Source: Proteobacteria bacterium SG_bin7 (GTDB taxonomy: Bacteria > Bdellovibrionota > Bdellovibrionia > Bdellovibrionales > SG-bin7). Taken from it: 64,000 nucleotides of DNA. The stretch covers positions 12,613 to 76,612 of the forward strand of contig LWDK01000044.1 of assembly GCA_002083485.1 (NCBI GenBank), written 5' to 3'. Under the pieces are notes generated by a model. It saw only the letters and a program-made list of their open reading frames with translations. It made no database searches and was not told the origin of the DNA. A program made the translations under genes and the position numbers. Below, piece after piece: positions 1 to 64,000 of the stretch (positions are counted from its first letter, which is position 1; every line of letters starts with the position of its first letter).

Positions 1-1362
1 AGTAAAATCTCGCAAGAAGCAATCGCGGCTTACACTGCGGGTGACTTTGTAAAAGCCGAAACGCTGTTTCGAGAATCCGTTGATCTTGATCCCTCAAATA
101 CGAGCTATTACTACTACTATGGAATTTCTTTATTCCGTAACGACAAAAATAACGAATCCGTTGTTATTCTTCAGCAAGTCAAAGAAGGAAACAATTTTGA
201 TCCCATCGAAAAAGATTATTATATTGGGCTTAACTATATAAAACTTAAAGAATTAAAAAACGGGATCGAAATCTTTCGCAAAATTAAAGCCACAAATCAC
301 AAGACGCTATCAGCATCCGCGGCTTTTTATGAGGGGGTAATCTTATTTCAGGAACTTAAATACGAAGAAGCAAAAGGCCCCTTTCAAGAGGTTCTTGATA
401 ATCAAAATTCGGATCCAAAACTCGACGCGCAGGCCGAAAAATATTTAGAGCAAATCGCCGGCATTCTTTATTTTGCAGCACAAAAGGCAAAACGTATTCT
501 GACTTCGACATCTTTCGGACTGCAGTACGATTCGAACATTCTATACACTTCAGATTCGGTACTTGATCAAGGAACAGCTTCTGATGTCGGTGGCGCCCGG
601 ACCCTCTTAATGACTTCTGCACAATTTCGCCCAATCTACGAACAAGATAAAGAATTCAGCTCAAAACTTTCACTTCTTTATATGTATTCCGCGAATTCAA
701 CACATGCTAAGGCCGATCCAATGTTAATTGCTCTTGCGTTCCCTTACGTTAGCAAGGGTACTTTGCTGGAATACGGCTCTAAGTGGGACCTGACTCCCAG
801 CGTGGAGGTTCTATACATGGACGCAGATGCCGACGGTACTCGGGAAAATTTATTGAACTCTGGCGTGCTCTCTATCGCGAACACCCTTGTTTTAAATCCC
901 GAAAGAATCTCAACAATCACGGCGACAATGCGCCAGGACGAGTCCCCTACGACCGCTGATTCATCTGCATTCAAATTAATATTGGCAACAACTCAAATGA
1001 AATTTCTAAACGTAAAAAAAGACCAAATTGCCAGTGGCGATTTAGGCTACTCAATAAATAATGCTCGTGGAAACGATTACTATTATTCGCGTCTTGACTT
1101 AAAAGGCACCTATATTGCGCCTTGGAAGTGGGGATCAACAGGAGTCGCTTCGCTGGGTTATTATCTTACTGACTTTAGCAAGAAGACGACACCGAGATCT
1201 GACAGTAATTATTCGCTCAATCTAGCGATGAGCAAACCTATTAATGATGCTATTCAAGGAACACTTACGGCAAATTACACAATTCAAAAATCAACGGACT
1301 CAGGGTCCACTTTCAACAAGTGGTCCCTGATGTATTTAATTACAGCAAATTATGATTTCTAG
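1..1362 (+). CDS. TPR-repeat protein with C-terminal outer-membrane beta-barrel-like domain (5' end outside window)
   Basis: Frame 1 is open from base 1 (SKISQEAIAAYTAGDFVKAETLFRESVDLDPSNTSYYYYYGISLF..., TPR-like helix pairs) and continues into track ORF 610..1362. The C-terminal half is strand-like and ends ITANYDF; a terminal Phe is typical of OM barrels. Confidence 0.6.
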   Translation, partial: SKISQEAIAAYTAGDFVKAETLFRESVDLDPSNTSYYYYYGISLFRNDKNNESVVILQQVKEGNNFDPIEKDYYIGLNYIKLKELKNGIEIFRKIKATNHKTLSASAAFYEGVILFQELKYEEAKGPFQEVLDNQNSDPKLDAQAEKYLEQIAGILYFAAQKAKRILTSTSFGLQYDSNILYTSDSVLDQGTASDVGGARTLLMTSAQFRPIYEQDKEFSSKLSLLYMYSANSTHAKADPMLIALAFPYVSKGTLLEYGSKWDLTPSVEVLYMDADADGTRENLLNSGVLSIANTLVLNPERISTITATMRQDESPTTADSSAFKLILATTQMKFLNVKKDQIASGDLGYSINNARGNDYYYSRLDLKGTYIAPWKWGSTGVASLGYYLTDFSKKTTPRSDSNYSLNLAMSKPINDAIQGTLTANYTIQKSTDSGSTFNKWSLMYLITANYDF

Positions 1363-1374
1363 AGACCTGCCACC

Positions 1375-1869
1375 TTATTGCGCCTCAACCAGCGGTTTAC
1401 ACTCTCCCGAATAATCCACAACCTCTCCGTCGCCATGGTTTCCTAAGTGCGCTCTCAATGCAGCAACACTAATGACGATCGTGTGTTGGGCATCAGGATT
1501 TCCAGGAGGTACATGGCATACTTTTACACAGTGCCCGGCGTTGTATTTGCCACTGTTATTTTCTTCGTGAGGTCGGCTCTTGGAATGATTGGAGTCCGGG
1601 CCATATTCTGCCATCAAATCCACTTCGGGATCCCGAGCCTCGGATTCAGGTATATTTTCGCAGCGATCCCCTTGCTCAGCCCCGTCATTGTCATCATCAC
1701 CAACATCGTCGCCAAGATTTCCATTTCCACCCTCAGGATTCTCCGTCGGCACCCCCGATGCCTTCGCTGACGTCGCATTACTAAATCCAACTTCACTGCA
1801 GTTATTAAACGCCACTCCTCCTATGACCATCGACGCCACTAGAACTAGTATCAATTTAACATTTTTCAC
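1375..1869 (-). CDS. Probable lipoprotein with acidic linker and Cys/His-rich C-terminal module, unknown function
   Basis: Hydrophobic signal followed by AFNNC (lipobox-like). D/E/G/N-rich linker. C-terminus is CVKVCHVPPGNPDAQHTIVISVAALRAHLGNHGDGEVVDYSGEC. Confidence 0.55.
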   Translation of the reverse strand: MKNVKLILVLVASMVIGGVAFNNCSEVGFSNATSAKASGVPTENPEGGNGNLGDDVGDDDNDGAEQGDRCENIPESEARDPEVDLMAEYGPDSNHSKSRPHEENNSGKYNAGHCVKVCHVPPGNPDAQHTIVISVAALRAHLGNHGDGEVVDYSGECKPLVEAQ

Positions 1870-1920
1870 AGAATTCTCCTTTGTTATATCGGAGACGTAC
1901 CGCTGGTTATTATTTTTTAA

Positions 1921-2547
1921 TTAATCAAGTTCCCCAAAAACTGATTGTATTTTATCTTTGATCTGATCGCCGCCCGTCACAGTCGATAACTCCTCAACGA
2001 TGGCTTGAATTTTTAACGCAATCTCCTGTGTTGAAAAATCCACATGTTTGACTCCATTAAATTTCATTTTAATCCCTTCGTTGGTGCTAAAATCTCCGTG
2101 AGAATTTGAAACTGTCACGCTCGCTCCACTCGAACATTTAGCGTTATTCAAATCCATTTCTACTTGGCGATATTCTTCAGGCGGCAAACTAATAAAATCT
2201 AAATCTGTTCCTAATGGTGAAAGCGCAACTTGTCGTGCAATAAACTGCACATCTTGTCCTTCATCTTGATCATCGTCATGGTCAATTGTCTTAAACTTGA
2301 TTTTAGAAATACAGAAAATAACAGTGACATTCTGTAAAGAATCGCCGACAGTTACCACGGTTTTTTGTAATTGAGCACCCGTACCTGCGGCACCATAAGC
2401 AGCGAAAGATAAATGTAACGAAGGATTACCAGTGGACGTTCCTCCTTGGCCAAGTAGAGCATTACAATTTTGAAAACAAATTGAAGTTAGAAGTGAGAAA
2501 CTAAAAAAGAATATTATAATTTTAGCTTTACTCATTTGATTCCTCAC
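1921..2547 (-). CDS. Exported protein / probable lipoprotein, unknown function
   Basis: N-terminal signal (IIIFFFSFSLLTSICFQNC). Its start overlaps the end of upstream ORF 2528..3385 by 20 nt, suggesting co-transcription. No catalytic motif recognised. Confidence 0.5.
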   Translation of the reverse strand: MRNQMSKAKIIIFFFSFSLLTSICFQNCNALLGQGGTSTGNPSLHLSFAAYGAAGTGAQLQKTVVTVGDSLQNVTVIFCISKIKFKTIDHDDDQDEGQDVQFIARQVALSPLGTDLDFISLPPEEYRQVEMDLNNAKCSSGASVTVSNSHGDFSTNEGIKMKFNGVKHVDFSTQEIALKIQAIVEELSTVTGGDQIKDKIQSVFGELD

Positions 2548-3385
2548 TTAATGGAAAAAATGACATTTCGACATGGTAGACAGCATTGGCTTTTTTTTGT
2601 TTTTGTTCAAGCTCAACGATCTTAGTTTGGGCCTCCGCCAATATTTTCTTCACATCATCGATGTTGTCCTTATTAACCGCAAAAGTATAACCTGTTAAAC
2701 TGCGTAAATCTTTTTCAGTCTTATCTATAGACTCTGAAGCAAGCATCAACATTTCACGGTGGTAATCCGCCAAGGCCAGCTGAAAAACTCCGCCTTCACA
2801 ATTTAATTTCTTATTTGGGACGGTTGCCACACCAAATTTGCTGACTGCGACAAAACCATGTTTTCCCAAAAAGTCCATAGCTTTTTCGATTTCAATTATC
2901 GGCACATGGCGCTTGAGTTTACTTTGAATCCATTTTGCGTCCCAGCGAAAACCAGATACTGAAACGAGTTCACGAATAGCTACCAAATACCAGCGCGATA
3001 AATATTTATGAACTTCAAGTTCAATACTGTTTCTATTTTTATAGGAACCAAATCTTTGAATTTGTTTAAGCGCAAATGATCGCTCTTCTTGTGAGCGCGC
3101 TTCATTTAAATTTACAAGCAATTTTAAATACGACTGCTCACTACGCTTTAAATTTAACGAGGGCATGAGCTTTTTCAAAGATTTTAAAGTTAAACTTCGT
3201 TGTCCGGAAAGCACCAAGGGAAGGTAGCCGGCCGACAGATCAGCATTACGGCTAATCGCACGCAGGGTTTTGCTGTCATCAGCGGTCTTAATGTAATTAA
3301 ACCAAGTAACCAAGAATTCACGATAGTCATGAAATGAGAAAATATCTGGACGTGATTTATTATTTATCACCAAGCCCGCGCTCAA
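2528..3385 (-). CDS. TIGR02147 family protein (Fibrobacter/Bdellovibrio paralogous family, probable HTH-containing)
   Basis: N-terminus PDIFSFHDYREFLVTWFNYIK...LRAISRNADLSAGYLPLVLSGQRSLT matches my recollection of the family signature (DYRxFL ... S.gyL..V..GkR.Lt). Length of about 285 aa fits. Confidence 0.6.
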   Translation of the reverse strand: MSAGLVINNKSRPDIFSFHDYREFLVTWFNYIKTADDSKTLRAISRNADLSAGYLPLVLSGQRSLTLKSLKKLMPSLNLKRSEQSYLKLLVNLNEARSQEERSFALKQIQRFGSYKNRNSIELEVHKYLSRWYLVAIRELVSVSGFRWDAKWIQSKLKRHVPIIEIEKAMDFLGKHGFVAVSKFGVATVPNKKLNCEGGVFQLALADYHREMLMLASESIDKTEKDLRSLTGYTFAVNKDNIDDVKKILAEAQTKIVELEQKQKKANAVYHVEMSFFPLSEESNE

Positions 3386-3565
3386 GATCCCCCCTACATC
3401 TTAAATATTACAGAAAATCGTTGAAGATTTCCATATCCAAGAATTTGACATATATTAAAATGAAATCATTTATTTTTAATTTAACAATAACTTCAATATG
3501 TTACAAATTATTATATTTTTTGATCTGATATTTTTGTAATCACGAAATGTTTCTATATGAGACGT

Positions 3566-4162
3566 TTAAATTTCAGCGTACTCGGCGAGAACATTTCTAA
3601 CTTGCGTCTGCAGCTTTAATATTGAATCAGAATTTAATTCGACAAGACTATGGCTTGCAAGAGGGGCCATTAACAAGTCATCAGCGCCTTCTAGCTTTGG
3701 CAATACTCCCTGTAACGCCAATAGTTTTAATTCAAATTGTAGTTTCAATTTTCTAAGATCCGTACTCAACTCTAAATTTTTAAGCACGTGCCCAAATAGA
3801 TTAAAGAGTGGCTCATTATCTAAAGCATCAGCTTGCGCGACCTTTAAAATTAATTTCACAAAATAAAATGCCAACTCCAAACGGTCATAATCAGTTCGAA
3901 TTTTTGGAAAACCATTGATAAATGTCGCTTCACTTAATTGCCCTAAAGAATCAAGATCTTCACCACTTCCCGGCCTATACACCAACTGCACAAAATTAAG
4001 GGGCTCTAGAGTTGCTCCTCCAAAACGTTTTTTACTTTTAGCCGCTGCTTTGGCAAAAAGATTGAGTTTTGCCCCTTTAGTATTAATCGCATGCACGATG
4101 AGATTAGAGTCCATGTGCTTAATCGTTTTTAAAATGATGGCTTTTTCAGTGAATTGGTTCAT
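3566..4162 (-). CDS. recO: DNA repair protein RecO
   Basis: AIILKTIKHMDSNLIVHAINTKGAKLNLFAKAAAKSKKRFGGATLEPLNFVQLVY... is the typical RecO N-terminal OB fold with the skkrf..l.pf pattern. Size is about 200 aa. Confidence 0.8.
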   Translation of the reverse strand: MNQFTEKAIILKTIKHMDSNLIVHAINTKGAKLNLFAKAAAKSKKRFGGATLEPLNFVQLVYRPGSGEDLDSLGQLSEATFINGFPKIRTDYDRLELAFYFVKLILKVAQADALDNEPLFNLFGHVLKNLELSTDLRKLKLQFELKLLALQGVLPKLEGADDLLMAPLASHSLVELNSDSILKLQTQVRNVLAEYAEI

Positions 4163-5129
4163 GTTGTTTAGTTGTAAGGTATATATACCCGCCTCCTAAA
4201 CCAAACACAAAACAAATAATTTGATAAAGTGTAATAGAATTGGGACCCAATTGCGATTGCGTCCCCAAATACGTGTTAAACAGAGCAAAAAATGCCATTT
4301 GGCCAATACCAATTCCACCTGGGGTAATTGGCAACGACGAGGCCACAAACCCAAGTGGCACTAAAAACATGTAAGCACCAATGCTCATGTTAATTCCCAT
4401 GGAGTTTCCCACGACATAAAAAAACACAATCGAAGATATCTGTAAAAATATCGAAAGGACAACGGCCTTACCAATAACTGTGAGCTTCGTACAGTAGGCA
4501 TGAACTGCCGCGTAAGACTCTACCACGGCTTTGCCATAAGGAAGACTGCCAAACTTTTTAAACATCCATCCTGAATCATAAAAACGATCGGAAAACCCAA
4601 TTAACAACATGGTAGTAAAAATTGTTCCTGCTATGACAACACCTCTATAGGTATAGGAGAGTTTCGGATTTTCCATAATATCATTACCAATCAGTGGACC
4701 CGAAGCCACAACTAATAAAACGATCGTCCACAGCCCAAGCAACCTATCCATGACAATACTAGTAGCGGCTAAAAATTTTCGATCGTCGTTTTGCTTTACA
4801 AGGTAATATCCCTTGACCAAATCCCCACCCACTCCACCAGGAACGACAAAATTAAAAAATAGTCCGACCAACTGAAGTTTGAAAACATTTTTCATGCTAA
4901 TATTAAAGCCCTGACCATGCAGTAATAGTGACCACCTCAATGCCGACAGATAAATTCCTAATAGCACTAACACGACACAAAAAAAGAGCTCACTGAGAGT
5001 AATTGTTTTTAAAAGGTCTTCTGGATTAAACAAATTCTTTTCGATCATTATGTAAATGATCAGGACGGCAACGCCGACCTTAAAAAAGGGGACTAAATTC
5101 CCCTTTGTTCGCACGAAGATTTTGCTCAT
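4146..5129 (-). CDS. Flippase-like / lysylphosphatidylglycerol-synthase TM-region family membrane protein (UPF0104)
   Basis: Polytopic membrane protein of about 8 TM segments, with the VPGGVGGDLVKGYYL motif typical of the LPG_synthase_TM family. Confidence 0.6.
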   Translation of the reverse strand: MSKIFVRTKGNLVPFFKVGVAVLIIYIMIEKNLFNPEDLLKTITLSELFFCVVLVLLGIYLSALRWSLLLHGQGFNISMKNVFKLQLVGLFFNFVVPGGVGGDLVKGYYLVKQNDDRKFLAATSIVMDRLLGLWTIVLLVVASGPLIGNDIMENPKLSYTYRGVVIAGTIFTTMLLIGFSDRFYDSGWMFKKFGSLPYGKAVVESYAAVHAYCTKLTVIGKAVVLSIFLQISSIVFFYVVGNSMGINMSIGAYMFLVPLGFVASSLPITPGGIGIGQMAFFALFNTYLGTQSQLGPNSITLYQIICFVFGLGGGYIYLTTKQHEPIH

Positions 5130-5186
5130 CTCCTATGAATCGCTCTAATACGGCGATTAGACAAGCACTATTTTACTCGAAGTGAC

Positions 5187-5819
5187 CTACTCAGACTTTA
5201 GGCCACTGTAACGATCATAGGTAGATTTAGAATCATCCGCTTGACTCTTCCATTTCTTGACTTCTTTTTGGTAAGAAGCTTGTTTTGAAATCCAATTGGC
5301 CCGCTCACCTTCTGTAGCCTTTACACGCAAATCAATTTGGGTTCTTAATTCTGCCACATTTTTTCGCTGCTGATCCCATTCCATTTTTTCTTGATCAATC
5401 TGAACCAAACGCTCCTGGTAAGCATGAATGTTTTCTTCGCGCTTCATTTTATTGGCTTGAAGTTTATTGACTGCCTCTTGAAGTTTAGCGAGCTGCTCCT
5501 CCTCATTTTTTAATTTTTTATTCTCTTCTTCGATATGGGTGCCAACAGTAACTTTCTGCTTATCAAGCTCTTTTTTGTTAGCCTCGATCTGCTTGTCACC
5601 AAGATTTAACTGTTTACGCTGCTCTTTAAATGTATTTATGGCCTTGTCGATCTCAGCAATATTCTTATCGACCCTATCAAGATTTTCTTTGTACTGGTCA
5701 TAGTTATGACTACTATTTTCAGCGTTGCTTTTTAATTGGTCGAGTTTTTTATCAACATCTGTTCGCGACCACGCCGTTAAGCTTATCAACGAAACCAAAA
5801 TTATTAATAAGTCTCTCAT
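5187..5819 (-). CDS. Exported coiled-coil protein, unknown function
   Basis: Signal peptide MRDLLIILVSLISLTAWS followed by K/E/Q-rich heptad-like sequence. It lies 9 nt downstream of the 823-aa ORF on the same strand. Confidence 0.55.
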   Translation of the reverse strand: MRDLLIILVSLISLTAWSRTDVDKKLDQLKSNAENSSHNYDQYKENLDRVDKNIAEIDKAINTFKEQRKQLNLGDKQIEANKKELDKQKVTVGTHIEEENKKLKNEEEQLAKLQEAVNKLQANKMKREENIHAYQERLVQIDQEKMEWDQQRKNVAELRTQIDLRVKATEGERANWISKQASYQKEVKKWKSQADDSKSTYDRYSGLKSE

Positions 5820-5828
5820 AAAATCCTC

Positions 5829-8300
5829 CTACAAACTCGCACTTTTTTTCTTATCTTTAGGACAGTTGTTCTCAAGCGACGACCTGAAATTACCAATTTC
5901 GTCTTCCCAAATTTCACCATCAAAATTCCAATTCATATTTTTCTGTGTGTCTTTAACATGTTTTGGCTTGGTCGCGGCTCCCTTTTCGCCTCCGGCAACC
6001 TCAAAACGAATATTCTCTCCGCTGCCAGCGTAAACCTCGTACTTTAATAACTCGTTGTTGGCAAAAATCTCGTCGAGCTCTTCCTTAACGGCTTTAAGTC
6101 TTTTTACCAAAACTTTTTCGGCACGTGACCTTTGGTCATTCTTCTTATTCACCGCTAGAGTCACGCCTTTAGATTTTAAATCACGAAAATTACTTTGAGC
6201 CTTTTTTACCATTTCGACTCGAAACTCTAAACTTCCAAGTCTCCTATTGACCGCGGCAAGCTGAGATTTCATCTCGTTTACCTCGATTGGACTCAATTGC
6301 AGCTCCCCTTTTGTATTGGGTGTTTTTGTCAGCTTCGCTGTTAAAGTCCGAGACTCATTTTTTAAATTCGCTATTTTTGTACCAATGCGATTTAAATCCC
6401 GGGCGAAAAAGTTTTCAACAAAACGCCATTGCTCCACTTCATCCACCATTTCATTAACCGCATTTTGGGCGTTAATAAAATCACGGTGTCTTGCCATCTC
6501 ACGCACAACCTGCATCGGTAGTCCGTCCACACTTATTAGATTTTGATTTAGCAAGTGCAATTTGACGGTGTCGTAGTATTTTGCCGGCGATTTGTGCTCC
6601 GTAATGTATTTGCTAATAGCTTGCGACCAACCCCCATGAATACGCTCAAACAGATTGATAGACTGAAAAGCATCACCATACTGACAGAGATTGATATAAC
6701 CAATCGTGCGCACGGCGAATGATTCTGGTTTATAAACCTTAGCAAATATATTTGTTTGCACACTGAACATATTTCCGATCGCCCCAGCCGGGTCATTACT
6801 CTGCAATTGCGCCCAACCCTGCTCAATTAAACCCTGAACCCATTGCGGATGATCTTTTTTTATTTTTAAAAAGGACTGACTGGCCTCAGCATATTGCTTA
6901 CTATTGTAATAGGTCCTCCCCATATTTAAATGCACCAGCGCTTCAATTTTATGGGGATCACCTTTTTTATTCAGATACGCAATTAAATTTTTTCCTGTTT
7001 CAATGCTGTCTTTGTTATTGCCCAGCAAAACTTCCGAACTAAAAACAATAAATTGCGCGCGCGTGTAGTACTCACTCTTTTCTGAAACTTTTTTTGCGTG
7101 ATTTAATGCGGACTCGGCGTTTCCATCATGAGCCGATACTTTTGCCAATAAAAAACTTATCGCGTCGTATGTAGATGCCGTTAAATCTTTAAACTTTTCT
7201 TTACCAGCTCGCACAATTTCTGCGACGTCATCTTCGAAGGCAAATTTAACGTTGTCAGCAATGGAGGTCATGGCTAATTTTCCGTATTCATCATCTTCGT
7301 TCTTGATGACCGCTCTCATATCATCAACATATTGAGCATACAAACCCATTTCTTTTTCGCATTTTCCCGCCAGATACTTTGCTTCGGCCGCGTATTGGCT
7401 TTTGTCTTTTACCGACTGTAGCAAACCAACCATGTTGTGACAGGACTTGTTGTCATCGTTGATCATGTAAGATGCGATCATTATTAATTCCGGCTCAGAG
7501 AGAGGTTTTGATTCTTTCTCGATAATTTCATTTGGTTGTGCCAGGGCATAGTTTACGGCATCAATCTTTTCTTTAGTAACTGGAAAATCGCCAGTTTTTA
7601 TTTTTGAAACGACAGCCTTTGCGTCCGCGACTTTTTCAATCACCTTGGGAATATTTGCCTCTGACTTTTTACGGTCAACTAAGTCTGGAGACGCAAGCGC
7701 CTTGAATGGTTTTAGTTTAATCGCTTTAAAATCGACTTTTTCACCAACAATATCACGTGCAGAAATTTTGTCCTCGGTTCCGATGTCAAGACGAGGAATT
7801 TCCTTTTTGATTTTTCCAATAACGACAACACCGGATTTGTTTCTCGTCAAGGTGCTGTCGCCCTTTCGACCGGCTTCAACGGCCATAGGCTTAGTTTCTT
7901 TGGCTTGACGTACCATTGCCTTAAGTTGTTCTGAAGTTGTACCCCGATCTTCAGACTCAACAATACTTTCGCGTACAGGCGCTGGACTTGGTTTTACTTC
8001 CGCCGCGGAAGTGGAAGTCGTTGGTGGCGAAGTTACTGCCGCCGTAGCAGTAGACACATCATTTGCGGGGCCTCGATTTTGCCCAGTTTGCCCGACTTGA
8101 GTTTTTGTTTCATCTTTTTTCTCATCTTTTTTCTCAAATAAATTATTTGCCCAGGTACGCACTTTCACTTCGATTTTTTTGGCTTGATTCTTAGCTCGAG
8201 TGACTAAATTACTCCAACGCGCCCCCCAACCTTCGTCGGCGAGAGCTGCGCTTGAAAAGCTCAATGCGCAAATGAAAATTACCAAACTAAGCTTTTTCAT
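5829..8300 (-). CDS. Large exported TPR-like / coiled-coil protein, distal member of the Agl/Glt-like cluster
   Basis: Signal peptide ...SFSSAALA|DEG, a P/T/S-rich spacer, a helical-repeat (TPR-like) central region and a C-terminal coiled coil. It lies 12 nt downstream of the OM barrel gene. Confidence 0.6.
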   Translation of the reverse strand: MKKLSLVIFICALSFSSAALADEGWGARWSNLVTRAKNQAKKIEVKVRTWANNLFEKKDEKKDETKTQVGQTGQNRGPANDVSTATAAVTSPPTTSTSAAEVKPSPAPVRESIVESEDRGTTSEQLKAMVRQAKETKPMAVEAGRKGDSTLTRNKSGVVVIGKIKKEIPRLDIGTEDKISARDIVGEKVDFKAIKLKPFKALASPDLVDRKKSEANIPKVIEKVADAKAVVSKIKTGDFPVTKEKIDAVNYALAQPNEIIEKESKPLSEPELIMIASYMINDDNKSCHNMVGLLQSVKDKSQYAAEAKYLAGKCEKEMGLYAQYVDDMRAVIKNEDDEYGKLAMTSIADNVKFAFEDDVAEIVRAGKEKFKDLTASTYDAISFLLAKVSAHDGNAESALNHAKKVSEKSEYYTRAQFIVFSSEVLLGNNKDSIETGKNLIAYLNKKGDPHKIEALVHLNMGRTYYNSKQYAEASQSFLKIKKDHPQWVQGLIEQGWAQLQSNDPAGAIGNMFSVQTNIFAKVYKPESFAVRTIGYINLCQYGDAFQSINLFERIHGGWSQAISKYITEHKSPAKYYDTVKLHLLNQNLISVDGLPMQVVREMARHRDFINAQNAVNEMVDEVEQWRFVENFFARDLNRIGTKIANLKNESRTLTAKLTKTPNTKGELQLSPIEVNEMKSQLAAVNRRLGSLEFRVEMVKKAQSNFRDLKSKGVTLAVNKKNDQRSRAEKVLVKRLKAVKEELDEIFANNELLKYEVYAGSGENIRFEVAGGEKGAATKPKHVKDTQKNMNWNFDGEIWEDEIGNFRSSLENNCPKDKKKSASL

Positions 8301-8312
8301 AAGCCTTACCCC

Positions 8313-9179
8313 TTAAAAGAAGTACGTTAAACCAAACAATAAGAAGCTTGAGTGAAACATTTCGTTGCGGAGTTCAGATCCCGTAGCAGCACCGCCACCA
8401 CCATTGCGATATTTCAGAACTTTTTGTTGTTGCCAGCGATTTTTGAAATCAATTCTTAAGGCAAATTCTTTCGACAAGAAAAACTGTTGACTGAAATCCA
8501 GAGCGTAGGCAATCGTGCTTTCCGTTTTATTCCCCACAGCAGGATCCACAAACTGTTCATAAGTTACCATTGCCAGACCTGGAGACACCGCGAAATCAAA
8601 ATACATAATTTTACTTCCAAGCAAACTTGCTTTCGCATAAATAGGAACAAAGTTATAGTTCACTCCTATTGCGTACTTGTCGCGATTCATATCTGGAAGC
8701 GCGCCGTTAGAAGTACTGAAGGTATCAACAAGAGTACTGTTTTTAAATGGATAGCTAGAGTAACTAACTTCTACACCGTGGCGTTCGTCAAAATAGTAGT
8801 TCACAGCGCTATTCACAAAAGTTCCAGAGCTGTAGCTATCGTTAGTGGGTAGTCCGGCCGACAGTGACAGCGAAACTCTCTTTGCTTTCGTATAAGTTCG
8901 ATTCTGCACTACGGTAAAATCGGTGTCTTGCGACGACCAATATTTTTCTTCCAGACCACTTACATCTAACTTTTCATCCTTACCAACGTTGGCTGCAGGA
9001 GCGCCCGCAGCTTTTTTGTCGGCAGGGGCACCTGGCGCAGGATTAGGATTTGCCGCCGCTTCCGCATTCGGTGCGGATTTCTTTTTTCTTTGATATTGTG
9101 ATGACTGCGCGAGCGCATCGCTGGTCATCATGTTGCAAATCAATAGCAGCACCACAAAAAACATATTCTGACGGCCCAT
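8313..9179 (-). CDS. Outer-membrane beta-barrel domain protein (GltH-like position)
   Basis: Signal peptide, Ala/Pro-rich spacer, alternating strand pattern and C-terminal ...LLFGLTYFF. Resembles the myxobacterial-type OM beta-barrel domain family. Confidence 0.65.
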   Translation of the reverse strand: MGRQNMFFVVLLLICNMMTSDALAQSSQYQRKKKSAPNAEAAANPNPAPGAPADKKAAGAPAANVGKDEKLDVSGLEEKYWSSQDTDFTVVQNRTYTKAKRVSLSLSAGLPTNDSYSSGTFVNSAVNYYFDERHGVEVSYSSYPFKNSTLVDTFSTSNGALPDMNRDKYAIGVNYNFVPIYAKASLLGSKIMYFDFAVSPGLAMVTYEQFVDPAVGNKTESTIAYALDFSQQFFLSKEFALRIDFKNRWQQQKVLKYRNGGGGAATGSELRNEMFHSSFLLFGLTYFF

Positions 9180-9212
9180 AGGCTATCCTTTCCTTAAGAA
9201 TTACCAACTGTA

Positions 9213-10841
9213 TTAGTTAGTGCTCTTAAATAAAAACGGATACGAAACAAGCACGGTTGTTCCCCCTTTTGGAGTTGGAAACACCCAGCTTGCAACACGC
9301 TTCAGAATACATCCTTCGACTACAGCGTCTTGTAAGGTTGAAGATCCAATCTTTGATTGGACGACAGAACCCGTCGCACCAATCGTAAACTGTACTTTTA
9401 TTTTCCCATATAAATCTGGTTTCGCGCTCAACTGGCGCTCATAGCAATAACGAATATGGCCAATTTGAGTACTAATGAATTGCGAAATCACTTCGCGATC
9501 CAAACCACCTTCGACATCAGTTTCTTCATCAATCGTGGCGACATTTCCGGTACCAACACTACCCGGAGTCAAAGCGCCGTAAGTTCTATAGGAACTTGCG
9601 CCACCAGCACCGACTGTACCAACACCACCGATTTTATGTGTGCCGCCACCACCAGTACCCGTTCCCGTACCTACACCAACAGCACCAAGTCCAGTACCCT
9701 TACCAACATTAGCGAGACCAGCGACAGCAACTGCACCTGCAGGAATTCCACCAGTTACGTTATTATTATCAGTATTGTTTACCCGCACCAACGTGCCAGA
9801 CGTTGTTCGCTTTGATAGTCTTCCTATTAAACCGCCGAGATTGGCTGCTTTGATAGACCGAATTGCCGCTTGTCCACCGCCAGCCGCCTTACCGTTACCA
9901 CCAGCAGGACCAAGTCCTGGAGCAAGATCATAACTTAGATTCTTCCCACTCGGATTTTTTGTCGGTGACAAAATGTCTACGGGTGAATTTGGGTTTGGGT
10001 TTGGACCCATCGGCTTACCACGATTTATAATAGACGCCCCGAGTTTCTCAGCTTTAGCTATTTTCTTCTTAACAACTTTCGCGTCATAAATCATTTGTGT
10101 GTAAGGATTTAACTCCTTGGGAATCTCAACAACTACTTCTTCTTTTTTGTCAGTACTGCCGTAAGGAATGGAGAGCGCTCCGATTAAAACCGCCATCGTC
10201 ACCATAGCACCGATTAAACTTCGACGAATATCTTCTGGAAAGAATTCTTTCCAGGTATCGGGTTTATAATTATTTCGGCGGGCCAAACCCACCAAGCGCT
10301 GTTGAATCGTCAAATTACCAAACTCGTGCCAAACCCACTGTTTTGTTTTGGGTGCTGGCAATGACTCTCTTTTTATTCCATAACCAAAGTCATAGTTTGC
10401 ATTCGCTGGTAAAAAAATTGTTTCTACCACATGACCTTTTTGGCGTACGACAACTTGATGGGCAAGTTCGTCAGACCTTGAACTGTTGATATCTCTTTCT
10501 TCCTTTTGGAAAAGCACTCGTCTTACTTCATGAGGACGCACATCAATCGTATGCCCGCAAATTTCAAATTTCATCGGGCCAGTGATTTTATGTTCCACAA
10601 TATCGGTTTTTTTCTGTTCGCTATCCATTGAGCCCTTAATCGAACCAACATCACTGACATACCAAGCATCCTCACGAAAATCGATAATGGCATGAATACC
10701 CATGACATTGTCGCCCAACAAACGAAAATCAGCGTCACGCGACGATCCCACCGTAAAATAGCGATTACCCGGACGCAGATGGCGTTGCTTTAAAAATTTA
10801 TTTTGGTGTCTATGTTCGACCTTTAATTGTACGCTCTTCAT
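9213..10841 (-). CDS. FHA domain / single-TM / Gly-rich linker / AgmX-PglI (TonB-C-like) C-terminal domain protein (GltG/PglI-like)
   Basis: FHA-like N-terminus GSSRDADFRLLGDNVMGIHAIIDFREDAWYVSDVGSIKG. TM segment LIGAMVTMAVLIGALSI. G/T/V low-complexity linker. C-terminus IRYCYERQLSAKPDLYGKIKVQFTIGATGSV...VSYPFLFK is typical of the AgmX/PglI tail. Confidence 0.7.
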   Translation of the reverse strand: MKSVQLKVEHRHQNKFLKQRHLRPGNRYFTVGSSRDADFRLLGDNVMGIHAIIDFREDAWYVSDVGSIKGSMDSEQKKTDIVEHKITGPMKFEICGHTIDVRPHEVRRVLFQKEERDINSSRSDELAHQVVVRQKGHVVETIFLPANANYDFGYGIKRESLPAPKTKQWVWHEFGNLTIQQRLVGLARRNNYKPDTWKEFFPEDIRRSLIGAMVTMAVLIGALSIPYGSTDKKEEVVVEIPKELNPYTQMIYDAKVVKKKIAKAEKLGASIINRGKPMGPNPNPNSPVDILSPTKNPSGKNLSYDLAPGLGPAGGNGKAAGGGQAAIRSIKAANLGGLIGRLSKRTTSGTLVRVNNTDNNNVTGGIPAGAVAVAGLANVGKGTGLGAVGVGTGTGTGGGGTHKIGGVGTVGAGGASSYRTYGALTPGSVGTGNVATIDEETDVEGGLDREVISQFISTQIGHIRYCYERQLSAKPDLYGKIKVQFTIGATGSVVQSKIGSSTLQDAVVEGCILKRVASWVFPTPKGGTTVLVSYPFLFKSTN

Positions 10842-10856
10842 ATTGTCCTCAATGCC

Positions 10857-11099
10857 TCAATGGATATATTCCAACGACTCTTTGACGCCATCGTTAAGTT
10901 TCTTTTTTACTTTATACATGGGCGCAAACTCCATTCCACGCTTCTGCACTAAATATGATCCATCAGGACTTCTTACTTTACCATTTACGTCCGTATCGCC
11001 AAAATCCACTCGCTGTACTTTTCCAGTTTTAGTCCCTTCTGCACTTACAGTTGCTGACATAAAACTAATGATGATGAAAGACAAAATTAGGAATCTCAT
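10857..11099 (-). CDS. Small exported protein (GltF-like position)
   Basis: 80 aa with a signal peptide (...SATVSA|EG). Its start overlaps the stop of the upstream TPR gene by 4 nt (translational coupling). Confidence 0.5.
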   Translation of the reverse strand: MRFLILSFIIISFMSATVSAEGTKTGKVQRVDFGDTDVNGKVRSPDGSYLVQKRGMEFAPMYKVKKKLNDGVKESLEYIH

Positions 11100-11983
11100 C
11101 TTTTACCTCCCGCGACTTTACGAGTTGTTTTGATTAATTTCTCTAACTCCTGAATTCGCTTCTGAAGCTGGTTTTTGTTATCTGAGTTTATTAATAAATT
11201 TTGATACTCTAAAAGAGCTTCCTCGTAGCGCTGAAAGACAGTTTCAAGCACGACAGCCCTTTCGTAACGAGCCTCAAAGTCTTTTTTATCTTTTGCAACA
11301 ACTCTGTCAAAAAAATCCAGCGCAAGTTTTGGGTCACCATTGACGACCATACATCGAGCTGCCCCCAGTAGTGCATCTCGGTGGAATGGAACGAATTTCA
11401 AAACATTGCGAAAACTTCTTTCTGCTGCCACGTAATTTCCTGAGCGTAAGCGAATTTGAGCGATGAATAGATCTGCTTCGTACAGACCAGAATCAAGCTT
11501 CAAAGCTTTTTCAAATTCAGCCATCGCCATATCCGTTTCGTTGTTCTTTAAGTAGATTCGCCCGCGCTGGTAGGGAAAAAGAGCTAAGCTTTTGTCTTTT
11601 TCACTTGCCTGCTCGAGCATCCAAAACGACCGCGTCACATCACCACGCGCATCCGCGCTCAAACTCATAAAGTAAAATCCCCATGGGGCCGTCGGAAAGC
11701 TATCCGCCAGGTGCTGACCAATGAACTCAACGCTACTCCACTTTTCTTTCGCCGCACAAGCCGCTCCCAACTCTAAGTGTTCGCGCCAAGTTCTGTTTTC
11801 GACTTCTTTAACATTCAACGGGCACTTTTTATTCGATTCGCGGGCCAACTGTGCGGCCGATATATTGATTGCTTCTACGGTGAAGCTTTTGCCAGCAAGC
11901 TGCGGGTCTTTACTCATAAGCTGCGGATTAGTGACGCAGCCAACTCCCAATAAAGCAATGAAACTCACCCTTAATGTCTTCAT
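11096..11983 (-). CDS. TPR-repeat lipoprotein (GltE/AglT-like)
   Basis: Signal plus lipobox LLGVGC. TPR-like repeats (YQRGRIYLKNNETDMAMAEFEKALKLD..., AQIRLRSGNYVAAERSFRNVLKF). 4-nt overlap with the upstream gene. Confidence 0.6.
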   Translation of the reverse strand: MKTLRVSFIALLGVGCVTNPQLMSKDPQLAGKSFTVEAINISAAQLARESNKKCPLNVKEVENRTWREHLELGAACAAKEKWSSVEFIGQHLADSFPTAPWGFYFMSLSADARGDVTRSFWMLEQASEKDKSLALFPYQRGRIYLKNNETDMAMAEFEKALKLDSGLYEADLFIAQIRLRSGNYVAAERSFRNVLKFVPFHRDALLGAARCMVVNGDPKLALDFFDRVVAKDKKDFEARYERAVVLETVFQRYEEALLEYQNLLINSDNKNQLQKRIQELEKLIKTTRKVAGGKR

Positions 11984-14937
11984 GTGCTCACCTCACGCAA
12001 TTTCGGTAGCACTAAACTGGGTGGAGTTACTCGGATATTAAATTGAGGAACGGTTGAATTTTGAGCGCGATTTAAAGCTTGACGCAATTCTTCAGCAGTA
12101 TTGTCACTTAATCCTGCCTTAGCAGCCTGACTTACGCCAGAACTTAAAGTACCAAGCCCCTTATCTTCAATTGGAGAAGCAAGCTCCTCGAGCTGGGCAC
12201 GAAAGGCTTTTTCGTCTTCTGCGCTTGTACCTTCAGGAGTCTCGATTCCGCGAACTGACTGAGCAAAGTGAAGATAACTTTCTCCTAAACGCTTTAGCGC
12301 CATTAAACCCACTTTTGTATGCCCCATCTTTATCACCGACTCATACGCGCTCTGAACTTTTTCTAAGCGTTGGGTTTTTAATTGAATCACCAAAGCCAAT
12401 CTCTCTGGTTTCGCTTTTAAACTTTGATTTTTAAATTCTTCCTCTAAAACAATACCCTGATAGTATCTCGCCATGGAACGTACGTAATTTAGATCTGCAC
12501 CGTTCATTCCTAAAATTCTTTTAGCAGTATCGAATGCTTTACCGTAATCTCTACGGTCCATTTCATCCTCTAACTGGGTCAAAGTGATTTGGCCTAATAA
12601 CGGTTGGATCCCATGACTTACTATTATACCCTGCACCTTTCTCAAATTGCCTTTTGCACCCATAGACTTTTCCATAACAAACCATCGGCCAACAACTTCA
12701 CCATCCACACCTTTACTGTTTTTTACATGCTTTTCGTATAGCCTTCGCGCTGTATCTTTATTTTCTGAGATCGAGAAGAAATTTGCTGCCATCAACTCCC
12801 ATTTACGCCCTTCTTTTGGATCACGCTTCGCCACATCTAAAAGTACGGCGCCAGCCTCTTGAACACGACCTGTTTTTTCGAATGCTTGTGCAGACCGCAA
12901 GAGAACATCTTTGGCATTTTTGTCATCAGGATATTGGTTTACATATTGATGACCTTGAGCCGCTGCCTCGTAAAACTTTCCGGTTTTGTAGTACAACTCG
13001 ATCGCATTCCACCATGCACGACTTGCCAGCGGAGACTTCATATTTTGCTTGGTGAAGACTAAATACTCCGCAATTGCTTTCTCCAAATTGCCCTTTTCTT
13101 CCATAACCTGAATCTCTGCAAAATAAGATTCATGGTAAATTTTTGTTAATTTCTCTTTTCTTTCTGAGTTGTTCTCCTTAGCTGCTAGGTTCTTAGAGTA
13201 CCCCTTCAGTTCGGTAAAAGACTTTTCTTTGTTGTAAATGTCCATTAGCAAATCTTGGGAACGGTTTGCTAACTCCACATTTTCTTTTTGTGTTCCAATC
13301 TCGCTAAACATTTTTTTGGCTTCGACAAAATTATTCTGAGTAAAGGAGATAAATCCAATTTTATATTTAGTATCAATAACGAATTTGCCTTTGGGACTTC
13401 CCCGAAAATATACGCCCGCTAAATTTTTAAATAGTTTTGTATCGACGTCATTCCAGGACTTATCCCCAACGGCTTTCTCAAGCGCCACAAGTGCCCCGTA
13501 GCCAGCATCGTGGCGCAGCTTTTCGTCCTTACTTTCGCTGTTGGCAACAAGCGCATAGTTTTCACTGGACTCACGAAATTTTTCGTTTTGAAAAAGTAAC
13601 TCGGCAAAGTTAAATCGCATCGGATTTAGACTGTCTGTTGATTTCGTGCCGTCAAGGTACAGTCTATAGGCCGCTTCTGCCGCAACTGACAATTCTTTAA
13701 ATTGTTGTTGCTTTCGCCACATGCGATGCCATTTTGTAGCAAGTCGCAGACTTGTTTCGTCAAAAATCCCACGACAGTCAAGATCCGCCGTAATTGTAAA
13801 CCCTTTTGAAATGTCTTCTAGTTTATTGTCTTTGTGTGCTTGTGACCATCTACTGTTGGGTCTACAAATTTCGTGAAAGTTCTGTAGCTCGCGAACGGCC
13901 AGCGTTCTATCCTTTAGAGTTTCGTAATTGTTTACCAACTCCATATATGCCGTAGCTAAATATACAGATTTTGGAGAATTATTTATGAGATCATGGAGAA
14001 CAACAGACAAATCTCGGTAACGACTATGCGCCTTGTAAAGCTCGGTCAGACGCAGTAGTACAGGAGCAACACCAAACGCTCCCGCAGGTTTTCTGAAATA
14101 TGAGTAAGCTTTTGCCGCGGGATATACATCTTCGAAGAACAAAGCCATATCTTCGAGAGCTTCTTTTCTTAAATCAAGTCGCGAGTCCTGCCCCTCACGC
14201 TGAGCTTTTTCACCGAATTCCACAAGTGTTTCAAGTTCGCTTAATCCCGCCTTTGCATCTCGCAAGTTATAGTGGGTCCATGCCGTTTTATATAGTCCGT
14301 AAGGATAAACGCGTGATTCAGGAAACTTTTTTATGTCATTAAAATACTTTAAGGCTTTCTCGAAGTTTCGCTCTTGAAAAAACATTTCCCCCACAGAAAG
14401 ATAGGCATCTGGAATGGCCCCAGACTCGGGGTATTCCATGATTAGTTTATTAAACAAGATTTTTGCTTTGCTGTGGTTATCAATACCTTGATTAGCAAAG
14501 CCATTATTAAATAAAACCATGTCCATTTGCTCGTAGCGCGGAAACTGACGACCTATATGATCGTAAATCTCAATGGCATTATGAACTGCCGCCTTCTCGG
14601 TTGCTTTTTTACCAAAGTTAGGAAGTATGTCCCTGATTTTATCATTTGACTTATTGAGCTCAAAAAAGCGATTTGACTTAGCCTGACGCATATACAATTC
14701 CGCTTTTCTAAACAAAAGATCGGCCTCCATCGAAGTGCCACGCTTTTGCTTTAAAAGCTTATCTAATTGAGCCATCGCCCGGGCCTCCGTGGCCTTGACT
14801 AACATTTCTGTTTTCAACGCACGGACATCCTGCGCATCATCGCCAGGATTACCTTTAAGCTCTTTCATAACGGAACTATCTTTAGCATTGGCTTTAGCAA
14901 ACCCGCAAAAAATAACTCCCAATAAAATCAGTTTCAC
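11980..14937 (-). CDS. Large periplasmic TPR-repeat protein (GltD/AgmU-like)
   Basis: 985 aa with signal peptide ...FAKANA|KD and helical TPR-like repeats throughout. It sits immediately after the two ExbD-like genes and before the GltE-like gene, as gltD does in M. xanthus G1. Confidence 0.6.
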   Translation of the reverse strand: MKLILLGVIFCGFAKANAKDSSVMKELKGNPGDDAQDVRALKTEMLVKATEARAMAQLDKLLKQKRGTSMEADLLFRKAELYMRQAKSNRFFELNKSNDKIRDILPNFGKKATEKAAVHNAIEIYDHIGRQFPRYEQMDMVLFNNGFANQGIDNHSKAKILFNKLIMEYPESGAIPDAYLSVGEMFFQERNFEKALKYFNDIKKFPESRVYPYGLYKTAWTHYNLRDAKAGLSELETLVEFGEKAQREGQDSRLDLRKEALEDMALFFEDVYPAAKAYSYFRKPAGAFGVAPVLLRLTELYKAHSRYRDLSVVLHDLINNSPKSVYLATAYMELVNNYETLKDRTLAVRELQNFHEICRPNSRWSQAHKDNKLEDISKGFTITADLDCRGIFDETSLRLATKWHRMWRKQQQFKELSVAAEAAYRLYLDGTKSTDSLNPMRFNFAELLFQNEKFRESSENYALVANSESKDEKLRHDAGYGALVALEKAVGDKSWNDVDTKLFKNLAGVYFRGSPKGKFVIDTKYKIGFISFTQNNFVEAKKMFSEIGTQKENVELANRSQDLLMDIYNKEKSFTELKGYSKNLAAKENNSERKEKLTKIYHESYFAEIQVMEEKGNLEKAIAEYLVFTKQNMKSPLASRAWWNAIELYYKTGKFYEAAAQGHQYVNQYPDDKNAKDVLLRSAQAFEKTGRVQEAGAVLLDVAKRDPKEGRKWELMAANFFSISENKDTARRLYEKHVKNSKGVDGEVVGRWFVMEKSMGAKGNLRKVQGIIVSHGIQPLLGQITLTQLEDEMDRRDYGKAFDTAKRILGMNGADLNYVRSMARYYQGIVLEEEFKNQSLKAKPERLALVIQLKTQRLEKVQSAYESVIKMGHTKVGLMALKRLGESYLHFAQSVRGIETPEGTSAEDEKAFRAQLEELASPIEDKGLGTLSSGVSQAAKAGLSDNTAEELRQALNRAQNSTVPQFNIRVTPPSLVLPKLREVST

Positions 14938-14939
14938 TT

Positions 14940-15449
14940 CTATTCTCCACTTAAACTAGCTAATTTCACATTCGCGAAGCCAGCCGAGGTCGCTGTGTAC
15001 ATGACTTGACGAATTACTTCGTAATTTAATCTCGCATCTGCAAGCACAACTACTTTACCGTCGAATTCAATTGTTTCGTTTACTTTTGCTATCTTTTTTG
15101 AGTTTTCAGCTTCCTTATCAAGCTCATCATATAGGGCAGGAATGAATAATTTATCTTTTGGGTCGAGCACACTAGCTGGCAGCCTTCCATTTTCAACGTC
15201 CGCGACCTTCTTATCGCCAACAAAAATTCCTTTTTTACTAACTGTCAGTTTCAACGCTTCAACGGGACTTCCGTTGGTTGTGCTGACTGGTAAATCTAAA
15301 CCCTCAATAGGAGTAATTTGTGTTGCGCTCATCGATTGCTGGTTCAATAAGAAGGCGAGAAGTATCGTCATCATATCGCACATCGAAGTTACTTGAACCA
15401 CAAACGTGCTTTTCTTGTTATACTTTCGCATCGTCTCTAAAATATTCAC
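14940..15449 (-). CDS. ExbD/TolR family biopolymer-transport protein (AglQ/AglS-like)
   Basis: Short cytoplasmic N-terminus, then VQVTSMCDMMTILLAFLL, the ExbD/TolR TM signature with conserved Asp, then a periplasmic domain. Abuts the next ExbD gene with no gap. Confidence 0.7.
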   Translation of the reverse strand: MNILETMRKYNKKSTFVVQVTSMCDMMTILLAFLLNQQSMSATQITPIEGLDLPVSTTNGSPVEALKLTVSKKGIFVGDKKVADVENGRLPASVLDPKDKLFIPALYDELDKEAENSKKIAKVNETIEFDGKVVVLADARLNYEVIRQVMYTATSAGFANVKLASLSGE

Positions 15450-15998
15450 TTAGCCCTCCAACACGTTTCCGAAAAAGATATCAACAAACAAATAAGGAGA
15501 TTCGACTTTCTCATTAGTTTTGGGATCCACCACATGAAGCTTTGGATCTCCTTCTTTGAGTTTTCGCGCACTATCCATAATTTTTATAATATTGTCGTAT
15601 GGAACATCATCCGTTGGCCGAAGTTCCAAGCGAAAAACCATCGGATTCGCAGTCTTAAACTCTACAAGCTCTTTATGAAGTGCCACATAATCAAAGTCAT
15701 TATTTACAAGGTTAATTACCTTCTTCGACAATTGACCATTATTAGTCACCTCTAAAATAAATCCTTGAGATTTGCTAACCTCTAACTTCACACTCGTTTT
15801 CGGCGTTTCATCTTTGCGTTCTTGCTGAACTGCCTCGTTAATAATTTGAGGAAGCTGAGTTTCGATGACTCCAATGCGAATAAACACCGCTGTTGCTAAA
15901 AATATAGGAACAAGCGCTACGACCACTGACAAGACGGGGGCCAAGTCGAGATCGAATGTTTCATCTTCATTTTTATAGAACGCAAAATCTTTCGCCAT
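15450..15998 (-). CDS. ExbD/TolR family biopolymer-transport protein (AglQ/AglS-like)
   Basis: DLDLAPVLSVVVALVPIFLATAVF TM segment plus a periplasmic domain. Lies 4 nt after the MotA/TolQ gene. Confidence 0.65.
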   Translation of the reverse strand: MAKDFAFYKNEDETFDLDLAPVLSVVVALVPIFLATAVFIRIGVIETQLPQIINEAVQQERKDETPKTSVKLEVSKSQGFILEVTNNGQLSKKVINLVNNDFDYVALHKELVEFKTANPMVFRLELRPTDDVPYDNIIKIMDSARKLKEGDPKLHVVDPKTNEKVESPYLFVDIFFGNVLEG

Positions 15999-16002
15999 AA
16001 AA

Positions 16003-16743
16003 TTAAACCGCCTTTAATTTTCCCGGGGGTGGAGGGGATTTCCGACCAGTTCCATTACCGCCACCATTTCCCTCTTCGTTCGGATACACAGAATTTACAT
16101 GAAAAGGCTGATAATGGCGCGTGGACAGCCAGTCTACGAGCTTCGATGAGTTCTCAATAATTTCTTCAAAATGCTTGTTCTGTCTTGCAAACAAAAATGA
16201 ATAAACAATCATTGCGGGAATCGCGATCATCAAACCAAACGCGGTCGTGTACATCGCCATCGAAATACCTTGAGTCAAAATTAATTGTTTTTGGGCTGGG
16301 TCAGCTTTGGCAACGGCCGCAAATGCCATGATTAGACCTTGAATAGTACCTAGTAGCCCAAGAAGAGTACAAACGTTCGCAATCATCGAGAGGTAACCCA
16401 AGCGTTTGCCAATGAGAGGCATTACCTCAGCAATAGCAATTTCCTGGCCCTTTTCTATAGACTCGTCATCGCGGTCTGATCTTTCTAAAATCTTTTTAAT
16501 AACCGCAACAAGGGGAATTTTTTCTTTTCCTGCACAATGAGTTACGGCTTCCTCTATTTTATCAGATTGTACAAGGCTGCGAATATTACTCATAAATTCA
16601 TTCGCATTTATCGCATAATTAAAATAAAGAGCTTTGACTCTGTCTGCGACGACAACAATCGCCATAAAGCCCATCACTACAATCAAGTACCCGGCAAAAC
16701 CGGCATCATGTATCGACTTTAAACCTTCTCTCAAATGTTCCAT
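16003..16743 (-). CDS. MotA/TolQ/ExbB proton-channel family protein (AglR-like)
   Basis: Three TM segments and the conserved GLLGTIQGLIMAFAAV motif. Gly/Pro-rich C-terminal tail. Confidence 0.85.
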   Translation of the reverse strand: MEHLREGLKSIHDAGFAGYLIVVMGFMAIVVVADRVKALYFNYAINANEFMSNIRSLVQSDKIEEAVTHCAGKEKIPLVAVIKKILERSDRDDESIEKGQEIAIAEVMPLIGKRLGYLSMIANVCTLLGLLGTIQGLIMAFAAVAKADPAQKQLILTQGISMAMYTTAFGLMIAIPAMIVYSFLFARQNKHFEEIIENSSKLVDWLSTRHYQPFHVNSVYPNEEGNGGGNGTGRKSPPPPGKLKAV

Positions 16744-16762
16744 ATTATTGACCCCCTTAATC

Positions 16763-17725
16763 CTACTTAGTTCCTATTGGTTGATAAAAAATATCTATTT
16801 TTACATCCGTGCGAGCTATCGCGTTTCCGTGTAATTGAATGCTGTTGTCGGCTGCGATGTAAGTCCAGCCATTAACCGGATCATTTGGAATTTTGTTACC
16901 GTTAATTAGAACCTCAATCGAAGAAACATCTGGTACGCGATCTAAATAAAAACGAGAAGCGGTGTCATAAATTCTCTTTTCAACGCCCGCCAAAGCTGCA
17001 CTAAAATCGCCCGTGCAAATTGTAGTTTTAGCACCACCAGAATTATCAACTAACTGCATGTAGCGATAACCTGGCTCAGTATAGTTTCCATATGTAGAAC
17101 AATTTTCTCCCGCGGCACCGGTTACACCAATCATATGAAAAACCCAATTTCTCTCGCCAATGGGAGTGCGTGGTTTAATTGTGTCCAGAAAACTAATGTA
17201 GTCGCTGGGATTACCCGGACTGCCGTCATCTTCGTTCGTTACAACAATAACCACCAACAATGCATCACTACGAAAAAAACCAGTATTTGTTGAACTACGC
17301 AACTCAAGTGCTCGCTTCATCCCACCTAAACCTTGTTCTAAGTCATAGGCCGCTTCGGCAACGGTGATTTTTTGATTAAATGCAGCAGCTATGTTAGGAG
17401 TCGATTTGGTAAGTACCGCAGGGCTTCCGATAAATTTTCCCTCAGTTCCTCCAGAGCGCATATCAACTGTCGTGGCGGCGATTCTAAAATCAAGGTTACG
17501 AGATAAAAGTCCGTTCAAGAAGGCACCTGATTTTTGTGCGAGCACAGTCTGGTGCTGGGCCATACTTGGTGTGTTGTCGATGACCCAAAGAATGTCGACT
17601 TTATTGTTCCATGTGATACTCGATGAATGACTTTCACTGGCCGGTGCCAACAAGAATGCTTGTTGTTCGCACGCGCTCAAGAAAACCGCCGCGATCACAA
17701 AAAATATTCTTGCCATTTTTAACAC
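16763..17725 (-). CDS. von Willebrand factor A domain lipoprotein
   Basis: GTG start preceded by AGGAG. Lipobox FLSAC. vWA core DILWVIDNTPSM (MIDAS-like DxTxS) and LLVVIVVTNEDD. Confidence 0.65.
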   Translation of the reverse strand: MLKMARIFFVIAAVFLSACEQQAFLLAPASESHSSSITWNNKVDILWVIDNTPSMAQHQTVLAQKSGAFLNGLLSRNLDFRIAATTVDMRSGGTEGKFIGSPAVLTKSTPNIAAAFNQKITVAEAAYDLEQGLGGMKRALELRSSTNTGFFRSDALLVVIVVTNEDDGSPGNPSDYISFLDTIKPRTPIGERNWVFHMIGVTGAAGENCSTYGNYTEPGYRYMQLVDNSGGAKTTICTGDFSAALAGVEKRIYDTASRFYLDRVPDVSSIEVLINGNKIPNDPVNGWTYIAADNSIQLHGNAIARTDVKIDIFYQPIGTK

Positions 17726-17849
17726 GCGTACACTCCTAAGTTAGTTAATAACTCATTGCTCGGAGCGTACATTCACAGGTTAGAGCAAACGGGAACCAAA
17801 CCAATTATAATTTTAAATACAATAGCCTACTTCTTTACTTCCTTTGTCT

Positions 17850-18653
17850 TTATGCGGCCTTCTTGGCGTACTCCGCAAATTCAGTGACAAAGCCTTTTGC
17901 TTTTTCACCAATATTCGTAAATTTCACACCATAGTGAATAGATTGTTCTTTATGTTTAATGCCCTTTAGGAAACGTTTCGATACAACTTCACAAACAGCA
18001 TTAAACGGCGGAACACCATCACCGGGCTTAAAATGTAAAAATAGAGTCTGACCAGGGATGATCATTGAATTCTCAATAACGAGACCTGCACCGCCAGCGC
18101 TTATTTCTATACTCTGACCCTTCCAAACTTGTTTATTGTCGTGAACGATAATTGACCCATCAAATTTTGCACGCTTATGGCGACGACGAAAAAAGAGCTC
18201 GCTGACGCCTTTTTCTCCTGAATTTTTGAGATCACGAATTTTATCGGCCTTAAACTCGTCGACTTCGGCAACCCGTTGCCAGGTGGCCATTCCACTTCGC
18301 CACACGTATTCATATTCAAAAAGGGATTTTTCCTGAAGCATTTTAACAACATCAGTAAATGAAAATGGACCATAGCGGTTTTCGCCTTTGAGCGTATACC
18401 ATTCCTGTTCGCTATTTTCGGCAACGGGGGAGGTAATCTCTGATTTCATAGGTTTAGCAATTTTGGGAGTTGAATGTTTGGCTGTCTCACTTAAAGGTTC
18501 AAAGTCGACCACAGAAACCCAATCAGATTTTGACTCTAAGTAGATAAAATCGCTCGGCGCCATTTCGCCACCCCTTAATTTCCCCTCGACCTCTTTAACG
18601 CTAAAAGGCCCCTGCTGCTGACCATTTATATAGACATAGAACTGTGTTTGCAT
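17850..18653 (-). CDS. Tandem GYF_2 domains + C-terminal PilZ domain protein (putative c-di-GMP receptor)
   Basis: Two GYF_2-like repeats (FYVYINGQQQGPFSVKEV...SDWVSVVDF and EWYTLKGENRYGPFSFTDV...GMATWQRVAEVDEF). PilZ motifs RRRHKR (RxxxR) and EISAGGAG ((D/N)xSxxG-like). Confidence 0.7.
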   Translation of the reverse strand: MQTQFYVYINGQQQGPFSVKEVEGKLRGGEMAPSDFIYLESKSDWVSVVDFEPLSETAKHSTPKIAKPMKSEITSPVAENSEQEWYTLKGENRYGPFSFTDVVKMLQEKSLFEYEYVWRSGMATWQRVAEVDEFKADKIRDLKNSGEKGVSELFFRRRHKRAKFDGSIIVHDNKQVWKGQSIEISAGGAGLVIENSMIIPGQTLFLHFKPGDGVPPFNAVCEVVSKRFLKGIKHKEQSIHYGVKFTNIGEKAKGFVTEFAEYAKKAA

Positions 18654-18825
18654 AAACCTATCCCCTTTGTCTCTCTCTCTGGACTATCGGGAGGTCGAGG
18701 CACAGACTTTAGTAAATAAATCTAGACAAACCTTGTGAATCTTTGAAGTTTTGTGGAACTAATTGACGTTTTCTCAATTTGAAATAGTTACATGGTATAT
18801 TAAATCTCATTATAGTACGAAGAGT

Positions 18826-18903
18826 TTAATACGATTGGAAATTATGATTCAGTGCGTGTATCTTGTCATTGTTGCAGCGATAGGCATTTAAATTATTTTT
18901 CAT
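18826..18903 (-). CDS. Candidate 25-aa mini-ORF (MKNNLNAYRCNNDKIHALNHNFQSY)
   Basis: Hand-translated. The ATG is preceded by AAAGGAG with a 4-nt spacer, directly after a long hairpin. There is no other support. Confidence 0.2.
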   Translation of the reverse strand: MKNNLNAYRCNNDKIHALNHNFQSY

Positions 18904-18915
18904 GATCTCCTTTAA

Positions 18916-18967
18916 CGAACGAAGCCGGCGCGCAACTCATGGGGGGTACGCGCCCCGGTTTCGTTCG
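18916..18967. terminator. Long GC-rich hairpin downstream of the prolyl oligopeptidase gene (probable terminator, possibly bidirectional)
   Basis: CGAACGAA-GCCGGCGCG ... CGCGCCCCGG-TTTCGTTCG. The outer 8 bp are perfectly complementary and the inner GC stem has a bulge. On the plus strand it is followed by GTTTTCTC; on the minus strand it is followed directly by an SD. Confidence 0.5.
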
Positions 18968-18992
18968 GTTTTCTCAAAACGAGAAGAAGACC

Positions 18993-21056
18993 TTAGTCCC
19001 TACCTAAAAAATACTCTAAGAAAGTAAACGACAAAGCCGTCATTTTTGCTTGCTGAATATTGTCCGCACTTCCGCCATGACCACCTTCGACATTTTCGTA
19101 AAGGTAAACGTCTTGACCCGCTGACAACATTTTGGCAGTCATTTTACGCGCATGCCCCGGATGAACGCGATCATCGCGGGTCGAGGTTTGGAAGAAGATA
19201 TAAGGGTATTTCACATCCTGACGAATGTTTTGATAGGGCGAATACTTCTCAATAACTTTCCGCATTTTTTCATCGGCGGGATCTCCATACTCACCTATCC
19301 AGCTTGCGCCAGGGGGCAATTGTGTATAACGAATCATATCTAAAAGGGGCACTTTACAAATCACAGCTTTAAATAAATCTGGTCTTTGCATAGCCACTGT
19401 GCCAACGAGTAATCCGCCGTTGCTACCACCCTCGATCGCAATATATTTGGGGCCTGTAATTTGTCTCTTTACCAAATCCTCACCGACAGCAATAAAATCA
19501 TCATAGGCAACCTGCCTCTTTTCTTTCAGAGCTGCCAAATGCCAGGCGGGACCAAACTCACCGCCTCCACGAATATTCGCTACGACATAAACTCCGCCAC
19601 GCTCAAGCCAAGCCTTTCCCACCACAGGGTTGTAATAGGGGGTTAGAGAAATTTTAAAACCACCATAACCGTAAAGCAATGTGGGGTTACTTCCATTTAA
19701 TTTATAATTTTTTGCGTGCACGATTGTATATGGAATTTTTGTTCCATCTTTACTAGTCGCCCAAAGCTGTTCTTCTACTAAGTCATTTGAATCAAAGAGT
19801 GGTGGCAACTGACGTAGCACCTGCACTTTACTTTTGCCCGCCAAGTACAATGTCGTTGGCGTGAGGTAACTGCCGTACCTTACTATGACTTCACTCTCCG
19901 TTTCGGCAACAAAGTCTAGCTCGGAGTGACCTTCTTCCGGTAAGTTGACCTGATACACGTCCCAATTTTTTTGACCACGAGTTAGACGCAAAATTTTTCC
20001 ACGAACATTATCTAAGACCCCAACATAGATCGCATCTTTAGATATGTTAAACCTTTCAATCACGCGCTTCTCAGTCGGAGCGATGACCAAACTGTACCGT
20101 GGTTTCTGTTTGCCAAGAACACTTCGCAAATCCACTGAAACCACTGAACCAGCAACATATTTGTTCCAGTCACTGCCGAGCTTGAAGAATAATTCTCCGT
20201 CCATTACTCCGCCGCCTTCAGAATCAAGAGGAATCGGAATCGGTAACAATTTTCCAGATTCGTCCACAACAAATGATTCGGAGGTATAAAAATCTATTGC
20301 TCTGCCGACAACGACGTACTTCTTGTTGTTGACCTCGATACTCATGGAGTAAACGGAAACATCAGTCACTTGACCTTCGTAAGTTGCGGCGACCTTTTTT
20401 AAATCTTCGCCGCGCTTCCATATCTTAACTGTGCGTGGGTATCCTGACGTGGTACGCGCATTCTCCTCAAGATCGTAGTCGACAAGCAAAGTATTTTCAT
20501 CGTGCCAAACTACGTTCGTTTTACTTTCTGAAATAAAGAAACCATTTTTTTTAAATTCCTTCTTTACTAAGCTAAATTCGCGCTTAACATTCGCGTCCTT
20601 TCCGCCACGCGATAAACTCACAATACAGTGGTCAGACGATTTTTTATGGCAATTCATGCCGCCATAAACCCAACTCTCATTTTCGGCCCTACCAAGTGCA
20701 TCTATATCTAAAACGGTCTCCCAGTTTTTTGATTTATTTTTATAATCTTCAATTTTCATGCGGCGATAAAGGCCACGAATATGTTCCGCGTCCGTATAAA
20801 GATTATAAATATATCCGTCACGAATACTCACGTCTGGAATTTTATCGGGGTTGTTTAAGACGTTCAGTGTTTCATCATAGGTTCTCTTGAAAACTTGTCT
20901 GTTTTCTAAAAGATCAAGCGAGCGTTGATTTTGTTCCTGTACCCAAGTTAATGCCTCCTTTTCTTGGACTTGTTCCAGCCAAAGAAATGGGTCAACCTCG
21001 TCACCCCGGACAACAAACGCAAAGCCTAAAGAAATTAAGAGTGTTTTTGAACGCAT
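18993..21056 (-). CDS. Prolyl oligopeptidase family serine peptidase (S9A), exported
   Basis: Signal peptide, beta-propeller-sized N-terminal region and catalytic Ser motif EGGSNGGLLVG. Asp/His region near the C-terminus (DDRVHPGHARK). Confidence 0.85.
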   Translation of the reverse strand: MRSKTLLISLGFAFVVRGDEVDPFLWLEQVQEKEALTWVQEQNQRSLDLLENRQVFKRTYDETLNVLNNPDKIPDVSIRDGYIYNLYTDAEHIRGLYRRMKIEDYKNKSKNWETVLDIDALGRAENESWVYGGMNCHKKSSDHCIVSLSRGGKDANVKREFSLVKKEFKKNGFFISESKTNVVWHDENTLLVDYDLEENARTTSGYPRTVKIWKRGEDLKKVAATYEGQVTDVSVYSMSIEVNNKKYVVVGRAIDFYTSESFVVDESGKLLPIPIPLDSEGGGVMDGELFFKLGSDWNKYVAGSVVSVDLRSVLGKQKPRYSLVIAPTEKRVIERFNISKDAIYVGVLDNVRGKILRLTRGQKNWDVYQVNLPEEGHSELDFVAETESEVIVRYGSYLTPTTLYLAGKSKVQVLRQLPPLFDSNDLVEEQLWATSKDGTKIPYTIVHAKNYKLNGSNPTLLYGYGGFKISLTPYYNPVVGKAWLERGGVYVVANIRGGGEFGPAWHLAALKEKRQVAYDDFIAVGEDLVKRQITGPKYIAIEGGSNGGLLVGTVAMQRPDLFKAVICKVPLLDMIRYTQLPPGASWIGEYGDPADEKMRKVIEKYSPYQNIRQDVKYPYIFFQTSTRDDRVHPGHARKMTAKMLSAGQDVYLYENVEGGHGGSADNIQQAKMTALSFTFLEYFLGRD

Positions 21057-21266
21057 TTTCTCTCCTTAGTAAAAAATTTTTATATTACGGAGAAAAAATC
21101 CAGTCCATCGATTTTGATGAGAATGAAAACAATGTAGTATCCAGACACTTTTTGTCTTATTTGATTTATCTGACCCGATATATTCGTAACAAAAATTTAT
21201 AGTACGGAAAAAAGCTTTAGTCCAAAGAATTGACGCACCATGGACTGGAAAAAGTCTCAGGCACCT

Positions 21267-21275
21267 TGGTATAAC
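21267..21275 (+). promoter_or_regulatory. Extended -10 element TGgTATAAC; predicted start site would fall at or next to the HAD ATG (leaderless-type)
   Basis: TGGTATAAC ends 7 nt before the ATG at 21283. No SD is present in the intervening cagacaat. Confidence 0.3.
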
Positions 21276-21282
21276 AGACAAT

Positions 21283-22032
21283 ATGACCAAACATCTACAG
21301 TCTGTCGATCACATTTACGATGCCCTCTTAAATGAAATCAAGGAACATAAAACCAAAGGCGAAAATGTCATGGCAGTTTTTGATCTTGATTCTACTCTCA
21401 TCGAAGTCGGCCCGCGCATGACACAAATCCTACGTGACTTTGCCAAGGAAAAAAAACATCTAGGAAAGTATCCCAAAGAATGTCGAATACTCGAAAAATA
21501 CAACCATCACCCCGAAGATTGGGGCATTGAACACTGCATCGAACGCATTGGATTAGCCTCAAGCTCATTTGATTTTTTCAAAGACCTCACTCGCTATTGG
21601 CGTGGAAGGTTTTTTTCTAATGACTACCTTCAGTTTGACGAACCTCTACCTGGTGCCAACGAATTTTTACAGGAACTCCACAAGAACGGAGTACATATTT
21701 CTTATCTAACGGCACGTGAGTCTAAAGCTATGCTTGAAGGAACAGTCCAATCCCTAAAAAAACATGGTTTTCCCTTAGAAGAGAAAAATGAAAACCTCTT
21801 TTTAAAAGAAAAAATGGAAAAGCCAGATCCAGAATTTAAACGCGATATCTTAAAAGACATGGTTAATAATTATGGAAGCGTCTGGTTTTTTGAGAACGAA
21901 CCTATCAATCTTCGCGTTGTTCGCGAAACCTTACCACAAGTCCGCCTAGTCTATATTGACTCGGTTCACTCTGGTCGCGAAGCTCCACCTACGGAGCTTG
22001 CAGTAATTACTCATTTCCAGCGCCAGAAGTAA
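21283..22032 (+). CDS. HAD-superfamily hydrolase
   Basis: Motif I VFDLDSTLIE (DxD) and HAD-like later motifs (YLTARES; FFENEP). Confidence 0.7.
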   Translation: MTKHLQSVDHIYDALLNEIKEHKTKGENVMAVFDLDSTLIEVGPRMTQILRDFAKEKKHLGKYPKECRILEKYNHHPEDWGIEHCIERIGLASSSFDFFKDLTRYWRGRFFSNDYLQFDEPLPGANEFLQELHKNGVHISYLTARESKAMLEGTVQSLKKHGFPLEEKNENLFLKEKMEKPDPEFKRDILKDMVNNYGSVWFFENEPINLRVVRETLPQVRLVYIDSVHSGREAPPTELAVITHFQRQK

Positions 22033-24691
22033 TTGACTTTAGCGCTAGCTCACGAATTTTGACGCATCGATCATCTTCCTGATGAGCAACTAAAAACGCT
22101 TTTTTAACCGGATATTCAAGATTCCTTTCTTTTACGACGAAACCTTCAATACGCTCTCTACTTTCTTTCGTACATTGCCGTGGTATTAGATTTTCGGCAA
22201 AGTCCTCCACAAAATCTCGGTCACGAGCTCCATCTCTGTTAGCGACAACTTCAAAATATGTCTGGACATGCGGTTCAAATAATTCTTCTTGCCCCGGAAG
22301 ATTCAAATTTCGCATAATCGTTCTCATTTGGGCCATTGACATTTTCGACTTCGTTTTAGGTTCCAGTAATTTTGTGAGCCACTCAGTTTTTACAGTCGCA
22401 TCGGGAATAGCAGCTGCGCATCCAAGCGCATAACGTTGACCTCTTTCGGATTTGTCATGTTTTGATTCCTGAGCGATTAGACCTTTACAACTTGCGCTCC
22501 CCCTTCGGCACAATGTCCAAATCATTTGCCAACGCAAATCAGGATCGATTACTTTATTTATTTTTAGTTGCTCTTGCAAACTCAGAAGTCCGCCTGGTGA
22601 CTGGGCAACTTTAGCAGCCATGGTAAGCCAGAATTTATTTTCGTCGCTGCCTGGTTTGCTATTTTCAATTTGTTTTAAGAAATAGCCTTCAAAATAAACC
22701 ACCAGCTCATTCTTTTCCACCGATGCTGGCATATAGTAGAGGGCGCTACCTACTTCTGACCACCAACGGCCAACAAGATTTTCTAAAACCTTTTTAAGTA
22801 TCATTAAATCCTTTTCACTGCTAATTTGCGCCTTTACCGCCTGTGCATACTTTTGGATTGGCATTTTCTGATCAATAACCATATTCCATAAATTATTCCA
22901 AACCATTAAGCGCATAAGTGGATCATTTACTTGGCTCAAATTCTGAAATACAAACTCTAAGCTACGTGGATCAAAATAAGTTTTAAGATAAGCGTAGTCG
23001 TTATAATTAGGAAAAATCAGTTTCGGGCACTTCCTGCCAGCAAGCCCTTTTAACTCATACGAGCTGCCCTCCATTGTAACATCAATCACTTCACTAATTC
23101 GCAAATTTTTCCCCTCACCATCAAAAACTCCCACTTGAAATGCATGTGGGCGATAAGAAGAAGTCGCTGATTTTAAACTTAAAGTTGCTGTTCGTACTTT
23201 TTCATTTTCGCAATCTAAATTCACAGTCAAAGAATCAACACCAGCTTCCTGCAACCAAAGCTTCGTCCACGATTCCAAATTATGTCTCGTATGTTCCTGT
23301 AGGGAGTTGATAAAATCTGCTAGGGAAGCATTTTGGAATCCGTATTTCTTTATGTAGTTGCGCACGCCTTTTTGAAAGGCTCCTTTACCAATATAGTAAG
23401 AAAGCTGTTTTACGACGGAGGCGCCCTTACCGTAGGTGATGCCATCAAAAGTTCCACGCGCGTCAGACGTCGAAGTGACGGCTTTGGCTTCAATAGGATG
23501 GGTAGTCACCAACTGGTCTTCCCAATAAGCCCACTGTTTGTCGCTACCGAAGAAGTCACGCCAAATTTCCTTAAACTCAGTTGCTTCAAACTGAGCATGT
23601 GCTGCCATGTAGGTCGCAAAACTTTCGTTTAACCACAAATCATTCCACCACTTCATGGTAACGATATTACCAAACCACATATGCGCCATTTCGTGGAGAA
23701 TTACATTTGAAGCGTCCAATAACTGTTCCCGTGTTGGTTTTGATCGCGAAAAATACCTTTCGTTGAAGGTCACATTCGCAACATTTTCCATAGCCCCAGA
23801 AACTGCTTCGGGAACAACGGTCTGATCATATTTTCCAAACGGATATTCATAGTCGAAATATTTATTGTAGAAATTGAGACCTTGTTTTGTAATTTTAAAC
23901 CAAAACTCGTGATTCACATATTTTGCAAATGACTTACGTGCGAATAACCGCAATGGTAGCTTTCCGTGATGATCATTCCAAACCGTAAATGGTCCCGCTG
24001 CAAGAGAAAATAGATAAGTGCTGACTCGTGGTGAAGTCGCAAAACTCCATCGTTTCGTGCTCCCCTTATTTTTTTTCTTTTGTTCAGCCCCTGTGGAAAC
24101 AACCTTCCAATGGCTCGGAGCTGTGACCGCCAACGTCAACGTGGCCTTCAAATCTGGCTGGTCAAAGCAGGGAAAAAATCGATTCGCATGATAAGGTTCG
24201 AAGTGTGTATAAATATAGGTTTCGCCATCGGCGGGATCTCTGTAGCGATGGAGCCCTACACCGTCACTCGCGTAAGGATGTTGATAAGTGATCTCAACAA
24301 GATTGAGGCCTTTTACTAAAGTACTGCTCGACAAATAAATTCCTGTTCCATCGTAACGGTAATCAGTTATTGGAGTCTTATTAATTTTGATTTTTTCAAC
24401 AGTACCACCATCGAAATCGAAACGTAGCTCATTCGGAACCTCGCTTAAGCTAAATCCAGCTTTCAAAGTGCCAGAAAATTTTTCATCGCGGGAACCAACA
24501 CTAATGTCCAAATCATAGACGACTTCACTTAAGATTTTGCTGCGGGCTCGGGCCTCAGACAGAGTCAATTCATGTTTTATGGATTCTGAGGCAACGTCGG
24601 GAGTTAGGTTATTAATGGTTGGAAAGTTACCAGCAGTTGAACAACCTGCAACCCAAATAAGAATTAGGAATCCTAATACGCGAAGCTTCAT
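22007..24691 (-). CDS. pepN: Aminopeptidase N (M1 family), probable lipoprotein
   Basis: GAMEN motif (VSGAMENV) and zinc site HEMAHMWFGNIVTMKWWNDLWLNESFA (HExxH-18-E). I moved the start to MKLRVLGFLILIWVAGC (ATG at 24691) because GGAGG lies 4 nt upstream and a lipobox follows. Confidence 0.9.
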   Translation of the reverse strand: MKLRVLGFLILIWVAGCSTAGNFPTINNLTPDVASESIKHELTLSEARARSKILSEVVYDLDISVGSRDEKFSGTLKAGFSLSEVPNELRFDFDGGTVEKIKINKTPITDYRYDGTGIYLSSSTLVKGLNLVEITYQHPYASDGVGLHRYRDPADGETYIYTHFEPYHANRFFPCFDQPDLKATLTLAVTAPSHWKVVSTGAEQKKKNKGSTKRWSFATSPRVSTYLFSLAAGPFTVWNDHHGKLPLRLFARKSFAKYVNHEFWFKITKQGLNFYNKYFDYEYPFGKYDQTVVPEAVSGAMENVANVTFNERYFSRSKPTREQLLDASNVILHEMAHMWFGNIVTMKWWNDLWLNESFATYMAAHAQFEATEFKEIWRDFFGSDKQWAYWEDQLVTTHPIEAKAVTSTSDARGTFDGITYGKGASVVKQLSYYIGKGAFQKGVRNYIKKYGFQNASLADFINSLQEHTRHNLESWTKLWLQEAGVDSLTVNLDCENEKVRTATLSLKSATSSYRPHAFQVGVFDGEGKNLRISEVIDVTMEGSSYELKGLAGRKCPKLIFPNYNDYAYLKTYFDPRSLEFVFQNLSQVNDPLMRLMVWNNLWNMVIDQKMPIQKYAQAVKAQISSEKDLMILKKVLENLVGRWWSEVGSALYYMPASVEKNELVVYFEGYFLKQIENSKPGSDENKFWLTMAAKVAQSPGGLLSLQEQLKINKVIDPDLRWQMIWTLCRRGSASCKGLIAQESKHDKSERGQRYALGCAAAIPDATVKTEWLTKLLEPKTKSKMSMAQMRTIMRNLNLPGQEELFEPHVQTYFEVVANRDGARDRDFVEDFAENLIPRQCTKESRERIEGFVVKERNLEYPVKKAFLVAHQEDDRCVKIRELALKSITSGAGNE

Positions 24692-24714
24692 ATGACCTCC
24701 AAAAATCATTCGAA

Positions 24715-24744
24715 TTGACATCATAGCGACTCATTTTCTAAGTT
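24715..24744 (+). promoter_or_regulatory. Candidate sigma-70 promoter for the yfbR-like gene (TTGACA-18-TAAGTT), very short leader
   Basis: Perfect -35 TTGACA at 24715-24720, an 18-nt spacer and TAAGTT at 24739-24744. The ATG at 24754 has no SD. Confidence 0.4.
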
Positions 24745-24753
24745 ACAAACAAG

Positions 24754-25344
24754 ATGAGCCATTTTTTTGCCTACCTATCGCGCATGAAACACATTCAACG
24801 TTGGGGGCTCATGCATTGCACCCATAAAGAAAATGTCCAAGAGCACAGTCTACAAGTTGCGGTTATTGCCCACTCACTGGCCCTGATAAAGAATAAATAT
24901 TTTGGCGGTACAGTGAATCCCGAGCGCGTCGCTCTTCTAGGAGTTTTTCATGATGCCACGGAGGTAATTACGGGTGATTTGCCGACACCAGTCAAATATT
25001 TCAGTTCTGATATTAAACAGGCCTATAAGAATATTGAAAAGTTTGCAGCTGATCGCCTGCTCGAACTGATTCCGAAAGAATTTCAAGAGGAGTACAAGAC
25101 ACTTCTCTATAGCCAAGATAATTCCGAACACTTGGCCCTCGTCAAGGCAGCAGATGCGATCTCAGCATATATTAAATGTTGTGAGGAGCAAGCAACAGGC
25201 AACGCTGAGTTTGGGAGAGCGAAAAGAGCAATTGAGGAAAAAATTAAATCTACGGCAAGTCCTGAAGTAAAATACTTTATGCAGCACTTTGTACCGAGCT
25301 TTTCGCTTTCACTTGATGAAATCAGCGCCCCGCTAAATATTTAG
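24754..25344 (+). CDS. yfbR: 5'-deoxynucleotidase, YfbR-like HD-domain phosphohydrolase
   Basis: SHFFAYLSRMKHIQRWGLM...ENVQEHSLQVAVIAHSLA...FHDATEVITGDLPTPVKYF is near-colinear with E. coli YfbR as I remember it. Confidence 0.85.
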   Translation: MSHFFAYLSRMKHIQRWGLMHCTHKENVQEHSLQVAVIAHSLALIKNKYFGGTVNPERVALLGVFHDATEVITGDLPTPVKYFSSDIKQAYKNIEKFAADRLLELIPKEFQEEYKTLLYSQDNSEHLALVKAADAISAYIKCCEEQATGNAEFGRAKRAIEEKIKSTASPEVKYFMQHFVPSFSLSLDEISAPLNI

Positions 25345-25727
25345 CTTTTACACTTCTGCATGGTTTGAGGGTCAAAATAATCGCCAACCCCGCCGATGTT
25401 CTCAAGATTCGTAAAACCCCGTTTTTCTAAAATGGCGATGACTTTTCTGGAGCGATTTCCAGAACGACAATAAACTATAATTTTTTTTGACTTGTCGTTA
25501 CCAACTAAAGCCGAGACCCGAGCGATTGCGCTATCAGGAGCGTTCACAAATTCATCAATTGAAATAAGATTGGCACCCTTGACATAGCCATTACAGGCTT
25601 CTTGGCGAACGTCAATTACAGGAGTTCCTTCTGAAATTGCCGTTCGAGCTAATTCAACAGTAGCCTTCTCGTTAGCTCCCGCATGCGTAGAAAAAAACAA
25701 AAACAAAGAAAAAATAAATTTTTTCAC
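25341..25727 (-). CDS. Rhodanese-like domain protein (exported)
   Basis: Signal peptide and active-site loop VYCRSGNRS. Confidence 0.8.
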   Translation of the reverse strand: MKKFIFSLFLFFSTHAGANEKATVELARTAISEGTPVIDVRQEACNGYVKGANLISIDEFVNAPDSAIARVSALVGNDKSKKIIVYCRSGNRSRKVIAILEKRGFTNLENIGGVGDYFDPQTMQKCKS

Positions 25728-25736
25728 GAGTGCCCC

Positions 25737-26435
25737 TTAAAAAAGAAAGCTCGCCAAAATCGAAAACGAGCTCATTTTAACTTCACCATTTTTGACGTTA
25801 ACATTTTTGTTCGTCAAGAGACCTGTCAACAAAAAGCGTGTTTCGGGGCTTATTGGCCAAGAATAACCACCACCAAGGTCAATTCCGCCCCCACGTGCAG
25901 AACCCATTGTAGTTGAAATGCTGCCATCGCTCAAAGTTTCAGTGGCTGATGCAATTCCAACATCACCGCGCAAAAACCATCCGTCGCCAATATTGGCACC
26001 AAGAAAATGTTGGATACTGTAGGCTAACAAACTTTGTGAAAGACTATAACTTGACCCAGTACCATAAGTATAGGAATCACCTTGGCTACAAACTATTATC
26101 CCATGTATCGTGTGATGCGAACTCCACGGCCAATAAAATCCTAAAATGTCGACAGCTACCTGGGTGCGCGGACCCGCGGTGAAAACCGAACTTAATTGAG
26201 GTTCGTACTTGTTGCTAGAAAGCCCTACGCCCCACTGTGTATACCAAGTTTCGTTCTTTGAGGGCAACTGCGCATCCAGTTGCTCGTACACGGCAGTTTT
26301 CTCGGGCGCCTCCGGTTTTTTTATTTCTTTTTCTTCTGACACTGTCTTTGCCTTTTCCCAAGTTTGTTCCTGTGCGAAAACACTTACAGAAAAAACCAAA
26401 ATAAAAATAAGTGTAGATGTAGAAGAAAGTTTCAT
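25737..26435 (-). CDS. Exported protein, probable small OM beta-barrel
   Basis: Signal peptide ...SVSVFA|QE, a G/S/T/Y-rich strand pattern and C-terminal ...ILASFLF. Confidence 0.5.
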   Translation of the reverse strand: MKLSSTSTLIFILVFSVSVFAQEQTWEKAKTVSEEKEIKKPEAPEKTAVYEQLDAQLPSKNETWYTQWGVGLSSNKYEPQLSSVFTAGPRTQVAVDILGFYWPWSSHHTIHGIIVCSQGDSYTYGTGSSYSLSQSLLAYSIQHFLGANIGDGWFLRGDVGIASATETLSDGSISTTMGSARGGGIDLGGGYSWPISPETRFLLTGLLTNKNVNVKNGEVKMSSFSILASFLF

Positions 26436-26476
26436 TTTTAGACTCTCCCAGTGATAAAGGAAAGTCTAAAGTCTAC

Positions 26477-26689
26477 TTAAATTCCTTTACGAGTCAACGC
26501 ACTGACTTCTTTGTTCTTGCGGCCCTGGCGCAAATCGCTCTTCACGACCTCACTCATTATTTTTTCCTCCAGGCCATTCCAGTATTCTTCCTCGACAGGA
26601 AGGCCTTCGTTTTTAGATAGTTTTACGGCAAGTTGCCACTGCCACTCCCAATTATCGAGCTCATTTGATGAATCATTACCTAGACTCAT
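26477..26689 (-). CDS. Small Trp/acidic-rich protein translationally coupled to the ECF sigma factor (candidate anti-sigma)
   Basis: ATGA overlap with the sigma gene stop. 70 aa with no TM segment and no HxxxCxxC motif. The call rests on position only. Confidence 0.35.
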   Translation of the reverse strand: MSLGNDSSNELDNWEWQWQLAVKLSKNEGLPVEEEYWNGLEEKIMSEVVKSDLRQGRKNKEVSALTRKGI

Positions 26690-27351
26690 TGTTCTATCCC
26701 TTCTGTGTGGCTCACGAATCCAAGGCTCGAGACCACATCTTTTCTATTAAATAAAGTTAATAAATTCTTATCCGAAATCCTACTCTTCAATTTTATTAAA
26801 GCATGACGATAATTGGCCTTTGCTGTGTCGTAGGGGCATTCCATAATCTGAGCAACTTCCTTGAAACTCAGATCTTCATACACCCGCAACACCAACGCCA
26901 TCTTCTGTCTTTCGGGAAGCTCATCAATTGCTTGATTCAAAGCCTCTTTTAAGTCCACGCCCTCTAAATCGCTCTCAGCTTCTGGCGAAACTGCGATATT
27001 AACTTTGCTAATATCGAGAGCTTCATGCCTTTTTCCCCGCAATTTATTTTTTGCAGTGTTAATTGAAATTTGAAACAACCAACTTTTAAAGGCGGCTCTT
27101 CCTTCGAAGAGATGTAGCTTCTGATATGTTTTCAAGAAAGTTTCTTGCACTACATCCTCCGCGGTTTCAAGATCTCGCACAATTCGCAAGGCCATCCGCA
27201 GAACCGATTTTTGGTATTTACGCACCAAAATCGAAAAAGCGGCTCGATCACCTTGGCGAATCCGAGCTATGATCGTTAAGTCTGAAGCGTTTTCTTCAGA
27301 ACCGATGCTTAGACCCGACTTGTCCTTAGTCGGGTTAATATCTCTTTTCAT
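26686..27351 (-). CDS. ECF-type RNA polymerase sigma-70 family factor
   Basis: Region 2 (FSILVRKYQKSVLRMALRIVRDLETAEDVVQETFLKTY) and region 4 HTH (ELPERQKMALVLRVYEDLSFKEVAQIMECPYDTAKANYRHALIKLK). Confidence 0.85.
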   Translation of the reverse strand: MKRDINPTKDKSGLSIGSEENASDLTIIARIRQGDRAAFSILVRKYQKSVLRMALRIVRDLETAEDVVQETFLKTYQKLHLFEGRAAFKSWLFQISINTAKNKLRGKRHEALDISKVNIAVSPEAESDLEGVDLKEALNQAIDELPERQKMALVLRVYEDLSFKEVAQIMECPYDTAKANYRHALIKLKSRISDKNLLTLFNRKDVVSSLGFVSHTEGIEQ

Positions 27352-27561
27352 AACTTCCTCCGCACCTAAAAGTGGTTAATAATGTTGAGGAATTTCGTGT
27401 TGTGCTTCACTGCTGAGGCCTAGGGACTTCATGTCCCCGGGGCATCCCTCTGCGCGTAGTTATTTCAAATGATATGCCTGAAAAAAATGCACCACTTGAA
27501 CGCCAGCTACAATACAAAGTGCCTGACACTCTTTTCCGTCTACATCGTGTCAATATGGTTT

Positions 27562-27837
27562 CTATTCGCCCCACCTTAAAGTGCCTGAGACTTTTTCCAG
27601 TCCATAGCGCGTTATTGCAGCCCGCCCTACTTCCTTTACATGTCTGAAATCGAGAGTCACAATCTTGTATTTCTCAAGTCCGCCAGTAAGTGCTTGGATT
27701 GAGAGCGGGAAACTAGCCTGTTTTGGTTTTAAGGTGACGTAGACATCACCGCGATCAAATTCATAATCATCGTGGGTATATTCGCGAAACAAGTCCTTTA
27801 AAATTTTTCGGGACCTGACTTTTAATTTCAAACTCAA
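27562..27837 (-). CDS. Hypothetical 91-aa protein
   Basis: ORF only. It has a TTG start with no visible SD and no recognisable motif. Confidence 0.3.
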   Translation of the reverse strand: MSLKLKVRSRKILKDLFREYTHDDYEFDRGDVYVTLKPKQASFPLSIQALTGGLEKYKIVTLDFRHVKEVGRAAITRYGLEKVSGTLRWGE

Positions 27838-27944
27838 TTCGTTAGGTAATTGTAAACATCTAAAATTAAATTTTTAGGAGTTTACAGTTGAGTTTTACTA
27901 ATGGGCTGTATTTTTACCGGGCCCAGAACTGGCAAACTTTCTAA

Positions 27945-29306
27945 TTACAAATCTACCCGTTGCTGTTCAACCACGACTTTTCGCCCATTAACCTCATAAA
28001 CCCCTGGTTCTAGCAAAATATGAAAATTCCCATTCATATCAGCTTTATAAGTATAGTCCGTCCAAGATTTTTTTGCCGAAAGATTCTTAACGACAACTTC
28101 TTGTTCTCCACTAACTTTTCCACGTACTCCTGAACCATCCAGCAAATCTAGTAATGTCATCCATGCGACTCGCAATTTCTTCACTGTTTTATCGCGATAT
28201 TGTGAGTAACTCGGCTGAAACTCTTGATTCATCTCGATCACAAACGGCATCACACCAAAATCCGAATACAGCCAGTCAATATCACCGCCATCAACTGAAT
28301 ACAAAAGCTCCCAAGGAGTTCCAGAAGTATAAGTATCTCTACCGCCGCCATCCACCGGAATCTGCTTAGCGATTCCGCCACCCACACGCATAAAGAAGTC
28401 TTTATGAGCAGCATGCTGTCCCTGACAACTCATCGGATAAAGAACTAGTTCGCTATAAGAATGAAGCGATAAGCTTGCGACTGGACGAATATTTTTTATT
28501 AACTCAACAATCGCGTTCGTTTCATTTTCTGATCCCGCACTTGGACCACGATAGTCATCAGCGCCTTTATTTCCACTGGAACCGCGACACTGCCCCCACA
28601 TATATGGATAGTTTCTGTTGATATCAACACCATACCCTCGCGAAACATTTTTTCGCCACCAATTGTTGTTTGTCCACACAACATTATTGCCGTCGGGATT
28701 TACCATAGGCACCGCATAGATTTCGTTTTGATCTACCCAGTGAGTAACTTTTCTATCAGCTCCATAATTTGCTAGTAGATACTCAATCATGTCTAGAGGA
28801 ACTTCTGGACTCATAACTTCGCGCGCGTGGTGCATACCATTGATATAAAAAGTCGGCTTTTTAAATTTCGAAAAACTATTTTTATTCGAAATTTTCAGCG
28901 CCCAGATATCTCTGCCTTGCTCGGTTTTACCAAGACTCATCAAGCTGGTGAGGTTGGGATATTTATCCGCAAATCCTCTTAAAATCGACTCGATTTCACT
29001 TGGATCCTTGAATTCTGTGTCAAGACTCGCTCCAATTAGACTTTCTTTCGTAATAGCGAAGCCTTCATTTCTCAAAATTCTTAAATCTTCGCGACTTACA
29101 ACCAGACCGACTTCACTGGCTTTCAAGCTTACACCAGCGATATCGAAATGACGATCTCGAAACTTTTGTAGCTCATCCTTAAATTTAGTGGCTTCTATTT
29201 TTATTTTGACATGAATTTTTTCTTCAGTTTGTGGGGAAAAACTCCCAGCTGCTCCCAATAACAAAGCCGTTCCCATTGCTGCCATGACCATCTTTCTGAT
29301 GTCCAT
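27945..29306 (-). CDS. M14 family zinc carboxypeptidase, exported
   Basis: Signal peptide, zinc-binding INGMHHAREVMSPE (HxxE) and a later ...SLHSYSELVLYP (His ligand region). Confidence 0.85.
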   Translation of the reverse strand: MDIRKMVMAAMGTALLLGAAGSFSPQTEEKIHVKIKIEATKFKDELQKFRDRHFDIAGVSLKASEVGLVVSREDLRILRNEGFAITKESLIGASLDTEFKDPSEIESILRGFADKYPNLTSLMSLGKTEQGRDIWALKISNKNSFSKFKKPTFYINGMHHAREVMSPEVPLDMIEYLLANYGADRKVTHWVDQNEIYAVPMVNPDGNNVVWTNNNWWRKNVSRGYGVDINRNYPYMWGQCRGSSGNKGADDYRGPSAGSENETNAIVELIKNIRPVASLSLHSYSELVLYPMSCQGQHAAHKDFFMRVGGGIAKQIPVDGGGRDTYTSGTPWELLYSVDGGDIDWLYSDFGVMPFVIEMNQEFQPSYSQYRDKTVKKLRVAWMTLLDLLDGSGVRGKVSGEQEVVVKNLSAKKSWTDYTYKADMNGNFHILLEPGVYEVNGRKVVVEQQRVDL

Positions 29307-29326
29307 ATATACCTCTTAAGTTGTAG

Positions 29327-30271
29327 TTACGAAGATTTATGTTTCGTTGTTTGATTTCTACCGTTATTTTTTGACCGATACAAAGCCTCGTCAGCAGCTT
29401 TAAATAAATCATCCCACCCGGCCATAGTTGCGCTTTTTTCAGCTACGCCTAATGAAATCGTAATAGGAAGTTTTTTACCTTCATATTCAAAAACATGGGT
29501 TTGTACCGCCTGACGAGCGCGTTCCGCAATATCGGCTCCTTGCTGTAAATTACTACCGTGGAGAATCACAACAAATTCTTCACCACCGAAGCGTGCAAAG
29601 AAATCATCGCCGCGAATCACTTTGGCTTTCACAAGGTCCGCAAGGGTTTTTAACACGTAATCTCCGGCCAAGTGCCCAAAGTTATTATTCACCTGCCTGA
29701 AGTGATCTAAATCAAACGCAATCGCCGTCAAAGGAAATTGCATTAGTCCCGATCGTTTAAATGCCTCTTTACCATGCTCCAAGAGAGCTGCCTTATTAAA
29801 TATCTGTGTGAGCCCATCGATTTGGCCACGATCATATGTGCTCTTTGTAGTCATGGATTCAATGTTACCGCTCTCTAAAAATTTAAAGATGACATTTCCA
29901 GTCTTTATCTGATCATTGTTTTTCAATTTTACCAGAGTAAGTGGTGGCACAACTCTTCCGTTAATGACAGTTTTATTTGTCGACTCTAAATCCATTATGG
30001 AAACTTCTTTTCCAGAAAACACAACCTTGGCGTGTGACTTACTAACACTTTTATCGTCGACAAACACGTGCGAGCGCGGGTCTCTACCAACAACAACGTC
30101 TCCCGCCGTAAGCGGCCACTGCTTACCAATGTAAGAATTAGGACCGACCAATAATACTAAACTCGGAGGAGCATTCGTCGCTTCAGCGAGACGACCTTTG
30201 AAGGTGTCACTCGAGATAACGCTTGTCTTATCTCCCGCTGTTATTTCGTCGTCTTTAGGATCTTCGCTCAT
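29327..30271 (-). CDS. FHA domain-GGDEF diguanylate cyclase (DgcB-like architecture)
   Basis: FHA region VVVGRDPRSHVFVDDKSVSKSHAKVVF...STNKTVINGRVV. GGDEF domain with active site RFGGEEF, I-site RGDD and the canonical base-specifying Asp (FGHLAGDYVL). Confidence 0.85.
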   Translation of the reverse strand: MSEDPKDDEITAGDKTSVISSDTFKGRLAEATNAPPSLVLLVGPNSYIGKQWPLTAGDVVVGRDPRSHVFVDDKSVSKSHAKVVFSGKEVSIMDLESTNKTVINGRVVPPLTLVKLKNNDQIKTGNVIFKFLESGNIESMTTKSTYDRGQIDGLTQIFNKAALLEHGKEAFKRSGLMQFPLTAIAFDLDHFRQVNNNFGHLAGDYVLKTLADLVKAKVIRGDDFFARFGGEEFVVILHGSNLQQGADIAERARQAVQTHVFEYEGKKLPITISLGVAEKSATMAGWDDLFKAADEALYRSKNNGRNQTTKHKSS

Positions 30272-30311
30272 TATCTAATAAGTATAGGGAATTGCTGGGG
30301 CACAGACAAAT

Positions 30312-31541
30312 TTAGTTTTTTAAGATTTGTTTAGCTAGTCTTTTTCCTAGTTCCACACCGGGCTGGTCAAAAGCATTAATATTTAGATGCTCGCCTAGAC
30401 CTGCGACCACAACTTGAAACAACATAAAAAGAGCCGCTAATTCTTTTTCTCTAATTTGACCCACACGCAGACTCAAACTTTGCACACCCATTTGCTCTAA
30501 GCCCTGTGCTGTCGCGCAGGCTTGCGCTGCAAAAACTCGACCAAGGTTTTTGTTTTGAAAACCTAAACCACTCTCAAAAATATCCTTTTTTAGCTGTGTA
30601 CCATAATCTTCACTTTCCGAGGCGCGCAAAAACCAAATGAATTTGTCCCGCGGCCCCTCGGCAATTTGTTGGAGTACCGAGTGTTGGTCACAACTCCCTG
30701 TCAATGGAATCGGCGTACTCGCGCGAGCCGCAGGATTATTTTTGCGATCGACCTTTTTCGCCAAAGACTCTGCCCATAACTGCTGGTACCATAAACCAAA
30801 ATTCCTAAGAGCATCACAATAAGTCCACAAACAGGTAATCCATTCTTCGCGCCTAAAACTCGCAATACTTTGAGCAATCAACTGAACCGTGACGTCTTGT
30901 TTTTGGATCCCCCAAAGCGCCCCTTGACGAATGTCTTCTAAATTTAAACCCATAAACGCCGCTGGCAATAATCCAACGGGGGTTAAAACAGAAAACCTGC
31001 CACCCACATCCACCGGAATTTCAAGAATGGGAACATTATTTTTTCCTGCCCAGTTTGTTAAAATATTTTCTCGGGCCTCAGAAATGACAGTACACTGCTT
31101 CGCAAATTCCTTTTTTGTTTTCTTCTTTAACCACTGCGCTGCAAAATTTCCCATTGCCAGTGTTTCCACAGTATTTCCACTTTTTGAAACAAGTACGAAA
31201 TGGGTTTTTTGTGGTTTTTTTATTTGCTCTAATTGTTTCCAAAAATAATTCCCATCAATATTATCTATAAACTCAACGGTAAACTTCTTAGCCTTAAAAC
31301 CTAACACTTCCACGATAGCTTTTCCACCCATTGAACTGCCACCAATACCAAATACTACCATGTGATCAAATTTCTTCTGAATCTCTTTAGCCCGCTTTTT
31401 ACTCGTCTCGAATAAGTATTTTCTTTCAGGGATTTGATGGAACCCAATATCTGTTCTTTTTAAAAATTTTTCCAGAGCAGCTTCAGCCGCCTTGAGATCA
31501 CCAGCTTTTGGTTGACTGGTAGAATGAGTCAAGAAAATCAT
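30312..31541 (-). CDS. pgi: Glucose-6-phosphate isomerase (short bacterial type)
   Basis: SIS-domain motifs VVFGIGGSSMGGKA and VLVSKSGNTVET. Size is about 410 aa. Confidence 0.8.
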   Translation of the reverse strand: MIFLTHSTSQPKAGDLKAAEAALEKFLKRTDIGFHQIPERKYLFETSKKRAKEIQKKFDHMVVFGIGGSSMGGKAIVEVLGFKAKKFTVEFIDNIDGNYFWKQLEQIKKPQKTHFVLVSKSGNTVETLAMGNFAAQWLKKKTKKEFAKQCTVISEARENILTNWAGKNNVPILEIPVDVGGRFSVLTPVGLLPAAFMGLNLEDIRQGALWGIQKQDVTVQLIAQSIASFRREEWITCLWTYCDALRNFGLWYQQLWAESLAKKVDRKNNPAARASTPIPLTGSCDQHSVLQQIAEGPRDKFIWFLRASESEDYGTQLKKDIFESGLGFQNKNLGRVFAAQACATAQGLEQMGVQSLSLRVGQIREKELAALFMLFQVVVAGLGEHLNINAFDQPGVELGKRLAKQILKN

Positions 31542-31555
31542 TGAAGCTCTCCAAG

Positions 31556-32635
31556 TTACGCAATAACGACATCTTCTTCAATTCGATGATAACCACGCCA
31601 CTCTTTCAGGCGCCCGCGAGGTCGCGAGCCGTCGTCAGGATACTCAACCATAACATAAGTAAGCTTAGTGATTTTGCCAAGGGATGGCATGTCGAGTGAA
31701 GTTAATTCTGTCCAGGTACCAGTATTGAAATATTCCATGTCATTTCCCCACTGACGATATTGGTAGACATGTGTATGACCAAAAATACAAGTGTGCACTC
31801 GTTCATCCATCAGAATTTTTTTTGCTTGCTCACTGAGATCTGGAAAAACTGCGCTTTCTAGAAGCACCTCGACAACTTTGCGAACAGTGACCTGTCGTCG
31901 GGGGTCTCTAAAAAATAATATAGATGCAAAATAAAGTATCAACTGGACAACGCCCTTTAAGAAAAACATCGTTTCTGAAAACAAAGCCCAGCGAAGCATC
32001 TTGCTAAACGGACGAATTTTATCAACATAAGGATAATTGTTTTTCACTTTCAACACGAAATCGACAAAAAAGTGGGAACCGAGTGGCAAATTTAATATCG
32101 GCTCAGGCAAATCTTTCTTCAAAAAGAATCTCTTTGGGTCAAGTCGGTTGGCCGCCTCATACATATGCCCGTGCTCAATATGAACACCATCAAAGAAATA
32201 AACGATGTTTCGATATTTAATTTTTTTACCGATGACTTCATCCAAATAATTTCGGCACGCTGGCCAAAACATTCCTTGGTCATGGTTACCAACAACATAG
32301 GTAACTTGGTTTCCCTCTCGAGCGGCAAACTCCTTTAACGCATTAAAGAACTGGGGATGCCCCTTCACGATAGCCTTCATTACTGAAAGAGTTACTCCTT
32401 CAGTCAATACCGTTAAAAAATGACCGCGGTAATCGCATTGAAGAAAGTTAAAAATGTCGCCATTCAAAATTAATTCAATTTGGTAGTCCCGATACTCACC
32501 GGACATGTAGTAATTGATAAACTCGACAAACTTTTCAGCGTAATAGAATTCTTCTAGTGAATTTAAAGCCCCACCCTCCAGTATTCTCCCTTTACCAAGG
32601 TGCAAATCGCTAACGACAAGTTTCATCTTTTTCAT
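31556..32635 (-). CDS. Calcineurin-like metallophosphoesterase (LpxH-like motif set) with C-terminal extension
   Basis: Motifs VVSDLHLG, LNGDIFNF, VVGNHD, HIEHGH and FGHTH. Lies 12 nt downstream of the GGDEF gene with a GGGGGAAG SD. Confidence 0.75.
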   Translation of the reverse strand: MKKMKLVVSDLHLGKGRILEGGALNSLEEFYYAEKFVEFINYYMSGEYRDYQIELILNGDIFNFLQCDYRGHFLTVLTEGVTLSVMKAIVKGHPQFFNALKEFAAREGNQVTYVVGNHDQGMFWPACRNYLDEVIGKKIKYRNIVYFFDGVHIEHGHMYEAANRLDPKRFFLKKDLPEPILNLPLGSHFFVDFVLKVKNNYPYVDKIRPFSKMLRWALFSETMFFLKGVVQLILYFASILFFRDPRRQVTVRKVVEVLLESAVFPDLSEQAKKILMDERVHTCIFGHTHVYQYRQWGNDMEYFNTGTWTELTSLDMPSLGKITKLTYVMVEYPDDGSRPRGRLKEWRGYHRIEEDVVIA

Positions 32636-32647
32636 AAAACTTCCCCC

Positions 32648-33664
32648 TTAGCTCGCTATATAAATACAGTTGCGTCCCGAGTTTTTACTTTGGTACATGG
32701 CCTGATCCGCAAGACTAATCAGTGAGTCTCTAGATTCCGCATGCTCCGGAAAAGCGGCCACTCCGATACTTGTGGTAATCTTATAAGTTCTTCCATCGAC
32801 GATAAAATCTTTTCTGGAGATTAAAGCACGAATTCTCTCAGCAGCGACGTTAGCGTTAACAGCGTTTGCTCCCACAAGCATTAGTAGATACTCATCTCCA
32901 CCATAGCGAATACCGACATCATTGCCGCGAATGTTCGTTTTTAACATTTGCCCAAGTTGCGAAAGAATTTTTGACCCAATGATATGGCCGTGTTGATCAT
33001 TCACTTCTTTAAAATGGTCGATATCCAAAAATAATACTGAAAAACAGTTTTTTTGTCGCCGCGAAAGAGAAATCTGTCGGTCGAGCGCCATAGCTAAATA
33101 ACGTTGGTTAAACAAACCCGTCAAGTCATCAACATATGCCAACTCTCTCGCTCTTACAAAGCGAAGCGCTTCCGTCAAATTACGGGCAACGACTTGCCGC
33201 ACGTAAACGATACTTTCAAAAACCCAGGTCGTTTTCCAGTCTTTACGTGGCTTTTCAATTAAAATATCACCTATTTTTTCCTGATTCACATGACCATAGA
33301 TGGGCCATATCAGAAATTCACTGTCCGTTGTCTTGATGTGAACAAAATCATTTAGATCAAATTGTATAAGGCCCTTCGCTAAACCAGCAATGAGGGAATT
33401 CAGCTCACCTTGCGATTTCGATCCAGTGGTTAAATATTGAGGACAGGCTTCACCCAAACGCGCGCGCGGAATTTGAATGCTGCCTTGCTCAAATTGAGTC
33501 CGAATCATGACCTCAAGGCGTTCGCCCAAAAACCAATACACCTCTTGGGCCTCAAATTCATTTTGAAAGAGCTTCATAGTTTTCAATACAACTTCTCGGC
33601 AGTTGTCGAGCTCAAGATCAGATTCAAAATTTAGTAGCTTTTGCAATACTAGTATGTCGCCCAT
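32648..33664 (-). CDS. GAF-like N-terminal domain + GGDEF cyclase with Hypr-type Ser substitution
   Basis: GGDEF domain LFLDIDHFKEVNDQHGHIIGSKIL aligns without gaps to PleD DIDFFKKINDTFGHDIGDEVL. Ser231 (codon 32972-32974) replaces the guanine-specifying Asp. Active site RYGGDEY, I-site RGND. Confidence 0.8.
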   Translation of the reverse strand: MGDILVLQKLLNFESDLELDNCREVVLKTMKLFQNEFEAQEVYWFLGERLEVMIRTQFEQGSIQIPRARLGEACPQYLTTGSKSQGELNSLIAGLAKGLIQFDLNDFVHIKTTDSEFLIWPIYGHVNQEKIGDILIEKPRKDWKTTWVFESIVYVRQVVARNLTEALRFVRARELAYVDDLTGLFNQRYLAMALDRQISLSRRQKNCFSVLFLDIDHFKEVNDQHGHIIGSKILSQLGQMLKTNIRGNDVGIRYGGDEYLLMLVGANAVNANVAAERIRALISRKDFIVDGRTYKITTSIGVAAFPEHAESRDSLISLADQAMYQSKNSGRNCIYIAS

Positions 33665-33676
33665 GCCACTACTACC

Positions 33677-34429
33677 TTATTTTACTTTCTTTAATGGGGC
33701 TGCACTTGCGTTGTCTTCTTCTTCGAGTAGCGATAGCGCCAAACGCATCGCCTTCACCACGCGACGGATTTTCTCACCTTCTTTTTCGATGCGCTCACTT
33801 AGGCCACCTTCGCGCGAACGATGTTGTTCAACATCTAAGTTCATCTGATCGATGCGACGCTTGAGATCCATAATAATTTCATCCTTATTGCGAATAACAG
33901 CGGCACCTTCCATTTTCATGATCTCGAGCCGATTTTCAAGTTCACGTTCACGGACCCGGATCTTTTTTAGATCTGTGGCTAAGCGCATTTCTAGCTCATC
34001 GACCTTGTTCACCAAACGACCCATCTCGCGATCTTTGGCTTGAATAGATTCTTCCAATAATCTTTTCTCATCAGAATAATTTTCTTGCAAATCGCTAAGT
34101 TGTCGAGTGGCTTTTTCTGAACGCGTCGTTAACTCTTCCACGCGTTGATTCAGTGTCCGTCCTGCAGCAATCAATTGTTCGTTCTCGCGGCGTAAACGAT
34201 CAATTTCTTCTTCTAGTTCTAAAATTCTTGTCTGTGCGACCCGTAAATTTTCAGATTGGGCAAGCGCGGCTTCGGTGGTCGGCAACTGGCCAGAGGGAAA
34301 TGGATTTCGCACCGGATTTAATCCGGTTTTAAAGTCAGGAAGCGCATCGGAAGATTTCTGTTGGTCTTTACCCAACAATGCATCCACGATTCCCATCGCA
34401 AATTTACCGCTGTTTTTATTATCAGCCAT
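33677..34429 (-). CDS. Coiled-coil protein, unknown function (first gene of the GGDEF operon)
   Basis: E/R/L-rich heptad sequence through most of its 250 aa. There is a 12-nt gap to the GGDEF gene. Confidence 0.5.
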   Translation of the reverse strand: MADNKNSGKFAMGIVDALLGKDQQKSSDALPDFKTGLNPVRNPFPSGQLPTTEAALAQSENLRVAQTRILELEEEIDRLRRENEQLIAAGRTLNQRVEELTTRSEKATRQLSDLQENYSDEKRLLEESIQAKDREMGRLVNKVDELEMRLATDLKKIRVRERELENRLEIMKMEGAAVIRNKDEIIMDLKRRIDQMNLDVEQHRSREGGLSERIEKEGEKIRRVVKAMRLALSLLEEEDNASAAPLKKVK

Positions 34430-34627
34430 CTACGTAAAATATCGGAAATTCAGGGAGTATTCTTAATTTTCAGTGACACTTTCAAGGCGTAACTGGGCCT
34501 TTGATGAGTCCATATTTAGGAAAAATTAGACCATCGTCTCCTCGACTAGCATTTCTACAGAACCAATATCCGGCGATCTTTTAAATAAAGCGCCATCTCG
34601 GTGAACTTTTGCTGAATAACGGCGGCC

Positions 34628-35536
34628 TTAAGAAACCGTGACAACCTTCATATATTCTTTAAAACGCTTTTCAACCTGCGCTTCGGTAAGATTCAGAAGC
34701 GCGCGTACCGAAAAATCCTGTACCGTGAAACTTGCCATCAAACAGCCTTGAACGCATGCGCGTTTCAAGGTTTCTAAATCTAAGCCGCTTCCCGATTTCG
34801 CAAGGTAACCAATAAATCCACCCGCAAATGTATCTCCCGCTCCCGTTGGGTCCACAACTTTTGAAATAGGGTAGGCTGGTAAAATAAAATAATGTTTGTC
34901 ATAGAAAAGTACAAAGCCATACTCACCGCGCTTAATTACGACCGCCTTTGGACCGAGTTCTATCAATTTGTATGACGCTGCGATCGCATTGGCTTCCTTG
35001 GTCAAAATTTTGGCTTCGCCTTCATTTATCAAAAGTACATCAACCTTTTTTAAAACACTTTTCAAATCCGAAAGCTTTGAAGAAATCCAAAAATTCATAG
35101 TGTCCATTGCCACGAGTTTTGGTTTTTTCACCTGCTCAAGCACTGACATTTGCAAAACCGGATCGATGTTCGCTAAAAATACATATTCGGCATCTCTAAA
35201 TCCATCAGGAAGCGTCGGCTTAAATGACTCAAAAACATTTAATTCTGTAGTCAACGTCTGTGCTTCGTTCAAATCGCCCTCATAACGACCGGCCCAATGG
35301 AAGGTTTTACCTTTTTCTCTTTTAATTCCAGAAACATCAACACCACGCTCTTTTAACATATCGATGTCAGAAGCATGGTAGTCTTCGCCGATTACGCCAA
35401 CCACTCCCACCTTCGAATACATGCTCGCCGAAAGTGAAAAATAATTTGAACTCCCACCGAGCGCGCGCTCAGCAGCTCCACTGGGAGTATAAATCGAATC
35501 ATACGCCAAACTTCCGATAACAATAATTTTAGGCAT
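34628..35536 (-). CDS. PfkB-family carbohydrate kinase
   Basis: N-terminal GSLAYD and C-terminal DPTGAGDTFAGGF signature. Confidence 0.8.
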   Translation of the reverse strand: MPKIIVIGSLAYDSIYTPSGAAERALGGSSNYFSLSASMYSKVGVVGVIGEDYHASDIDMLKERGVDVSGIKREKGKTFHWAGRYEGDLNEAQTLTTELNVFESFKPTLPDGFRDAEYVFLANIDPVLQMSVLEQVKKPKLVAMDTMNFWISSKLSDLKSVLKKVDVLLINEGEAKILTKEANAIAASYKLIELGPKAVVIKRGEYGFVLFYDKHYFILPAYPISKVVDPTGAGDTFAGGFIGYLAKSGSGLDLETLKRACVQGCLMASFTVQDFSVRALLNLTEAQVEKRFKEYMKVVTVS

Positions 35537-36596
35537 GAACTTCTAACCTTTCCGGTCGGTTCTTGTAAAGAGATGTTAGTTGGCCACAAGCTGCGAAAAT
35601 ATCGCGTCCCATTGTCTTACGAATAAGAACATGCGCGCCGAGCTTCATCAATTCTTTCTGAAACCGATCCACTTGCGATGAACTTGGTCGCAAATAGTCT
35701 GACCCAGGATGCTCATTGTAAGCAATCAAATTTATTTTGCACGGCACATTTTTGGTCAGGTGATAAAGTTCGTGCGCCTGCTCTAAGCTGTCAGTCACAC
35801 CTTTGAGCAAAACATATTCAAGAGTAACTTTATCACCTGTTTCCTCGCAATGCGCACGACAGGCATCTAAGAGGACATCGATAGGATATTTTTTGTTGAT
35901 TGGCATGACTCTGGATCTCACTTCGTCATTTGATCCGTTTAAACTCACCGCAAGCCTTACACCTGATTTAGTGATCAAAGGAATCTGCGGAACCAAACCA
36001 CTTGTCGATACCGTGATCTTTTTCCGCGAGAGTTTTATTCCCCACTCGCTATGCAAAATATCAATCGCCCTAAAAACATTGTCAGGGTTGTCGAGCGGCT
36101 CACCCATTCCCATAAAAACTATATTCGTAATACGCACATTTTCTGGAAGAGCTTCTTTAGCAATCAAGTACTGACCAACAATCTCGCTTGTTGAAAGCCT
36201 TTTGCTAAGTTTGGTTTTTCCCGTATAACAAAAACCACAAGCCATATTGCAGCCGACCTCACTCGACACACAAAGAGTTAGACGATCATTGTCCGCAGGA
36301 ATCAATACGCACTCAATGGTTTTACCATTTCCCATGTCCAGTAAAAATTTTTGGGTACCATCAACACTTTTTAAATGTTGAACCACCCCCGGAAGAGTGA
36401 AATGAAATAGACTTTTTAATTCATCGCGAGTTTTTTTGGCAATATTGGTCATCAAATCGAAATCAGTAATTCTATCAACATAAACCCATTTAAAAAGTTG
36501 CTGTGCACGAAACTTTTCCTTACCAAATGAGACCAAAAGGTTCTTGAGATCTTCTAAAGAATAGTCGTAAAAATTGTACTTTGGCATGAAGGCCAA
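35529..36596 (-). CDS. rlmN: 23S rRNA/tRNA (adenine-C2)-methyltransferase RlmN (radical SAM)
   Basis: FRAQQLFKWVY N-terminus, CNMACGFCYTG (CxxxCxxC), MGMGEPLDN and C-terminal ...IFAACGQL. Confidence 0.9.
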   Translation of the reverse strand: MAFMPKYNFYDYSLEDLKNLLVSFGKEKFRAQQLFKWVYVDRITDFDLMTNIAKKTRDELKSLFHFTLPGVVQHLKSVDGTQKFLLDMGNGKTIECVLIPADNDRLTLCVSSEVGCNMACGFCYTGKTKLSKRLSTSEIVGQYLIAKEALPENVRITNIVFMGMGEPLDNPDNVFRAIDILHSEWGIKLSRKKITVSTSGLVPQIPLITKSGVRLAVSLNGSNDEVRSRVMPINKKYPIDVLLDACRAHCEETGDKVTLEYVLLKGVTDSLEQAHELYHLTKNVPCKINLIAYNEHPGSDYLRPSSSQVDRFQKELMKLGAHVLIRKTMGRDIFAACGQLTSLYKNRPERLEVHA

Positions 36597-36630
36597 TTCA
36601 TAGCCGAATTAGCCAATTTCCTCAAAGATT

Positions 36631-37653
36631 TTATGCATTTTCCTGAAAATTTTTTAGATTTTGGAGCGCGGTTTGTGCCTCATCAAAATGGCAAGGAACA
36701 CAACCGATCTTAGCCACAACCACCCCCGCGGCCGCATTCGCTAATAGCGCTGCCTCGGCCAAATTGAATCCAGAGACCCAACCCAGCGCCAAACTCGCTA
36801 TAACCGTGTCACCCGCACCCGTCACATCAAAAACTTCACGCGCAAATGTTGGAACTTGGGCAAGCTGACCGTTTTCGTAAATCGTCATCCCGTGTTTTCC
36901 TCGAGTTACCACAACTCGACCAAAATTTCCTTGCTCCGTAATAACACGAACAACTTCTGGCAACAGATTTTTGTTCACATGCAAATCGTCTTCAGTCATT
37001 TTTGCCAGTGCCAAAGCTTCCTGAAAATTGGGTTTAATTAAGTCGGCACCCCGGTAATATCGGAGTGGGGTTGTGCGATGCGGGTCCACTAAAACTTTTT
37101 TTTCTTTTTCGCGCGCCATTTTAATTAATTTTTGCGCAACATTCTCGCTAAAAATTCCCTTAGCATAGTCTTGTAAAATAACCCCATCCACTTTCGGAAT
37201 AAGATCGGCCGCTCGCTGCAATAAATCTTTTTCGGCCACCGAGTTTAAAAACTTTCGATGCTCAAAATCTACCCTAACTATGTGGTGATGCTGAGCCATC
37301 ACTCTCAATTTGCGCGTCGTGGGACGGCTATTATCAACAATCAATCCCGAATCATCGACTTTTTCTTTTTTCAGTAAGTTTCTGAGTTGGTCCGCCGCTG
37401 GATCATTTCCCACGACTGAAAGCAAAATCGGCTGGCTGAACAAACTCGCAATATTTTGCGCAACGTTTGCCGACAACCCCAAACGCAATGACTCTTCGGT
37501 GACATCGAGTACTGGTACAGGAGCCTCAGGGCTAATACGATTCACATCACCAATGACGTATTCATCGACACCCACATCCCCTACAACTAATATTTTTTTG
37601 TTTTTTATCAGTTCTAAGCGCCGAAGGACGTCCTCTGCCATTTTGCGAATCAT
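36631..37653 (-). CDS. D-glycero-beta-D-manno-heptose-7-phosphate kinase (RfaE domain I / HldA-type, PfkB family)
   Basis: ILVVGDVGVDEYVIGDVNRISPEAPVPVL is typical of the RfaE kinase domain. C-terminal DVTGAGDTVIASL. Confidence 0.75.
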   Translation of the reverse strand: MIRKMAEDVLRRLELIKNKKILVVGDVGVDEYVIGDVNRISPEAPVPVLDVTEESLRLGLSANVAQNIASLFSQPILLSVVGNDPAADQLRNLLKKEKVDDSGLIVDNSRPTTRKLRVMAQHHHIVRVDFEHRKFLNSVAEKDLLQRAADLIPKVDGVILQDYAKGIFSENVAQKLIKMAREKEKKVLVDPHRTTPLRYYRGADLIKPNFQEALALAKMTEDDLHVNKNLLPEVVRVITEQGNFGRVVVTRGKHGMTIYENGQLAQVPTFAREVFDVTGAGDTVIASLALGWVSGFNLAEAALLANAAAGVVVAKIGCVPCHFDEAQTALQNLKNFQENA

Positions 37654-37671
37654 ATTTACCTTCTTACTACT

Positions 37672-38526
37672 TTATTTCTCTCGAAGATCTTCCAATTCCT
37701 TCAAAAGTTTTTCTTTTATCGCCTCAAGCTCCCGTCGTCGCGTTTCCTGTCCTACTGACAATTCAGAACTCGCTCGCACCCCGCTTTTACGATAGAGATC
37801 GTAAATTTCTGTTCTTAGATTTTTATACTGGTCTTCTCGGCTTTGCAACTCACGAAATTGCAATTCATCTACGGCATTTACAGCAGCGACGCTCCTGAGC
37901 TGTAAAATGCGACTAGCGTAAAGTTTTTTCTCCCGATTTAACCTCTCCTTCAGACGAATTTCCGTTTCTAAATGCATACGCACGGCTAAAAACTGCTCCT
38001 GATAATCGGGAAAAATTTGAAAATCAGCATCCTTATAAATTTTCTTAAAGTCCAAACCAAAAAGAAATTCGCGCTTATCTTTAGATTTCAACTCGTGCAG
38101 CATAGCTTCGGCTTTTTCTTTTGCTGATGCTCTTTGATTGCGAATCTTCTTACGAGCAATATCTTCGCGCTTTACAAACACCGCTCCCACCGATGCCAAG
38201 TCTTTCTGCCATTTCGTTTCTGGCATCCCTGTGGAATTCATAATGTAAAGAGATTGGCCCTTTTTCAGGAGCAAATTACAAAGCTTATTAATGACCTCTC
38301 GTATGCCCGCCACTTGTGCATCGTCTTCTGGTAACTCAATATATATCTTGCTAACGCGCCGGGCAAGTGACTCTTGAATAGATTCGACAAGTGTCTCAAC
38401 AATTTTATGTGGACCTTGAAAATGAATCAGGGCCGCTGTGTCGACAAACTCCAAGTAAAACGCCATGTGAAATAGAGTAATTTTACTGGACAAATCTTGC
38501 AAAAGAATTTCAATTATTGAAATCAC
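37672..38526 (-). CDS. Hypothetical protein with C-terminal coiled coil
   Basis: ORF with a plausible globular N-terminal half and a K/E/R-rich helical C-terminal half. The true start may be the internal MAFYLEF. Confidence 0.45.
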   Translation of the reverse strand: MISIIEILLQDLSSKITLFHMAFYLEFVDTAALIHFQGPHKIVETLVESIQESLARRVSKIYIELPEDDAQVAGIREVINKLCNLLLKKGQSLYIMNSTGMPETKWQKDLASVGAVFVKREDIARKKIRNQRASAKEKAEAMLHELKSKDKREFLFGLDFKKIYKDADFQIFPDYQEQFLAVRMHLETEIRLKERLNREKKLYASRILQLRSVAAVNAVDELQFRELQSREDQYKNLRTEIYDLYRKSGVRASSELSVGQETRRRELEAIKEKLLKELEDLREK

Positions 38527-38542
38527 TATTTAAGGAGCTGTC

Positions 38543-39802
38543 GTGGAAGCTTTATATTCTGGACCTTTTTATGAAAACGTTATTCGCAATATCGAAACTG
38601 CAGGCAAAGTTGCTAACATCGACCCTAACATTTTAGAAAGGTTAAAGACCCCGCGCCGATCCATATGCGTCAGTATCCCTGTCAGGATGGACGATTACTC
38701 GGTAAAAGTCTTCCAAGGTTACCGCGTCCAACACAACCAAACACTTGGTCCGTTTAAAGGCGGCATTCGATTTCACCCCGACGTAAATCTCAGTGAAGTT
38801 GCGGCTTTGTCAGCCCTCATGACCTTTAAAAACTCCCTTCTACAATTGCCCTTGGGCGGAGCCAAAGGCGGCGTGACTGTTGACCCCACAAAACTTTCGC
38901 GTACTGAACTACAAAATTTAACACGAAGGATGACATCAGAATTCGCACCATTCATTGGCCCCACAAAAGATATTCCTGCGCCCGATGTTGGTACAAATCC
39001 GCGAATTATGGCATGGCTAATGGACACCTATTCTCAACAGCAAGGATATGCAATTCCTGGAGTGGTAACAGGTAAGCCCGTTGAAATTGGTGGCTCAGTT
39101 GGTAGAGAAAGTGCAACTGGTAAAGGTGTTGTTTACGTCGCTTTCGAAATTGCCAAGCGGAAAAATATTCCCCTCTCTGGTGCCACGATGGCCATTCAAG
39201 GTTTCGGCAACGTAGGCTCCTATGCGGCCCTCACTGCTTCCAACATGGGGGCAAAAATAGTTGCGGTTAGTGACGTAGGGGGTGCGATCTATAACCCTGA
39301 GGGATTTAAAATTGTCGACCTCATTGATTACATTAAAAAACAAAATCCCATACAAAACTTTCCGGGATCACAAAAAATATCTAATAACGATTTACTCGAG
39401 CTCCCCGTTGACTTTCTTCTGCCTTGTGCTCTTGAAAATCAAATTACTGAAAAAAACGCGGATCGCATTCGTGCAAAAATTATTGTTGAGGGTGCGAATG
39501 GTCCGACAACTCCGGCAGCAACACAGATTCTTCATAAGCGTGGAGTCACCGTTGTGCCTGACGTACTCGCTAACGGTGGCGGCGTCATCGTAAGTTATTT
39601 CGAATGGGTCCAGGACATTGCTTCTTATTTCTGGGATGAAGATGAAGTCGACCGCAAGCTACGCACGGCGCTTGTAAAAGCCTTTGAACTCGCCTGGGCA
39701 ATGACGAGCGAAAAAAATGTTGATATGCGCACAGGAGCAATGGCGGTAGCGTTGAAGCGTTTAGAGACAGCAATGCTTCTTCGCGGTTTGTATCCCCGTT
39801 AA
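38543..39802 (+). CDS. gdh: Glutamate dehydrogenase (Glu/Leu/Phe/Val dehydrogenase family)
   Basis: GTG start 5 nt after AAGGAG. Catalytic motif LPLGGAKGGV and Rossmann IQGFGNVG. Confidence 0.9.
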   Translation: MEALYSGPFYENVIRNIETAGKVANIDPNILERLKTPRRSICVSIPVRMDDYSVKVFQGYRVQHNQTLGPFKGGIRFHPDVNLSEVAALSALMTFKNSLLQLPLGGAKGGVTVDPTKLSRTELQNLTRRMTSEFAPFIGPTKDIPAPDVGTNPRIMAWLMDTYSQQQGYAIPGVVTGKPVEIGGSVGRESATGKGVVYVAFEIAKRKNIPLSGATMAIQGFGNVGSYAALTASNMGAKIVAVSDVGGAIYNPEGFKIVDLIDYIKKQNPIQNFPGSQKISNNDLLELPVDFLLPCALENQITEKNADRIRAKIIVEGANGPTTPAATQILHKRGVTVVPDVLANGGGVIVSYFEWVQDIASYFWDEDEVDRKLRTALVKAFELAWAMTSEKNVDMRTGAMAVALKRLETAMLLRGLYPR

Positions 39803-40773
39803 TGAAACCCTGGTTATGGATTCCGCCAAAGTGGGCACATAACTTAAGCGATATATTTTTAAAATCGTACGGCCAATTTATTCATGGGGAAATTCCAAAG
39901 TGGAGATCCTTTCGGTGGCGTGGAATTGAGTTTGCTAATCGCCTGGGAATTGCCGGTGGCGTCGATAAAAATGGCGACTACATTGATTCGCTCTGGAGTT
40001 TAGGTAGCGGCTTTCTTGAAATCGGCACAGTAACTCCCAGACCTCAAGACCCCAATCCAGGAAAAGTAATGGATCGCGATAACAAAGAATTGGCGATCTG
40101 GAACAAAATGGGATTTCCTGGCAAAGGTGCGGACTACGTGCAAAAAATATTAGAAAACTCAAGTAAGACAGAAAATAAAAAAACCCCGATTTTTATTAAC
40201 ATTGGAAAAAATCGTTCCACCAGAAATGAAGACGCTTATCAAGATTATCTCTATTGCATGACCAAACTCTCACCTCTAGCTGATGCTTTTGTTATTAACA
40301 TCAGTAGTCCTAACACCAAAGATTTGCGTAAAATTCAAGAACAGGACGCTCTCCATCAATTTCTAAAACAACTTGTAGGTAAACAAAGAAAACCACTCCT
40401 TTTAAAACTCAGCCCTGACGTGACCGAGGTGGAGCTCTCAAATATACTAAATACTTCAGCGGATCTCGGAATCGATGGCTGGGTTCTTAACAACACCACT
40501 GTTTCACGCCCCCCTGGCCTTCCTTTTCCCAGCGAAGGCGGTATGTCGGGCAGACCACTTGCAGAAATTTCTAAGCGCCAGCTAAAACTAGCGATATCTA
40601 TCTTAGGACCAAAACGCCGCGACAAACTTATAATTAGCGTTGGAGGTGTTTTAACTCCAGAGAATGTCAAGGAGCGCCTAGATTTAGGCGCTGATCTTGT
40701 CGAAGTCTATGCTGCTCTCATATTTGATGGACCCTTCTTTTTCAAAAAAACTGCGAGTTATTTCAACACCTGA
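39802..40773 (+). CDS. pyrD: Dihydroorotate dehydrogenase (quinone), class 2
   Basis: GIAGGVDKNG, GFLEIGTVTPRPQ.GNP-like, NISSPNT and the VGGV region. TAATG overlap with gdh. Confidence 0.85.
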   Translation: MKPWLWIPPKWAHNLSDIFLKSYGQFIHGEIPKWRSFRWRGIEFANRLGIAGGVDKNGDYIDSLWSLGSGFLEIGTVTPRPQDPNPGKVMDRDNKELAIWNKMGFPGKGADYVQKILENSSKTENKKTPIFINIGKNRSTRNEDAYQDYLYCMTKLSPLADAFVINISSPNTKDLRKIQEQDALHQFLKQLVGKQRKPLLLKLSPDVTEVELSNILNTSADLGIDGWVLNNTTVSRPPGLPFPSEGGMSGRPLAEISKRQLKLAISILGPKRRDKLIISVGGVLTPENVKERLDLGADLVEVYAALIFDGPFFFKKTASYFNT

Positions 40774-40817
40774 AGTCGACATGACAAAGCATTGTGCGTC
40801 AGTTAGTATGGAAAGTT

Positions 40818-41225
40818 ATGAAAGCGAAACGTCCAAATTGGATTCCCGTTGTTACGGGTTTGATTATGAAAGGCGACCAAGTTCTAGTTGGTCTACGCCC
40901 TGAGGGAAAAAACCTCGCGGGGCAATGGGAATTTCCAGGTGGAAAAATCGAAGCTAATGAAACTCCTGAAGGTGCTCTGCAAAGAGAACTCAAAGAAGAA
41001 TTAGGAATTGAAGCTGAAGTCGGTGCAATTGTTTTTGCAGGAACACACTCCTATGGCGAAACAGGAATCTTACTTCTTTTTTACATCGTGAAATATTGGA
41101 AGGGCGAACCAAAACCATTTTATCATCGCGAACTCAAATGGGTGCACCTGAAGGATTTACAAGATCTCGATATCCCAGGAGCTAATAGAAAAGTTCTCCC
41201 ACATATTGTGCAACTTTTGCCATAA
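40818..41225 (+). CDS. mutT: NUDIX hydrolase, MutT-like (8-oxo-dGTP diphosphatase family)
   Basis: Nudix box GGKIEANETPEGALQRELKEELGI. I chose the ATG at 40818 (MKAKRPNW) rather than the track start 40794 because GGAAAG lies upstream. Confidence 0.75.
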   Translation: MKAKRPNWIPVVTGLIMKGDQVLVGLRPEGKNLAGQWEFPGGKIEANETPEGALQRELKEELGIEAEVGAIVFAGTHSYGETGILLLFYIVKYWKGEPKPFYHRELKWVHLKDLQDLDIPGANRKVLPHIVQLLP

Positions 41226-41348
41226 ATATTTTTAAAAATGTAGCCATTGTGAAACCAGTGGTATCAAAAAAGCTGTTTGTTTTTTCATCATCAGTGATTT
41301 AATGGCTCCATAAAATATCGAAAATGTCCCAACTTTAGCCTTTACGCG

Positions 41349-41365
41349 TTGGCAGTGTTGTTGCT
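41349..41365 (+). promoter_or_regulatory. Sigma-54 (RpoN) -24/-12 promoter TTGGCAGtgttgTTGCT
   Basis: The GG and GC dinucleotides are spaced exactly as in TGGCAC-N5-TTGCW. It lies 108 nt upstream of the ATG at 41473. The same core occurs at 49902-49918 on the minus strand. Confidence 0.6.
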
Positions 41366-41472
41366 ATAGCTAAAAATGCAATAACGAAAAGGGGATGCGT
41401 TTAAAGTTTTCAAAAGGATTTACTTTGGCTGCGTCCAGTTAATTAACCACCTAAATAAGAGAAGGAGAAAAT

Positions 41473-42357
41473 ATGAAAAGAACTCTTATTTCATTAATCG
41501 CGAGCGCAGCAGTTGCTGTTTCGCTTTCTGCTAACGCCCACGAAGGACACGGTCTTCCCGGCCCATCTGCTGGCGAAATCATTCAAACAGGAGTCAACGT
41601 CGTTGTAAACGTTGGTGACCTCGTAGTTAGTTTTGGCCAAACAGCTTTGGTTCGTTTTCCAAAGTCAGCTGCTGAAACTGCAAAAAATTTGGCAAAATGT
41701 ATTCATGACGGAATCCATGCAAATACAGCTGGCCAAGTAGTAACTACTCCAGTTCTTTGTCCGGTAACAATTGGAACTGAAGCCGCAACCGCAATCGTGC
41801 TCACTGGCCTTGCTGGTGCACAAGCAGTTGTTGCCGTTCCATCTAAATTTGCAAAAGAGATCGCTGCGATCTTTTTGAAATCCAGTAAAGAGGCGTGGGA
41901 TGCTTTGGCAAATTACAACCAAAACCCAATTTTCTGGCTTTTAAATCTTGGTGTTTGCGTTACTAACCACGTGATCGGCCGCGCTGCTCAATTAGGCGCT
42001 GCGGTGATCGATCTAGTTTCAACGACAGTTGGCGCAGTTGTAGAACTTGCCGTTGCTGGTGTTAGAACAGGCATTAAGTACGCTTCTGATGCAGTTATCA
42101 TGGTAGCTGATTGTGTTACTACTAAGGTAAAATTCCTTGGCAAAGAGCTATATGGCCTTGGCAAAGGAGTGTTGGTGTCGGCAGTAAAAGCTGGTCACCT
42201 TGATGTTAAGGGCGCTGCTCAATACTTTATGGATAACGTTGTTGCCCGCCTTGTAACTCTTCCTATTCGCATCATCACTGGTGAAGCATTAGGTACAGTG
42301 ATTGCGGGTTCATATCCAAAATACGAAGATGCTCGAGGCCCTATTTCTACTTACTAA
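41473..42357 (+). CDS. Secreted Ala/Gly/Val-rich protein of unknown family (P1)
   Basis: AAGGAG SD, signal peptide ...SLSANA|HEGHG and four Cys. C-terminal KYEDARGP resembles PYADARMG of the 316-aa protein at 47911. A/T-ending codon preference suggests high expression. Confidence 0.6.
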   Translation: MKRTLISLIASAAVAVSLSANAHEGHGLPGPSAGEIIQTGVNVVVNVGDLVVSFGQTALVRFPKSAAETAKNLAKCIHDGIHANTAGQVVTTPVLCPVTIGTEAATAIVLTGLAGAQAVVAVPSKFAKEIAAIFLKSSKEAWDALANYNQNPIFWLLNLGVCVTNHVIGRAAQLGAAVIDLVSTTVGAVVELAVAGVRTGIKYASDAVIMVADCVTTKVKFLGKELYGLGKGVLVSAVKAGHLDVKGAAQYFMDNVVARLVTLPIRIITGEALGTVIAGSYPKYEDARGPISTY

Positions 42358-42384
42358 ATTAGACATTCGAGTTCTTCACTCTTC

Positions 42385-42419
42385 GAGGGCCGACCTGATG
42401 GTTGGCCCTTGTTATTTTT
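42385..42419 (+). terminator. Rho-independent terminator after P1
   Basis: GAGGGCCGAC-ctgatg-GTTGGCCCTT (10 bp including 2 G-U pairs) followed by GTTATTTTT. Confidence 0.75.
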
Positions 42420-42428
42420 AGGGGTGTT

Positions 42429-43538
42429 ATGATTCCTTACCAAAAAATTCCCAAAGGCTTTTTAGCTGGACGATTGGTAGCTCAAGATATTTTACTTTTG
42501 CCTAATGGAGAAAAGCAAAATATTGGATCTATCGCAAAAAATGTTGGAGATATTGGAGATGTGATCGCGGTAAGTTCCGATTTGAAATTAGCGGTACTTC
42601 TTGCCCCTTCACTAGAAGAAACAAAATTAATTGATAGCCATCACTGGGCCCTTCAATGGCCGAAGTTTCTTCAATCTATTCGCGATTATTTTAAATCGGA
42701 AGAGTTTAACGAAGTGAATACGCCGACCCTCGTTCAAAGTTCGGGCGCCGAAACACATTTAGATCCATTCACGACAGCTTTTAAAGGCAAGACCTACTAC
42801 TTGCCAACGAGCCCAGAGTTCCATTTAAAGAGATTGTTGTCTTCAGGAATAAATAAAATTTTTGAAATTAAAACTTGCTTCCGCCAGGACGAAGCTTCAA
42901 TCACCCATAGCCCGGAATTTACAATGCTGGAGTGGTATCGCGGCTATGCTGGAATTGACGAAATCATCAAAGACGTCAAGGGACTTTTAAAATACGTTGG
43001 CGAACAAACAACGACCGATGTCGTTTCTATGAAAGATCTCTTTAAGAGATATCTAGATTTTGAATTAAGTCCACAGATAACAATTGAGGAATTAAAAACA
43101 ATCTGTCCCGAAAGCGAAAGTACCGATACTTGGAGTGATGTCTTTTTTCGAATTTTCTTAGAAAAAATTGAACCCCAAATTGGAATAGAAAGACCGATCA
43201 TTGTTCGCGATTTTCCCCCGACCATGTCAGCTCTTGCAAGAATTAATGAACAAGGGTGGGCTGATAGATTTGAAGTTTATTGGCGTGGCTTAGAATTAGG
43301 AAATGCTTATGATGAATTGAACGACCCCGTCGAGTGCGAGAAAAGACTAAAGCAATGGAATCAAGAAAAGAAGTTTTTAGGAAAGGCCTCCGTTCCGCTC
43401 TCAAAAGAGTTAATAAGCGCGTTGCGTTCGGGAATGCCACCATCAGGCGGAATCGCCGTGGGCCTTGAACGTTTGTTTATGGCAATTAACAACATCAACG
43501 ATATTAATAAAACTCGGTTCTTTAGTTCCGAAAAATAG
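42429..43538 (+). CDS. epmA: EF-P lysine aminoacylase EpmA (GenX/PoxA, class II LysRS paralogue) with N-terminal extension
   Basis: Colinear with E. coli EpmA from FKSEEFNEVNTP...LPTSPEFHLKRLL...CFRQDE...HSPEFTMLEWYR to ...GMPPSGGIAVGLERL. The track start 42402 lies inside the P1 terminator, so I used the ATG at 42429 (AGGGG 4 nt upstream). Confidence 0.8.
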   Translation: MIPYQKIPKGFLAGRLVAQDILLLPNGEKQNIGSIAKNVGDIGDVIAVSSDLKLAVLLAPSLEETKLIDSHHWALQWPKFLQSIRDYFKSEEFNEVNTPTLVQSSGAETHLDPFTTAFKGKTYYLPTSPEFHLKRLLSSGINKIFEIKTCFRQDEASITHSPEFTMLEWYRGYAGIDEIIKDVKGLLKYVGEQTTTDVVSMKDLFKRYLDFELSPQITIEELKTICPESESTDTWSDVFFRIFLEKIEPQIGIERPIIVRDFPPTMSALARINEQGWADRFEVYWRGLELGNAYDELNDPVECEKRLKQWNQEKKFLGKASVPLSKELISALRSGMPPSGGIAVGLERLFMAINNINDINKTRFFSSEK

Positions 43539-43680
43539 AGAGAAGTTGCCCGTTAGCAAAGCTCAGCGTTCTTCTTTCCACTATAATGACTCTAGGGTTT
43601 GCTGCTGTAAGTTTGGTCATTAAATTTAACTAAAACGACTTTACATTCATAGAGAGCCATTCTATCAGTCGTTTCGCTCT

Positions 43681-44043
43681 ATGATACTACGACTTTCAAC
43701 CCTAATGCTATTTTTCGTCATTTCGTGTGCTTCCTGGCAAAAAGGAAATTACATCGAGTCAGGAAACGCGTCTTGGTATGGCAAACAGTTTCATGGACGG
43801 CAAACCGCGAATGGGGATAAATACAATATGTTTTCAATGACGGCCGCACATAAAACTTTACCCTTTAACTCGCAAGTCAAAGTCGTCCGCCGTGATAATG
43901 GAAATTACGTGATTGTACGTATCAACGATCGCGGGCCCTTCATTCGCGGTCGAGTGATTGATCTCTCTTACGAGGCCGCAAAAGCCCTTGGCATTGTCGA
44001 TATAGGTGAAGCTGCCGTCGAGCTTTACCTTATCAACAATTAA
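43681..44043 (+). CDS. rlpA: Septal ring lytic transglycosylase RlpA family lipoprotein (DPBB domain)
   Basis: Lipobox FVISC, then ASWYGKQFHGRQTANGDKYNMFSMTAAHKTLPFNSQVKVV...VIVRINDRGPF. Confidence 0.85.
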   Translation: MILRLSTLMLFFVISCASWQKGNYIESGNASWYGKQFHGRQTANGDKYNMFSMTAAHKTLPFNSQVKVVRRDNGNYVIVRINDRGPFIRGRVIDLSYEAAKALGIVDIGEAAVELYLINN

Positions 44044-44049
44044 TTTCAT

Positions 44050-46152
44050 TCACGCGGCGTTTCTAGAGTTCAAAAAACTACTGAGTTGAACGCCCAGTTC
44101 ATTGATATCACCTTCAGCAGTGTTAACAAGTTCACCTATATTTTCCCAAGAAAGATTTTCGGCGTGCTCGATAACGTCAAGCTTTTTACAAATGTCATTT
44201 GCAAAGAAGTTGGCGATAGTTCCACGTAACGTATGCGCTGATATTCGCAAGAGTTTGGCATCTTTTTTAGTAACAGCAGTTTGCAAATTTCCAAGAAGAT
44301 TCGGAACTGTTTTTAAATAGCCGTTTATAAATTTTATCAAAATTTCTTCGTCGCCGGCAAAATGCTGCAACAAAAGATCTTTATTCAAGTGAACTGTTTT
44401 TTGAGTCTGAACCTTATTGGTCTTGGCTTCTTCGTTAGCCATCGTTGTATTCGAACGAACCCTTAAAATCGCCTCAGCTAGGGAGATCACTGTAAAGGGT
44501 TTCGGAACAAAGTCATCCATACCGGCATCACGACAATACTTTTGATCTTTCATTGTGGCACTCGCGGTCAAAGCTATAATCCAAGGCTGTCTCTCTACCG
44601 CTAGTCGCCGTCGCAAGGTTTTAGTCGTAATATAACCATCCATTTCCGGCATCTGCCCGTCCATAAAAATAACGTCGTAAAATTTAGTATCAATGGCATC
44701 TAAGACTTCAAGTCCGTTTCCAACAGCATCCACGCGATAGCCTAGCATTTCCAGATACTGCTTTGCTAAAAGCTGGTTCGTAGAGTTATCGTCGGCAACT
44801 AAAATACTGTAGGGCTTCTTCCTGGCAAGATCTCTATCAAATTCAAAGCCATCAACCTCACCAGCATTTTTGCGATTTCCTTTTCTGGCTGAAACCTTAA
44901 ATGAAAAGGTCGTCCCAACCCCGAGCTGACTTTCAAAACCGATTGACCCGCCCATGGATTCGCAAATTCCCTTACAGATTACAAGGCCAAGACCAGTGCC
45001 ACCATATTTGCGTGTGGTCGATGCATCAACCTGAGTAAAGGATTGAAATAGCTTGTCCTTCACATCATCTGGGATGCCAATTCCAGAGTCTTTTATCGAG
45101 ACATTGATTTCAATTTTATCGTCCGATACCTCTTTAATAGAAGTAATAATGCAAACTTCTCCTTTTGGAGTAAATTTTATTGCGTTACCCACAAGATTAT
45201 TTAAAACCTGTCTTAAACGCGTTGAGTCCGTTAGAACCCAAAAGTCGTCAGGAATACTTGATTTCAGTGAGAGTCCTATTCCTTTATCTTTGGCGCGCGA
45301 GTTAAAAAGGATGATGACATCTCGTAAAAGCATATTCACGTTAAAATTAACATCTTCCAGTATTAATTTACCAGCTTCCATTTTTGAGAAATCCAAAATG
45401 TCATTTATTAAAGTTAAGAGTGTGTCTCCGCAGGTCGTCATTATATTTAAATAGTTTTTACCATCGTCTGAAAGGTTTTCTTTACGTAAGAGATTTGCCA
45501 TTCCTAAAATTCCGTTAATGGGTGTGCGAATTTCATGACTGACATTGGCAATAAACTGCGATTTGACATTCGCGGCTCGGTCGAGCTGAAGGTTTTTTTC
45601 TTTGAGCGTGTCTTCGATCTGTTCTCGCTCTAGATATTCGCGAGCTTGTGTACGGATTTGCAAAATCAAAAATAAGTAGTACGTAATAAGCATAAGTGCT
45701 AATGGCTCACCGGCAGAATGGGTTGCACTTAAAAAAAAAGGCGGTAATAACAGAAAGGTCAAAAAAAGCACCGCCCCGACAAAACTAGGAACCAAGGCTG
45801 TGAGTGCCGCTGCGGCTACCCCACAAGTCACAAGCAACAAAACTAATGTCGATGAATGTTGAATTCCATATTGATGAATTGCAAAGGAACAGAAACCACC
45901 CCATCCGAATGCAATCAAAGCCAATTGGATAAAAAATATCCGACTCTTAAAAATTCCGAAACGCAATAGTCGGGTCACATTTACAATTACAATGAGAGCA
46001 ATAAATGAGTGCGCAACTAACGGAAAATCTCTTTCAAGATCCGTAAAAAAATAAACCACGGTCGCTAGAACCATATGCCCAAAGGAACTACTGACAGCTC
46101 TTTTTGCGAGTTCTTTTTTGGATCTCGGAGAAATTGAAAAAAATGCCGACAT
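44050..46152 (-). CDS. Hybrid sensor histidine kinase / response regulator with C-terminal HPt domain
   Basis: Multi-TM N-terminus. HisKA SHEIRTPINGILGM. HATPase (DSGIGIP, GGTGLGL). REC (ILVADDNSTNQ...FMDGQMPEMDG). HPt (SAHTLRGTIANF). Confidence 0.9.
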   Translation of the reverse strand: MSAFFSISPRSKKELAKRAVSSSFGHMVLATVVYFFTDLERDFPLVAHSFIALIVIVNVTRLLRFGIFKSRIFFIQLALIAFGWGGFCSFAIHQYGIQHSSTLVLLLVTCGVAAAALTALVPSFVGAVLFLTFLLLPPFFLSATHSAGEPLALMLITYYLFLILQIRTQAREYLEREQIEDTLKEKNLQLDRAANVKSQFIANVSHEIRTPINGILGMANLLRKENLSDDGKNYLNIMTTCGDTLLTLINDILDFSKMEAGKLILEDVNFNVNMLLRDVIILFNSRAKDKGIGLSLKSSIPDDFWVLTDSTRLRQVLNNLVGNAIKFTPKGEVCIITSIKEVSDDKIEINVSIKDSGIGIPDDVKDKLFQSFTQVDASTTRKYGGTGLGLVICKGICESMGGSIGFESQLGVGTTFSFKVSARKGNRKNAGEVDGFEFDRDLARKKPYSILVADDNSTNQLLAKQYLEMLGYRVDAVGNGLEVLDAIDTKFYDVIFMDGQMPEMDGYITTKTLRRRLAVERQPWIIALTASATMKDQKYCRDAGMDDFVPKPFTVISLAEAILRVRSNTTMANEEAKTNKVQTQKTVHLNKDLLLQHFAGDEEILIKFINGYLKTVPNLLGNLQTAVTKKDAKLLRISAHTLRGTIANFFANDICKKLDVIEHAENLSWENIGELVNTAEGDINELGVQLSSFLNSRNAA

Positions 46153-46223
46153 TCACTAAATACATCGGGTTTTTTAGAGTACGTCTTTATGAGTTCTGGA
46201 TCTAAGGCGAGTACGAAAAACCT

Positions 46224-46505
46224 TTAGGTACCCTTATTAATATCTTCCCTTAGTTCTTTGCCAACTTTAAAAAATGGAAGTTTCTTTTCGCCCACATTGA
46301 TGACTTCTCCAGTTCGTGGGTTTCTCCCTTGGTAGGAACCATAAGCGCGATTTACAAACGATCCAAAACCACGAATCTCTATGCGGTCATCCTTTAACAA
46401 AGCTTCCGTCATTGTATCAAAAATAGTATTCACAACGGTTTCGGCTTTAACTCGAGTTATTCCAGCTTTTTCAGAAATAAGGTTGATTAGATCCGCTTTC
46501 GTCAT
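46224..46505 (-). CDS. ihfB: Integration host factor beta subunit (HU/IHF family)
   Basis: MTKADLI...RIEIRGFGSF...GRNPRTGE...PFFKVGKELRE closely parallels E. coli IHF-beta. Confidence 0.85.
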   Translation of the reverse strand: MTKADLINLISEKAGITRVKAETVVNTIFDTMTEALLKDDRIEIRGFGSFVNRAYGSYQGRNPRTGEVINVGEKKLPFFKVGKELREDINKGT

Positions 46506-46622
46506 GCATTTCCTCTGGTTGCTCTAGGCGAGATTAAGTTATTGAAACTACTAAAAGTATATCTACTTCAATTTGATCATGGAAAGAAATAATTTTAAGA
46601 AATGGTGCGTAAAAAACTTTAC

Positions 46623-47873
46623 CTAAGCCCTGTACCATCCAGTTCGCATTAGAATACTTTTATATGCACTGATCGTTTCATCCACCATTTTCTTAGTATC
46701 AAAAAGATCGACGACTTTTTTTCGAGCGCTTTCCCCAATTTCTGACGACAAAAGTGGAAACTCGAAAATATCGATAAGCAAAGTGCTTATACTTTGAGTA
46801 TCGGCAGGCCGAACCAGAAATCCGTCGCGGCCATCTTCAACAATATTTGCAATTGGATTTACTTCGGATCCAATAATAACTTTTTTCTGTGCCATAGCTT
46901 CTAGCATAGTTGGTTCAAAACCACTCGAACGCGCACTCAAATCAATGTAGACATCACACAAGCTAACATAGTCAGTGAGTAAGTCAGTATGCACAGGGCC
47001 CGCAAAAACCACGCGACTCCCGAGAGCTAGACTCAACATTTCGTATTCAATTTGGTGTTTAAGTGGACCTTGACCGATGATAATAAGACGCGTGTTTGGC
47101 TTTTTAATTGCAACCTTTTGAAAGGCCAGGAGCAAATTTTTTACCTCTTCAAGTTCGGTCATATCCGTCAATGTCACAATGATTTGAGCATTGCTTGGAA
47201 TTCCCAACTCTTTGAGCAAGCCTTCAGATTTTGGTCTTGGCTCAAAATTTCTAACTTCAATTCCATACGGCACCGTGTACACGCGCGAGTCAGGATAAAG
47301 ATAATATCTTTCTAAAGAAATTCTCTGCTGCGGACTAGTAACGAAAACGCCATCGGCAGTTTTCAAAAGTGCGCGATCGCCACCTAAAAACGTCGAAATA
47401 AACTTGTAAGCAAGAGCAACCCCAGTCGTAACCAAGCTACTGAGAGATTCCTGAGCCATTCCCAGAATAGAAAACACCTGCCCCATTTGTGTTGCCTCGA
47501 CATCATACGCAATCGCCAAGTGATTTTCTTTCTTAGTTTTACCGAGGAGAATGGCCGAATTATCAAGCGAGTGTAAAATATGAAATGGCTGTTTATGATG
47601 GGTTTCTAAAAATCGAGATCTTAATAGCTCGCCAAAAGGGGTGGGCGATGTAACAACGCCTTCATTCAAATAATACGCATGCACCCCGCTATCAACAATT
47701 TCGGCTTTCCCTAACGGATTGGTCGATGAAAGAATCGTCACGTGATGACCGCGATTGGCAAGGCCGCGTACGATTGGCCAAAGGTAACCATGATGATCTG
47801 GGCGTGACGCTATGGGGAAATTACGAGAAGTAACACAAATATTTAGTTTTTCAGGGAGCGAAGGTCGAGCCAT
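46623..47873 (-). CDS. Glycosyltransferase family 4 (GT-B fold)
   Basis: The N-terminal GG-less GT4-type region and the C-terminal ...SGFEPTMLEAMAQKKVIIGSEV...DGRDGFLV (E-x7-E region) are typical of GT4. Confidence 0.75.
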   Translation of the reverse strand: MARPSLPEKLNICVTSRNFPIASRPDHHGYLWPIVRGLANRGHHVTILSSTNPLGKAEIVDSGVHAYYLNEGVVTSPTPFGELLRSRFLETHHKQPFHILHSLDNSAILLGKTKKENHLAIAYDVEATQMGQVFSILGMAQESLSSLVTTGVALAYKFISTFLGGDRALLKTADGVFVTSPQQRISLERYYLYPDSRVYTVPYGIEVRNFEPRPKSEGLLKELGIPSNAQIIVTLTDMTELEEVKNLLLAFQKVAIKKPNTRLIIIGQGPLKHQIEYEMLSLALGSRVVFAGPVHTDLLTDYVSLCDVYIDLSARSSGFEPTMLEAMAQKKVIIGSEVNPIANIVEDGRDGFLVRPADTQSISTLLIDIFEFPLLSSEIGESARKKVVDLFDTKKMVDETISAYKSILMRTGWYRA

Positions 47874-47910
47874 AATAGAATTATTATGGCTGAACTTTTA
47901 AACTTGGCAA

Positions 47911-48861
47911 TTAGTTGCTACGAGGGTCACGGTATCCTTGTGTATTGACTCCAGGAAATCGGGGGTCATAACCCATTCTTGCATCTGCATATGGAATCAC
48001 AACAGTCACCATTCCTGGTTGACCAATGTCGTTAGGCATACATCCAAGAAGAGCACCGTACACAAAGTTAGGAATAGTTTCCATAAGTTTGGAGGCTAGT
48101 GGTCCTGGCTGACTATTTCCGTCTTTATCTACGATTTTAATTTCTTTATAAGCCTCTGCTAAATCTGCACCCAGAACTGCGCGACCAAGACCTCGTATCA
48201 TATGTTGCGGAATATGTGGCAATTGAAAGGTCACATTTATAATAGCAGAAACGCGTTTTAAAATTTCTCCGCCAGCTTGCGCGAAAAGGCCAAGACCAGA
48301 AGACCCAAGGCCCAACATTGAGCTAAGTCCACCCATGAAAAAGTTTCTCGACTTCGCGGCTTTTTGCATGCTTTCTCCAGCTACCCCCAAGCCTGCTTGA
48401 GCTAAATTAACGGCATCGATATTAAGAGCATCGGCACTGTACTTAACAATGCCTTCGGTGAGATTACCAACTCCATCAGTAACATTGATGGTAGTATCGG
48501 TGATGCTTTGTAGAAAACATTCCACACGGCGCTGAAAACGAGTACCAAACTTTTTATAGTCTTCGGTGTTCAGTGGAGTTTTTGTGTCAATATTTCCGTC
48601 TTGATCTTTCAAGCCATCAAATGTTTTAAGCAGACAGCTTCCTGTACCGGTGACGTTCCACGCAATGCCTTGGTATTCGGCATTGCCTTTAGCGATTCTA
48701 ATAAAGTTATCTGGTAATTTATTAAATAGCGCGTCGCCAGTGCGTTCCAATAAGTTTCCGGGATCTTTTACTTTCGTATCATCAGGGCATCTATCTAAAG
48801 CTACGGCCAAGTTTGAAGTTAGAGAGAAGACAACTAAAGATAATGTCGCAAGACTTTTCAT
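47911..48861 (-). CDS. Secreted protein of unknown family (P3), paralogue of P2
   Basis: Signal peptide ...SNLAVA|LD. Block C76-C115 (CLLKTFDGLKDQDGNIDTKTPLNTEDYKKFGTRFQRRVEC) shares 17/40 ungapped identities with P2 C73-C112. GGAG SD. Confidence 0.6.
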   Translation of the reverse strand: MKSLATLSLVVFSLTSNLAVALDRCPDDTKVKDPGNLLERTGDALFNKLPDNFIRIAKGNAEYQGIAWNVTGTGSCLLKTFDGLKDQDGNIDTKTPLNTEDYKKFGTRFQRRVECFLQSITDTTINVTDGVGNLTEGIVKYSADALNIDAVNLAQAGLGVAGESMQKAAKSRNFFMGGLSSMLGLGSSGLGLFAQAGGEILKRVSAIINVTFQLPHIPQHMIRGLGRAVLGADLAEAYKEIKIVDKDGNSQPGPLASKLMETIPNFVYGALLGCMPNDIGQPGMVTVVIPYADARMGYDPRFPGVNTQGYRDPRSN

Positions 48862-48889
48862 AAAATCTCCATTACTGGTAGTTAATTAA

Positions 48890-48911
48890 CAGCTCCACCG
48901 AAGTGGAGCTG
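48890..48911 (-). terminator. Perfect 9-bp hairpin with UUCG tetraloop between P2 and P3 (attenuator / partial terminator)
   Basis: The minus-strand RNA is CAGCUCCAC-UUCG-GUGGAGCUG followed by UUAAUUAA. It lies 24 nt after the P2 stop and 29 nt before the P3 ATG. Confidence 0.55.
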
Positions 48912-48934
48912 TCGTTAAATACCAGAACTAAGAA

Positions 48935-49798
48935 TTAGTTCTTTTTAAGTTCAATTGAATATTGAGCTCTGTTAACGATTTCAAGAAGCTCTTTATCGTC
49001 TTCAGCAAGAAGTACGTTTGGAGCTAAGTTGAAAATGCCAGCGATAGTTGAGATTGCATCTGTAGCGGCATTGAATGGTTCGAAAGTAGCTAGCTCAGTA
49101 CCAACATAAGTCGCATTTTTAACAACGCCTTTTGAAGTTTGAACTACTAAGTGAAGGCGTTTAGCGGCTTCGATAGTAAGAGTGTATCCAGCTTCGCCGA
49201 GAACTTCAATCATAGCACCGCCGATAACACCCGCAGCTGGAGCAGCTACAAGAGGTAACGCAGGAGCCATGAATACTAAATCAGTACCACGGATAATCCA
49301 ACGCCACATTTTTGTAACTCCACCTTTGCTTTCTTCTTTAATGTGGTGACCAGCGCGTCCTACGTAGTGAAGAGCTTTTCCACCAAGAACAAGAGCTTTA
49401 ACCGCACCTGCAGTTGAATAATCCAAGAACACGAAAGCAACACCTTCAGCAGTTTGAATTACGCAAGTTGCAGTTTTTTGGAAACGTTTTGCAAACGCAA
49501 TGTACTCTTGAGCAGTAAGAGGAGAGTTAACATCGATGTTTCCGTTTTGATCTCTTTTACCATCACGAGAAGCAACAGCGCACTGAACTCCTTGAGAAGC
49601 AGTGTTCAAAACGTCTTCAACAAGTTTCATACCCAATGAAGCTTCTAATCCAGAAACTAGAACTGACTTAACAGTTACATTTTGCATCGCAGGTATTTTA
49701 GATGCATTTAGCTCAGCATTCATAGATGCAGAGTCATGAGCTAAGGCTGATGTAGCCAAAGCAATAGTTGCTACAACAGCAAATATTTGTCTTTTCAT
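48935..49798 (-). CDS. Secreted Ala/Gly/Val-rich protein of unknown family (P2)
   Basis: AAGGAG SD and signal peptide ...TSALA|HDS. Conserved Cys-bounded block shared with P3. A/T-ending codon preference suggests high expression. Confidence 0.6.
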   Translation of the reverse strand: MKRQIFAVVATIALATSALAHDSASMNAELNASKIPAMQNVTVKSVLVSGLEASLGMKLVEDVLNTASQGVQCAVASRDGKRDQNGNIDVNSPLTAQEYIAFAKRFQKTATCVIQTAEGVAFVFLDYSTAGAVKALVLGGKALHYVGRAGHHIKEESKGGVTKMWRWIIRGTDLVFMAPALPLVAAPAAGVIGGAMIEVLGEAGYTLTIEAAKRLHLVVQTSKGVVKNATYVGTELATFEPFNAATDAISTIAGIFNLAPNVLLAEDDKELLEIVNRAQYSIELKKN

Positions 49799-49845
49799 AA
49801 TTACGCTCCTTTAAAAAACGTATATATTGTTAGTAAAAATTACTT

Positions 49846-49866
49846 GGCGCGGGCCCATCCCACGCC
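49846..49866 (-). promoter_or_regulatory. GC-rich hairpin in the P2 5' leader
   Basis: The minus-strand RNA is GGCGUGGG-AUGGG-CCCGCGCC (8 bp including 1 G-U pair) followed by AAGUAAUUUUUA. It lies between the sigma-54 promoter and the SD. Confidence 0.4.
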
Positions 49867-49901
49867 ATAAAAACGAGATAACTCGATTCGGATGGTTCTT
49901 A

Positions 49902-49918
49902 AGCAAGTCTGCTGCCAA
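49902..49918 (-). promoter_or_regulatory. Sigma-54 (RpoN) -24/-12 promoter TTGGCAGcagacTTGCT
   Basis: The reverse complement of 49902-49918 reads TTGGCAGCAGACTTGCT with consensus GG/GC spacing. It lies about 104 nt upstream of the P2 ATG. The core is identical to the promoter at 41349. Confidence 0.6.
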
Positions 49919-50033
49919 TTGCCTTGGCAGTTGGTTGACGAAAATTGTCTTTTCAGACCTAAACTTTTGTAATATTTGTAGAGTTTAGCCGTCAAAACTC
50001 TAATGAGTTTGCGACATTTTTTGGAAATAAGCG

Positions 50034-50378
50034 ATGATCATTTACGAAGTCACACTCGAAATAGATTTTGAAATCATTGAAGAATTTCAAAATTGGTTGA
50101 TTGAACACGTCAACGAAATGTTGGCCACAAGATGCTTTACCTCTGCTGAAATTTTTACGGAAACGCCGAAGCTTTTACCTGCTGATGGCGCGAACAGCAG
50201 AGATTCAAATCACTTAAATCAATCTAAAGCGGTAGTTATACACTACAAAGTGGGGTCAGAAAGTGACCTAAATGAGTATTTTTTACGGCACGCTAGCCGC
50301 TTGAGGGCACCGGCAGTGCGCCAATTTGGCGCTAAATTTCGCGCCAAAAGGCGCGTTCTAAAATTGGGTCTTTCCTGA
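50034..50378 (+). CDS. DUF4286-like small protein
   Basis: MIIYEVTLEIDFEIIEEFQNWLIEHVNEMLATRCF resembles the DUF4286 N-terminal pattern (MIiYnVTv.id..i..eWl.Wm..eHip.ml.tg.F) as I recall it. Confidence 0.45.
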   Translation: MIIYEVTLEIDFEIIEEFQNWLIEHVNEMLATRCFTSAEIFTETPKLLPADGANSRDSNHLNQSKAVVIHYKVGSESDLNEYFLRHASRLRAPAVRQFGAKFRAKRRVLKLGLS

Positions 50379-50418
50379 TACCCCCGAAGTGTTTATACTC
50401 GGAACACGATTTTAATAT

Positions 50419-50823
50419 ATGGAGGCTAATGTGACATTAGGTGATTTCAAAATAAATAAGGATAAAATCAATAAACTCAAAAATGAGTTATTGAAGTACA
50501 ATTCGATCGACGCTGTAAAAACAGAAGTCACGCGTCTTGCCAACGATTTTCGCAAGGTTGATTTACAGTCTAAGCTTAGCGAGCGCAATAAAGAGCGAGT
50601 CCGCAAAATCGAAACGCGTTATAATGAAGTGGTTAAAACTATCGCAAAAATTCAAAAACAGCTTGATAAAGAAATTTCTCAAGTGATCAGCTTATTCCAA
50701 AAATCACGAACAGAAGCTAAGCAGAAATTTTCTGACGTGAAAAAACGAGCGGAGAGCCACAAAGAGAATATTTCGAAAAAAATAAAGACCACTCTAAAAA
50801 AGCAAAAAAAGGGTAAGAAGTAG
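50419..50823 (+). CDS. Lys-rich coiled-coil protein, unknown function
   Basis: K/E-rich helical ORF. The GTG at 50431, 5 nt after GGAGG, may be the true start. Confidence 0.45.
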   Translation: MEANVTLGDFKINKDKINKLKNELLKYNSIDAVKTEVTRLANDFRKVDLQSKLSERNKERVRKIETRYNEVVKTIAKIQKQLDKEISQVISLFQKSRTEAKQKFSDVKKRAESHKENISKKIKTTLKKQKKGKK

Positions 50824-50857
50824 ACAATAATATTGAGGCCATGCTAGACGTATTGGC

Positions 50858-53716
50858 ATGGAAAAAACTCAAGATTTTATAAGTCGGCATCTCGGCCCTT
50901 CTCCGTCTGAAATTCAAACCATGTTAAGTTATCTGGGTTATAAAAATCTGGATGAGTTAACAAATGCAACACTGCCTAATGCAATTCGCACCAAAGAGCG
51001 CCTTCACATCGGTGAAGGTTTTGGTGAAAAAAAATTGCTCAGAAAAATTCGGGCGATTTCAAAAAAGAATAAAATTTTTAAATCTTACATAGGGCAAGGT
51101 TATTACGGCACAATTACTCCCACGGTCATTCAAAGAAATATTTTGGAGAATCCAGGATGGTATACAGCCTATACTCCGTACCAAGCAGAAATTTCGCAAG
51201 GACGCATGGAAGCTCTTTTAAATTTCCAGACTTTGATTATGGAGTTGACCGGTTTCCCAATCGCGAACGCAAGTTTGCTAGATGAAGCGACGGCCGCTGC
51301 CGAAGCCATGGCGATGGCTTTTCACTTACAATCTCCGAAAGCTCCCAGTTCAAAAATTTTTGTGGATGAAAATATTTTTCCACAGACAATTGACGTCATT
51401 AAAACACGCGCCAACCCTTTGAAAATTGAGGTTGAGCTGGGGAAATTCCAAAGCTTTGATAATTCTCAAAAAGTTTTCGCCGCGGTTTTGCAGTATCCAA
51501 ACGCCCAAGGATCGATCGAAGACTACTCAAACATCGTGAAAGCAGTGAAGGCCAATGGTGGTTTTGTAATTTTCATTTGCGATATCATGGCACTAACCCT
51601 ATTAAAGGCACCCAAGGAACTTGGAGCTGACATTGCAGTGGGTAGCACACAACGCTTTGGTGTCCCTATGGGGTTTGGAGGTCCACACGCAGCTTACATG
51701 GCGACGACCGATGAGTTTAAAAGACTCGTGCCAGGAAGATTTATCGGAGTATCCAAAGACGCCCATGGCAAACCAGCACTTCGGCTCGCGTTACAGACCC
51801 GCGAGCAACACATTCGTCGCGAGAGAGCCACGAGCAATATTTGTACGGCCCAAGTACTTCTTGCCGTCATGGCTTCAATGTACGCCGTCTATCACGGTCC
51901 TCAGGGCCTAAAAAATATTGCTAACCGCATCGCCAGGATGACAGCGCTACTAAAGGGTGAGCTAGAAAGTCTTGGCTTTAAAGTTAAAAATAGTTCCTAC
52001 TTCGATACCCTCACTGTTGAGTCGAAAAGTGTCTCTGAAATTTTCAATGAAACCCTAAAAGCCGAAATAAATTTAGGAAAAATAACTGGCGGTAATGGGT
52101 TCTCAATCGCAATTGATGAAACAGTTACAATTGAAGACCTAAATCTATTAATAAAAGCACTCTCTAAAAATAAATCCAAAGAACTCACGGAAAATGATTT
52201 AGAAAAAGTAATCATTGGAATTCCAAAAAACTTTTTACGCCAGAATGAAATTCTGAAACAGAAAGTTTTCAATCGCTACCACTCAGAAACGGAGATGCTA
52301 CGCTATTTAAGGAGGCTTGAGGCTAAGGACCTTTCACTCACCACCTCAATGATTCCACTTGGCTCTTGTACCATGAAGTTAAACGCAACTACAGAAATGT
52401 ATCCCATTACTTGGGGTGAGTTCTGTCATATTCACCCATTTGCGCCGGGTGAGCAATCCCAAGGCTATCAAGAAATTTTCGCGGATCTTGAGAAGTGGTT
52501 AGCTGACATTACCGGGTTCTACGCCACAAGCCTACAGCCCAACGCCGGTTCGCAGGGAGAATATGCTGGACTACTTGTCATTCGGGCTTACCATGAAAGT
52601 AAAAATGAGGGTCATAGAAATATCTGTCTTATTCCTGCGAGTGCTCACGGCACCAATCCCGCAAGTGCCGTTATGGCGGGTTTAAAGGTTGTTGTGGTTA
52701 ACTGTGACAACAACGGAAACGTCGACATTCCTGATTTAAAAAAGAAAGCCGCGGAACATTCTAAAAATTTATCATCTTTGATGATCACCTATCCTAGTAC
52801 TCATGGCGTGTTTGAAGAAGGTATTGTTGAAATTTGCGAAACTATTCATAGCCACGGCGGTCGAGTTTATATGGATGGTGCAAATATGAACGCGCTTGTA
52901 GGCCTATCACGTCCTGCCGAGCTGGGCGCAGACGTTCTTCATATAAACCTTCATAAAACTTTTTGTATCCCTCATGGCGGTGGAGGACCCGGAATGGGGC
53001 CCATCTGTTGCACGAAACAGCTTTCTGAATTTTTGCCCGGTCATTGCGTGGTTACAAAAATTAATAGACCAAAAAGTATAGGTGCAATTTCCGCAGCTCC
53101 GTGGGGATCGGCAGGAATTCTACCGATCTCTTGGACCTATATTCAAATGATGGGTGACGAAGGACTAAGATTCGCCTCTCAAGTCGCAATTCTAAACGCC
53201 AACTATATTGCGAAAAAACTAGAGCCTTATTTCCCGGTTCTTTACAAGGGCGCCGGAGGAAGAGTTGCCCACGAATGTATTGTCGACCTTCGCCCCATTA
53301 AGGCCGACACGGGAATAAGTGTCGATGATGTTGCCAAACGCTTGATGGACTATGGTTTTCATGCTCCGACAATGTCCTTCCCGGTCGCTGGAACACTGAT
53401 GATTGAACCGACAGAAAGTGAGTCACTTTATGAACTCGATCGCTTTTGTGAAGCCATGATTAGCATCCACGGTGAAATTCAAGATGTCGCCAAGGGGAAA
53501 TTTGATAAAGCGAATAACCCGCTCGTAAACGCCCCACACACCTCGGCACTCGTCGTTTCCGACAAATGGGATCGCCCATATTCCCGTGAAAAAGCGGCAT
53601 TTCCAAAACCATGGTTGCACGAACACAAATATTGGCCAACAGTTTCACGGGTCGACAATGCCTACGGAGACAAGAACTTTGTCTGTTCGTGTGAGCCGAT
53701 TGAGTCTTATCAGTAG
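50858..53716 (+). CDS. gcvP: Glycine dehydrogenase (decarboxylating), single-chain P protein
   Basis: 952 aa. [11 protein letters not shown]-terminus, [20 protein letters not shown] and the PLP-lysine region [20 protein letters not shown]. Confidence 0.95.
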
Positions 53717-54555
53717 ATCACTGACATCCATTTTTTTTGGGTGTCACTGAGAGAGGTGATGGGCGATAACAAACCGCTTTTCAAACCGCCAGAATGACAT
53801 TTACAATCTCCGATTTGTTCTTCGTCGACATTGACGATTTTCTCTAAAAGCCGAAAACCTTTTGCCGTATTTTCTTTTAAAATTCGCATAACTTCCTGTT
53901 GTGTCACATGCTCAATATTCAAATCCCAACAATCATAATCGGTGACAAAACACACTGGCAGATAACAAAGACCTGCTTCACGAGCCAATGCAAACTCTGG
54001 ATATTGGGTCATCCCAATAATTTGAGCCCCTAGCTTTTGATAGCCAATCGACTCTGCGTGTGTGGAAAAGTAAGGACCTTCGATACATACATAGGTCTTA
54101 TCAAAATGAATTTTGTGTTCACACTCAGGTTCCATTTCACGCACCACATCGGTCATCGCCTGACAGGCTGGATGCGCCAACGATACATGACCAATTATTC
54201 CATCCCCACAAAAAGTATGAGCTCTTATGCCTTTTGTGCGATCTATATATTGACTGATAACTGCGACATCACCTGGTTTACATTCTTGCTCTAAACTCCC
54301 GACTGCGGAAAATGCAATTAAACGATCAACGCCCCATCTCTTAAGGGCAAAAATATTAGCGCGATAATTCACTTCAGAAGGAAGTTTCTCGTGATGCTCG
54401 CCATGCCGAGACAAATACAGGCATTCCATCCCCCCGATTTTAACGCGTTTAAAATAGGATGATGCCATTCCAAAAGGAGTTTCTCGATCCAAATTTTCGA
54501 GGATTTCAAATCCTTCACACTTTTCAAATCCCGTGCCGCCAATAACTCCCCACAT
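53710..54555 (-). CDS. mtnP: S-methyl-5'-thioadenosine phosphorylase family (PNP/MTAP)
   Basis: [14 protein letters not shown]...[18 protein letters not shown], and the GPYFST and IGMT motifs. Confidence 0.8.
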
Positions 54556-54656
54556 ACCGATCTCCTTGAATGAATTTCATCTTACCCGAGCCAAGACTGG
54601 AGACAACAATTTAACAATTGCGGCATAGCTCCTAATGCAGTAATACGCTCTTATCT

Positions 54657-55670
54657 ATGATTTGGACCTTACCAATTGAGTTTGAAACACGAATTGACCG
54701 TTTGCTCGGCGAGCACAATTTGAGCTTGAGTAAAACGACAAAGCTCGCGGATGCAATTTTAGAACTCTCGGATTTTTATATTCACGAACCGGGAAAGCCC
54801 ACGCCATGGCACCGCCACGGCACCATAGCTGCCCATCTGGCGTATTATTTTCCGCTAAATTATATTCGCTCTCTGGGTTTAGTTCACGAAGCAAAAAAGG
54901 TTGGGTTTTTAGATGACAGTGATGAACTCGTCGACTTTGGAGCCGGCCTGAGTCCTCTGATTGCGGCTTCAGGCCTTACTTCTTCATATTGTGTCGAACA
55001 AGGTGAGCGCTGCGAAGACATTTTTAAGAGGTTAGTCCCAAAAGCAAATACTAAATGGCACTCTGAAATTGAAACAGTTAAGCGCCATAAACGCCACATT
55101 TTGTGCCTGAGCTATTCGCTCAACGAGCTGACTGAAATCCCCGAATGGCTTTATTCTTTTGAGCGCGTTATAATTATGGAGCCTTCTGATCGGATCAGTG
55201 GCCGAAAGCTTTTGGAAATGCGACAAAAATTTATCGAAAAGGGATTTTATATTTGGGCTCCGTGCACACATCAACTGGAATGCCCACTGTTAAAGGAATC
55301 GAAAACTGACTGGTGTCACACACGAGAATTTTGGAACATGCCACTATGGTTTCAAAAAATTGAAAATCATTTGCCGATGAAAAACCGAACTCTTACCTAT
55401 TCCTATCTTATGGTGAGTCGCACTCCTCCGGGCAAAAAAATTTCTGACCACGCACGTTTGACTGGAGATCTACTCAAGGAAAAAGGCAAATCACGTCAAC
55501 TTTTTTGCCGTTCGGATAAGAGAGAGTTTTTGGCTTGGCTTTCGCGCGATGGCGAGGCCCCCGAGTGGAAGCGCGGTGAACTTGTGAAAATAATTGGGAC
55601 ACCAAAAGTTGTGGGGAACGAAATTAGAACGAGTGAAATTTCTTTGATCGAGCAATTATTTTTCCATTAA
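54657..55670 (+). CDS. Rsm22-family SAM-dependent methyltransferase
   Basis: SAM-binding-like LVDFGAGLSP, LSYSLNEL and C-terminal Cys cluster APCTHQLECPL...WCH, characteristic of Rsm22 homologues. Confidence 0.6.
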   Translation: MIWTLPIEFETRIDRLLGEHNLSLSKTTKLADAILELSDFYIHEPGKPTPWHRHGTIAAHLAYYFPLNYIRSLGLVHEAKKVGFLDDSDELVDFGAGLSPLIAASGLTSSYCVEQGERCEDIFKRLVPKANTKWHSEIETVKRHKRHILCLSYSLNELTEIPEWLYSFERVIIMEPSDRISGRKLLEMRQKFIEKGFYIWAPCTHQLECPLLKESKTDWCHTREFWNMPLWFQKIENHLPMKNRTLTYSYLMVSRTPPGKKISDHARLTGDLLKEKGKSRQLFCRSDKREFLAWLSRDGEAPEWKRGELVKIIGTPKVVGNEIRTSEISLIEQLFFH

Positions 55671-56569
55671 TCGACCGAGAGATAGTCCTTAATATATTGG
55701 TAGGTCTTTAAATGGTGGCGTGTCCACTCCGGTGAAACTAACTCATCCCACCGCGAGGCTACTGCTCCTAAACGATGGATGGCGATTTCTGGAGAAAGGT
55801 AGGATAAAAAAAGCTTCACCTTCCTCGCATATTCTTCTAACGAAACGGGAGTAAATTCCCCTCGCCTAAAAATTTTTTCTAATTCCGTATTTTTCAAAAC
55901 ATGAAGATTGTGAAGTTTTATGTTACGTACTCCCAGAGAGTTAGAAATTTTTGCAGTCTCAATAATTTCGTCATCAGTTTCGTTAGGCAAACCAAAAATC
56001 AAGTGAATCCCAACATCAATTTTTGAAGTGGGTCGGGACGCCAATTCACGGATCACTTTTATAGCGCTGGCGGAATTGTGGCCACGCGCTAAAAACTCGA
56101 GATGGTGATCAAAAAAACTCTGTACACCAAATTCTACGCTAAAATAGGAACGCTCAGAAAATTCTTGCCACAATCGAATCAATGCCGGCGACACGCAATC
56201 GGTTCTCGTACCCACGACAATGCCCACAACATCGACCTCTGAAAGGGCTGCCTCAAATTGAATACGGAGTTTTTCGAGCGCAAGGAATGTGCTAGTGTAG
56301 GCCTGAAAATAAATCAAAAACTTATGACCCTTATTTTTCTCCGCCTTAATTTTCTTAACTCGGGCGATCTGATTTTCTAAAGTGTCCTTTTGCTTTTTTT
56401 CATACGCAGCCGAGCCCCATTCATCACAAAAAATGCAAGTTTTCATATTTTTTAGGCCAAGGCGATTCGGGCAGGTATCCACTATGCTAACTGGGATCTT
56501 AACCACTTTGGTGCCAAACCGATTTTTATAATACCTACTTATTGGATAGTAAGGTTCTCTTGCACCCAT
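55667..56569 (-). CDS. TIGR01212 (YhcC-like) radical SAM protein
   Basis: YYKNRFGTKVVKIPVSIVDTCPNRLG...CIFC N-terminal signature, about 300 aa. Confidence 0.75.
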   Translation of the reverse strand: MGAREPYYPISRYYKNRFGTKVVKIPVSIVDTCPNRLGLKNMKTCIFCDEWGSAAYEKKQKDTLENQIARVKKIKAEKNKGHKFLIYFQAYTSTFLALEKLRIQFEAALSEVDVVGIVVGTRTDCVSPALIRLWQEFSERSYFSVEFGVQSFFDHHLEFLARGHNSASAIKVIRELASRPTSKIDVGIHLIFGLPNETDDEIIETAKISNSLGVRNIKLHNLHVLKNTELEKIFRRGEFTPVSLEEYARKVKLFLSYLSPEIAIHRLGAVASRWDELVSPEWTRHHLKTYQYIKDYLSVD

Positions 56570-56602
56570 GTCGCGAAAATAGTAAGTTCTCGCCCATAGT
56601 CA

Positions 56603-57298
56603 ATGGAAACCTACCAAACTCTTATGACTTCTGACGGCTCTCCCACTTTAATTGATCCAAAATCGGGTCAAGCGATGCATGCCCGCGAGGGTGCGGCTTC
56701 TGAAACCTTTTATATTTATGGACAAGGTTATTTAGAGTCGCGAAAAGAGGATGTTTCACATTCTGTCTGTGTTGTAGGCCTTGGGATGGGTTATATTGAA
56801 CTTTGTATTTTGGGCCATTGGCTTACTAGTTTTGGTTCTGACTCATTACCGGCAATTCATTCTTATGAATCTGATATCAAATTGAGAGATGCATTTACGA
56901 CCTGGTTAGCGGGAAAGCCAAATGGCGAACTTGATCTTGTACTCAAAAATGTCAGCAAAAATTTTGGTCTAATGGACAGAGACTTAAAAGATGTTGCGTT
57001 GAACTTCTACGCTACTTTTCAGTGGCAGATTCATGGTGCCTTAAGCAGTGATACAAAGGCTCCCCTAAAATTCGGCCTTATTTGCTATGACCCGTTTAGT
57101 TCCTCTGCCAATCCTGATTTGTGGGAAGAAGATTGGCTTGATATATTTGTTAAAAATTTCGCCGATATAAAATCTGTTTTTACTACCTATGCTTCAAATG
57201 GCCGTCTCAAAAAGGTACTAAATAAATGTGGTTTTAGCCTAAAAAATAAGATTGGTTTCGGAATGAAACGGGAGTCGACGCTTGCGATTCGAAATTAA
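56603..57298 (+). CDS. MnmC-like SAM-dependent methyltransferase domain protein (Methyltransf_30 / DUF752-like)
   Basis: TSDGSPTL...MHAREGAASET N-terminus and YDPFSSSANPDLWEEDWL...TTYASNGRLKKVLNKCGF resemble the MnmC methyltransferase domain. Confidence 0.6.
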   Translation: METYQTLMTSDGSPTLIDPKSGQAMHAREGAASETFYIYGQGYLESRKEDVSHSVCVVGLGMGYIELCILGHWLTSFGSDSLPAIHSYESDIKLRDAFTTWLAGKPNGELDLVLKNVSKNFGLMDRDLKDVALNFYATFQWQIHGALSSDTKAPLKFGLICYDPFSSSANPDLWEEDWLDIFVKNFADIKSVFTTYASNGRLKKVLNKCGFSLKNKIGFGMKRESTLAIRN

Positions 57299-57410
57299 CA
57301 AAATATTAACAAATGGTAGTAAGTTTAGCCCATAAACTCGATAAAAGACTAAATAAACTTGGATTTTTCGCCGAAAAGTTAGACTGTAGAAAGGGAACGT
57401 AGGTAGATAA

Positions 57411-58613
57411 ATGAGTACGTCAGTTCACGATCAGGGACAAGATCGCTCATTTCACGTTGCAATTCTCGCGGCGAGCCCAGGCGATTTGCAGCCAATCGTA
57501 CGCTATTTAGAAAAACGGACTTGGGTCGTAAAAACCTTCGATGCGTTTAACGAACTCGCAAAATACTTAATAGAAAATAATCCCGACTACGTTCTTTTAA
57601 GTTTTAGTATTCAATTGCCTGAAATAACAAAGTATCCACAAATTATTTGGAATAAATTTAAGATACCGGTTATCCCATTTGGAGAGAGCACGGATAATCA
57701 TACCGTTGGGTTACTTCGCGCATTTGGTCACGACGCACTTCTTCCGCCGATTAGCGGTCCGTTGGTGTATTCAAAGATTGCAGGTCACGCCACCGGAGGA
57801 TATCAAACTAAACTTCATATGCATTCTGCGACGGAAACCGCACAGCCAATAGGAGTTAAAAGTCATAAAACCCCATCACAACGCGACTTGCTTAACTTAA
57901 ACCGCATCTATAAAGAAGAAGAGAGGCAGTTTTTTGGTCAACTTGAAAATTCACTTTCAGCGGCATGTGATGCTAGGAATAGTGTTGATACTCCGGTTGC
58001 AAAAACAAAAAAATTAACAGTTTTACCAATTGCCGACGGAATGTTTACGGGCATGCTTGTCTTTGTGATGGGAGACGAGGACTCAGTTGATCCAATGCTT
58101 ATTAATAATATGCGTGAAAAACTTGGTAGCTTAAATACCTTTATCAAATTTGATGGAATTATGACAAAATCATTGAGCATTGAAATTGACGAGGTTGATT
58201 TTAATATCTGGACGTCGCATAAAGCACGTTTTGTCTCGCGTGCTGAGCACCGCGGAAAAGAAGTTATGATGGCTTTCTTTGAAATGGACAAAAAACTCGT
58301 GGAGATCGCTCCATCGATTGATCCAAAAATGGCGAAAATTAACGTTGAGAGCATCACCCCTAATGTTGCCATTGATTTTGACGCCTATCTTTACCTACAA
58401 TCAAATCAAAAATTTCTTAAATACTTACACTCTGGAACAAGAGTCAGCCCGACGCAGCTGCAGAATTTAAAAGAAAGAGAGATCGACTCATTCCATATCG
58501 ACAAAGAAGATCAAAGCACCTATCATGCTTATGTTGCTAAAAACTATTTAAGTTCCACTATCTCTTCGGGACAATCATATTTAACAAAACCCGAAGGAAA
58601 TGAGGAAGAGTAA
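57411..58613 (+). CDS. Hypothetical protein with degenerate receiver-like N-terminal domain
   Basis: HVAILAASPGDL...NPDYVLLSFSI has REC-like topology, but Ser sits where the phospho-acceptor Asp is expected. The C-terminal region of about 230 aa is unrecognised. Confidence 0.4.
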   Translation: MSTSVHDQGQDRSFHVAILAASPGDLQPIVRYLEKRTWVVKTFDAFNELAKYLIENNPDYVLLSFSIQLPEITKYPQIIWNKFKIPVIPFGESTDNHTVGLLRAFGHDALLPPISGPLVYSKIAGHATGGYQTKLHMHSATETAQPIGVKSHKTPSQRDLLNLNRIYKEEERQFFGQLENSLSAACDARNSVDTPVAKTKKLTVLPIADGMFTGMLVFVMGDEDSVDPMLINNMREKLGSLNTFIKFDGIMTKSLSIEIDEVDFNIWTSHKARFVSRAEHRGKEVMMAFFEMDKKLVEIAPSIDPKMAKINVESITPNVAIDFDAYLYLQSNQKFLKYLHSGTRVSPTQLQNLKEREIDSFHIDKEDQSTYHAYVAKNYLSSTISSGQSYLTKPEGNEEE

Positions 58614-58630
58614 AGCGGAATAACAGCCAA

Positions 58631-59575
58631 ATGAAAGTTTCAATCCTCACGCTAGAACAAATCTTAAACCAATTTAAAAAATCGCGTCAAAAAAGCCCTC
58701 AAACTTATTTAGCCATGTATTCAAGTTGGTTAGGGGGCATTGTCACTGATCCTGAACTTATGCTAATTCCCATTGACGACCATTTGGTGCACCGAGGTGA
58801 TGGTGTATTTGAGGCGATGAAGTATTATGAACGGCGACTCTACCTCGCTGACGAACACCTAAATCGTTTGTTGGGTTCAGCTGAGAAAATTTCACTCCCG
58901 GTGCCAAATACCAAGGAAGAAATTCGCACTCTAATTGTTGAAACTTTGAAAGCCGCTAAGACCGATAATGCCGTAATTCGCATGTTCGTTTCTCGGGGAC
59001 CAGGAGGATTCGGTCCAAGCCCATACGACAGCTGCGGGTCACAACTCTACATCATTGTTACCAACCCAAAACCTTTTGATCCCAAAAAGTATGAAACTGG
59101 AGTTAGGGTTGGGATTTCAAAAATAGCAATGAAGGATAAATTTTTTGCTACTGTAAAAACCTGTAACTATCTGCCAAATGTTATGATGAAGAAGGAATCT
59201 GTCGATAACAACTGGGATTTCTCTGTAAATATCTCTCCTGAAGGGTTCGTGGGAGAAAGCGCTACAGAAAATATAGCCATGATTTCACAAAGTAACGAAT
59301 TCTTGATTCCTTCGTTTAAATACACTCTTCGCGGCACTACCCTTCTTCGCATGATGACTCTGGCAAAACCTCATTGCCACTCAGTCAAAGAGCGAGATTT
59401 AACTATTAAAGACTTTCTAAATGCAAAAGAAGTTTTAATGTGTGGTACAACTATGGGAATTGTTGCCGTCACAGAGTTTGATGGAAAAAAAATTAGCAAT
59501 GGAAAGCCCGGAGCTTTTGCTGACCAGTTTGCAAAACTTTTTAAAGAGGACCTTTTATCTTATTCCCAATTATAG
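58631..59575 (+). CDS. Class IV aminotransferase family protein (BCAT / ADC-lyase fold)
   Basis: DDHLVHRGDGVFEAMK and RMFVSRGPGGFG motifs. Size is about 310 aa. Confidence 0.75.
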   Translation: MKVSILTLEQILNQFKKSRQKSPQTYLAMYSSWLGGIVTDPELMLIPIDDHLVHRGDGVFEAMKYYERRLYLADEHLNRLLGSAEKISLPVPNTKEEIRTLIVETLKAAKTDNAVIRMFVSRGPGGFGPSPYDSCGSQLYIIVTNPKPFDPKKYETGVRVGISKIAMKDKFFATVKTCNYLPNVMMKKESVDNNWDFSVNISPEGFVGESATENIAMISQSNEFLIPSFKYTLRGTTLLRMMTLAKPHCHSVKERDLTIKDFLNAKEVLMCGTTMGIVAVTEFDGKKISNGKPGAFADQFAKLFKEDLLSYSQL

Positions 59576-60159
59576 TTAAAGCTAATGCTGATTCGATCTT
59601 GGGTTCCTGAATTTGCCGGAACTTCATGACGAAGCCAACTTTCAAAAAGCACAAACTGACCCTCTTTCGGCATCAATTCAAAATGGAGTTTATTTTTACG
59701 CTTGGGCGAAGCCATAAAGCAGACCATTCGCGGATCCTCAAATTTGATCCCAGCAGATTTTTTTGGAACCTTCAAATAATAGGTGCCACTAATAACACTT
59801 AAGGGATGAATATGTAAACTATGATGAACCATCGGCTTCATGACATTCACCCAACACGAATCCATTTTTATTTTTCCTCGCTTCAACTCTAAACCTAAAG
59901 CCTTCACGTACTTCTTCACATGGACATCGAGGATTCTTTCTAAATCAGCAAAAGTGGGTGACATCTTGTGAAGGTGATCCAGTGACCCATATGAAGTGTA
60001 GCCACCCAAATAATTCTTTGCCGACCACTTATTGCCTTCGATATCTATTTCTTGAATTTTGCGAGTTTCCCGCAAAAGACTCTTATTTAAGTTGCTTTTC
60101 TCCCTTGAAGTTAAGCTTGAGGTATAAATAGAGGTTGGAAAAAGTTGTTTTACCGGCAT
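59560..60159 (-). CDS. TIGR02466-family putative 2OG-Fe(II) oxygenase-like protein
   Basis: LFPTSIYTSSL N-terminus, WVNVMKPMVHHSLHIHPLSVISGTYYL and C-terminal FESWLRHEV. Confidence 0.6.
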   Translation of the reverse strand: MPVKQLFPTSIYTSSLTSREKSNLNKSLLRETRKIQEIDIEGNKWSAKNYLGGYTSYGSLDHLHKMSPTFADLERILDVHVKKYVKALGLELKRGKIKMDSCWVNVMKPMVHHSLHIHPLSVISGTYYLKVPKKSAGIKFEDPRMVCFMASPKRKNKLHFELMPKEGQFVLFESWLRHEVPANSGTQDRISISFNYNWE

Positions 60160-60219
60160 AGAGGAAATTTAGCCTAACTACCCCTTGCCACTCAACGGAG
60201 AATTTGCAAATATTCATGT

Positions 60220-60576
60220 ATGAAAAAAATTATAAATATTGCCCTTCTTCTTGCCTTTATTCCTCTTCTCTCGCTCGCCGCAGATGAAGATAAGTTTTCC
60301 TTGAGCGACACTGACAAGCAACTTCATATGATCGCAAGTTACGGCCTTACTTTCACTTTTACTGACATATATAGACGAATGGGACAAAGTAAGTGGAAAA
60401 GCTTATTATGGGGAAGTCTGTCCACGCTCGCTATTGGTACCATTAAGGAAATTACCGATCCCAAATTTTCTGGCCCCGACATGGCGGCCGATGCGGTAGG
60501 TATCACCATTGGTGCAGGTGTAATAATTTCTTTAGATGCAATTTGGGAGCCTCAGCCCTCATTGAAAGCTAAGTAA
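60220..60576 (+). CDS. Small exported/membrane protein (possibly YfiM/DUF2279-like)
   Basis: Signal peptide ...LLSLA|ADE, a DKQLHMIASY motif and hydrophobic segments. Confidence 0.4.
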   Translation: MKKIINIALLLAFIPLLSLAADEDKFSLSDTDKQLHMIASYGLTFTFTDIYRRMGQSKWKSLLWGSLSTLAIGTIKEITDPKFSGPDMAADAVGITIGAGVIISLDAIWEPQPSLKAK

Positions 60577-60725
60577 CTTCTTTCTCTGTACGATTCTTGC
60601 AATTCTCCAAATGAGCAAGGTCATTCCACGGTAATCTCAGAACAAAAGAAAAGTATCTAAGATTTGAGTCAACTTGCCACGCACCGGGGAATATGTTCGC
60701 GCTGCAGAACTAAGCGGGAGAAATA

Positions 60726-62588
60726 ATGGCAAAGAAAAAAACCGAAAGCAAAGTTTTGAAAGTCAAATGGACGTGGCTAATTGCCACGATTTTTGTTCTC
60801 ATCTTTGTCCAAAACATGTTCGTAAATAACCGTCTTTATACTAAAGTTACTTATAGTGAATTTCTAAATCTCATTGAAGAAAATAAGGTTACCGACCTGG
60901 TGATCAGCGACAATTCCATTACTGGGAAGTACCGAAAATCGCCAGCTAATTCCCCCGAACATTTTTCAACGGTTCCGGTAAAAGATGATAAGCTCATCGA
61001 GCGCCTGACAAAAAAAAATATCTTATTTCAGTCGGAACGGCCAAATCCATTTTGGACAAGTATCTTCTCTTGGTTACTTCCGTTCATAATTTTTTATTTT
61101 ATTTGGATATATTTAGTTCGCGGGATGGACAAAGGTCCCAGCGGTCTACTCTCAATGACGAAGTCAAGAGCTAAGGTATATATGGAAAAAAATGTTCAAA
61201 TTTCCTTCGCTGATGTCGCGGGAGTAGAAGAAGCTAAGGAAGAATTAAAAGAAATCATTAACTATCTACAAAAGCCGACGTTGTACACGCGCCTGGGAGG
61301 AAGAGCGCCCAAAGGGGTTTTGCTCGTCGGACCACCGGGGACTGGAAAGACTTTAATGGCCAAGGCCGTAGCCGGAGAAGCCAAGGTCCCTTTTTTTTCG
61401 ATTAATGGATCAGAATTTGTGGAAATGTTTGTGGGTTTAGGTGCGGCACGTGTGCGAGATCTCTTTGAACAGACGCGGGCGGCAGCTCCGTGTATATTAT
61501 TTATTGACGAAATCGATGCTCTTGGAAAGTCGCGAAGCTTTGGGTTTATGGCGGGTGGTTCACATGAAGAAAAAGAACAAACGCTAAATCAATTACTCGC
61601 CGAAATGGACGGTTTCGATTCTTCCGAAGGCGTAATTATCCTCGCTGCAACAAATCGCCCTGAAATATTAGACCCTGCCCTGCTGCGAGCTGGAAGATTT
61701 GATAAGCAAGTATTGATCGGCAACCCCGATCAACATGGACGCCTACAAATTCTCAAAGTGCACGCCAAAAAGATTAAGCTAGACCCAAACATAAAAGTGG
61801 AAAGGATTGCGGCTCTTACTTCGGGGTTTTCGGGGGCTGATCTTGCCAACCTCGTAAATGAAGCTGCGATAATTGCGACACGACGGAACGCCCCCAACGT
61901 TACCGAGAAAGATTTCGTTGCGGCGATTGAAAGACTTGTGGCCGGCCTTGAACAACGTAAGAAAGTTATGAATCAAGAAGAAAAGCGACGTATTGCATTT
62001 CATGAAATGGGGCATGCCACTATTGGACTTGCCCTCAATACATCCGAAAAAATTCATAAAGTTAGTATCGTTCCTCGCGGGATTGGAGCGCTTGGATACA
62101 CTTTACAAATGCCAACAGAAGACCGCTATTTAATCTCTGAGCTTGATCTTTTAAATCGCATCGCCGTTTTACTTGGTGGCCGCGCCAGCGAACTCATAAA
62201 TTTTAATAACGTTTCAACGGGAGCTACTGACGATCTCGCAAAAGCCACCGATATCGCGCGTGCCATGATCACTCAATATGGAATGAGCGAAAAGCTTGGA
62301 CTCCCAACGTTCGAAGCTTCAAGGCGATCCTTTTTACATGGACCCCTCGAAATGAATAGCCGATTTCAGTATAGTGAAAAAACAGCAGAGGAAATTGATT
62401 TAGAAATTAGGAGAACGCTTGATTCACAATTTGAACGCGTAAGTGGAATTTTGCAACAAAATAAAAAATTTCTGAACGCCGGCGCTGAACTGCTACTTCA
62501 GCAAGAAACTATCGACGAAAAGGAAATTACAGAACTATGGCAAAAGCATGGTAGATATCTGCGAGAAGAAAAGAAATCTCATGGTTGA
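60726..62588 (+). CDS. ftsH: ATP-dependent zinc metalloprotease FtsH
   Basis: Walker A GPPGTGKT, Walker [13 protein letters not shown] region and zinc site HEMGHA. Confidence 0.95.
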
Positions 62589-62602
62589 TATGCAAACAAT
62601 AA

Positions 62603-62628
62603 AAAAACCAGCACGAAGACTGGCTTTT
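62603..62628. terminator. Weak hairpin between convergent ftsH and the 94-aa gene
   Basis: AAAA-a-CCAG-cacgaaga-CTGG-c-TTTT. The GC core is only 4 bp. Confidence 0.3.
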
Positions 62629-62655
62629 AAAAGAAAATTTAAAAGGCTAAAGCTT

Positions 62656-62940
62656 TTATTTTTTGCTACAAACAATCGCGTCGTTACCACCGGCGTGATT
62701 CATGACACAAGTATAATTTAAAGAAACTTCTTTATTATCTTGATTAACATAAACTTTTACCAAAACATCGGCGCCTGCGGGCCAAGCTTTGATACCGCGG
62801 AAGTTTGATTTTACTTGTTCAGTTTCGCCTTTAAAAAGTGTAAGTGCTTCGTGGGAAGCAGCATCCACTGCATCAATGGGCGATCCGTGAGCAAGCGCTA
62901 GCATCGGCAAGCAAATTGTGGCTAAAATAATTTTTTTCAT
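62656..62940 (-). CDS. Small secreted protein, unknown function
   Basis: Signal peptide ...PMLALA|HGS. The mature part has two Cys. Confidence 0.45.
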   Translation of the reverse strand: MKKIILATICLPMLALAHGSPIDAVDAASHEALTLFKGETEQVKSNFRGIKAWPAGADVLVKVYVNQDNKEVSLNYTCVMNHAGGNDAIVCSKK

Positions 62941-63050
62941 CGTTTCTCCTAACTGGTTTCAATAACCTGTTTTGGCTATCTTTAGTCCAGTCACGAAATG
63001 CTGGCAACTCTTTCTTTTACACGGTGACGATCTGCCACCTCCTGAAATCT

Positions 63051-64000
63051 TTACACCTCTAAGGCCGCGCCACGCTTATTAAAATAATCTTCCCAGGGAT
63101 TATCATATTTGAGCATTTGAAAGTTAAAATAACCGCTAATAAGTTCATCGGGAACTTTTAGCATATCCTGAAAGTGAAGCTTGGGTTTTCTGTCTTTGTC
63201 GACTAACAAAGCGCGCACACCTTCAACAAAGTCGCTATCACGGCAAAATTTAGTGGCCATTACCCACTCATGCATAAATGCTTCATGAATGGACCAGTTT
63301 TTACTCTGTTTTAACATTTCAAAAGTGACGGCGACAGAAATTGGCGACGCATTGTAAATATATTCCATATGAGGAAGCGGCGCGTGCACTTTTAGATTTT
63401 CTGAAAAATCGCGCAACGTTTTTCCCTGCATGATCTGATGGATAGTTTCTTTAAATGGAGTCACCAAACCGGTTGCTTTAGGGGCATCATGATAATTTAT
63501 CATTAGGCGATGAACCTGCTCTTTGCGCTCTTGTAAAGTTTCTCCCCACCTGATATTTGCTAAGTCACTTAGAACTTCAGCTTTCTTTTTGTAATCAATA
63601 GCATGAGTAGCAACTTTCCAATCTAGCGCGTCTGTTGTGTTAAAACGAATTCCTGTTAATCCCAAGTAAGAACCAATGCCGTTCGGGATTTGGTGCAAAA
63701 ACCATGAGGCGCCGACGTCAGGAAAAAATCCAATCGCCATTTCGGGCATCGCAAAAATACAGTTTGTCGAAGCAATACGAATATGACCACTCCGAAACAA
63801 TCCCAACCCAGCGCCCATCGATATGCCTTCGGCCCAAATGATGGTTGGCTTCTTATAGGTATAGTTCAAATAGTTAGTAAGATATTCATTAAAAAAGAAA
63901 TCGCGAATTCTGTTAATGGCACCAGAGTCTGTTTTACTTTTTAAAATTGAATCACGAATTTCTTTAACATCACCACCAGCAGAAAAACATTTTTCATCCG
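63051..64000 (-). CDS. Enoyl-CoA hydratase/isomerase family protein, 3-hydroxyisobutyryl-CoA hydrolase-like (5' end outside window)
   Basis: The frame stays open upstream of the track TTG start (DEKCFSAGGDVKEIRD...), giving the crotonase FxAGGD motif. Followed by GISMGAGLGL and an ECH_2-like C-terminal domain. Confidence 0.8.
   Translation of the reverse strand, partial: DEKCFSAGGDVKEIRDSILKSKTDSGAINRIRDFFFNEYLTNYLNYTYKKPTIIWAEGISMGAGLGLFRSGHIRIASTNCIFAMPEMAIGFFPDVGASWFLHQIPNGIGSYLGLTGIRFNTTDALDWKVATHAIDYKKKAEVLSDLANIRWGETLQERKEQVHRLMINYHDAPKATGLVTPFKETIHQIMQGKTLRDFSENLKVHAPLPHMEYIYNASPISVAVTFEMLKQSKNWSIHEAFMHEWVMATKFCRDSDFVEGVRALLVDKDRKPKLHFQDMLKVPDELISGYFNFQMLKYDNPWEDYFNKRGAALEV

Follow-up and report, generated by a model that had tools for sequence, protein, structure and literature searches.

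Does the compact minus-strand gene cluster in this window (the whole 64-kb stretch of DNA analysed) encode a gliding machine? The original prediction read it as an Agl/Glt-type cluster and cautioned that assignment to gliding is not automatic. We consider that the 12 genes at 5187-18653 (minus strand) probably form an operon encoding an Agl/Glt envelope-spanning machine of the Bdellovibrionales type, the counterpart of Bd1473-Bd1483 in B. bacteriovorus. The cluster is a further example of a proton-driven gliding-motor type on record from Bdellovibrio and Myxococcus. Mild novelty lies only in the conserved gene at its head, for a putative cyclic-di-GMP sensor; otherwise the system is a known one.

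Operon layout and conservation

All 11 predicted minus-strand ORFs between 5187 and 17725 were present, and their lengths were identical to those of the deposited gene calls on the source contig of SG_bin7. SG_bin7 is an uncultured MAG. The domain labels given to the 11 ORFs were also correct, as judged from Pfam and NCBIfam matches, a lipobox and MIDAS-like motif and a vWA-fold model. From the 320-aa gene to the 210-aa gene, the intergenic distances were 19, 4, 0, 2, -4, -4, 15, 33, 12 and 9 nt; the expected gaps of 0-33 nt were found, while the "several" 4-nt overlaps were exactly two. A twelfth gene had been missed. It encodes two GYF_2 stretches and a PilZ domain (17850-18653), lies 124 nt upstream of the 320-aa gene and was part of the cluster in 56/56 loci with a checkable upstream region; therefore the unit comprises 12 genes, 5187-18653. 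The 339-nt upstream intergenic region (18654-18992, minus strand) may be the promoter region of the unit. The best sigma-70-like match on the minus strand (18869-18841, 10/12) is inside it, promoter-like sites in it were no commoner than in shuffled sequence, and an Rfam search of it detected no riboswitch.

The gene order was kept in 80 loci, all from Bdellovibrionales genomes and including B. bacteriovorus L073, and protein identity across dozens of Bdellovibrionales genomes with conserved order was 25-80%. Because the order recurs in dozens of genomes, the cluster is far beyond chance. Gene content, order, homology, protein topology and conservation of the 12-gene unit are what the analysis shows. 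The synteny comparison with the B. bacteriovorus clusters, suggested by the original prediction, gave an order matching Bd1474-Bd1481, which Luciano et al. (2011) counted among the four "expanded core" Agl/Glt sets of that species. Table S3 of that paper assigns Bd1474-1481 to GltC, GltB, GltG, GltF, GltD, AglS, AglQ and AglR, and the ORF lengths of L073 (strain Bd16) agree with the HD100 Bd1474-1481 table. The counterpart cluster Bd1473-Bd1483 is treated in Luciano 2011, Hobley 2012, Lowry 2022 and a 2024 MIDAS study of Bd0875/Bd1483.

Components from the inner to the outer membrane

The proposed Agl/Glt-type identity was supported by profile searches, which linked parts of the cluster to AglR, AglQ/S, GltG, GltC, GltF/CglF and the myxobacterial OM-barrel family, with all equivalog scores far below the NCBIfam cut-offs. 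The aglRQS-like genes expected upstream of the glt block were borne out by one MotA_ExbB and two ExbD matches together with the AglR and AglQ/S links. The AglR-like MotA/TolQ/ExbB proton-channel subunit (246 aa, 16003-16743, minus strand; PF01618 1.5e-23; NCBIfam ExbB 6e-16, TolQ 5e-15) has three hydrophobic segments (3 TM) and a proline-rich C-terminal tail, SPPPPGKLKAV. Two ExbD/TolR-like subunits follow on the minus strand, at the AglQ position (182 aa, 15450-15998; PF02472 2.2e-14) and the AglS position (169 aa, 14940-15449; PF02472 1e-13), and only one of them keeps the protonatable TM Asp. Asp25 of the 169-aa protein was invariant in 43/43 orthologues, while the TM aspartate of the 182-aa protein is replaced by Ser24, in a column (D19/A17/S6 in 42 orthologues) that we take to be the TolR Asp23 position. 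The counterparts of the 246-, 182- and 169-aa proteins, Bd1481, Bd1480 and Bd1479, were assigned to MXAN_6862, MXAN_6861 and MXAN_6860, respectively (Luciano 2011).

The GltG-like transducer (542 aa, 9213-10841, minus strand) matched NCBIfam GltG at 1.2e-43 and the AgmX/PglI C-terminal domain at 2.5e-31 (107.6 bits, cut-off 40), and shares 100% identity with the SG_bin7 protein A4S09_04425. It consists of a cytoplasmic FHA domain (6.7e-5), one TM segment at ~205-227, a Gly/Pro-rich periplasmic linker (229-446, 58% G/P/A/S/T/N) and a TonB-C-like end. The exported TPR scaffold at the GltD position (985 aa, 11980-14937, minus strand) carries a YbgF/CpoB-type TPR module at residues 605-708 (TIGR02795 YbgF, 1e-25, 90.6 bits, cut-off 90.1), which was also matched in 9/9 tested orthologues. 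Its AF2 model (pLDDT 85.9) is all-alpha, with long terminal helices flanking TPR-like pairs and disordered ends; Foldseek with this model retrieved generic TPR scaffolds only, and profile searches gave no match to a GltD-named profile. That this protein is GltD-like is tentatively suggested by its place in the gene order, its predicted architecture and the assignment of its counterpart Bd1478 to MXAN_4870 (Luciano 2011). A TPR lipoprotein stands at the GltE position (295 aa, 11096-11983, minus strand; best TPR-family match 1.8e-13), and its gene shares 4 nt with the GltD-like one. This protein matched NCBIfam GltE weakly (9.2e-6), below six other TPR families, and may be GltE-like mainly by its position. 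An N-terminal Cys after a hydrophobic segment was found in 8/8 inspected orthologues and the strict lipobox pattern in 35/52. The small exported protein (80 aa, 10857-11099, minus strand) has a signal peptide and a sole NCBIfam match, CglF (4.7e-6, 61/88 profile positions covered); CglF is GltF, and Luciano 2011 placed the 82-aa counterpart Bd1477 with MXAN_4868. The claimed mirroring of gltD-E-F-G-H held for GltG, GltF and the barrel, with GltE only weakly linked and GltD lacking a profile match.

On the outer-membrane side, the beta-barrel (288 aa, 8313-9179, minus strand) belongs to the OMP_myx_plus family (TIGR04565 1.7e-22, 80.2 bits, cut-off 60); it carries a signal peptide, and its C-terminus reads ...TYFF. 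The GltC-like exported TPR/coiled-coil protein (823 aa, 5829-8300, minus strand), also with a signal peptide, matched NCBIfam GltC at 3.8e-25 over residues 394-670, corresponding to profile positions 253-542 of 622. Their counterparts Bd1475 and Bd1474 were assigned to MXAN_2539 (GltB) and MXAN_2541, respectively (Luciano 2011). The conserved last gene encodes an exported coiled-coil protein (210 aa, 5187-5819, minus strand) with an N-terminal signal-like sequence and matches to generic coiled coils only; its homologue adjoins the GltC-like gene in at least 39/45 loci.

The MIDAS/vWA OM lipoprotein (320 aa, 16763-17725, minus strand) has the lipobox LSAC with invariant Cys19 and a MIDAS-like motif, D50-x-(S/T)52-x-S54, which is invariant in the family, as is D167. 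Its NCBIfam scores with the Bdellovibrio MIDAS adhesin (3.5e-16) and with CglD (2.2e-7) fell far short of the cut-offs, and no CglB-named model was matched. Foldseek with its vWA-fold AF2 model (pLDDT 83) ranked integrin beta-I domains and vWA domains highest (E ~1e-8), with TM-scores of only 0.37-0.44. A beta-rich C-terminal domain (258-313) resembles the one described for Bd1483, a MIDAS protein that carries a lipobox and was identified by a surface secretome study. The lipoprotein is a candidate surface adhesin with Bd1483 architecture and a CglB-like role, for which Myxococcus CglB is the precedent.

The head gene (17850-18653, minus strand) encodes a cytoplasmic GYF-GYF-PilZ protein of 267 aa (Pfam GYF_2 7.9e-21 in two stretches, PilZ 3.1e-12) in which topology prediction placed no TM segment. 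Its sole match among PDB sequences was 7Z3C, the GltJ/AgmX GYF domain (E 6.2e-5), and NCBIfam GltJ was matched at 4.7e-9. In the family R157xxxR161 is invariant (57/57) and E183-x-S185-x-G-G188 is conserved. The protein is probably a cyclic-dinucleotide receptor or adaptor of the machine; a point against this is the second PilZ motif, E-x-S-x-x-G in place of D/N-x-S-x-x-G. Hobley 2012 drew attention to its counterpart Bd1482 (PilZ). Gliding is under the control of DgcA/Bd0367, for which Bd1482 has been put forward as the receptor. The original prediction saw no obvious equivalents of GltI/J/K/A/B/C. For GltA/B/C/J this did not hold: the 823-aa protein resembles GltC, the 288-aa barrel resembles GltB, and the GYF domain of the PilZ protein is of the GltJ type. 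The cluster therefore joins M1, most of G1 and part of G2 end to end, and not G1 and M1 only.

Proposed mechanism and alternative readings

The machine most likely uses the PMF to drive gliding over surfaces, with a MIDAS protein as the adhesin and a cyclic dinucleotide as the gate. The predicted topologies fit an envelope-spanning assembly and the operon is tightly packed; protein contacts, gliding output and nucleotide control of the machine are inferred, with each step drawn from the Myxococcus system. An inner-membrane stator of AglR and two different ExbD/TolR-like subunits would convert proton flow into movement and hand it to the single-pass TonB/TolA-like GltG, whose linker and TonB-C-like domain would engage the periplasmic scaffold of GltD-like and GltE-like TPR proteins. 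The small GltF-like protein may bridge the scaffold to the GltC-like protein, which would dock beneath the GltB-like barrel. The barrel would hold the MIDAS/vWA lipoprotein gripping the substratum, so that motor work becomes surface gliding. The GYF-GYF-PilZ protein would sense c-di-GMP or a related dinucleotide and replace the Myxococcus-specific GltJ/AglZ/MglA platform as an on/off or assembly input.

The caution about gliding was fair, since no Bdellovibrio Agl/Glt cluster has yet been tied to gliding by mutation, and a 2026 review still describes the Bdellovibrio gliding machinery as unidentified. It is possible, although rather unlikely, that the same PMF-driven complex is a paralogue that does not move the cell and acts in prey attachment, entry or exit or in surface-polymer transport, like Myxococcus Agl-Nfs in the spore coat. 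M. xanthus has such Glt-like paralogues with non-motility roles (Nfs), whose copies do not substitute for G1/G2/M1; none of the four Bdellovibrio sets is functionally assigned, and Luciano et al. favoured Bd0828-0838 for gliding rather than Bd1474-81. The 320-aa lipoprotein also belongs to the MIDAS family that includes the prey-invasion protein Bd0875, but deletion of bd1483 left predation at wild-type level and bd1483 was not induced on prey contact. Moreover, bd1480 is surface-induced and depends on the gliding regulator Bd0367, its expression being lower in non-gliding bd0367 mutants, and the cluster holds the diagnostic set of Luciano et al. for a potential glider, minus the second barrel.

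A divergent Tol-Pal/TonB-type system (TolQ-TolR-TolA-YbgF-like) serving envelope integrity, division or uptake, unrelated to motility, is very improbable. The motor proteins scored best with TolQ/ExbB and TolR/ExbD models, the YbgF/CpoB module of the 985-aa protein is barely over its cut-off, a TonB-C-like domain forms the C-terminus of the 542-aa protein, and some sources name homologues "TolA-binding protein". However, the TolQ/TolR/ExbB/ExbD equivalog scores were all far below cut-off, genes for TolB, Pal or a TonB-dependent receptor were missing from the Pfam/NCBIfam matches of the cluster, and the specific matches were Glt families (GltG, GltC, CglF, OMP_myx_plus) in Myxococcus gene order. 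The cluster also has features that are not, to our knowledge, parts of Tol-Pal: two different ExbD-like genes, an FHA domain on the transducer, the MIDAS lipoprotein and the PilZ protein. We would give equally little weight to an ancestral AglRQS + GltDEGC core complex with a non-motility role, as in Gammaproteobacteria, Geobacter and Fibrobacter. The seven core genes do share a single operon, as they do there, but the Group A genes GltF and GltA/B-type barrel are also in the cluster, and 80/80 related loci were from Bdellovibrionales. PMF-driven gliding remains our preferred reading.

Comparison with known systems

The cluster resembles Tol-Pal in its channel of the MotA/TolQ family, its TolR-like subunits, its TonB/TolA-like transducer with one membrane pass and the YbgF-type TPR module of its scaffold, which fits shared ancestry and a possible GltG-GltD contact resembling TolA-YbgF. 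It differs by the lack of TolB and Pal in the cluster, two distinct TolR-like genes, the FHA domain and Glt-specific partners. Beyond the one-operon core complex, which in gammaproteobacterial, Geobacter and Fibrobacter cores carries an extra gene (Luciano et al.), the window adds GltF, the OM barrel, the MIDAS lipoprotein, the GYF-PilZ protein and the coiled-coil protein; no sign of the extra gene was noticed here. Luciano et al. found the Group A genes (GltF, GltA/B-type barrel) only in Myxococcales and Bdellovibrionales; the presence of these genes distinguishes the deltaproteobacterial "expanded" sets from the core, without assigned function, that non-gliders carry.

Homologues of AglR/Q/S, GltG, GltC and GltF and a GltA/B/H-family barrel are common to the M. 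xanthus Agl-Glt focal-adhesion gliding machinery and the window, as are the G1 order D-E-F-G-barrel, in which TPR proteins occupy the GltD and GltE places, a vWA/MIDAS OM lipoprotein (CglB) and a GltJ-like GYF domain. In contrast, M. xanthus has three loci (M1 aglRQS; G1 gltD-J; G2 gltK-B-A-C) and three barrels (GltA+GltB(+GltH)), against one operon and one barrel here. The cluster has no GltI, GltK or full-length GltJ, no GltI, GltK, MglA or AglZ gene occurs within the 64-kb window, the GYF domain is on a soluble PilZ protein unlike in GltJ, and the sequences are too distant from the M. xanthus system for any equivalog cut-off.

In YcgR-type control a PilZ-domain protein acts on the MotA-family flagellar stator. 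As a functional analogy only, the PilZ gene here likewise adjoins a machine with a MotA-family stator and its product probably acts on that machine, with GYF as the domain partner instead of PilZN/YcgR-N. The direction of control is probably opposite to that of YcgR, because DgcA is needed for gliding.

B. bacteriovorus HD100 Bd1473-Bd1483 has the same genes and order from AglR through the terminal coiled-coil gene, at protein identities of 28-46%. At its 5' end are also a PilZ gene (Bd1482) and a lipobox MIDAS lipoprotein (Bd1483), but the head order is MIDAS then PilZ, whereas it is PilZ then MIDAS in the window, and its PilZ protein has 205 aa and one GYF domain against 267 aa and two. The window PilZ (44%) and MIDAS (41%) proteins are closer to the products of another two adjacent B. 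bacteriovorus genes, which lie apart from this cluster, and the GltD-like and GltE-like proteins, encoded by separate genes in the window, are one fused 1244-aa ORF in that species.

Cluster layout and related loci

The 11 minus-strand ORFs at 5187-17725 had the coordinates and lengths originally reported, and the gene calls deposited for the 118-kb SG_bin7 contig give the same lengths. In gene order, they encode a 320-aa MIDAS lipoprotein, a 246-aa AglR-like protein, 182- and 169-aa proteins in the AglQ and AglS positions, the 985-aa GltD-like, 295-aa GltE-like, 80-aa GltF-like and 542-aa GltG-like proteins, a 288-aa barrel, the 823-aa GltC-like protein and a 210-aa coiled coil, with intergenic distances of 19, 4, 0, 2, -4, -4, 15, 33, 12 and 9 nt. 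The 542-, 985- and 320-aa proteins were 100% identical to the SG_bin7 hypothetical proteins A4S09_04425, A4S09_04440 and A4S09_04460, respectively. Lying 124 nt upstream of this set is a gene (17850-18653, minus strand) whose soluble product combines two GYF_2 domains with a PilZ domain. Since all 56 loci with upstream DNA have this GYF-PilZ gene within the cluster (53 at the head and three internal), the gene was taken as part of the unit, which then spans 5187-18653.

A scan for promoters and terminators gave the same counts as in shuffled sequences, therefore the operon boundaries were set by spacing and synteny only. Because cGAMP is said to affect the transcripts of gliding genes, a riboswitch was sought upstream; Rfam gave nothing at the gathering threshold in the window and nothing at E <= 1 in 17600-19100.

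Relatives were sought in one genome per species using a GltG-like alignment. From 272 returned, 80 loci were kept, all from Bdellovibrionales/Pseudobdellovibrionaceae genomes including B. bacteriovorus Bd16, and the gene order determined by tblastn with the window proteins was identical across loci. The full form, running GYF-PilZ, MIDAS lipoprotein, AglR, two ExbD, GltD-, GltE-, GltF- and GltG-like genes, barrel, GltC-like gene and coiled coil, was found in 11 loci (L001, L003, L017, L045, L049, L051, L052, L057, L060, L061 and L079). L001 also has the peptidase, flippase-like and RecO genes that flank the cluster in the window, and L003 only the flippase-like and RecO genes. Another form is the cluster minus the MIDAS lipoprotein. 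A motor-less form, with GYF-PilZ followed by the GltD-like through the coiled-coil gene, was found in L013, L015, L023, L024, L029, L040-L042, L046, L047 and L071. A motor-only form, in which GYF-PilZ, the AglRQS-like motor and a GltG-like gene precede opposite-strand genes, was found in L026, L032, L033, L038, L050, L054, L056, L058, L064, L067, L072, L075 and L078. Both reduced forms carry a GltG-like and a PilZ gene of their own.

From the AglR-like to the coiled-coil gene, the order in the window was the same as in B. bacteriovorus Bd16 (L073), where the ORF lengths match HD100 Bd1474-Bd1481. These genes were listed as GltC, GltB, GltG, GltF, GltD, AglS, AglQ and AglR, respectively (Luciano et al. 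2011, Table S3), and the PilZ gene Bd1482 stands at the 5' end of the B. bacteriovorus operon (Hobley et al. 2012). From the lengths in L073, Table S3 and the position of Bd1482 and Bd1483 at the 5' end, the window cluster was identified as the counterpart of Bd1473-Bd1483, one of four such sets in B. bacteriovorus beside Bd0828-0838, Bd2369-2377 and Bd3598-3601. The main idea of the original prediction, an aglRQS-like motor upstream of a gltD-E-F-G-barrel block like that of M. xanthus G1, was right.

Motor, transducer and envelope proteins

The 246-aa protein matched MotA_ExbB (PF01618, 1.5e-23) and has three hydrophobic (TM) segments; its counterpart Bd1481 was assigned to MXAN_6862 (Luciano et al. 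2011, Table S3). Directly downstream of its gene are two distinct ExbD/TolR-family genes, giving the order R-Q-S as in MXAN_6862-6860, and their 182- and 169-aa products matched ExbD (PF02472, 2.2e-14 and 1e-13) with one TM segment apiece. The AglS-position protein (14940-15449, minus strand) carries a TM Asp25 that is invariant in 43/43 sequences. At the corresponding place the AglQ-position protein (15450-15998, minus strand) has Ser24, in an alignment column of 19 Asp, 17 Ala and six Ser; this column is Ala or Ser in 22 of the 28 other full clusters, B. bacteriovorus included, and Asp in all 13 loci with only motor and GltG-like genes. The two ExbD-like subunits of the stator are not equivalent, which is odd beside the AglQ D28 that is essential in M. 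xanthus.

The 542-aa protein matched FHA (23.7 bits, cut-off 20.7), the AgmX/PglI C-terminal domain (NF033768, 107.6 bits, cut-off 40) and GltG (NF033760, 1.2e-43), the last with 149.6 bits, yet below the equivalog cut-off of 650. Like M. xanthus GltG, it has an FHA domain in its N-terminal, cytoplasmic region (residues 1-205), one TM segment, a low-complexity periplasmic linker and a TonB-C-like end. All matches of cluster proteins to myxobacterial equivalog models in NCBIfam were well under the curated cut-offs, which identifies these proteins as homologues, not equivalogs.

The profile link expected for the TPR and TonB-C-like proteins was thus obtained for the 542-aa protein and GltG, but that to GltE was weak and no GltD-named family was reached. 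The 985-aa protein matched TPR families and a YbgF/CpoB-type module at residues 605-708 (90.6 bits, cut-off 90.1), a model also matched by 9/9 tested orthologues at E <= 1 (best 4.6e-30). No family named GltD in NCBIfam, which may lack one, matched this protein or eight orthologues at E <= 1. A large protein search with it returned Bdellovibrionales TPR proteins only, and since these saturated the search, no Myxococcus GltD was reached. Its AF2 model (pLDDT 86) is an all-alpha solenoid of TPR-like pairs between long N- and C-terminal helices, with disordered ends, for which Foldseek returned generic TPR scaffolds only, with low TM-scores. M. xanthus GltD has been described with the same architecture, and the window gene is likewise directly upstream of the GltE-, GltF- and GltG-like genes. 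The tie of the 985-aa protein to GltD is indirect: it is ~30% identical to its B. bacteriovorus counterpart, equivalent to HD100 Bd1478, which was assigned to MXAN_4870, that is GltD (Luciano et al. 2011, Table S3).

The 295-aa protein, encoded between the GltD-like and GltF-like genes, matched many TPR families, six of which scored higher than the GltE model NF033758 (24.9 bits, cut-off 225; E 9.2e-6). An N-terminal Cys after a hydrophobic segment was present in all eight GltE-position orthologues displayed, and the strict lipobox pattern in 35/52. Whereas the GltD-like and GltE-like genes are separate in the window with a 4-nt overlap, they are fused in B. bacteriovorus, with one ORF of ~1245 aa in Bd16 (L073 5975-9709) and in a related MAG (L074 5862-9605). 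This fusion explains the absence of a GltE homologue for Bd1474-1481 in Luciano's table; NF033758 was not among the matches of the fused B. bacteriovorus proteins.

For the 80-aa exported protein, the sole NCBIfam match was CglF, which is GltF (NF033764, E 4.7e-6, 26.5 bits, cut-off 90, 61/88 positions), and the same Table S3 (Luciano et al. 2011) assigns Bd1477 to MXAN_4868 (GltF). The 823-aa protein matched GltC at positions 253-542 of 622 (NF033756, E 3.8e-25); by sequence its homology to GltC is clear, equivalence not being implied by a score of 88.7 bits, far under the cut-off of 450. Its counterpart Bd1474 was assigned to MXAN_2541 (GltC) by Luciano et al. 2011. The 288-aa protein is an OMP_myx_plus barrel (TIGR04565, 80.2 bits, cut-off 60) whose counterpart was classed with GltB, and a barrel gene followed by a GltC-like gene is the order of the M. 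xanthus G2 block. The 210-aa protein matched as a generic coiled coil only, and its gene is kept in at least 39 of 45 loci. Anti-phage defence, e.g. Zorya, which also has MotA/B-like proteins, was considered and rejected, as PADLOC was empty except for non-specific coiled-coil matches of this 210-aa protein.

Equivalents of GltI, GltJ, GltK, GltA, GltB and GltC had originally been reported as not obvious. This held for GltI and GltK, and failed for the others in view of the GltC-like protein, the barrel with its GltB-classed counterpart and a GltJ-type GYF domain. The cluster has one barrel gene, and a second barrel (GltA plus GltB, or the pair or trio with GltH) was not found in the cluster or the 64-kb window. 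GltI, GltJ, GltK, AglZ and MglA/B were likewise not found in either, the GltJ-type GYF domain standing alone on the soluble PilZ protein. When other glt, mglA and romR genes were looked for, the remaining window ORFs scanned belonged to housekeeping or signalling families or had no match. B. bacteriovorus is also without GltH, I, J and K (Luciano et al.).

In the 320-aa lipoprotein, the lipobox Cys19 and the MIDAS residues D50-x-(S/T)52-x-S54 (Thr52 in the window) and D167 are invariant among relatives. It matched in part the models for the Bdellovibrio MIDAS adhesin (3.5e-16) and for CglD (2.2e-7), and its AF2 model (pLDDT 83) shows a small beta-rich domain after a Rossmann-like one, with integrin beta-I and other vWA domains as best Foldseek matches (E ~1e-8, TM-scores only 0.37-0.44). 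No PDB sequence matched this vWA protein. No CglB-named model matched it, and we therefore do not call it a homologue of CglB; CglB-type adhesins are also OM lipoproteins with a vWA domain and complete MIDAS, a likeness of kind only. The gene is present in some related clusters only. Its counterpart Bd1483 was described in the 2024 MIDAS study as a lipobox MIDAS protein from a surface secretome study. In an Archangium sp. MAG, a gene not adjacent to glt genes (L083 10001-11104) encodes a 367-aa VWA lipoprotein-like product 33% identical to the window MIDAS lipoprotein (E 1.4e-30), with a weak match to the CglD model.

Signal peptides or lipoboxes were found on cluster proteins other than the MotA/TolQ-like, ExbD-like and 542-aa ones, and the topology of the cluster proteins is what an envelope-spanning assembly needs.

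GYF-PilZ protein and nucleotide signalling genes

The only PDB sequence relative of the first GYF domain was the GltJ/AgmX GYF domain 7Z3C, and the NCBIfam GltJ model matched at 4.7e-9. The PilZ RxxxR is invariant in 57/57 sequences, while the second PilZ motif reads E-x-S-x-G-G (E in 46, Q in six, D in two) instead of the usual (D/N)-x-S-x-x-G. The family is small, with 110 representatives at E <= 1e-30 and 306 at <= 1e-10 among 1.84 billion proteins, and a look-up of its clusters gave almost no taxon names, the only one being 'Bdellovibrionota'.

A proline-rich stretch of AglZ is the ligand of the GltJ GYF domain in M. xanthus. The cytoplasmic tail of the AglR-like protein (C-terminus, 16003-16050, minus strand) ends in RKSPPPPGKLKAV, and a 'PP' motif was present in the last 16 residues in 26/29 full clusters versus 0/12 loci with only motor and GltG-like genes. 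As a universal GYF ligand this proline-rich tail was rejected, since 'PP' is absent from the latter loci and the motor-less clusters keep GYF-PilZ; the PPxP tail is one possible ligand.

In B. bacteriovorus, the proteins closest to the GYF-GYF-PilZ protein (44% identity) and the MIDAS lipoprotein (41%) are encoded by a stand-alone gene pair (L081 and L082, 9183-10987; CP020946 near 792 kb). The pair has a CheX-type response regulator gene beside it and is away from any glt genes, so the pair behaves as a mobile module.

Two diguanylate-cyclase-type genes lie in the same window as the PilZ-headed cluster. The one at 32648-33664 (minus strand), ~15 kb from the cluster, encodes a 338-aa GGDEF protein with the active site GGDEY, in which Pfam matched nothing over the first 175 aa. 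It contains the sequence NDQHGHIIGS, which we take to place Ser at the PleD Asp344 position. Ser at this position marks the hybrid promiscuous (Hypr) GGDEF enzymes, which make 3',3'-cGAMP; the Bdellovibrio gliding regulator Bd0367 (S214) is an example. The other, at 29327-30271 (minus strand), encodes a 314-aa FHA-GGDEF protein with GGEEF and the canonical Asp, an architecture that we take to be that of B. bacteriovorus DgcB (Bd0742), the controller of prey entry.

Proposed function and comparison with known systems

Following the Myxococcus model, AglR and the two ExbD-like subunits would form a PMF-driven stator acting on the TonB/TolA-like GltG; only for the M. xanthus proteins has a two-hybrid assay shown a direct GltG-AglR interaction. 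The periplasmic part of GltG would engage the GltD-/GltE-like TPR scaffold, and a TolA-YbgF-like contact would be in keeping with the YbgF-type module of the GltD-like protein. The GltF-like and GltC-like proteins may link the scaffold to the OM barrel, with the MIDAS lipoprotein taking the role of CglB in Myxococcus and the GYF-PilZ protein serving as cytoplasmic input. By analogy, we infer these contacts and a gliding output for the window cluster.

Expression of bd1480 is induced on surfaces and is lower in non-gliding bd0367 mutants. Deletion of bd1483 left predation normal, and the accessible part of the 2024 MIDAS study does not report a gliding assay of the mutant; a 2026 review still regards the Bdellovibrio gliding machinery as unidentified. 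Because this evidence bearing on function is thin, a paralogue with a specialised, non-locomotive role is a real alternative to gliding. The YbgF-type TPR module of the GltD-like scaffold appears, from its sequence, to be a remnant of Tol-Pal ancestry in the machine as a whole. A present role in Tol-Pal or TonB function is unlikely all the same, as is a 'core complex' of the kind found in non-gliders, because the cluster has Glt-specific families and Group A genes and no TolB or Pal.

Catalogues have listed Agl/Glt 'expanded core' sets of Bdellovibrio since 2011, and the window cluster, being another such set from an uncultured relative, adds little by itself. Its value is comparative: regulator, candidate adhesin, motor, transducer, periplasmic scaffold and OM barrel stand in one 12-gene operon, with a constant GYF-PilZ head gene, asymmetric stator subunits and modular variants. 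Residue targets for the question of Bdellovibrio gliding are PilZ R157/R161, MIDAS D50, the equivalent of the AglS-like Asp25 and the AglR tail.

Gliding of Bdellovibrio depends on the GGDEF protein Bd0367, and the GYF domain ties the PilZ protein to GltJ. We consider it a speculative and rather improbable reading that the GYF-(GYF)-PilZ protein heading every Bdellovibrionales Agl/Glt cluster replaces the MglA/AglZ/GltJ platform and is the gliding effector of Bd0367-type signalling. The signal would then be c-di-GMP or Hypr-made 3',3'-cGAMP, and the GYF domains would dock on some cytoplasmic, proline-rich part of the machinery, perhaps the AglR tail, switching gliding on post-translationally. 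If this were true, GYF-PilZ would serve a MotA-family stator as a nucleotide-gated clutch, with an effect opposite to that of the brake YcgR.

Follow-up and report, generated by a model that had tools for sequence, protein, structure and literature searches.

A GYF-GYF-PilZ protein encoded beside the gliding gene cluster of Bdellovibrionota is a candidate cyclic-dinucleotide receptor for gliding

When c-di-GMP is bound, the PilZ proteins YcgR of Escherichia coli and Salmonella and MotI (DgrA) of Bacillus subtilis target the flagellar motor or its stator. In a related predator, Myxococcus xanthus, the PilZ proteins PlpA, PixA and PixB modulate gliding or T4P motility. Bdellovibrio needs gliding to exit exhausted prey and to move on surfaces and in biofilms, and gliding depends on the cyclic-dinucleotide products of DgcA/Bd0367; loss of this cyclase abolishes gliding of B. 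bacteriovorus. The cGAMP made by Bd0367 is needed for gliding, and a receptor for it was not found in the text of the paper concerned. Hobley et al. (2012) suggested that the DgcA signal is received by the product of the PilZ gene Bd1482, which stands first in a gliding operon. In B. bacteriovorus HD100 this operon, with Bd1482 at its 5' end, contains aglR (Bd1481) and aglQ (Bd1480), and the receptor relaying the DgcA signal to the gliding engine has been sought since 2012. According to Luciano et al. (2011), Bdellovibrio is without GltH, I, J and K. The initial annotation of the locus described here pointed to a GYF domain in the cytoplasmic part of GltJ; this domain does exist, occupying residues 138-222, and binds a proline-rich sequence of AglZ (PMC11135422).

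The window, which means the whole 64-kb stretch of DNA that was analysed, carries on its minus strand a gene for a protein with two GYF_2 domains followed by a PilZ domain. The features of this gene are as follows.

17850..18653, minus: GYF-GYF-PilZ gene (ORF and translation; ATG start, 267 aa)
18489..18647, minus: GYF_2 domain 1, residues 3-55 (Pfam)
18252..18407, minus: GYF_2 domain 2, residues 83-134 (best Pfam stretch 85-134)
17895..18188, minus: PilZ domain, residues 156-253 (Pfam, E 3.1e-12)
18171..18188, minus: RRRHKR, RxxxR motif, residues 156-161 (R157-x-x-x-R161 fits RxxxR)
18090..18107, minus: EISAGG, an ExSxxG variant of (D/N)xSxxG, residues 183-188 (from the sequence)
18685..18711, minus: sigma-28 (FliA)-like promoter motif TAAAGTCTGTGCCTCGACCTCCCGATA, 31 nt 5' of the ATG (consensus match only)

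As the initial annotation had it, the ORF encodes a GYF-GYF-PilZ protein, and both domain types scored above their Pfam cut-offs: GYF_2 (PF14237) matched two stretches (E 7.9e-21; 74 bits, the cut-off being 25.8), and PilZ (PF07238) scored 47.2 bits against a cut-off of 22.5. The two motifs it pointed out, RRRHKR and EISAGG with Glu in the leading position, are likewise present. No DNA- or RNA-binding domain was found in the protein with Pfam. The AF2 model, with a mean pLDDT of 89.5, consists of three soluble domains. As judged from its sequence, the gene product is a small cytoplasmic protein that combines a putative dinucleotide-sensing PilZ domain with putative peptide-binding GYF domains. 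The sigma-28 (FliA)-like motif was kept in the closer relatives. Of 74 orthologs, 8 had it on their 5' side, where the background rate is 0.0014 per 160 nt. A search with Rfam at gathering thresholds gave no riboswitch or other RNA element in the whole 64-kb window, and none matched between 17600 and 19100 at E <= 1.

The conservation of the PilZ domain was examined in 68 aligned homologs that span 45-90% identity to the window protein, all 68 of which match both PilZ and GYF_2. R156, R157, R158 and R161 were invariant, as were S185 and G188, while E183 was kept in at least 90% of the members; the mean column identity of the domain was 0.75. A motif census across homologs, which reaches members of about 33% identity, showed ExSxGG in nearly all family members; over the family as a whole, both RxxxR and ExSxxG hardly vary. 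The first position of (D/N)xSxxG is Glu instead of Asp or Asn in at least 90% of the family, and a profile alignment placed E183 on the Asp of the DxSxxG motif (DISATG) of PP4397. These sequences support strong purifying selection on the PilZ ligand motifs across the family. We know of no characterised PilZ domain with Glu in the first position of (D/N)xSxxG; replacing Asp or Asn by Glu retains a carboxylate, which should still favour guanine (N1/N2).

In the AF2 model, strands at residues 167-248 and a helix at residues 250-266 give the PilZ part a six-stranded beta-barrel with a C-terminal helix. Foldseek returned 30 PDB matches at E <= 1e-3, with c-di-GMP-bound PilZ domains foremost, and the top matches for the PilZ part were YcgR (5y6g, E 1.9e-5), MotI (5vx6), 4xrn, Alg44 and BcsA. 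The predicted PilZ fold thus best resembles those of c-di-GMP-bound YcgR and MotI. It had been suggested in the initial annotation that the protein couples gliding to c-di-GMP or cGAMP; the PilZ motifs and the matches to c-di-GMP-bound folds are in silico points in favour of c-di-GMP, but nothing here favours cGAMP.

The genes surrounding the GYF-GYF-PilZ gene are listed below.

21283-22032, plus: HAD gene, upstream and divergent (locus pattern)
17726..17849, minus: 124-nt spacer between the GYF-PilZ and vWA genes, with the conserved block ATGTACGCTCCGAGC (alignment with L001 and L008)
16763..17725, minus: vWA/MIDAS-like lipoprotein gene, GTG start (NCBIfam; next minus-strand ORF)
16003..16743, minus: MotA/ExbB/TolQ-type stator, AglR-like (Pfam MotA_ExbB, E 1.5e-23)
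15450-15998 and 14940-15449, minus: two ExbD/TolR-type genes, AglQ/AglS-like (Pfam ExbD, E 2.2e-14 and 1e-13)
11096..14937, minus: large TPR protein in the GltD position and GltE-like TPR lipoprotein (Pfam, NCBIfam)
10857..11099, minus: 80-aa secreted ORF in the GltF position (ORF list)
9213..10841, minus: GltG-like protein with a cytoplasmic FHA domain, one transmembrane helix and an AgmX/PglI C-terminal domain (NCBIfam)
5187..9179, minus: outer-membrane beta-barrel, GltC-like and coiled-coil proteins, end of the cluster (NCBIfam OMP_myx_plus, gliding_GltC)

The ORF coordinates agree with the earlier statement that the gene lies 124 nt upstream of, and in the same orientation as, a vWA/MotA/ExbD/Glt-like cluster, and no terminator-like site was found in the 124-nt spacer. 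In NCBIfam, the vWA protein matched CglD and the N-terminal part of the MIDAS adhesin model for Bdellovibrio, and a lipobox, LSAC, is visible in its sequence. The cluster 3' of the vWA gene is AglRQS/GltD-E-F-G-(A/B)-C-like. In related loci, the order of the two TPR genes and the beta-barrel/GltC-like/coiled-coil end of the cluster are kept, and ORFs of 76-83 aa occupy the GltF position in L002, L003 and L005. The GltG-like protein matched gliding_GltG (E 1.2e-43) and myxo_SS_tail (E 2.5e-31) in NCBIfam. No second GltG/J-type, GYF or PilZ gene was found within the 64-kb window, which bears out the earlier remark that the cluster contains no GltJ-like gene. Elsewhere in the window, 14 kb from the GYF-PilZ gene, lies a gene for a GacA-like Hypr GGDEF protein whose specificity position is Ser; a canonical FHA-GGDEF cyclase is encoded in the window as well.

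A total of 629 homologs of the GYF-GYF-PilZ protein was obtained, and both domains were present in all of the 120 matches listed. The GYF-(GYF)-PilZ family appears to be large and limited to Bdellovibrionota. A search of reference genomes with the single window protein gave one locus (L001); the synteny set, assembled by a metagenome search and exact-sequence look-ups of relatives, comprises 54 informative loci. The core gliding cluster adjoins the gene in 31 of these, in four different gene orders, and the vWA partner alone is retained in another 19, including those of cultured B. bacteriovorus, so that 50 of the 54 loci show linkage either to the gliding cluster or to the vWA partner. The family's most frequent neighbour is the vWA gene, which lies directly 3' of the GYF-PilZ gene in 27 informative loci, again including B. 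bacteriovorus. The HAD neighbour, common to 42 loci of both clades, shows that all of them go back to one ancestral locus. The linkage to the gliding cluster outlasts rearrangement, and the window fits the locus pattern of the family, with the HAD gene upstream and divergent and the vWA gene and core cluster downstream.

Cultured strains of B. bacteriovorus carry a family member (P0267) that is 43% identical and lies directly upstream of the vWA homolog, at about 2.9 Mb on the 3.74-Mb chromosome; their vWA protein is 39% identical to that of the window. This locus is probably that of Bd3100/Bd3099, an assignment by synteny and position. The pilZ gene Bd3100, whose number adjoins that of the vWA gliding gene Bd3099, is down-regulated as cells leave attack phase. 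Bd3099 and bd1480 (aglQ) are both induced on surfaces, with lower levels in bd0367 mutants. A search with P0085 found members of the vWA-paired type in cultured Bdellovibrio, and a search with the class-B member L068 gave 73 matches, none of them from a cultured strain. Lowry et al. reported that cGAMP acts on the transcript levels of gliding genes, an effect that a post-translational adaptor does not obviously explain.

Each of the two GYF copies has a beta-beta-alpha-beta-beta topology in the AF2 model, and Foldseek matched them to the GltJ GYF domain (7z3c), GIGYF2 (7rup) and Smy2 (3fma). GYF1, with a mean column identity of 0.56, is absent from the single-GYF variants of the family and gave the only sequence match in the PDB, the GltJ GYF domain (7z3c, E 6.2e-5), which is the only bacterial GYF_2 structure that the searches returned. 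GYF2 has a mean column identity of 0.70 and invariant residues at W85, L88, G95, P96, F97, L106, Q107, W118, W125 and R127. The GYF domains may bind proline motifs, for which the AglR tail and cytoplasmic GltG offer candidates. The AglR-like protein of the window has a proline-rich C-terminus, SPPPPGKLKAV, and its last 20 residues end in RKSPPPPGKLKAV; among 18 distinct orthologs, PP or PxP occurred within the last 15 residues in 13 and a terminal K-x-[AVS] in 17. The cytoplasmic motif of the GltG-like protein, [LF]x[PA]P[KP]xxxW, is semi-conserved, and the corresponding segment of the window lies around ESLPAPKTKQWVW. These motifs are short, the tails are probably disordered, and roughly one ortholog in four has the motifs only weakly or not at all; they could have arisen by chance. 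A literature search for bacterial GYF together with PilZ, or for DUF4339, gave nothing relevant.

We propose, with moderate confidence, that the GYF-GYF-PilZ protein is soluble, resides in the cytoplasm and senses a cyclic dinucleotide, in all likelihood c-di-GMP, as a receptor that serves specifically the Agl/Glt-type gliding machinery of Bdellovibrionota. The domain architecture, motif conservation, fold and genomic linkage were observed here; that the protein binds a ligand, which ligand this is, what the GYF domains target and in which direction regulation runs are inferred as follows. The PilZ beta-barrel would take up the nucleotide through R157xxxR161 and E183xS185xxG188, the RxxxR loop wrapping the ligand as in YcgR and MotI. 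The helical linker from GYF2 leads straight into this loop, whose movement may present the adaptor domains differently. The two GYF_2 domains, of which GYF2 is the conserved core, would dock on short proline-containing linear motifs at the cytoplasmic face of the machine, the best candidates being the AglR-like C-terminal tail, PPPxxxK[VI][AVS]-COOH, and the GltG-like [LF]x[PA]P[KP]xxxW, and docking would switch the assembly or engagement of the motor. Because loss of DgcA/Bd0367 abolishes gliding, the ligand-bound form is expected to promote gliding. A bolder version, which we consider improbable, is that the protein is the missing cytoplasmic gliding switch in Bdellovibrionota: a cyclic dinucleotide, possibly Hypr-made cGAMP, would replace the polarity switch that MglA-GTP/AglZ/GltJ form in Myxococcus, and PilZ in its ligand-bound state would allow the two GYF domains to bridge the AglR stator tail and the GltG motif to engage the motor.

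Since 19 loci keep only the vWA gene with no motor gene adjacent, the functional partner could be an adhesin and not the stator. The protein might act through the vWA/MIDAS lipoprotein, exerting dinucleotide-dependent control over the production, export or surface exposure of an adhesin for gliding or prey, with the GYF domains binding a cytoplasmic factor for lipoprotein sorting or gene expression. We consider this unlikely but credible. The GYF-PilZ and vWA genes form the most persistent pair of the family (27 informative loci, alone in 19), at gaps of 28-49 nt and including B. bacteriovorus strains, the vWA protein is conserved between the window and B. bacteriovorus at the identity given above, and the transcript levels of bd3099 depend on Bd0367. 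However, the core cluster is adjacent without a nearby vWA gene at 23 loci, the signal peptide and lipobox mean that the vWA protein cannot directly contact a cytoplasmic protein, and, as noted above, Pfam shows no DNA- or RNA-binding domain in the GYF-PilZ protein. The initial annotation had supposed instead that the protein supplies the GltJ module in trans, and in its full form this reading has it take the functional place of the N-terminal, cytoplasmic part of M. xanthus GltJ, with the soluble GYF domains recruiting a platform protein and PilZ replacing the MglA-controlled ZnR switch. The absence of GltJ from Bdellovibrio and the single GltG/J-type gene of the window would leave room for such a substitute, no PDB sequence other than the GltJ GYF domain matched, and both GYF domains fall within the match to the GltJ model of NCBIfam (E 4.7e-9). 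But any GYF_2 domain would score likewise: the protein reaches 74 bits with Pfam GYF_2 and 35.9 bits with the GltJ model, whose cut-off is 450, and 7z3c had no bacterial competitor among the structures returned. This generic GYF_2 similarity leaves the supply in trans speculative, and we regard it as decidedly unlikely. The protein also has no zinc ribbon, MglA-binding linker or membrane anchor, and gliding of B. bacteriovorus is not known to need MglA, which further counts against it. The GYF domain of GltJ serves as a platform-docking module, yet Attia et al. found GYF proteins to be uncorrelated with AglZ or MglAB outside Myxococcales (PMC11135422).

The remaining readings concern the PilZ site, and we give each of them only a slight chance. 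The protein could be a receptor for 3',3'-cGAMP, and not c-di-GMP, that conveys the Hypr-GGDEF signal controlling gliding exit. The need of gliding for Bd0367-made cGAMP, for which the text of the paper gave no receptor, the fixed Glu in place of the Asp/Asn of canonical PilZ domains and the GacA-like Hypr GGDEF of the window are compatible with this idea. Nevertheless, the RxxxR motif is fully canonical, the carboxylate should still read guanine N1/N2, and we know of no cGAMP-binding PilZ domain; moreover, a distance of 14 kb is not linkage, and the canonical FHA-GGDEF cyclase is encoded in the window too. Alternatively, the PilZ domain may have lost nucleotide binding and be used solely for contacts with other proteins, like the domain of type II PilZ proteins, in a constitutive structural adaptor. 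Non-binding PilZ domains exist, and one defining position deviates here, Glu standing for Asp/Asn; a degenerate PilZ domain, however, loses RxxxR and the Ser/Gly residues, which are invariant here across more than 200 sequences.

The receptor proposal therefore appears, on the sequence evidence, to make the GYF-GYF-PilZ protein the best candidate for tying second-messenger signals to gliding. Its core idea is not new, since a PilZ gene in this position (Bd1482) was flagged by Hobley et al. (2012); the present analysis adds the link to GYF domains, the synteny kept among relatives and the Glu variant kept across the family. A cluster-embedded PilZ domain with peptide-binding adaptors is a concrete candidate for the receptor that has been sought. 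If the proposal is true, a TolQR-like gliding motor is under second-messenger control without the MglA/AglZ/GltJ platform of Myxococcus, and bacterial GYF_2 domains have a second assigned role. Should the invariably placed Glu adapt the binding site to cGAMP, the protein would be the first PilZ-type cGAMP receptor.

Among the known systems, YcgR and MotI share with the window protein a C-terminal PilZ barrel with RxxxR and xxSxxG motifs and a preceding adaptor domain, and they are its best structural matches (5y6g and 5vx6). They also share the logic of a dinucleotide-gated motility regulator, the window gene lying beside a MotA/ExbB-type stator gene. In contrast, the adaptor of the window protein consists of two GYF_2 domains and not PilZN/YcgR_N, its second motif starts with Glu, the motor is of the TolQR-like Agl gliding type and not a flagellum, and the expected sign is activation and not braking. 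Membership in the YcgR family was rejected, as the N-terminal part consists of two GYF_2 domains and gave no PilZN match in Pfam. The GYF domain of GltJ (AgmX; PDB 7z3c) also belongs to the GYF_2 family, is the nearest solved relative and is likewise Agl/Glt-encoded. However, the 674 residues of GltJ make up a membrane protein in which ZnR, an MglA-binding linker and a transmembrane helix are combined with a TonB-like C-terminus, whereas the window protein is soluble and consists of two GYF domains and PilZ. It was rejected as a GltJ equivalog (NF033761), the match covering model positions 148-200 only at the score given above, and the zinc ribbon, transmembrane helix and AgmX/PglI TonB-like C-terminus were absent according to Pfam and NCBIfam. 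PlpA, PixA and PixB differ in their REC-PilZ and PilZ-PilZ-acetyltransferase architectures, and are not known to have a GYF domain or to be encoded in Agl/Glt clusters. Bd1482 resembles the window gene in position and annotation, each being a PilZ gene that stands on the 5' side of gliding genes.

The initial annotation described an open reading frame coding for two GYF_2 domains and a PilZ domain with RRRHKR and EISAGG, 124 nt upstream of a gliding motor operon of the same orientation. The spacing was confirmed by the positions of the following genes, and the description of the protein proved accurate when its Pfam matches and motif residues were located.

17850-18653 (-), GYF-PilZ, 267 aa
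16763-17725 (-), vWA-like lipoprotein, the next same-strand gene, starting 124 nt downstream of GYF-PilZ
16003-16743 (-), MotA/ExbB/TolQ-type protein (AglR-like), downstream of the vWA gene
Same strand, downstream of GYF-PilZ, two ExbD/TolR-type proteins
Same strand, downstream of GYF-PilZ, 985-aa TPR protein and GltE-like TPR lipoprotein
Same strand, GltF position, 80-aa secreted ORF
Same strand, GltG-like protein with FHA, one transmembrane helix and an AgmX/PglI C-terminal domain (GltG model, E 1.2e-43)
Same strand, downstream of GYF-PilZ, myxobacterial-type outer-membrane beta-barrel, GltC-like protein and coiled-coil protein

The two GYF_2 stretches (E 7.9e-21) and the PilZ domain (residues 156-253, E 3.1e-12) scored well over the curated Pfam cut-offs. 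R157xxxR161 lies within RRRHKR (residues 156-161), and the position of (D/N)xSxxG is taken by EISAGG (residues 183-188), the Glu of which pairs with the Asp of PP4397 DISATG in a profile alignment. A Shine-Dalgarno-like sequence, AAAGGGGA, stands just before the ATG. An AF2 model built on the family alignment showed a mean pLDDT of 89.5, with residues 67-79 forming a disordered linker. The top Foldseek PDB matches of this model were c-di-GMP-bound PilZ proteins (YcgR 5y6g, MotI/DgrA 5vx6, 4xrn, Alg44, BcsA, and MapZ), and the GYF domains of GltJ (7z3c, 27% identity) and of the eukaryotic GIGYF2 and Smy2 were found lower in the list.

A database search returned 629 GYF-PilZ homologs, and both domains were present in all 120 of the matches listed; when 1.84 billion cluster representatives were searched exhaustively with HMMER, 110 of them matched at E <= 1e-30. 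Judging from the taxon names given by the sources, nearly all homologs were from Bdellovibrio or Bdellovibrionales, with one partial MAG labelled Flavobacteriales. When 68 members that were 45-90% identical to the window protein were aligned, F154, R156, R157, R158, R161, S185, and G188 were invariant and E183 was kept in at least 90%. ExSxGG was near-universal when the motifs of 120 database proteins and 85 loci were tallied. Mean column identity was highest in PilZ (0.75), followed by GYF2 (the second GYF domain, 0.70), GYF1 (the first, 0.56), and the linkers. Variants of ca. 180-200 aa with a single GYF and PilZ also occur (P0193, P0190, P0192, and many of the HMMER representatives). One single-GYF member (L089, 6612-7157) occupies the same locus, with HAD upstream and a large TPR gene overlapping downstream; therefore, GYF2 and PilZ form the conserved core, and GYF1 is dispensable in some lineages.

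The window cluster is an expanded Agl/Glt 'core complex' in the sense of Luciano et al. (2011). Its proteins were mapped onto 85 related loci, 54 of which had enough flanking sequence. The closest genome record, an uncultured Bdellovibrionales MAG, has an identical gene order and a GYF-PilZ of 82% identity. GYF-PilZ adjoins the core cluster in 31 of the 54 informative loci in four arrangements: it precedes vWA and then MotA as in the window, precedes MotA directly, stands between MotA-ExbD-ExbD and TPR, or precedes TPR. In 19 loci, GYF-PilZ and vWA are followed by unrelated genes (e.g. ABC exporters and a subtilase), and in 4 loci GYF-PilZ is alone. The vWA lipoprotein gene is its most constant neighbour. 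A neighbour-joining tree separated the GYF-PilZ proteins into cluster-linked and vWA-only clades. A divergent HAD-hydrolase gene lies upstream of GYF-PilZ in 42 loci of both clades (window copy, 21283-22032 (+)), and ABC exporters come after the cluster at one locus of the cluster-linked clade (L002) and right behind the vWA gene at those vWA-only loci that were inspected. Since both features are common to both clades, the two clades are positional orthologs; the core cluster has departed from the locus in some lineages, the GYF-PilZ/vWA pair remaining. That the linkage has outlasted such extensive rearrangement points to a functional connection between GYF-PilZ and the gliding system. TP_methylase and NUDIX genes are often near the HAD gene. 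Just upstream of the cluster, three peptidase genes were observed on the (-) strand (S9 prolyl oligopeptidase, 18993-21056; M1 aminopeptidase, 22007-24724; M14 carboxypeptidase, 27945-29306), the S9 and M1 genes being present also in the closest relative, L001; this trio is consistent with a predatory lifestyle.

Cultured strains also carry family members, P0267 and WP_063244176.1 among them. Three B. bacteriovorus assemblies have a vWA homolog 28-49 nt behind GYF-PilZ, its product sharing 39% identity with that of the window, and convergent ABC exporter genes beyond it; on one complete chromosome of 3.74 Mb, this locus maps to ca. 2.90 Mb. From synteny and position, we infer that P0267 corresponds to Bd3100, a pilZ gene that is down-regulated on exit from the attack phase. 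The window vWA lipoprotein has a lipobox (LSAC), D-x-T-x-S at the MIDAS position (IDNTPSM), and a vWA/MIDAS-type N-terminus that partly matches two models, CglD and the Bdellovibrio MIDAS adhesin (Bd0875-type). Its B. bacteriovorus counterpart is probably encoded by Bd3099, described as a vWA gliding gene, which is surface-induced and reduced in bd0367 mutants. In B. bacteriovorus L086/L087/L091, the gene directly upstream of GYF-PilZ (ca. 8868-9806, 4851-5795) is divergent and codes for a response-regulator and CheX protein (ca. 304-314 aa), which is not at the corresponding place in the window.

A consensus-matching sigma-28 (FliA)-like motif, TAAAGTCTGTGCCTCGACCTCCCGATA (TAAAGTC-N12-CCCGATA), is situated at 18685-18711 (-), 31 nt upstream of the GYF-PilZ ATG. 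It is kept in the closer relatives L001, L007-L011, L013, and L046; the motif occurred in 8 of 74 orthologous upstream regions as compared to ca. 0.1 expected (background, 0.0014 per 160 nt). In B. bacteriovorus, attack-phase genes are transcribed from FliA-type promoters, and a putative promoter of this kind would agree with Bd3100 being expressed in the attack phase. No Rfam family matched in the window, and no terminator-like site was found in the 124-nt GYF-PilZ/vWA gap. Within this spacer (17726-17849 (-)), the block GTTCCCGTTTGCTC.AACCTGTGAATGTACGCTCCGAGCAA is near-identical in L001, and its core, ATGTAC.CTCCGAGC, is also retained in L008.

The data fit a dinucleotide-gated adaptor, in which PilZ would sense the ligand and GYF would dock. 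The GYF domain of GltJ binds the proline-rich sequence of AglZ via the beta-sheet, the surface conserved best among prokaryotic GYF domains (Attia et al. 2024, PMC11135422); the GYF domain mentioned for M. xanthus GltJ in the initial annotation is thereby established. The AglR-like stator of the window ends in a glycine-rich stretch and SPPPPGKLKAV. This tail pattern, in which a short proline motif precedes K-[VI]-[AVS]-COOH, recurs among 18 distinct orthologs (13 have PP or PxP among their last 15 residues; 17 end in K-x-[AVS]), and a semi-conserved [LF]x[PA]P[KP]xxxW is present in the cytoplasmic region of the GltG-like protein. Both are candidate sites at which the GYF domains might dock to the machine from the cytoplasm. 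AglR and GltG interact in M. xanthus, where modelling places the GltG FHA domain against the cytoplasmic side of the AglR pentamer, and a two-GYF adaptor could plausibly bridge the AglR-like and GltG-like proteins. The ligand-bound form would be expected to promote gliding, given that cyclase mutants no longer glide.

Since the GYF-PilZ/vWA pairing is the most persistent one, action of GYF-PilZ via the vWA lipoprotein is a serious alternative to docking on the motor. It is also possible that GYF-PilZ would supply the GYF module of GltJ in trans. GltH, I, J, and K are missing from Bdellovibrio (Luciano et al. 2011), and the statement that the cluster has no GltJ-like gene held, as no further GltG/J-type, GYF, or PilZ gene was found elsewhere within the 64-kb window. 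The GltJ structure 7z3c was the sole significant PDB sequence match (E 6.2e-5 for the sequence alone, 7.6e-5 in a profile search); however, family-level similarity is the one footing of this proposal. The nucleotide-second-messenger input to gliding originally proposed is partly supported: it gained from the motif conservation, the c-di-GMP-PilZ fold match, and the gliding linkage, and its GltJ and cGAMP components did not.

The case for cGAMP as the PilZ ligand is circumstantial: the fixed Glu at the (D/N)xSxxG position, a GacA-like Hypr GGDEF gene 14 kb from the gliding cluster, and the fact that no gliding cGAMP receptor appears in the passages of Lowry et al. (2022) retrieved by text searches. 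This 338-aa GGDEF protein (32648-33664 (-)) matched Geobacter GacA Hypr GGDEF 6d9m by far the best in the PDB (E 4e-44; 154 bits vs 105 bits for PleD), and has a GGDEY active site and Ser231 at the base-specificity position (GHIIGS; GHDIGD in PleD); residues 1-175 matched no Pfam family at E <= 1e-5. On its sequence, it is a candidate cGAMP-producing cyclase. An FHA and GGDEF protein (29327-30271 (-)) with GGEEF and Asp at the specificity position matched the FHA-GGDEF structure 6hbz (E 5e-103), which we take to be B. bacteriovorus DgcB, a cyclase required for prey invasion. Two cyclases are therefore encoded within 4.5 kb.

The general hypothesis has been published before for a PilZ gene in such a position; Hobley et al. 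(2012) singled out Bd1482, at the 5' end of the gliding operon containing Bd1481 (aglR) and bd1480 (aglQ), as a candidate to receive the signal that DgcA sends to gliding. In the literature searched, Bd1482 was absent beyond one paper, and no paper linked bacterial GYF domains with PilZ. New here are the recognition of the adaptor domains as GYF, the conservation of the ligand motifs throughout the family with a fixed Glu, the rearrangement-resistant synteny with positional orthology to the vWA-linked copy of B. bacteriovorus, and two concrete candidate docking motifs. As compared to PilZ motility regulators, GYF-PilZ is a new architectural variant, tied to the gliding motor and not to the flagellar motor.

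Follow-up and report, generated by a model that had tools for sequence, protein, structure and literature searches.

A putative Hypr-type GGDEF cyclase in the dgcB gene array of an uncultured Bdellovibrio relative

Introduction

The locus described here raises the question of which cyclic dinucleotide would be made by a GGDEF protein that carries a serine in place of the guanine-specific aspartate and whose gene shares an array with that of another GGDEF cyclase. The gene belongs to Proteobacteria bacterium SG_bin7, a member of the Bdellovibrionota. The hybrid promiscuous (Hypr) GGDEF enzymes, or GMP-AMP cyclases, have Ser or Thr where canonical enzymes have this aspartate. GGDEF-dependent cGAMP signalling has so far been characterised, to our knowledge, in Geobacter, Myxococcus and B. 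bacteriovorus only. Hypr-type domains represent about 0.17% of GGDEF domains (PMC9140294). A first-pass annotation of the DNA had proposed a Hypr-type enzyme, and in this paper we follow up that proposal with sequence, profile and structure comparisons. By the window we mean the whole stretch of 64,000 nucleotides (64 kb) that was analysed.

Results

Gene and domain layout

The product of the gene is a 100% match to A4S09_04535 of Proteobacteria bacterium SG_bin7, annotated as 'hypothetical protein', an annotation that the Hypr-type assignment developed below would correct. The gene and its features are as follows.

32648..33664, minus strand: gene of the putative Hypr-type GGDEF protein, 338 aa (ORF with ATG start; Pfam GGDEF)
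33215..33664, minus strand: N-terminal sensor-like domain, residues 1-150 (predicted GAF-like alpha/beta fold, no Pfam match)
33137..33211, minus strand: long linker helix, residues 152-176, between the sensor and GGDEF domains (DSSP on the AlphaFold model)
33104..33106, minus strand: Gln187 codon CAA (in FNQRYL), cross-dimer position (alignment)
32669..33139, minus strand: GGDEF catalytic domain, residues 176-332 (Pfam PF00990, E 7e-43)
32972..32974, minus strand: Ser231 codon TCA, specificity position (ungapped HMMER alignments)
32918..32929, minus strand: RxxD inhibitory site (I-site), R246-G-N-D249, RGND (read from the DNA)
32888..32902, minus strand: active-site motif GGDEY, residues 255-259, with central Asp257 (read from the DNA)
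32834-32836, minus strand: second I-site arginine, R277 (aligns with GacA R393 and Bd0367 R260)

The ATG lies 12 bp past the stop codon of the upstream coiled-coil gene. This leaves no room for a missed N-terminal extension of the reading frame, and a receiver domain is absent from the protein.

The specificity position and the clade of the catalytic domain

The motif stretch of the protein, taken directly from the DNA, is DIDHFKEVNDQHGHIIGSKIL. HMMER aligns it ungapped both with PleD, DIDFFKKINDTFGHDIGDEVL, and with Geobacter metallireducens GacA (GmGacA), DLDFFKGVNDTHGHLVGSQVL. These alignments place Ser231 at the position of PleD D344, GacA S348 and Bd0367 S214, as the first-pass annotation had held for PleD, and Asn222 at the position of PleD N335 and GacA N339. 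Ser231 is invariant in an alignment of 44 homologues (A1 below), and it is flanked on both sides by the A1-invariant residues D214, D216, K219, N222, D223, G226, H227 and G230, so that a register shift at this position is not possible. Chance or a sequencing error can likewise be set aside, because the serine is invariant in A1 and is present in 44/44 members of the family that was collected with the N-terminal domain and is described below.

Comparisons of the whole catalytic domain lead in the same direction. The best match among all PDB sequences is 6D9M, the GmGacA Hypr GGDEF domain, with 154 bits (E 4e-44), while PleD follows about 50 bits behind with 105 bits (E 5e-29). We know of no other solved Hypr GGDEF domain than 6D9M. 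Identity over the GGDEF domain is 45.7% to GmGacA, 37.9% to PleD and about 32.5-35.4% to Bdellovibrio DgcB. A homologue search covered 5.8 billion proteins, and motif types were scored among its 120 best matches, 68 of which carry the specificity Ser. Among the proteins at ranks 1-66 the motif is readable in 64, and all except one of these (63/64) are Ser-type; Asp-type proteins, mostly with GGEEF, become common only lower in the ranking of these 120. In a distance tree, which carries no support values, the protein falls within the main contiguous block of Ser-type sequences, beside the block that contains GmGacA. The Hypr-type reading given at first pass therefore holds at the level of sequence, and we consider it very probable that the domain belongs to the Hypr (GacA-type) clade.

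We also scanned a genome collection with A1 and the pattern D[ILV]DxFKxVND. The matches listed include no orthologues and do not help to place the protein taxonomically; they are distant GGDEF genes from many phyla, with 29-43% identity in the best segment. Most of the listed matches cover the GGDEF region only.

Further Hypr signatures and the family defined by the N-terminal domain

Two further signatures, which the first-pass annotation had not considered, distinguish Hypr domains: a restriction to GGDE[F/Y], known as the 'Goldilocks' rule, and a cross-dimer residue other than Arg. Structural work on GacA led to the 'Goldilocks' model, in which Ser-type enzymes need GGDE[F/Y] because the combination of Ser with GGEEF is inactive (PMC6456294). 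In 121 aligned GGDEF domains the two classes separate clearly. All 75 Ser-type domains have GGDE[F/Y], and none has GGEEF (0/75) or a cross-dimer Arg (0/75), whereas the 44 Asp-type domains have GGDE[F/Y] in 8, GGEEF in 36 and a cross-dimer Arg in 32 cases. The protein studied here has GGDEY, as already noted at first pass, and its Gln187 occupies the position of GacA Y304, where canonical enzymes have Arg. By sequence, it thus has every feature of the Hypr class.

The same combination is found in proteins that share the N-terminal domain. An exhaustive HMMER search with a profile of this domain against 1.84 billion representative proteins (E<=1e-3) retrieved only 41 clusters. In the resulting family the specificity residue is always Ser, as given above, the cross-dimer residue is Gln in 43 of 44 proteins and Ser in the remaining one, never Arg, and the motif is GGDE[F/Y] in 43/43; RxxD is found in all 43 members in which that stretch is readable. 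The named members all come from metagenome-assembled genomes. Short forms of 320-361 aa resemble the protein in the window, and long forms of 450-474 aa have about 130 extra N-terminal residues. These extra residues give a weak Response_reg match in 4/25 long forms (best E 6e-4), and in those long forms whose sequences we inspected visually, a different residue, often His, stands where the phospho-acceptor Asp would be. Because this Asp is missing, the extension looks like a degenerate pseudo-receiver.

The published effects of these residues bear directly on the likely product. According to PMC6456294 and PMC9140294, cGAMP is the main product of Hypr enzymes whose cross-dimer residue is Tyr, Ser, Ala or Gln, those that keep Arg make more c-di-GMP, and the substitutions S348D in GacA and S214D in Bd0367 give c-di-GMP synthases. 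One alternative to a cGAMP synthase is that the protein acts in practice as an ordinary diguanylate cyclase, making mainly c-di-GMP in the cell, with the serine tolerated as a variant, the active site being of the GGDEF and not the GGEEF type. Hypr enzymes are promiscuous in vitro, with ATP and GTP levels setting the product ratio, and the Ser/Thr-type enzymes Cabther_A1065 and Ddes_1475 make mostly c-di-GMP. All Hypr enzymes yield some c-di-GMP in vitro, and there are natural Ser/Thr-type GGDEFs that make more c-di-GMP than cGAMP (PMC6456294). The Hypr enzymes that lean towards c-di-GMP have the cross-dimer Arg, however, which never occurs in the present family. If the serine were neutral, moreover, one would not expect relatives with as little as about 30% overall identity all to share it along with Gln and GGDE[F/Y]. 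We therefore regard mainly c-di-GMP synthesis as unlikely.

The fixed Gln could also be read differently, as part of a Ser/Gln pair with a specificity of its own, so that the enzyme would mainly make another purine dinucleotide, either c-di-AMP or a product of a non-canonical purine NTP. Hypr domains do take other purine NTPs and make c-di-AMP in vitro (PMC6456294; bioRxiv 10.1101/600031), and the cross-dimer Gln sets the sub-family apart from GacA, with Ser/Tyr, and from Bd0367. Against this, PMC6456294, citing Hallberg 2016, reports predominantly cGAMP for Gln-type Hypr enzymes, and the pocket is the same as in GacA, including Asn222, the residue that recognises the base from its sugar face. 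Another main product of this kind seems improbable to us.

The I-site is complete, with RGND ending five residues ahead of GGDEY and with R246, D249 and R277 all invariant in the 44 homologues of A1; the first-pass annotation had called RxxD intact. Degenerate GGDEF domains can serve as receptors, as in Bdellovibrio CdgA, and an intact I-site would suit a catalytically dead domain acting as a cyclic-dinucleotide receptor or scaffold. The catalytic residues argue strongly against such a role. D214, D216, K219, N222, D223, H227, G230, S231, R253, G255, G256, D257, E258, D320 and K327, which have catalytic or nucleotide-binding roles, are invariant in A1. The metal-binding Asp214, the GGDEY with its general base Glu258, Lys327 and Asn222 are all present and invariant across the family, and Ser is active in combination with GGDE[F/Y] and inactive only with GGEEF (PMC6456294). 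A dead domain is thus very improbable, and an active Hypr cyclase remains our preferred reading.

The N-terminal domain and the linker helix

The first-pass annotation had described the sensor domain as GAF-like rather than a receiver. The second half of this description agrees with the gene structure given above, and the first half finds its support in the predicted fold, through weak Foldseek matches, and not in the sequence. No Pfam family matched residues 1-178, even at E<=10. AlphaFold models the protein confidently, with a pLDDT of 91 at full length and of 87 for the N-terminal domain alone (range 87-91). The modelled domain consists of a helix, a five-strand sheet and a helix, followed by the 25-residue helix 152-176 that runs into the GGDEF domain. 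When Foldseek was run on the N-terminal domain, the PDB structures retrieved were many GAF domains and related IclR effector domains, all of them weak matches (E about 1e-3, TM 0.45-0.56). Among these matches are 3EEA, the GAF domains of PDE2A/5/6 and of the HD-GYP protein 4MCW, NifA and KdpD. Two multidomain structures align with the full-length model over its entire length: the GAF-GGDEF protein Dcsbis (4ZMU) and, in a phytochrome cyclase (5LLW), the part that comprises PHY, linker and GGDEF.

Sequence homology to the middle domain of GacA was considered and rejected. The hhalign probability fell from 94.8% to 3.9% once the last 32 columns, which represent the linker helix, were removed, and most of the profile similarity to GacA-like proteins sits in this segment (residues 152-176). 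Without the linker helix, the N-terminal core reaches a probability of 5.8% against canonical GAF cores, and the sole GAF profile match is below threshold (E 0.09) and lies in a long-form relative. Since the hhalign match vanishes without the linker helix, we do not claim homology to the GacA middle domain or to GAF. GAF-like is a reasonable name for the predicted fold, which is distinct from a demonstrated homology.

Genomic context

The gene lies in a co-directional array with the following members.

34456..34485, minus strand: promoter-like site within the 198-bp gap that precedes the coiled-coil gene (consensus match only, 9/12)
33677..34429, minus strand: coiled-coil protein gene, 250 aa, upstream of the GGDEF gene in a conserved position
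31556..32635, minus strand: calcineurin-like metallophosphoesterase gene, 359 aa, downstream of the GGDEF gene (Pfam Metallophos, E 3e-8)
30312..31541, minus strand: glucose-6-phosphate isomerase (PGI) gene (Pfam PGI, E 1e-33)
29327..30271, minus strand: FHA-GGDEF gene, homologue of DgcB (Bd0742) (Pfam FHA and GGDEF; PDB 6HBZ, E 5e-103)
27945-29306, minus strand: M14 peptidase gene, last of the array as listed

The gaps from the coiled-coil gene to the M14 peptidase gene are 12, 12, 14, 40 and 20 bp, and no terminator-like sites were found in the intergenic stretches of 27945-34429. The FHA-GGDEF protein, encoded three genes downstream of the Hypr-type gene, keeps the specificity Asp in FGHLAGDYVL, in agreement with the first-pass annotation. 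It has GGEEF, and its signature positions are thus Asp (specificity), Lys (cross-dimer) and Glu (motif), which mark it by sequence as a canonical Asp/GGEEF diguanylate cyclase. Its close similarity to B. bacteriovorus DgcB puts the organism among Bdellovibrio-like bacteria. This neighbour weighs further against mainly c-di-GMP synthesis by the Ser-type enzyme, as a canonical cyclase is already present in the same operon.

The surroundings offer some comfort to the c-di-GMP alternative as well, in that no cGAMP-specific receptor or phosphodiesterase was found in the window. An Rfam scan of the whole 64-kb window gave no match, so there is no GEMM-Ib/cGAMP riboswitch, and a motif scan for HD-GYP, EAL and PilZ found none. 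With neither a riboswitch nor an HD-GYP protein, the window shows no further component of a cGAMP pathway. A single 'HD' motif match proved to be an enoyl-CoA hydratase.

The order of coiled-coil gene, Ser-type GGDEF gene, metallophosphoesterase gene, (PGI gene) and dgcB homologue recurs around relatives with 76%, 54% and 46% identity, and the gene order from the coiled-coil gene to dgcB is also found in a Bdellovibrionales genome. B. bacteriovorus 109J retains the coiled-coil gene, the metallophosphoesterase, PGI, DgcB and an ECF sigma factor. Its metallophosphoesterase, a neighbour of pgi-dgcB, is 67% identical to the counterpart in the window. In 109J the coiled-coil and metallophosphoesterase genes abut, with no GGDEF gene between them, and the coiled-coil counterpart has 448 aa, compared with 250 aa in the window. 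We looked for a remnant of the Hypr-type gene in B. bacteriovorus and rejected the idea, given that the flanking genes abut and that the 448-aa protein has no similarity to the Hypr-type protein.

The metallophosphoesterase has no sequence relative in the PDB and no informative NCBIfam match. The flanking genes have housekeeping functions (RlmN, PfkB kinases, an RfaE-type heptose kinase and PGI). Because the neighbours are largely housekeeping genes that are syntenic across the phylum, the adjacency to dgcB may not mean coupling, and the conserved neighbourhood may represent general synteny.

Discussion

The gene and its residues, the placement of the catalytic domain in the clade, the conservation across the family and the synteny are direct observations. 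For the product, the inhibition of the enzyme and the role of the sensor we draw by inference on published studies of GacA, GacB and Bd0367 (PMC6456294, bioRxiv 10.1101/600031, PMC9140294). Taken as a whole, we give a probability of roughly 70% to an active dimeric Hypr cyclase with cGAMP as its main product, inhibited through the I-site and controlled by the GAF-like sensor domain.

In the proposed mechanism the protein would form a homodimer in which each subunit binds one NTP. [quoted passage not shown] Gln187 of the partner subunit would replace the guanine-favouring cross-dimer Arg, so that guanine would no longer be favoured. At cellular ATP/GTP ratios, ATP and GTP would then be converted to 3',3'-cGAMP as the major product, with some c-di-GMP. 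It is the combination of Ser231, Asp257 and Gln187 that leads to this prediction, and by analogy with the characterised enzymes we rate cGAMP as the main product at somewhat better than even odds. Binding of c-di-GMP to the I-site (R246xxD249 and R277) would be expected to cause feedback inhibition, or cross-inhibition by c-di-GMP from, for instance, the co-transcribed DgcB homologue. The divergent GAF-like domain would be expected to act through the long linker helix and to control how the GGDEF dimer is arranged when a ligand is sensed.

GacA (GSU1658 / Gmet_1914; 6D9M) offers the closest solved structure to the GGDEF domain. The two proteins share the specificity Ser, GGDE[F/Y] and a non-Arg cross-dimer residue, which is Tyr in GacA and Gln here. 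They also have in common RxxD, the second Arg of the I-site and a long helix that runs into the GGDEF domain. GacA differs in its N-terminal receiver, which is absent from our protein and only present as a degenerate pseudo-receiver in its long relatives. Sequence homology between the N-terminal core and the GacA middle domain is not demonstrable, and there is no cGAMP riboswitch near the gene.

GacB (MXAN_2643) of Myxococcus xanthus has a comparable layout, with a GAF or predicted GAF-like sensor fold followed by a Hypr GGDEF domain with an I-site; it is activated by cAMP and inhibited by c-di-GMP via this site (bioRxiv 10.1101/600031). The GacB-like proteins in our match list have canonical Pfam GAF domains (PF01590, PF13185), whereas the N-terminal domain described here matches neither family, and its profile-profile similarity to GacB-type GAF domains is insignificant. 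Unlike in GacB, nothing in the protein points to cAMP binding.

Bd0367 (DgcA) of B. bacteriovorus comes from the same phylum and is likewise a Ser-type GGDEF protein with an I-site, S214 and R260 corresponding to S231 and R277; it controls gliding exit from prey (PMC9140294). It differs in being a Rec-GGDEF protein that lacks a middle domain and keeps the canonical phospho-Asp. Probable Bd0367-type proteins in our match list are Ser-type Rec-GGDEF proteins of 326 aa with a cross-dimer Met, encoded at an unrelated locus, and only about 43% identical to our protein in the GGDEF domain. The unrelated locus shows that the gene is not a Bd0367 orthologue, and architecture and cross-dimer residue differ as well. 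On the sequence comparisons, the phylum has a second lineage of Hypr-type genes, represented by this gene and missing from the dgcB array of B. bacteriovorus.

The last cyclase to compare is DgcB (Bd0742; 6HBZ), whose gene controls invasion and whose homologue is encoded three genes downstream of the Hypr-type gene, in its co-directional array. The DgcB type is canonical, with the specificity Asp, GGEEF and a cross-dimer Lys, and so differs from the Hypr-type domain at each of these positions. A literature search found no paper tying Hypr enzymes to other Bdellovibrionota.

A further possibility is that these observations define a separate, Bdellovibrionota-restricted Hypr sub-family, with a Ser/Gln/Asp triad and a unique sensor domain, together with a two-messenger circuit in the dgcB array. 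The protein would then be the founding example, its gene having been lost from B. bacteriovorus, and its sensor domain, seen nowhere else, would answer a ligand that is possibly derived from prey. In such a circuit c-di-GMP made by DgcB would act at the I-site and switch off cGAMP synthesis, and the adjacent metallophosphoesterase might break down one of the dinucleotides. We consider this joint proposal speculative and, in all its parts together, rather unlikely.

The novelty of the enzyme itself was overrated by the first-pass annotation, as GacB (GAF-GGDEF) and Bd0367 have already been characterised. Since Hypr enzymes are known in Rec-GGDEF (GacA, Bd0367) and GAF-GGDEF (GacB) forms, the protein adds one member to a known class. 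What distinguishes it is the unrecognised sensor domain, a cross-dimer Gln that is fixed, a receiver that is absent or degenerate, and its place in the dgcB array. The current understanding of the Hypr enzyme class is unchanged by this member, and specialists will not be surprised by it. For the biology of the group, the finding means that uncultured Bdellovibrio relatives carry a second, differently built Hypr-type cyclase gene beside dgcB, where the model species is without it. If the enzyme makes cGAMP, it would widen the set of sensor domains that feed the cGAMP pathway and would provide a natural case of cross-talk between c-di-GMP and cGAMP inside one gene array.

Conservation of the array without its Ser-type GGDEF gene

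The model predator Bdellovibrio bacteriovorus 109J (AP029059.1, 692396-709328) retains the array of coiled-coil protein, metallophosphoesterase, PGI, DgcB and ECF sigma factor, and the Ser-type GGDEF gene is absent from it. In relatives this gene lies between the coiled-coil and metallophosphoesterase genes. We found no GGDEF remnant between these two genes in 109J, where they abut (2 bp). The two genes in the window and their counterparts in 109J and in locus L083 are as follows.

Genes flanking the Ser-type GGDEF gene
33677-34429, minus strand: coiled-coil protein (counterparts at 4018-5364 of the 109J locus and 1407-2888 of L083)
31556-32635, minus strand: calcineurin-like metallophosphoesterase, 359 aa (counterpart at 5366-6505 of the 109J locus)

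The coiled-coil protein is encoded by the first gene of the array in every case, and no domain match was found for it. Its size varies widely: the protein has 250 aa in the window, 237-264 aa in close relatives and 493 aa in one Bdellovibrionales genome, and the B. bacteriovorus 109J counterpart has 448 aa. The metallophosphoesterase is 67% identical between SG_bin7 and 109J, and pgi-dgcB follows directly downstream of its gene in every case. All of the metal-binding motifs (DLHLG, GD, GNHD and GHTH) are present in the 359-aa protein, for which neither a relative of solved structure nor an informative family assignment was found.

Other GGDEF groups and the long forms

Bdellovibrionales genomes encode a distinct set of Rec-GGDEF proteins of 326 aa (P0077, P0080, P0085 and P0101; loci L084 and L085), which are likewise Ser-type (DHLFGS) but in which Met occupies the cross-dimer site. 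These proteins are placed apart from the main Ser block in the distance tree and are probably Bd0367-type enzymes. Two further GGDEF homologues, P0091 and P0112, carry Asn at the specificity position, which is neither Ser nor Asp, with the motif GGDEF; P0091 is closely related to P0089, a Ser-type GAF-GGDEF.

The N-terminal domain (residues 1-130) of the long-form relatives (P0011-P0014, P0024 and P0242-P0277) matches the receiver family only faintly, in 4 of 25 proteins with a best E-value of 6e-4. Those sequences that were inspected by eye have other residues, often His, at the position of the phospho-accepting Asp, which suggests that this domain is a pseudo-receiver.

Other genes of the window

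A gene situated about 10 kb away from those for the GGDEF proteins (44050-46152, minus strand) encodes a 700-aa hybrid histidine kinase with HisKA, HATPase_c, receiver and weak Hpt domains. An Rfam scan of both strands (1-64000) gave zero families at the gathering score, and hence neither a tRNA nor a riboswitch nor any other known RNA in the 64 kb. Three peptidase genes are clustered within about 10 kb (18993-29306, minus strand), with an ECF sigma factor gene among them.

Peptidase and sigma factor genes
27945-29306, minus strand: M14 carboxypeptidase
26686-27351, minus strand: ECF sigma factor
22007-24724, minus strand: M1 aminopeptidase
18993-21056, minus strand: S9 prolyl oligopeptidase

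The peptidase cluster and the sigma factor would be compatible with a lifestyle based on predation or proteolysis.

Follow-up and report, generated by a model that had tools for sequence, protein, structure and literature searches.

A conserved sigma-54-type promoter core ahead of a rare, predicted exported protein in an uncultured Bdellovibrionales bacterium

Introduction

A 64-kb stretch of DNA from an uncultured member of the Bdellovibrionales, referred to here as the window, contains a gene, P1, that is preceded by a sigma-54-type promoter core and encodes a predicted exported protein. Taken as a whole, the explanation favored here is that P1 forms a sigma-54-gated unit with a Sec-exported, helical product and that a second locus, P2-P3, belongs with it; the probability of this explanation is estimated to be roughly two in three. 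The promoter is of a known type, and an extremely rare orphan protein, without a family match, lies behind it. Also noteworthy are the regulatory region, which is very highly conserved throughout, and the presence of a two-locus family under one promoter type.

Two features are essential to sigma-54 promoters, a GG at −24 and a TGC at −12 (PMC3844500). RpoN is encoded by Bdellovibrio and Bacteriovorax genomes (bd0843, PMC3464611; rpoN, PMC3526173), and no promoter-level study of the RpoN regulon in predatory Bdellovibrio-like bacteria was found in the literature.

The P1 transcription unit

P1 corresponds to protein A4S09_04580 of the MAG ‘Proteobacteria bacterium SG_bin7’ (uncultured Bdellovibrionales). 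Its open reading frame (41473-42357, + strand) encodes 294 aa and begins with the ATG at 41473, and an AAGGAG Shine-Dalgarno (SD) sequence (41462-41467, + strand) is located 5 nt upstream of this ATG. The predicted leader (41376-41472, + strand) would be 97 nt long, its start being placed 12 nt past the −12 C of the promoter core. At the 3′ side, an intrinsic terminator (42384-42421, + strand) consists of a 12-bp G+C-rich stem with 8 G-C pairs, a 4-nt loop and a TTATTTTT tail, the hairpin covering 42384-42411. Its folding energy was calculated to be −25.9 kcal/mol (z = −5.7), and compensatory C-G to T-A changes were observed in the stem among orthologs. A G+C-rich hairpin, a U-run and a stem kept by compensatory changes, the features that mark intrinsic terminators, are therefore all present. 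The original prediction had described this unit as a leader, an AAGGAG sequence, a signal peptide (ANA|HEGHG), a 294-aa protein with four cysteines and a terminator, and each of these elements was located at the positions given here and below; Sec export, the strong SD sequence and the terminator are all supported.

The unit had also been described as monocistronic. This description holds for the 3′ end, which is well defined by the terminator, but less so for the 5′ side, where no convincing terminator was found between the upstream NUDIX gene and P1. The variable stretch 3′ of NUDIX was considered as a terminator and rejected on the basis of its unconvincing folding, and read-through from the upstream GDH-DHODH-NUDIX genes is thus possible. 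Downstream in the window, an EpmA-like ORF starts 18 nt past the P1 terminator, and the promoter scan detected no promoter-like site near its start. In the related locus L017, the NUDIX and EpmA-like genes adjoin, with the P1 gene absent between them. Together, this adjacency and the 18-nt distance make P1 look like a promoter-gene-terminator cassette inside an older operon.

The sigma-54-type core and its recurrence

The core TTGGCAGTGTTGTTGCT (TTGGCAG-N5-TTGCT; 41349-41365, + strand) contains the −24 GG at 41351-41352 and the −12 GC at 41363-41364, from which a transcription start near 41376 is predicted. It shows the canonical sigma-54 spacing TGGCA-N6-TTGC. A second core, TTGGCAGCAGACTTGCT (TTGGCAG-N5-TTGCT; 49918-49902, − strand), is also intergenic and lies ahead of the P2 ORF (48935-49798, − strand), with a predicted start at ~49891 and a 93-nt leader. 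At both cores, the GG and GC are exactly 10 bp apart and in the orientation of the gene. The exact RpoN consensus spacing at P1 and the recurrence of the same core 8.5 kb away, both of which had been proposed earlier, are thereby confirmed.

The exact 12-base motif has two matches in the 64-kb window, compared with 0.03 expected, and none of 100 shuffles contained two or more. Looser forms were found not to be enriched in the window: TGGCA-N6-TTGC occurs twice (0.63 expected, with 13 of 100 shuffles reaching two), and the motif with up to two mismatches occurs five times (6.55 expected). Because of this lack of enrichment of the looser forms, the statistical weight lies on the exact recurrence, the placement and the conservation of the core rather than on counts.

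A sigma-54 scoring matrix was built from 29 Salmonella sites (PMC3844500), that is, from a phylum distant from the host. With this Salmonella-derived matrix, the P1 core scored 12.0 bits (rank 5 of ~128,000 positions) and the P2 core 9.3 bits (rank 11), whereas the weakest Salmonella training site scored 16.1 bits, so that P1 and P2 both score lower than all 29; orthologous P1 sites ranged from 11.2 to 17.1 bits with the same matrix. The low scores weaken the sigma-54 claim but do not exclude it, because of the distant origin of the matrix. Of the top 12 matches in the window, eight fall within ORFs of 150 aa or more, and another falls within a 114-aa DUF4286 ORF. The remaining three are P1, P2 and a match at 27528 (− strand) that lacks both GG and GC, so that among the 12 only P1 and P2 are both canonical and intergenic. 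The best match in the window, at 31002 (− strand), is intragenic and lacks GC.

Validated enterobacterial sigma-54 promoters such as those of Salmonella rpoH (TGGCACGGTTGTTGCTCG) and yjeB (TGGCAGATATTTTGCTTG) (PMC3844500) have the same GG −24/TGC −12 spacing as P1. As in these sites, T precedes GG, TT precedes GC, and the site is placed in an intergenic region ahead of a gene; P1 also has a conserved upstream element within the 70-150 bp range usual for enhancer sites. In contrast, the sixth position is G or A in P1 and P2 (TGGCAG/TGGCAA) rather than C/T. As had been stated at the outset for the window, no enhancer-binding protein is encoded there: enhancer-binding protein signatures (GAFTGA, Walker A) and the RpoN box were absent from all six frames of the 64 kb. 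Signatures of rpoN or of enhancer-binding proteins were likewise absent from 136 kb of related loci.

Conservation of the core among family promoters

Orthologous loci of all detectable P1 relatives were compared, the close set comprising six loci that encode proteins with 67-88% identity to P1. Across these six, TGGC and TTGCT were found to be invariant, with variation in the seven intervening bases (AGTGTTG, AGACTTA, CGAATTG, AAAATTG and CGAAATG). Such fixed blocks with a drifting spacer are the pattern expected of a two-block sigma-54 site.

In four further family promoters, TTGGC-N7-TTGCT is located 80-97 nt upstream of the ATG: that of P2 in the window and those of loci L016, L017 and, as a second locus in that assembly, L008. 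The genes behind them are P2, P0010 (L016), P0011 (L017) and a 351-aa P0010-like gene (L008), all of them exported genes at the syntenic locus. TTGGC-N7-TTGCT is the sole aligned block common to these four promoters and the P1 promoter. Among syntenic P1 orthologs at 39-51% identity, a half-site or the whole site is lost, with TGCC-N7-TTGC remaining in L008, CGGCA-N6-TGGA in L010 and no site in L015. Sigma-54 control, if real, is thus not universal in the family, since these orthologs lack the intact motif. Overall, the canonical spacing, the blocks invariant in six loci and the core common to four more promoters support the sigma-54 interpretation with which the analysis began, and the P1 promoter appears to be a further example of this well-known kind.

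The upstream region and the leader

The NUDIX-P1 intergenic region is 247 bp long and 80% identical between orthologs, compared with 54-59% for two neighboring intergenic regions and ~58% for four-fold degenerate sites within P1. No conserved small ORF accounting for this conservation was found in the region. A palindrome, ACCA-[G/C]-TGGT (41254-41262), is centered at ~−118; its arms are invariant in the six orthologous loci, and the center base varies between G and C. Activator sites usually lie 70-150 bp upstream (PMC3844500), a range into which this palindrome falls, and it is regarded as the best candidate for the activator site.

Between the palindrome and the core, the block GAAAATGTCCCAACTTTAGCCTTTACGCG (41320-41348, + strand; −56 to −28) is nearly invariant among orthologs and may serve as a binding site for a regulatory protein or one that bends DNA. 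Inspection by eye of the stretch between the palindrome and the core revealed no match to the IHF consensus WATCAANNNNTTR. In other family promoters, a AAAATGTC-like word seems to recur 15-35 nt upstream of the −24 element.

Most of the P1 leader is also strongly conserved among orthologs. A leader hairpin at ~+18 to +61 was considered as a functional RNA element and rejected, as its folding was not significant (z = −1.0) and covariation was almost nil; a search of the leader against Rfam gave no match. An 8-bp stem pairing 41454-41461 with 41483-41490 brackets the SD sequence and AUG; it does not vary, even at three synonymous sites. Since 35% of the codons for conserved residues are invariant in any event, this stem is only suggestive. 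A loose layout is common to the leaders of the whole family: YYGAA near the start, followed by TTGGGC/TTTGGC and then TTTTTACTAAC-like words.

The P1 protein and its family

P1 begins with a predicted Sec signal peptide, MKRTLISLIASAAVAVSLSANA (41473-41538, + strand), with cleavage predicted after ANA. Its layout, as judged by eye, is MKR / TLISLIASAAVAVSLS / ANA|H, that is, n-h-c regions followed by an AXA motif and no lipobox cysteine. All 11 family members retain the n-h-c layout and the AXA motif, which points to P1 being exported through Sec and processed by SPase I. The mature protein of 272 aa (41539-42357 including the stop codon, + strand) is rich in Ala (14%), Val (14%) and Gly (10%), hydrophobic (GRAVY +0.51) and predicted to be amphipathic-helical; in the family-averaged hydrophobicity, alpha periodicity is dominant over residues 58-78 and 103-260. 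All four predicted cysteines (C76, C96, C162 and C213) are present, but conservation is limited to C76 and C96, which probably form a disulfide. The invariant positions of the family include, besides Cys76 and Cys96, G40-x-N42, N46-x-G48, V122-P123, G160, G169, T199-G200 and L263/R266.

No match to P1 was found in Pfam, NCBIfam, PADLOC or PHROGs, and no PDB sequence matched the P1 profile at E up to 10, in agreement with the initial statement that the protein belongs to no recognizable family. Distant family members gave only scattered matches to curated families, with E of at least 0.008 and a different family each time. Two AlphaFold runs on P1, with 7 and 11 sequences, yielded pLDDT values of 38 and 46. 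The structural search proposed in the original prediction gave no meaningful match: PDB matches obtained with Foldseek for the better, low-confidence model were dismissed as ferritin-like noise (best E = 0.16, TM 0.17). Given the pLDDT of 38-46, the proposals of a helical bundle and of membrane association are based on sequence statistics only.

The family is very rare. Seven proteins with at least 69% identity were found among 5.8 billion, and profile scoring of every protein among 1.84 billion identified five cluster representatives. A third homolog search with a widened alignment gave no new members, and no P1 relatives were found in viral contigs or plasmids. The loci of the relatives come from assemblies labelled uncultured Bdellovibrionales. 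The working model for P1 is that of a Sec-exported, disulfide-stabilized, amphipathic helical protein that would be associated with the envelope or membrane.

The P2-P3 locus

P2 (287 aa) is a predicted exported protein, and P3 (47911-48861, − strand; 316 aa) is its exported paralog, encoded downstream of the hairpin that follows P2. The two are similar to each other (E = 3e-12) and have no other homologs. Like P1, they gave no meaningful match when searched against Pfam, NCBIfam, PADLOC and PHROGs. The original prediction had referred to the proteins behind the second core as similar to P1. Direct comparison does not support this similarity, as P1 and P2/P3 gave BLAST E of at least 1 and an hhalign probability of 0.8%; nor was similarity detectable between P2/P3 and the distant P1-family members P0010 and P0011. 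What does support it is positional equivalence, together with weak bridging statistics.

The slot occupied by P2 and P3 is flanked by the DUF4286/GcvP genes on one side and the glycosyltransferase-HU genes on the other. The same slot contains the P1-family gene P0011 in L017 and, in L008, the P0010-like gene followed by a gene for a 277-aa exported protein, both loci lying behind the same promoter core as P2. The 277-aa protein matches the P1-family profile at 11.6 bits, a score reached by none of 1000 composition-matched shuffles, and the match runs collinearly along the Cys pair and the VP and NP-x-F motifs. Its match to the P2/P3 profile is weak (7.6 bits; 1 of 500 shuffles). P3 itself matches the P1-family profile weakly, with a score reached by 7 of 1000 shuffles, and P2 showed no significant match to this profile. 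On the grounds of slot equivalence and of the bridging statistics of the 277-aa protein, P2 and P3 probably belong, as extremely diverged members, to the same fast-evolving family as P1.

Alternative explanations

Could the conserved core reflect something other than sigma-54? One alternative is that the P1 promoter is of the sigma-70 type, with −35 TTTACG and an extended −10 TGcTATAGC separated by an 18-nt spacer, and that the resemblance to sigma-54 sites is incidental. CTTTACGC and TTGCTATAG are indeed invariant in the six close orthologs, L010 shows, by eye, an extended −10-like TGTTATATT in the corresponding position, and the sub-threshold matrix scores (with the Salmonella matrix) and the retention of the gene without an intact GG/GC pair in deeper orthologs also fit such a promoter. 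However, the conserved final T is missing from the −10 candidate, the spacer is long, and TTTACG-18-TATAGC was not picked up by the promoter scan, whose sole match on the + strand, TTGGCA-17-AAAAAT (9/12), is not conserved in orthologs. TTTACG-18-TATAGC is moreover kept only in the P1 clade, and the promoters of P2, L016, L017 and the second L008 locus have no −35/−10 there, yet carry the exact TTGGC-N7-TTGCT; a sigma-70 promoter at this place is accordingly considered very unlikely. The same block might instead be the operator of a lineage-specific regulator, the real promoter lying elsewhere, for example in the leader near TTAATTAAC / TTTTTACTAAC. This would explain why a perfect inverted repeat, CTGCCAA-N5-TTGGCAG (49930-49912), includes the P2 −24 element as one of its arms, and would agree with the AT-rich −10-like words located 20-35 nt before the SD sequence in all family leaders and with the conservation of the whole intergenic region beyond the core. 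The inverted repeat is, however, confined to P2, the motif lacks symmetry and agrees with the sigma-54 consensus in all essential positions and in the exact spacing, and no sigma-70-like site in the leader passes the promoter scan, making an operator highly improbable.

On the side of the protein, P1 could be an integral inner-membrane protein, with the stretches ~104-124 and 174-198 spanning the membrane after Sec insertion. The hydrophobicity of mature P1, its abundant small-xxx-small motifs and two 19-residue windows above 1.6 on the Kyte-Doolittle scale are in line with this possibility. These windows are only marginally membrane-like, though, peaking at 1.84-1.88 and containing the conserved charged residues R170, D180 and E191, and the amphipathic character of the helices extends along most of P1, behind a canonical and conserved AXA cleavage site. 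An integral membrane protein is thus regarded as unlikely, and a processed, exported protein remains the preferred reading of P1.

Proposed mechanism and comparison with known systems

In the sigma-54 interpretation favored here, sigma-54 RNA polymerase would bind the −24/−12 core TTGGCAG-N5-TTGCT and form a closed complex. Transcription near 41376 would then need an ATP-hydrolysing enhancer-binding protein, which would be encoded elsewhere in the genome and would probably bind the palindrome at ~−118. The conserved 97-nt leader and the strong AAGGAG are expected to allow efficient translation, and the strong terminator would end the transcript. After Sec export and cleavage following ANA, Cys76 and Cys96 would probably form a disulfide, and mature P1 would fold into a hydrophobic, amphipathic, mostly alpha-helical protein, most likely associated with the envelope or membrane. 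The same promoter type may control the P2-P3 locus, which encodes P1-family proteins in related genomes, such that the two loci together would encode a small group of fast-evolving exported proteins gated by sigma-54.

A similar arrangement is known for the type IV pilin gene pilA, which is sigma-54-dependent and activated by PilR in Myxococcus and Pseudomonas. Like P1, pilA is a single gene for an abundant exported structural protein under sigma-54, terminated directly after, and occurs in former delta-proteobacteria. Unlike pilA, P1 carries a signal peptide of the classical SPase I type rather than a prepilin leader, shows no pilin motifs or Pfam match, and has no PilS/PilR-type genes nearby. 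At the protein level, P1 resembles colicin pore-forming domains and alpha-pore-forming toxins in its predicted long amphipathic helices, its Ala/Gly/Val-rich stretches and its export. This is a resemblance only: unlike these toxins, P1 has no PDB sequence match, its hydrophobic stretches carry conserved charges, and no immunity or partner gene is evident for it.

Biological meaning

What might such a set of proteins mean for these bacteria? Transcription from sigma-54 promoters requires a dedicated activator, without which they stay silent. For this reason, a conserved sigma-54 site before orphan exported proteins would mark tight stage- or signal-control. A broader scenario, which is speculative and as a whole doubtful, is that P1-P3 and their relatives are rapidly diversifying, membrane-active helical exports with a fold absent so far from structure databases, unique to one uncultured Bdellovibrionales clade and co-activated by sigma-54 and a single dedicated activator at a particular point in the life cycle, such as prey attack or the remodelling of the envelope. 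They would occupy two conserved chromosomal slots, one of which would have been gained by insertion of a promoter-gene-terminator cassette into a housekeeping operon. If the sigma-54 reading of the core is right, the lineage-specific promoter consensus TTGGCA-N6-TTGCT could be used for whole-genome scans, and the proteins behind it would be a few candidates for a role in the envelope or in predation.

Promoters of the P1 family

P1, the 294-aa exported protein, has syntenic orthologs at 39-51% identity in three related loci from other assemblies (L008, L010 and L015), and ahead of these genes the sigma-54-type core TTGGCAG-N5-TTGCT is degenerate or missing. The site was reduced to TGCC-N7-TTGC in L008 (9900-9935) and to CGGCA-N6-TGGA in L010 (about 2560-2600), where an extended -10-like sequence, TGTTATATT, occupies the aligned place; in L015 (about 230-527), no core site was found ahead of the ortholog. 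These degenerate or missing cores suggest promoter turnover inside the P1 family. A perfect core was observed in L008 ahead of two exported genes in tandem (13977-16073, minus strand), encoding a 351-aa protein similar to family member P0010 followed by a 277-aa protein, the same layout as that of the paralogous P2-P3 pair in the window. The C-terminus of the 277-aa protein, YCDVRRGDCTEYD, is similar to that of the protein P0008 (YCDIRWGKCPDYLTAY).

The P2 promoter contains a perfect 7-bp inverted repeat, CTGCCAA-N5-TTGGCAG (49912-49930, minus strand), the right arm of which is the -24 element TTGGCAG itself. This repeat is absent from the P1 promoter and from the L017, L016 and L008 counterparts; it may be where a regulator binds, in overlap with the sigma-54 site. 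Two genes lie on the minus strand between the P1 and P2 promoters: one for an HU/IHF-like DNA-binding protein (46224-46505) and one for a 700-aa hybrid histidine kinase (44050-46152) with a HisKA-HATPase-REC architecture, as assigned by Pfam on orthologous loci. Neither product qualifies as a sigma-54 activator; the IHF-like protein could help DNA looping at the sigma-54-type promoters. The top 12 hits of the Salmonella sigma-54 matrix included only one intergenic sequence besides the P1 and P2 sites: TGTCAGGCACTTTGTATT (27511-27528, minus strand; 11.1 bits), which precedes a 221-aa ORF (26686..27351, minus strand) by about 177 nt. It is probably not a sigma-54 site, because both GG and GC are missing.

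P1 as an apparent cassette

P1 has the look of a cassette that was placed into an operon, since in L017 (7423-9040) the NUDIX gene directly adjoins the EpmA-like (PF00152) gene without a P1 gene, and since in the window the EpmA-like gene starts 18 nt past the P1 terminator and has no promoter-like site in its vicinity (42358-42431).

Leaders and C-termini

An 8-bp complementary pair, AAUAAGAG/CUCUUAUU (41454-41461 and 41483-41490), encloses a 21-nt loop holding the P1 SD and start codon. The pair was found to be invariant across six orthologous loci, including at three synonymous positions (chance about 0.04, given background codon invariance). When the leaders of all family genes in the window and the loci were aligned, a loose common layout was observed: YYGAA close to the predicted start, followed by TTGGGC/TTTGGC and, 20-35 nt upstream of the SD, by TTTTTACTAAC, TTATTAAC or TTAATTAAC. 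This layout may represent an operator acting at the RNA level, or else a weak promoter within the leader. In the protein alignment, 9 of the 11 P1-family members end in Tyr or Phe, and the C-terminal 15-30 residues show no other conservation; the terminal residue might act as a signal for sorting or assembly.
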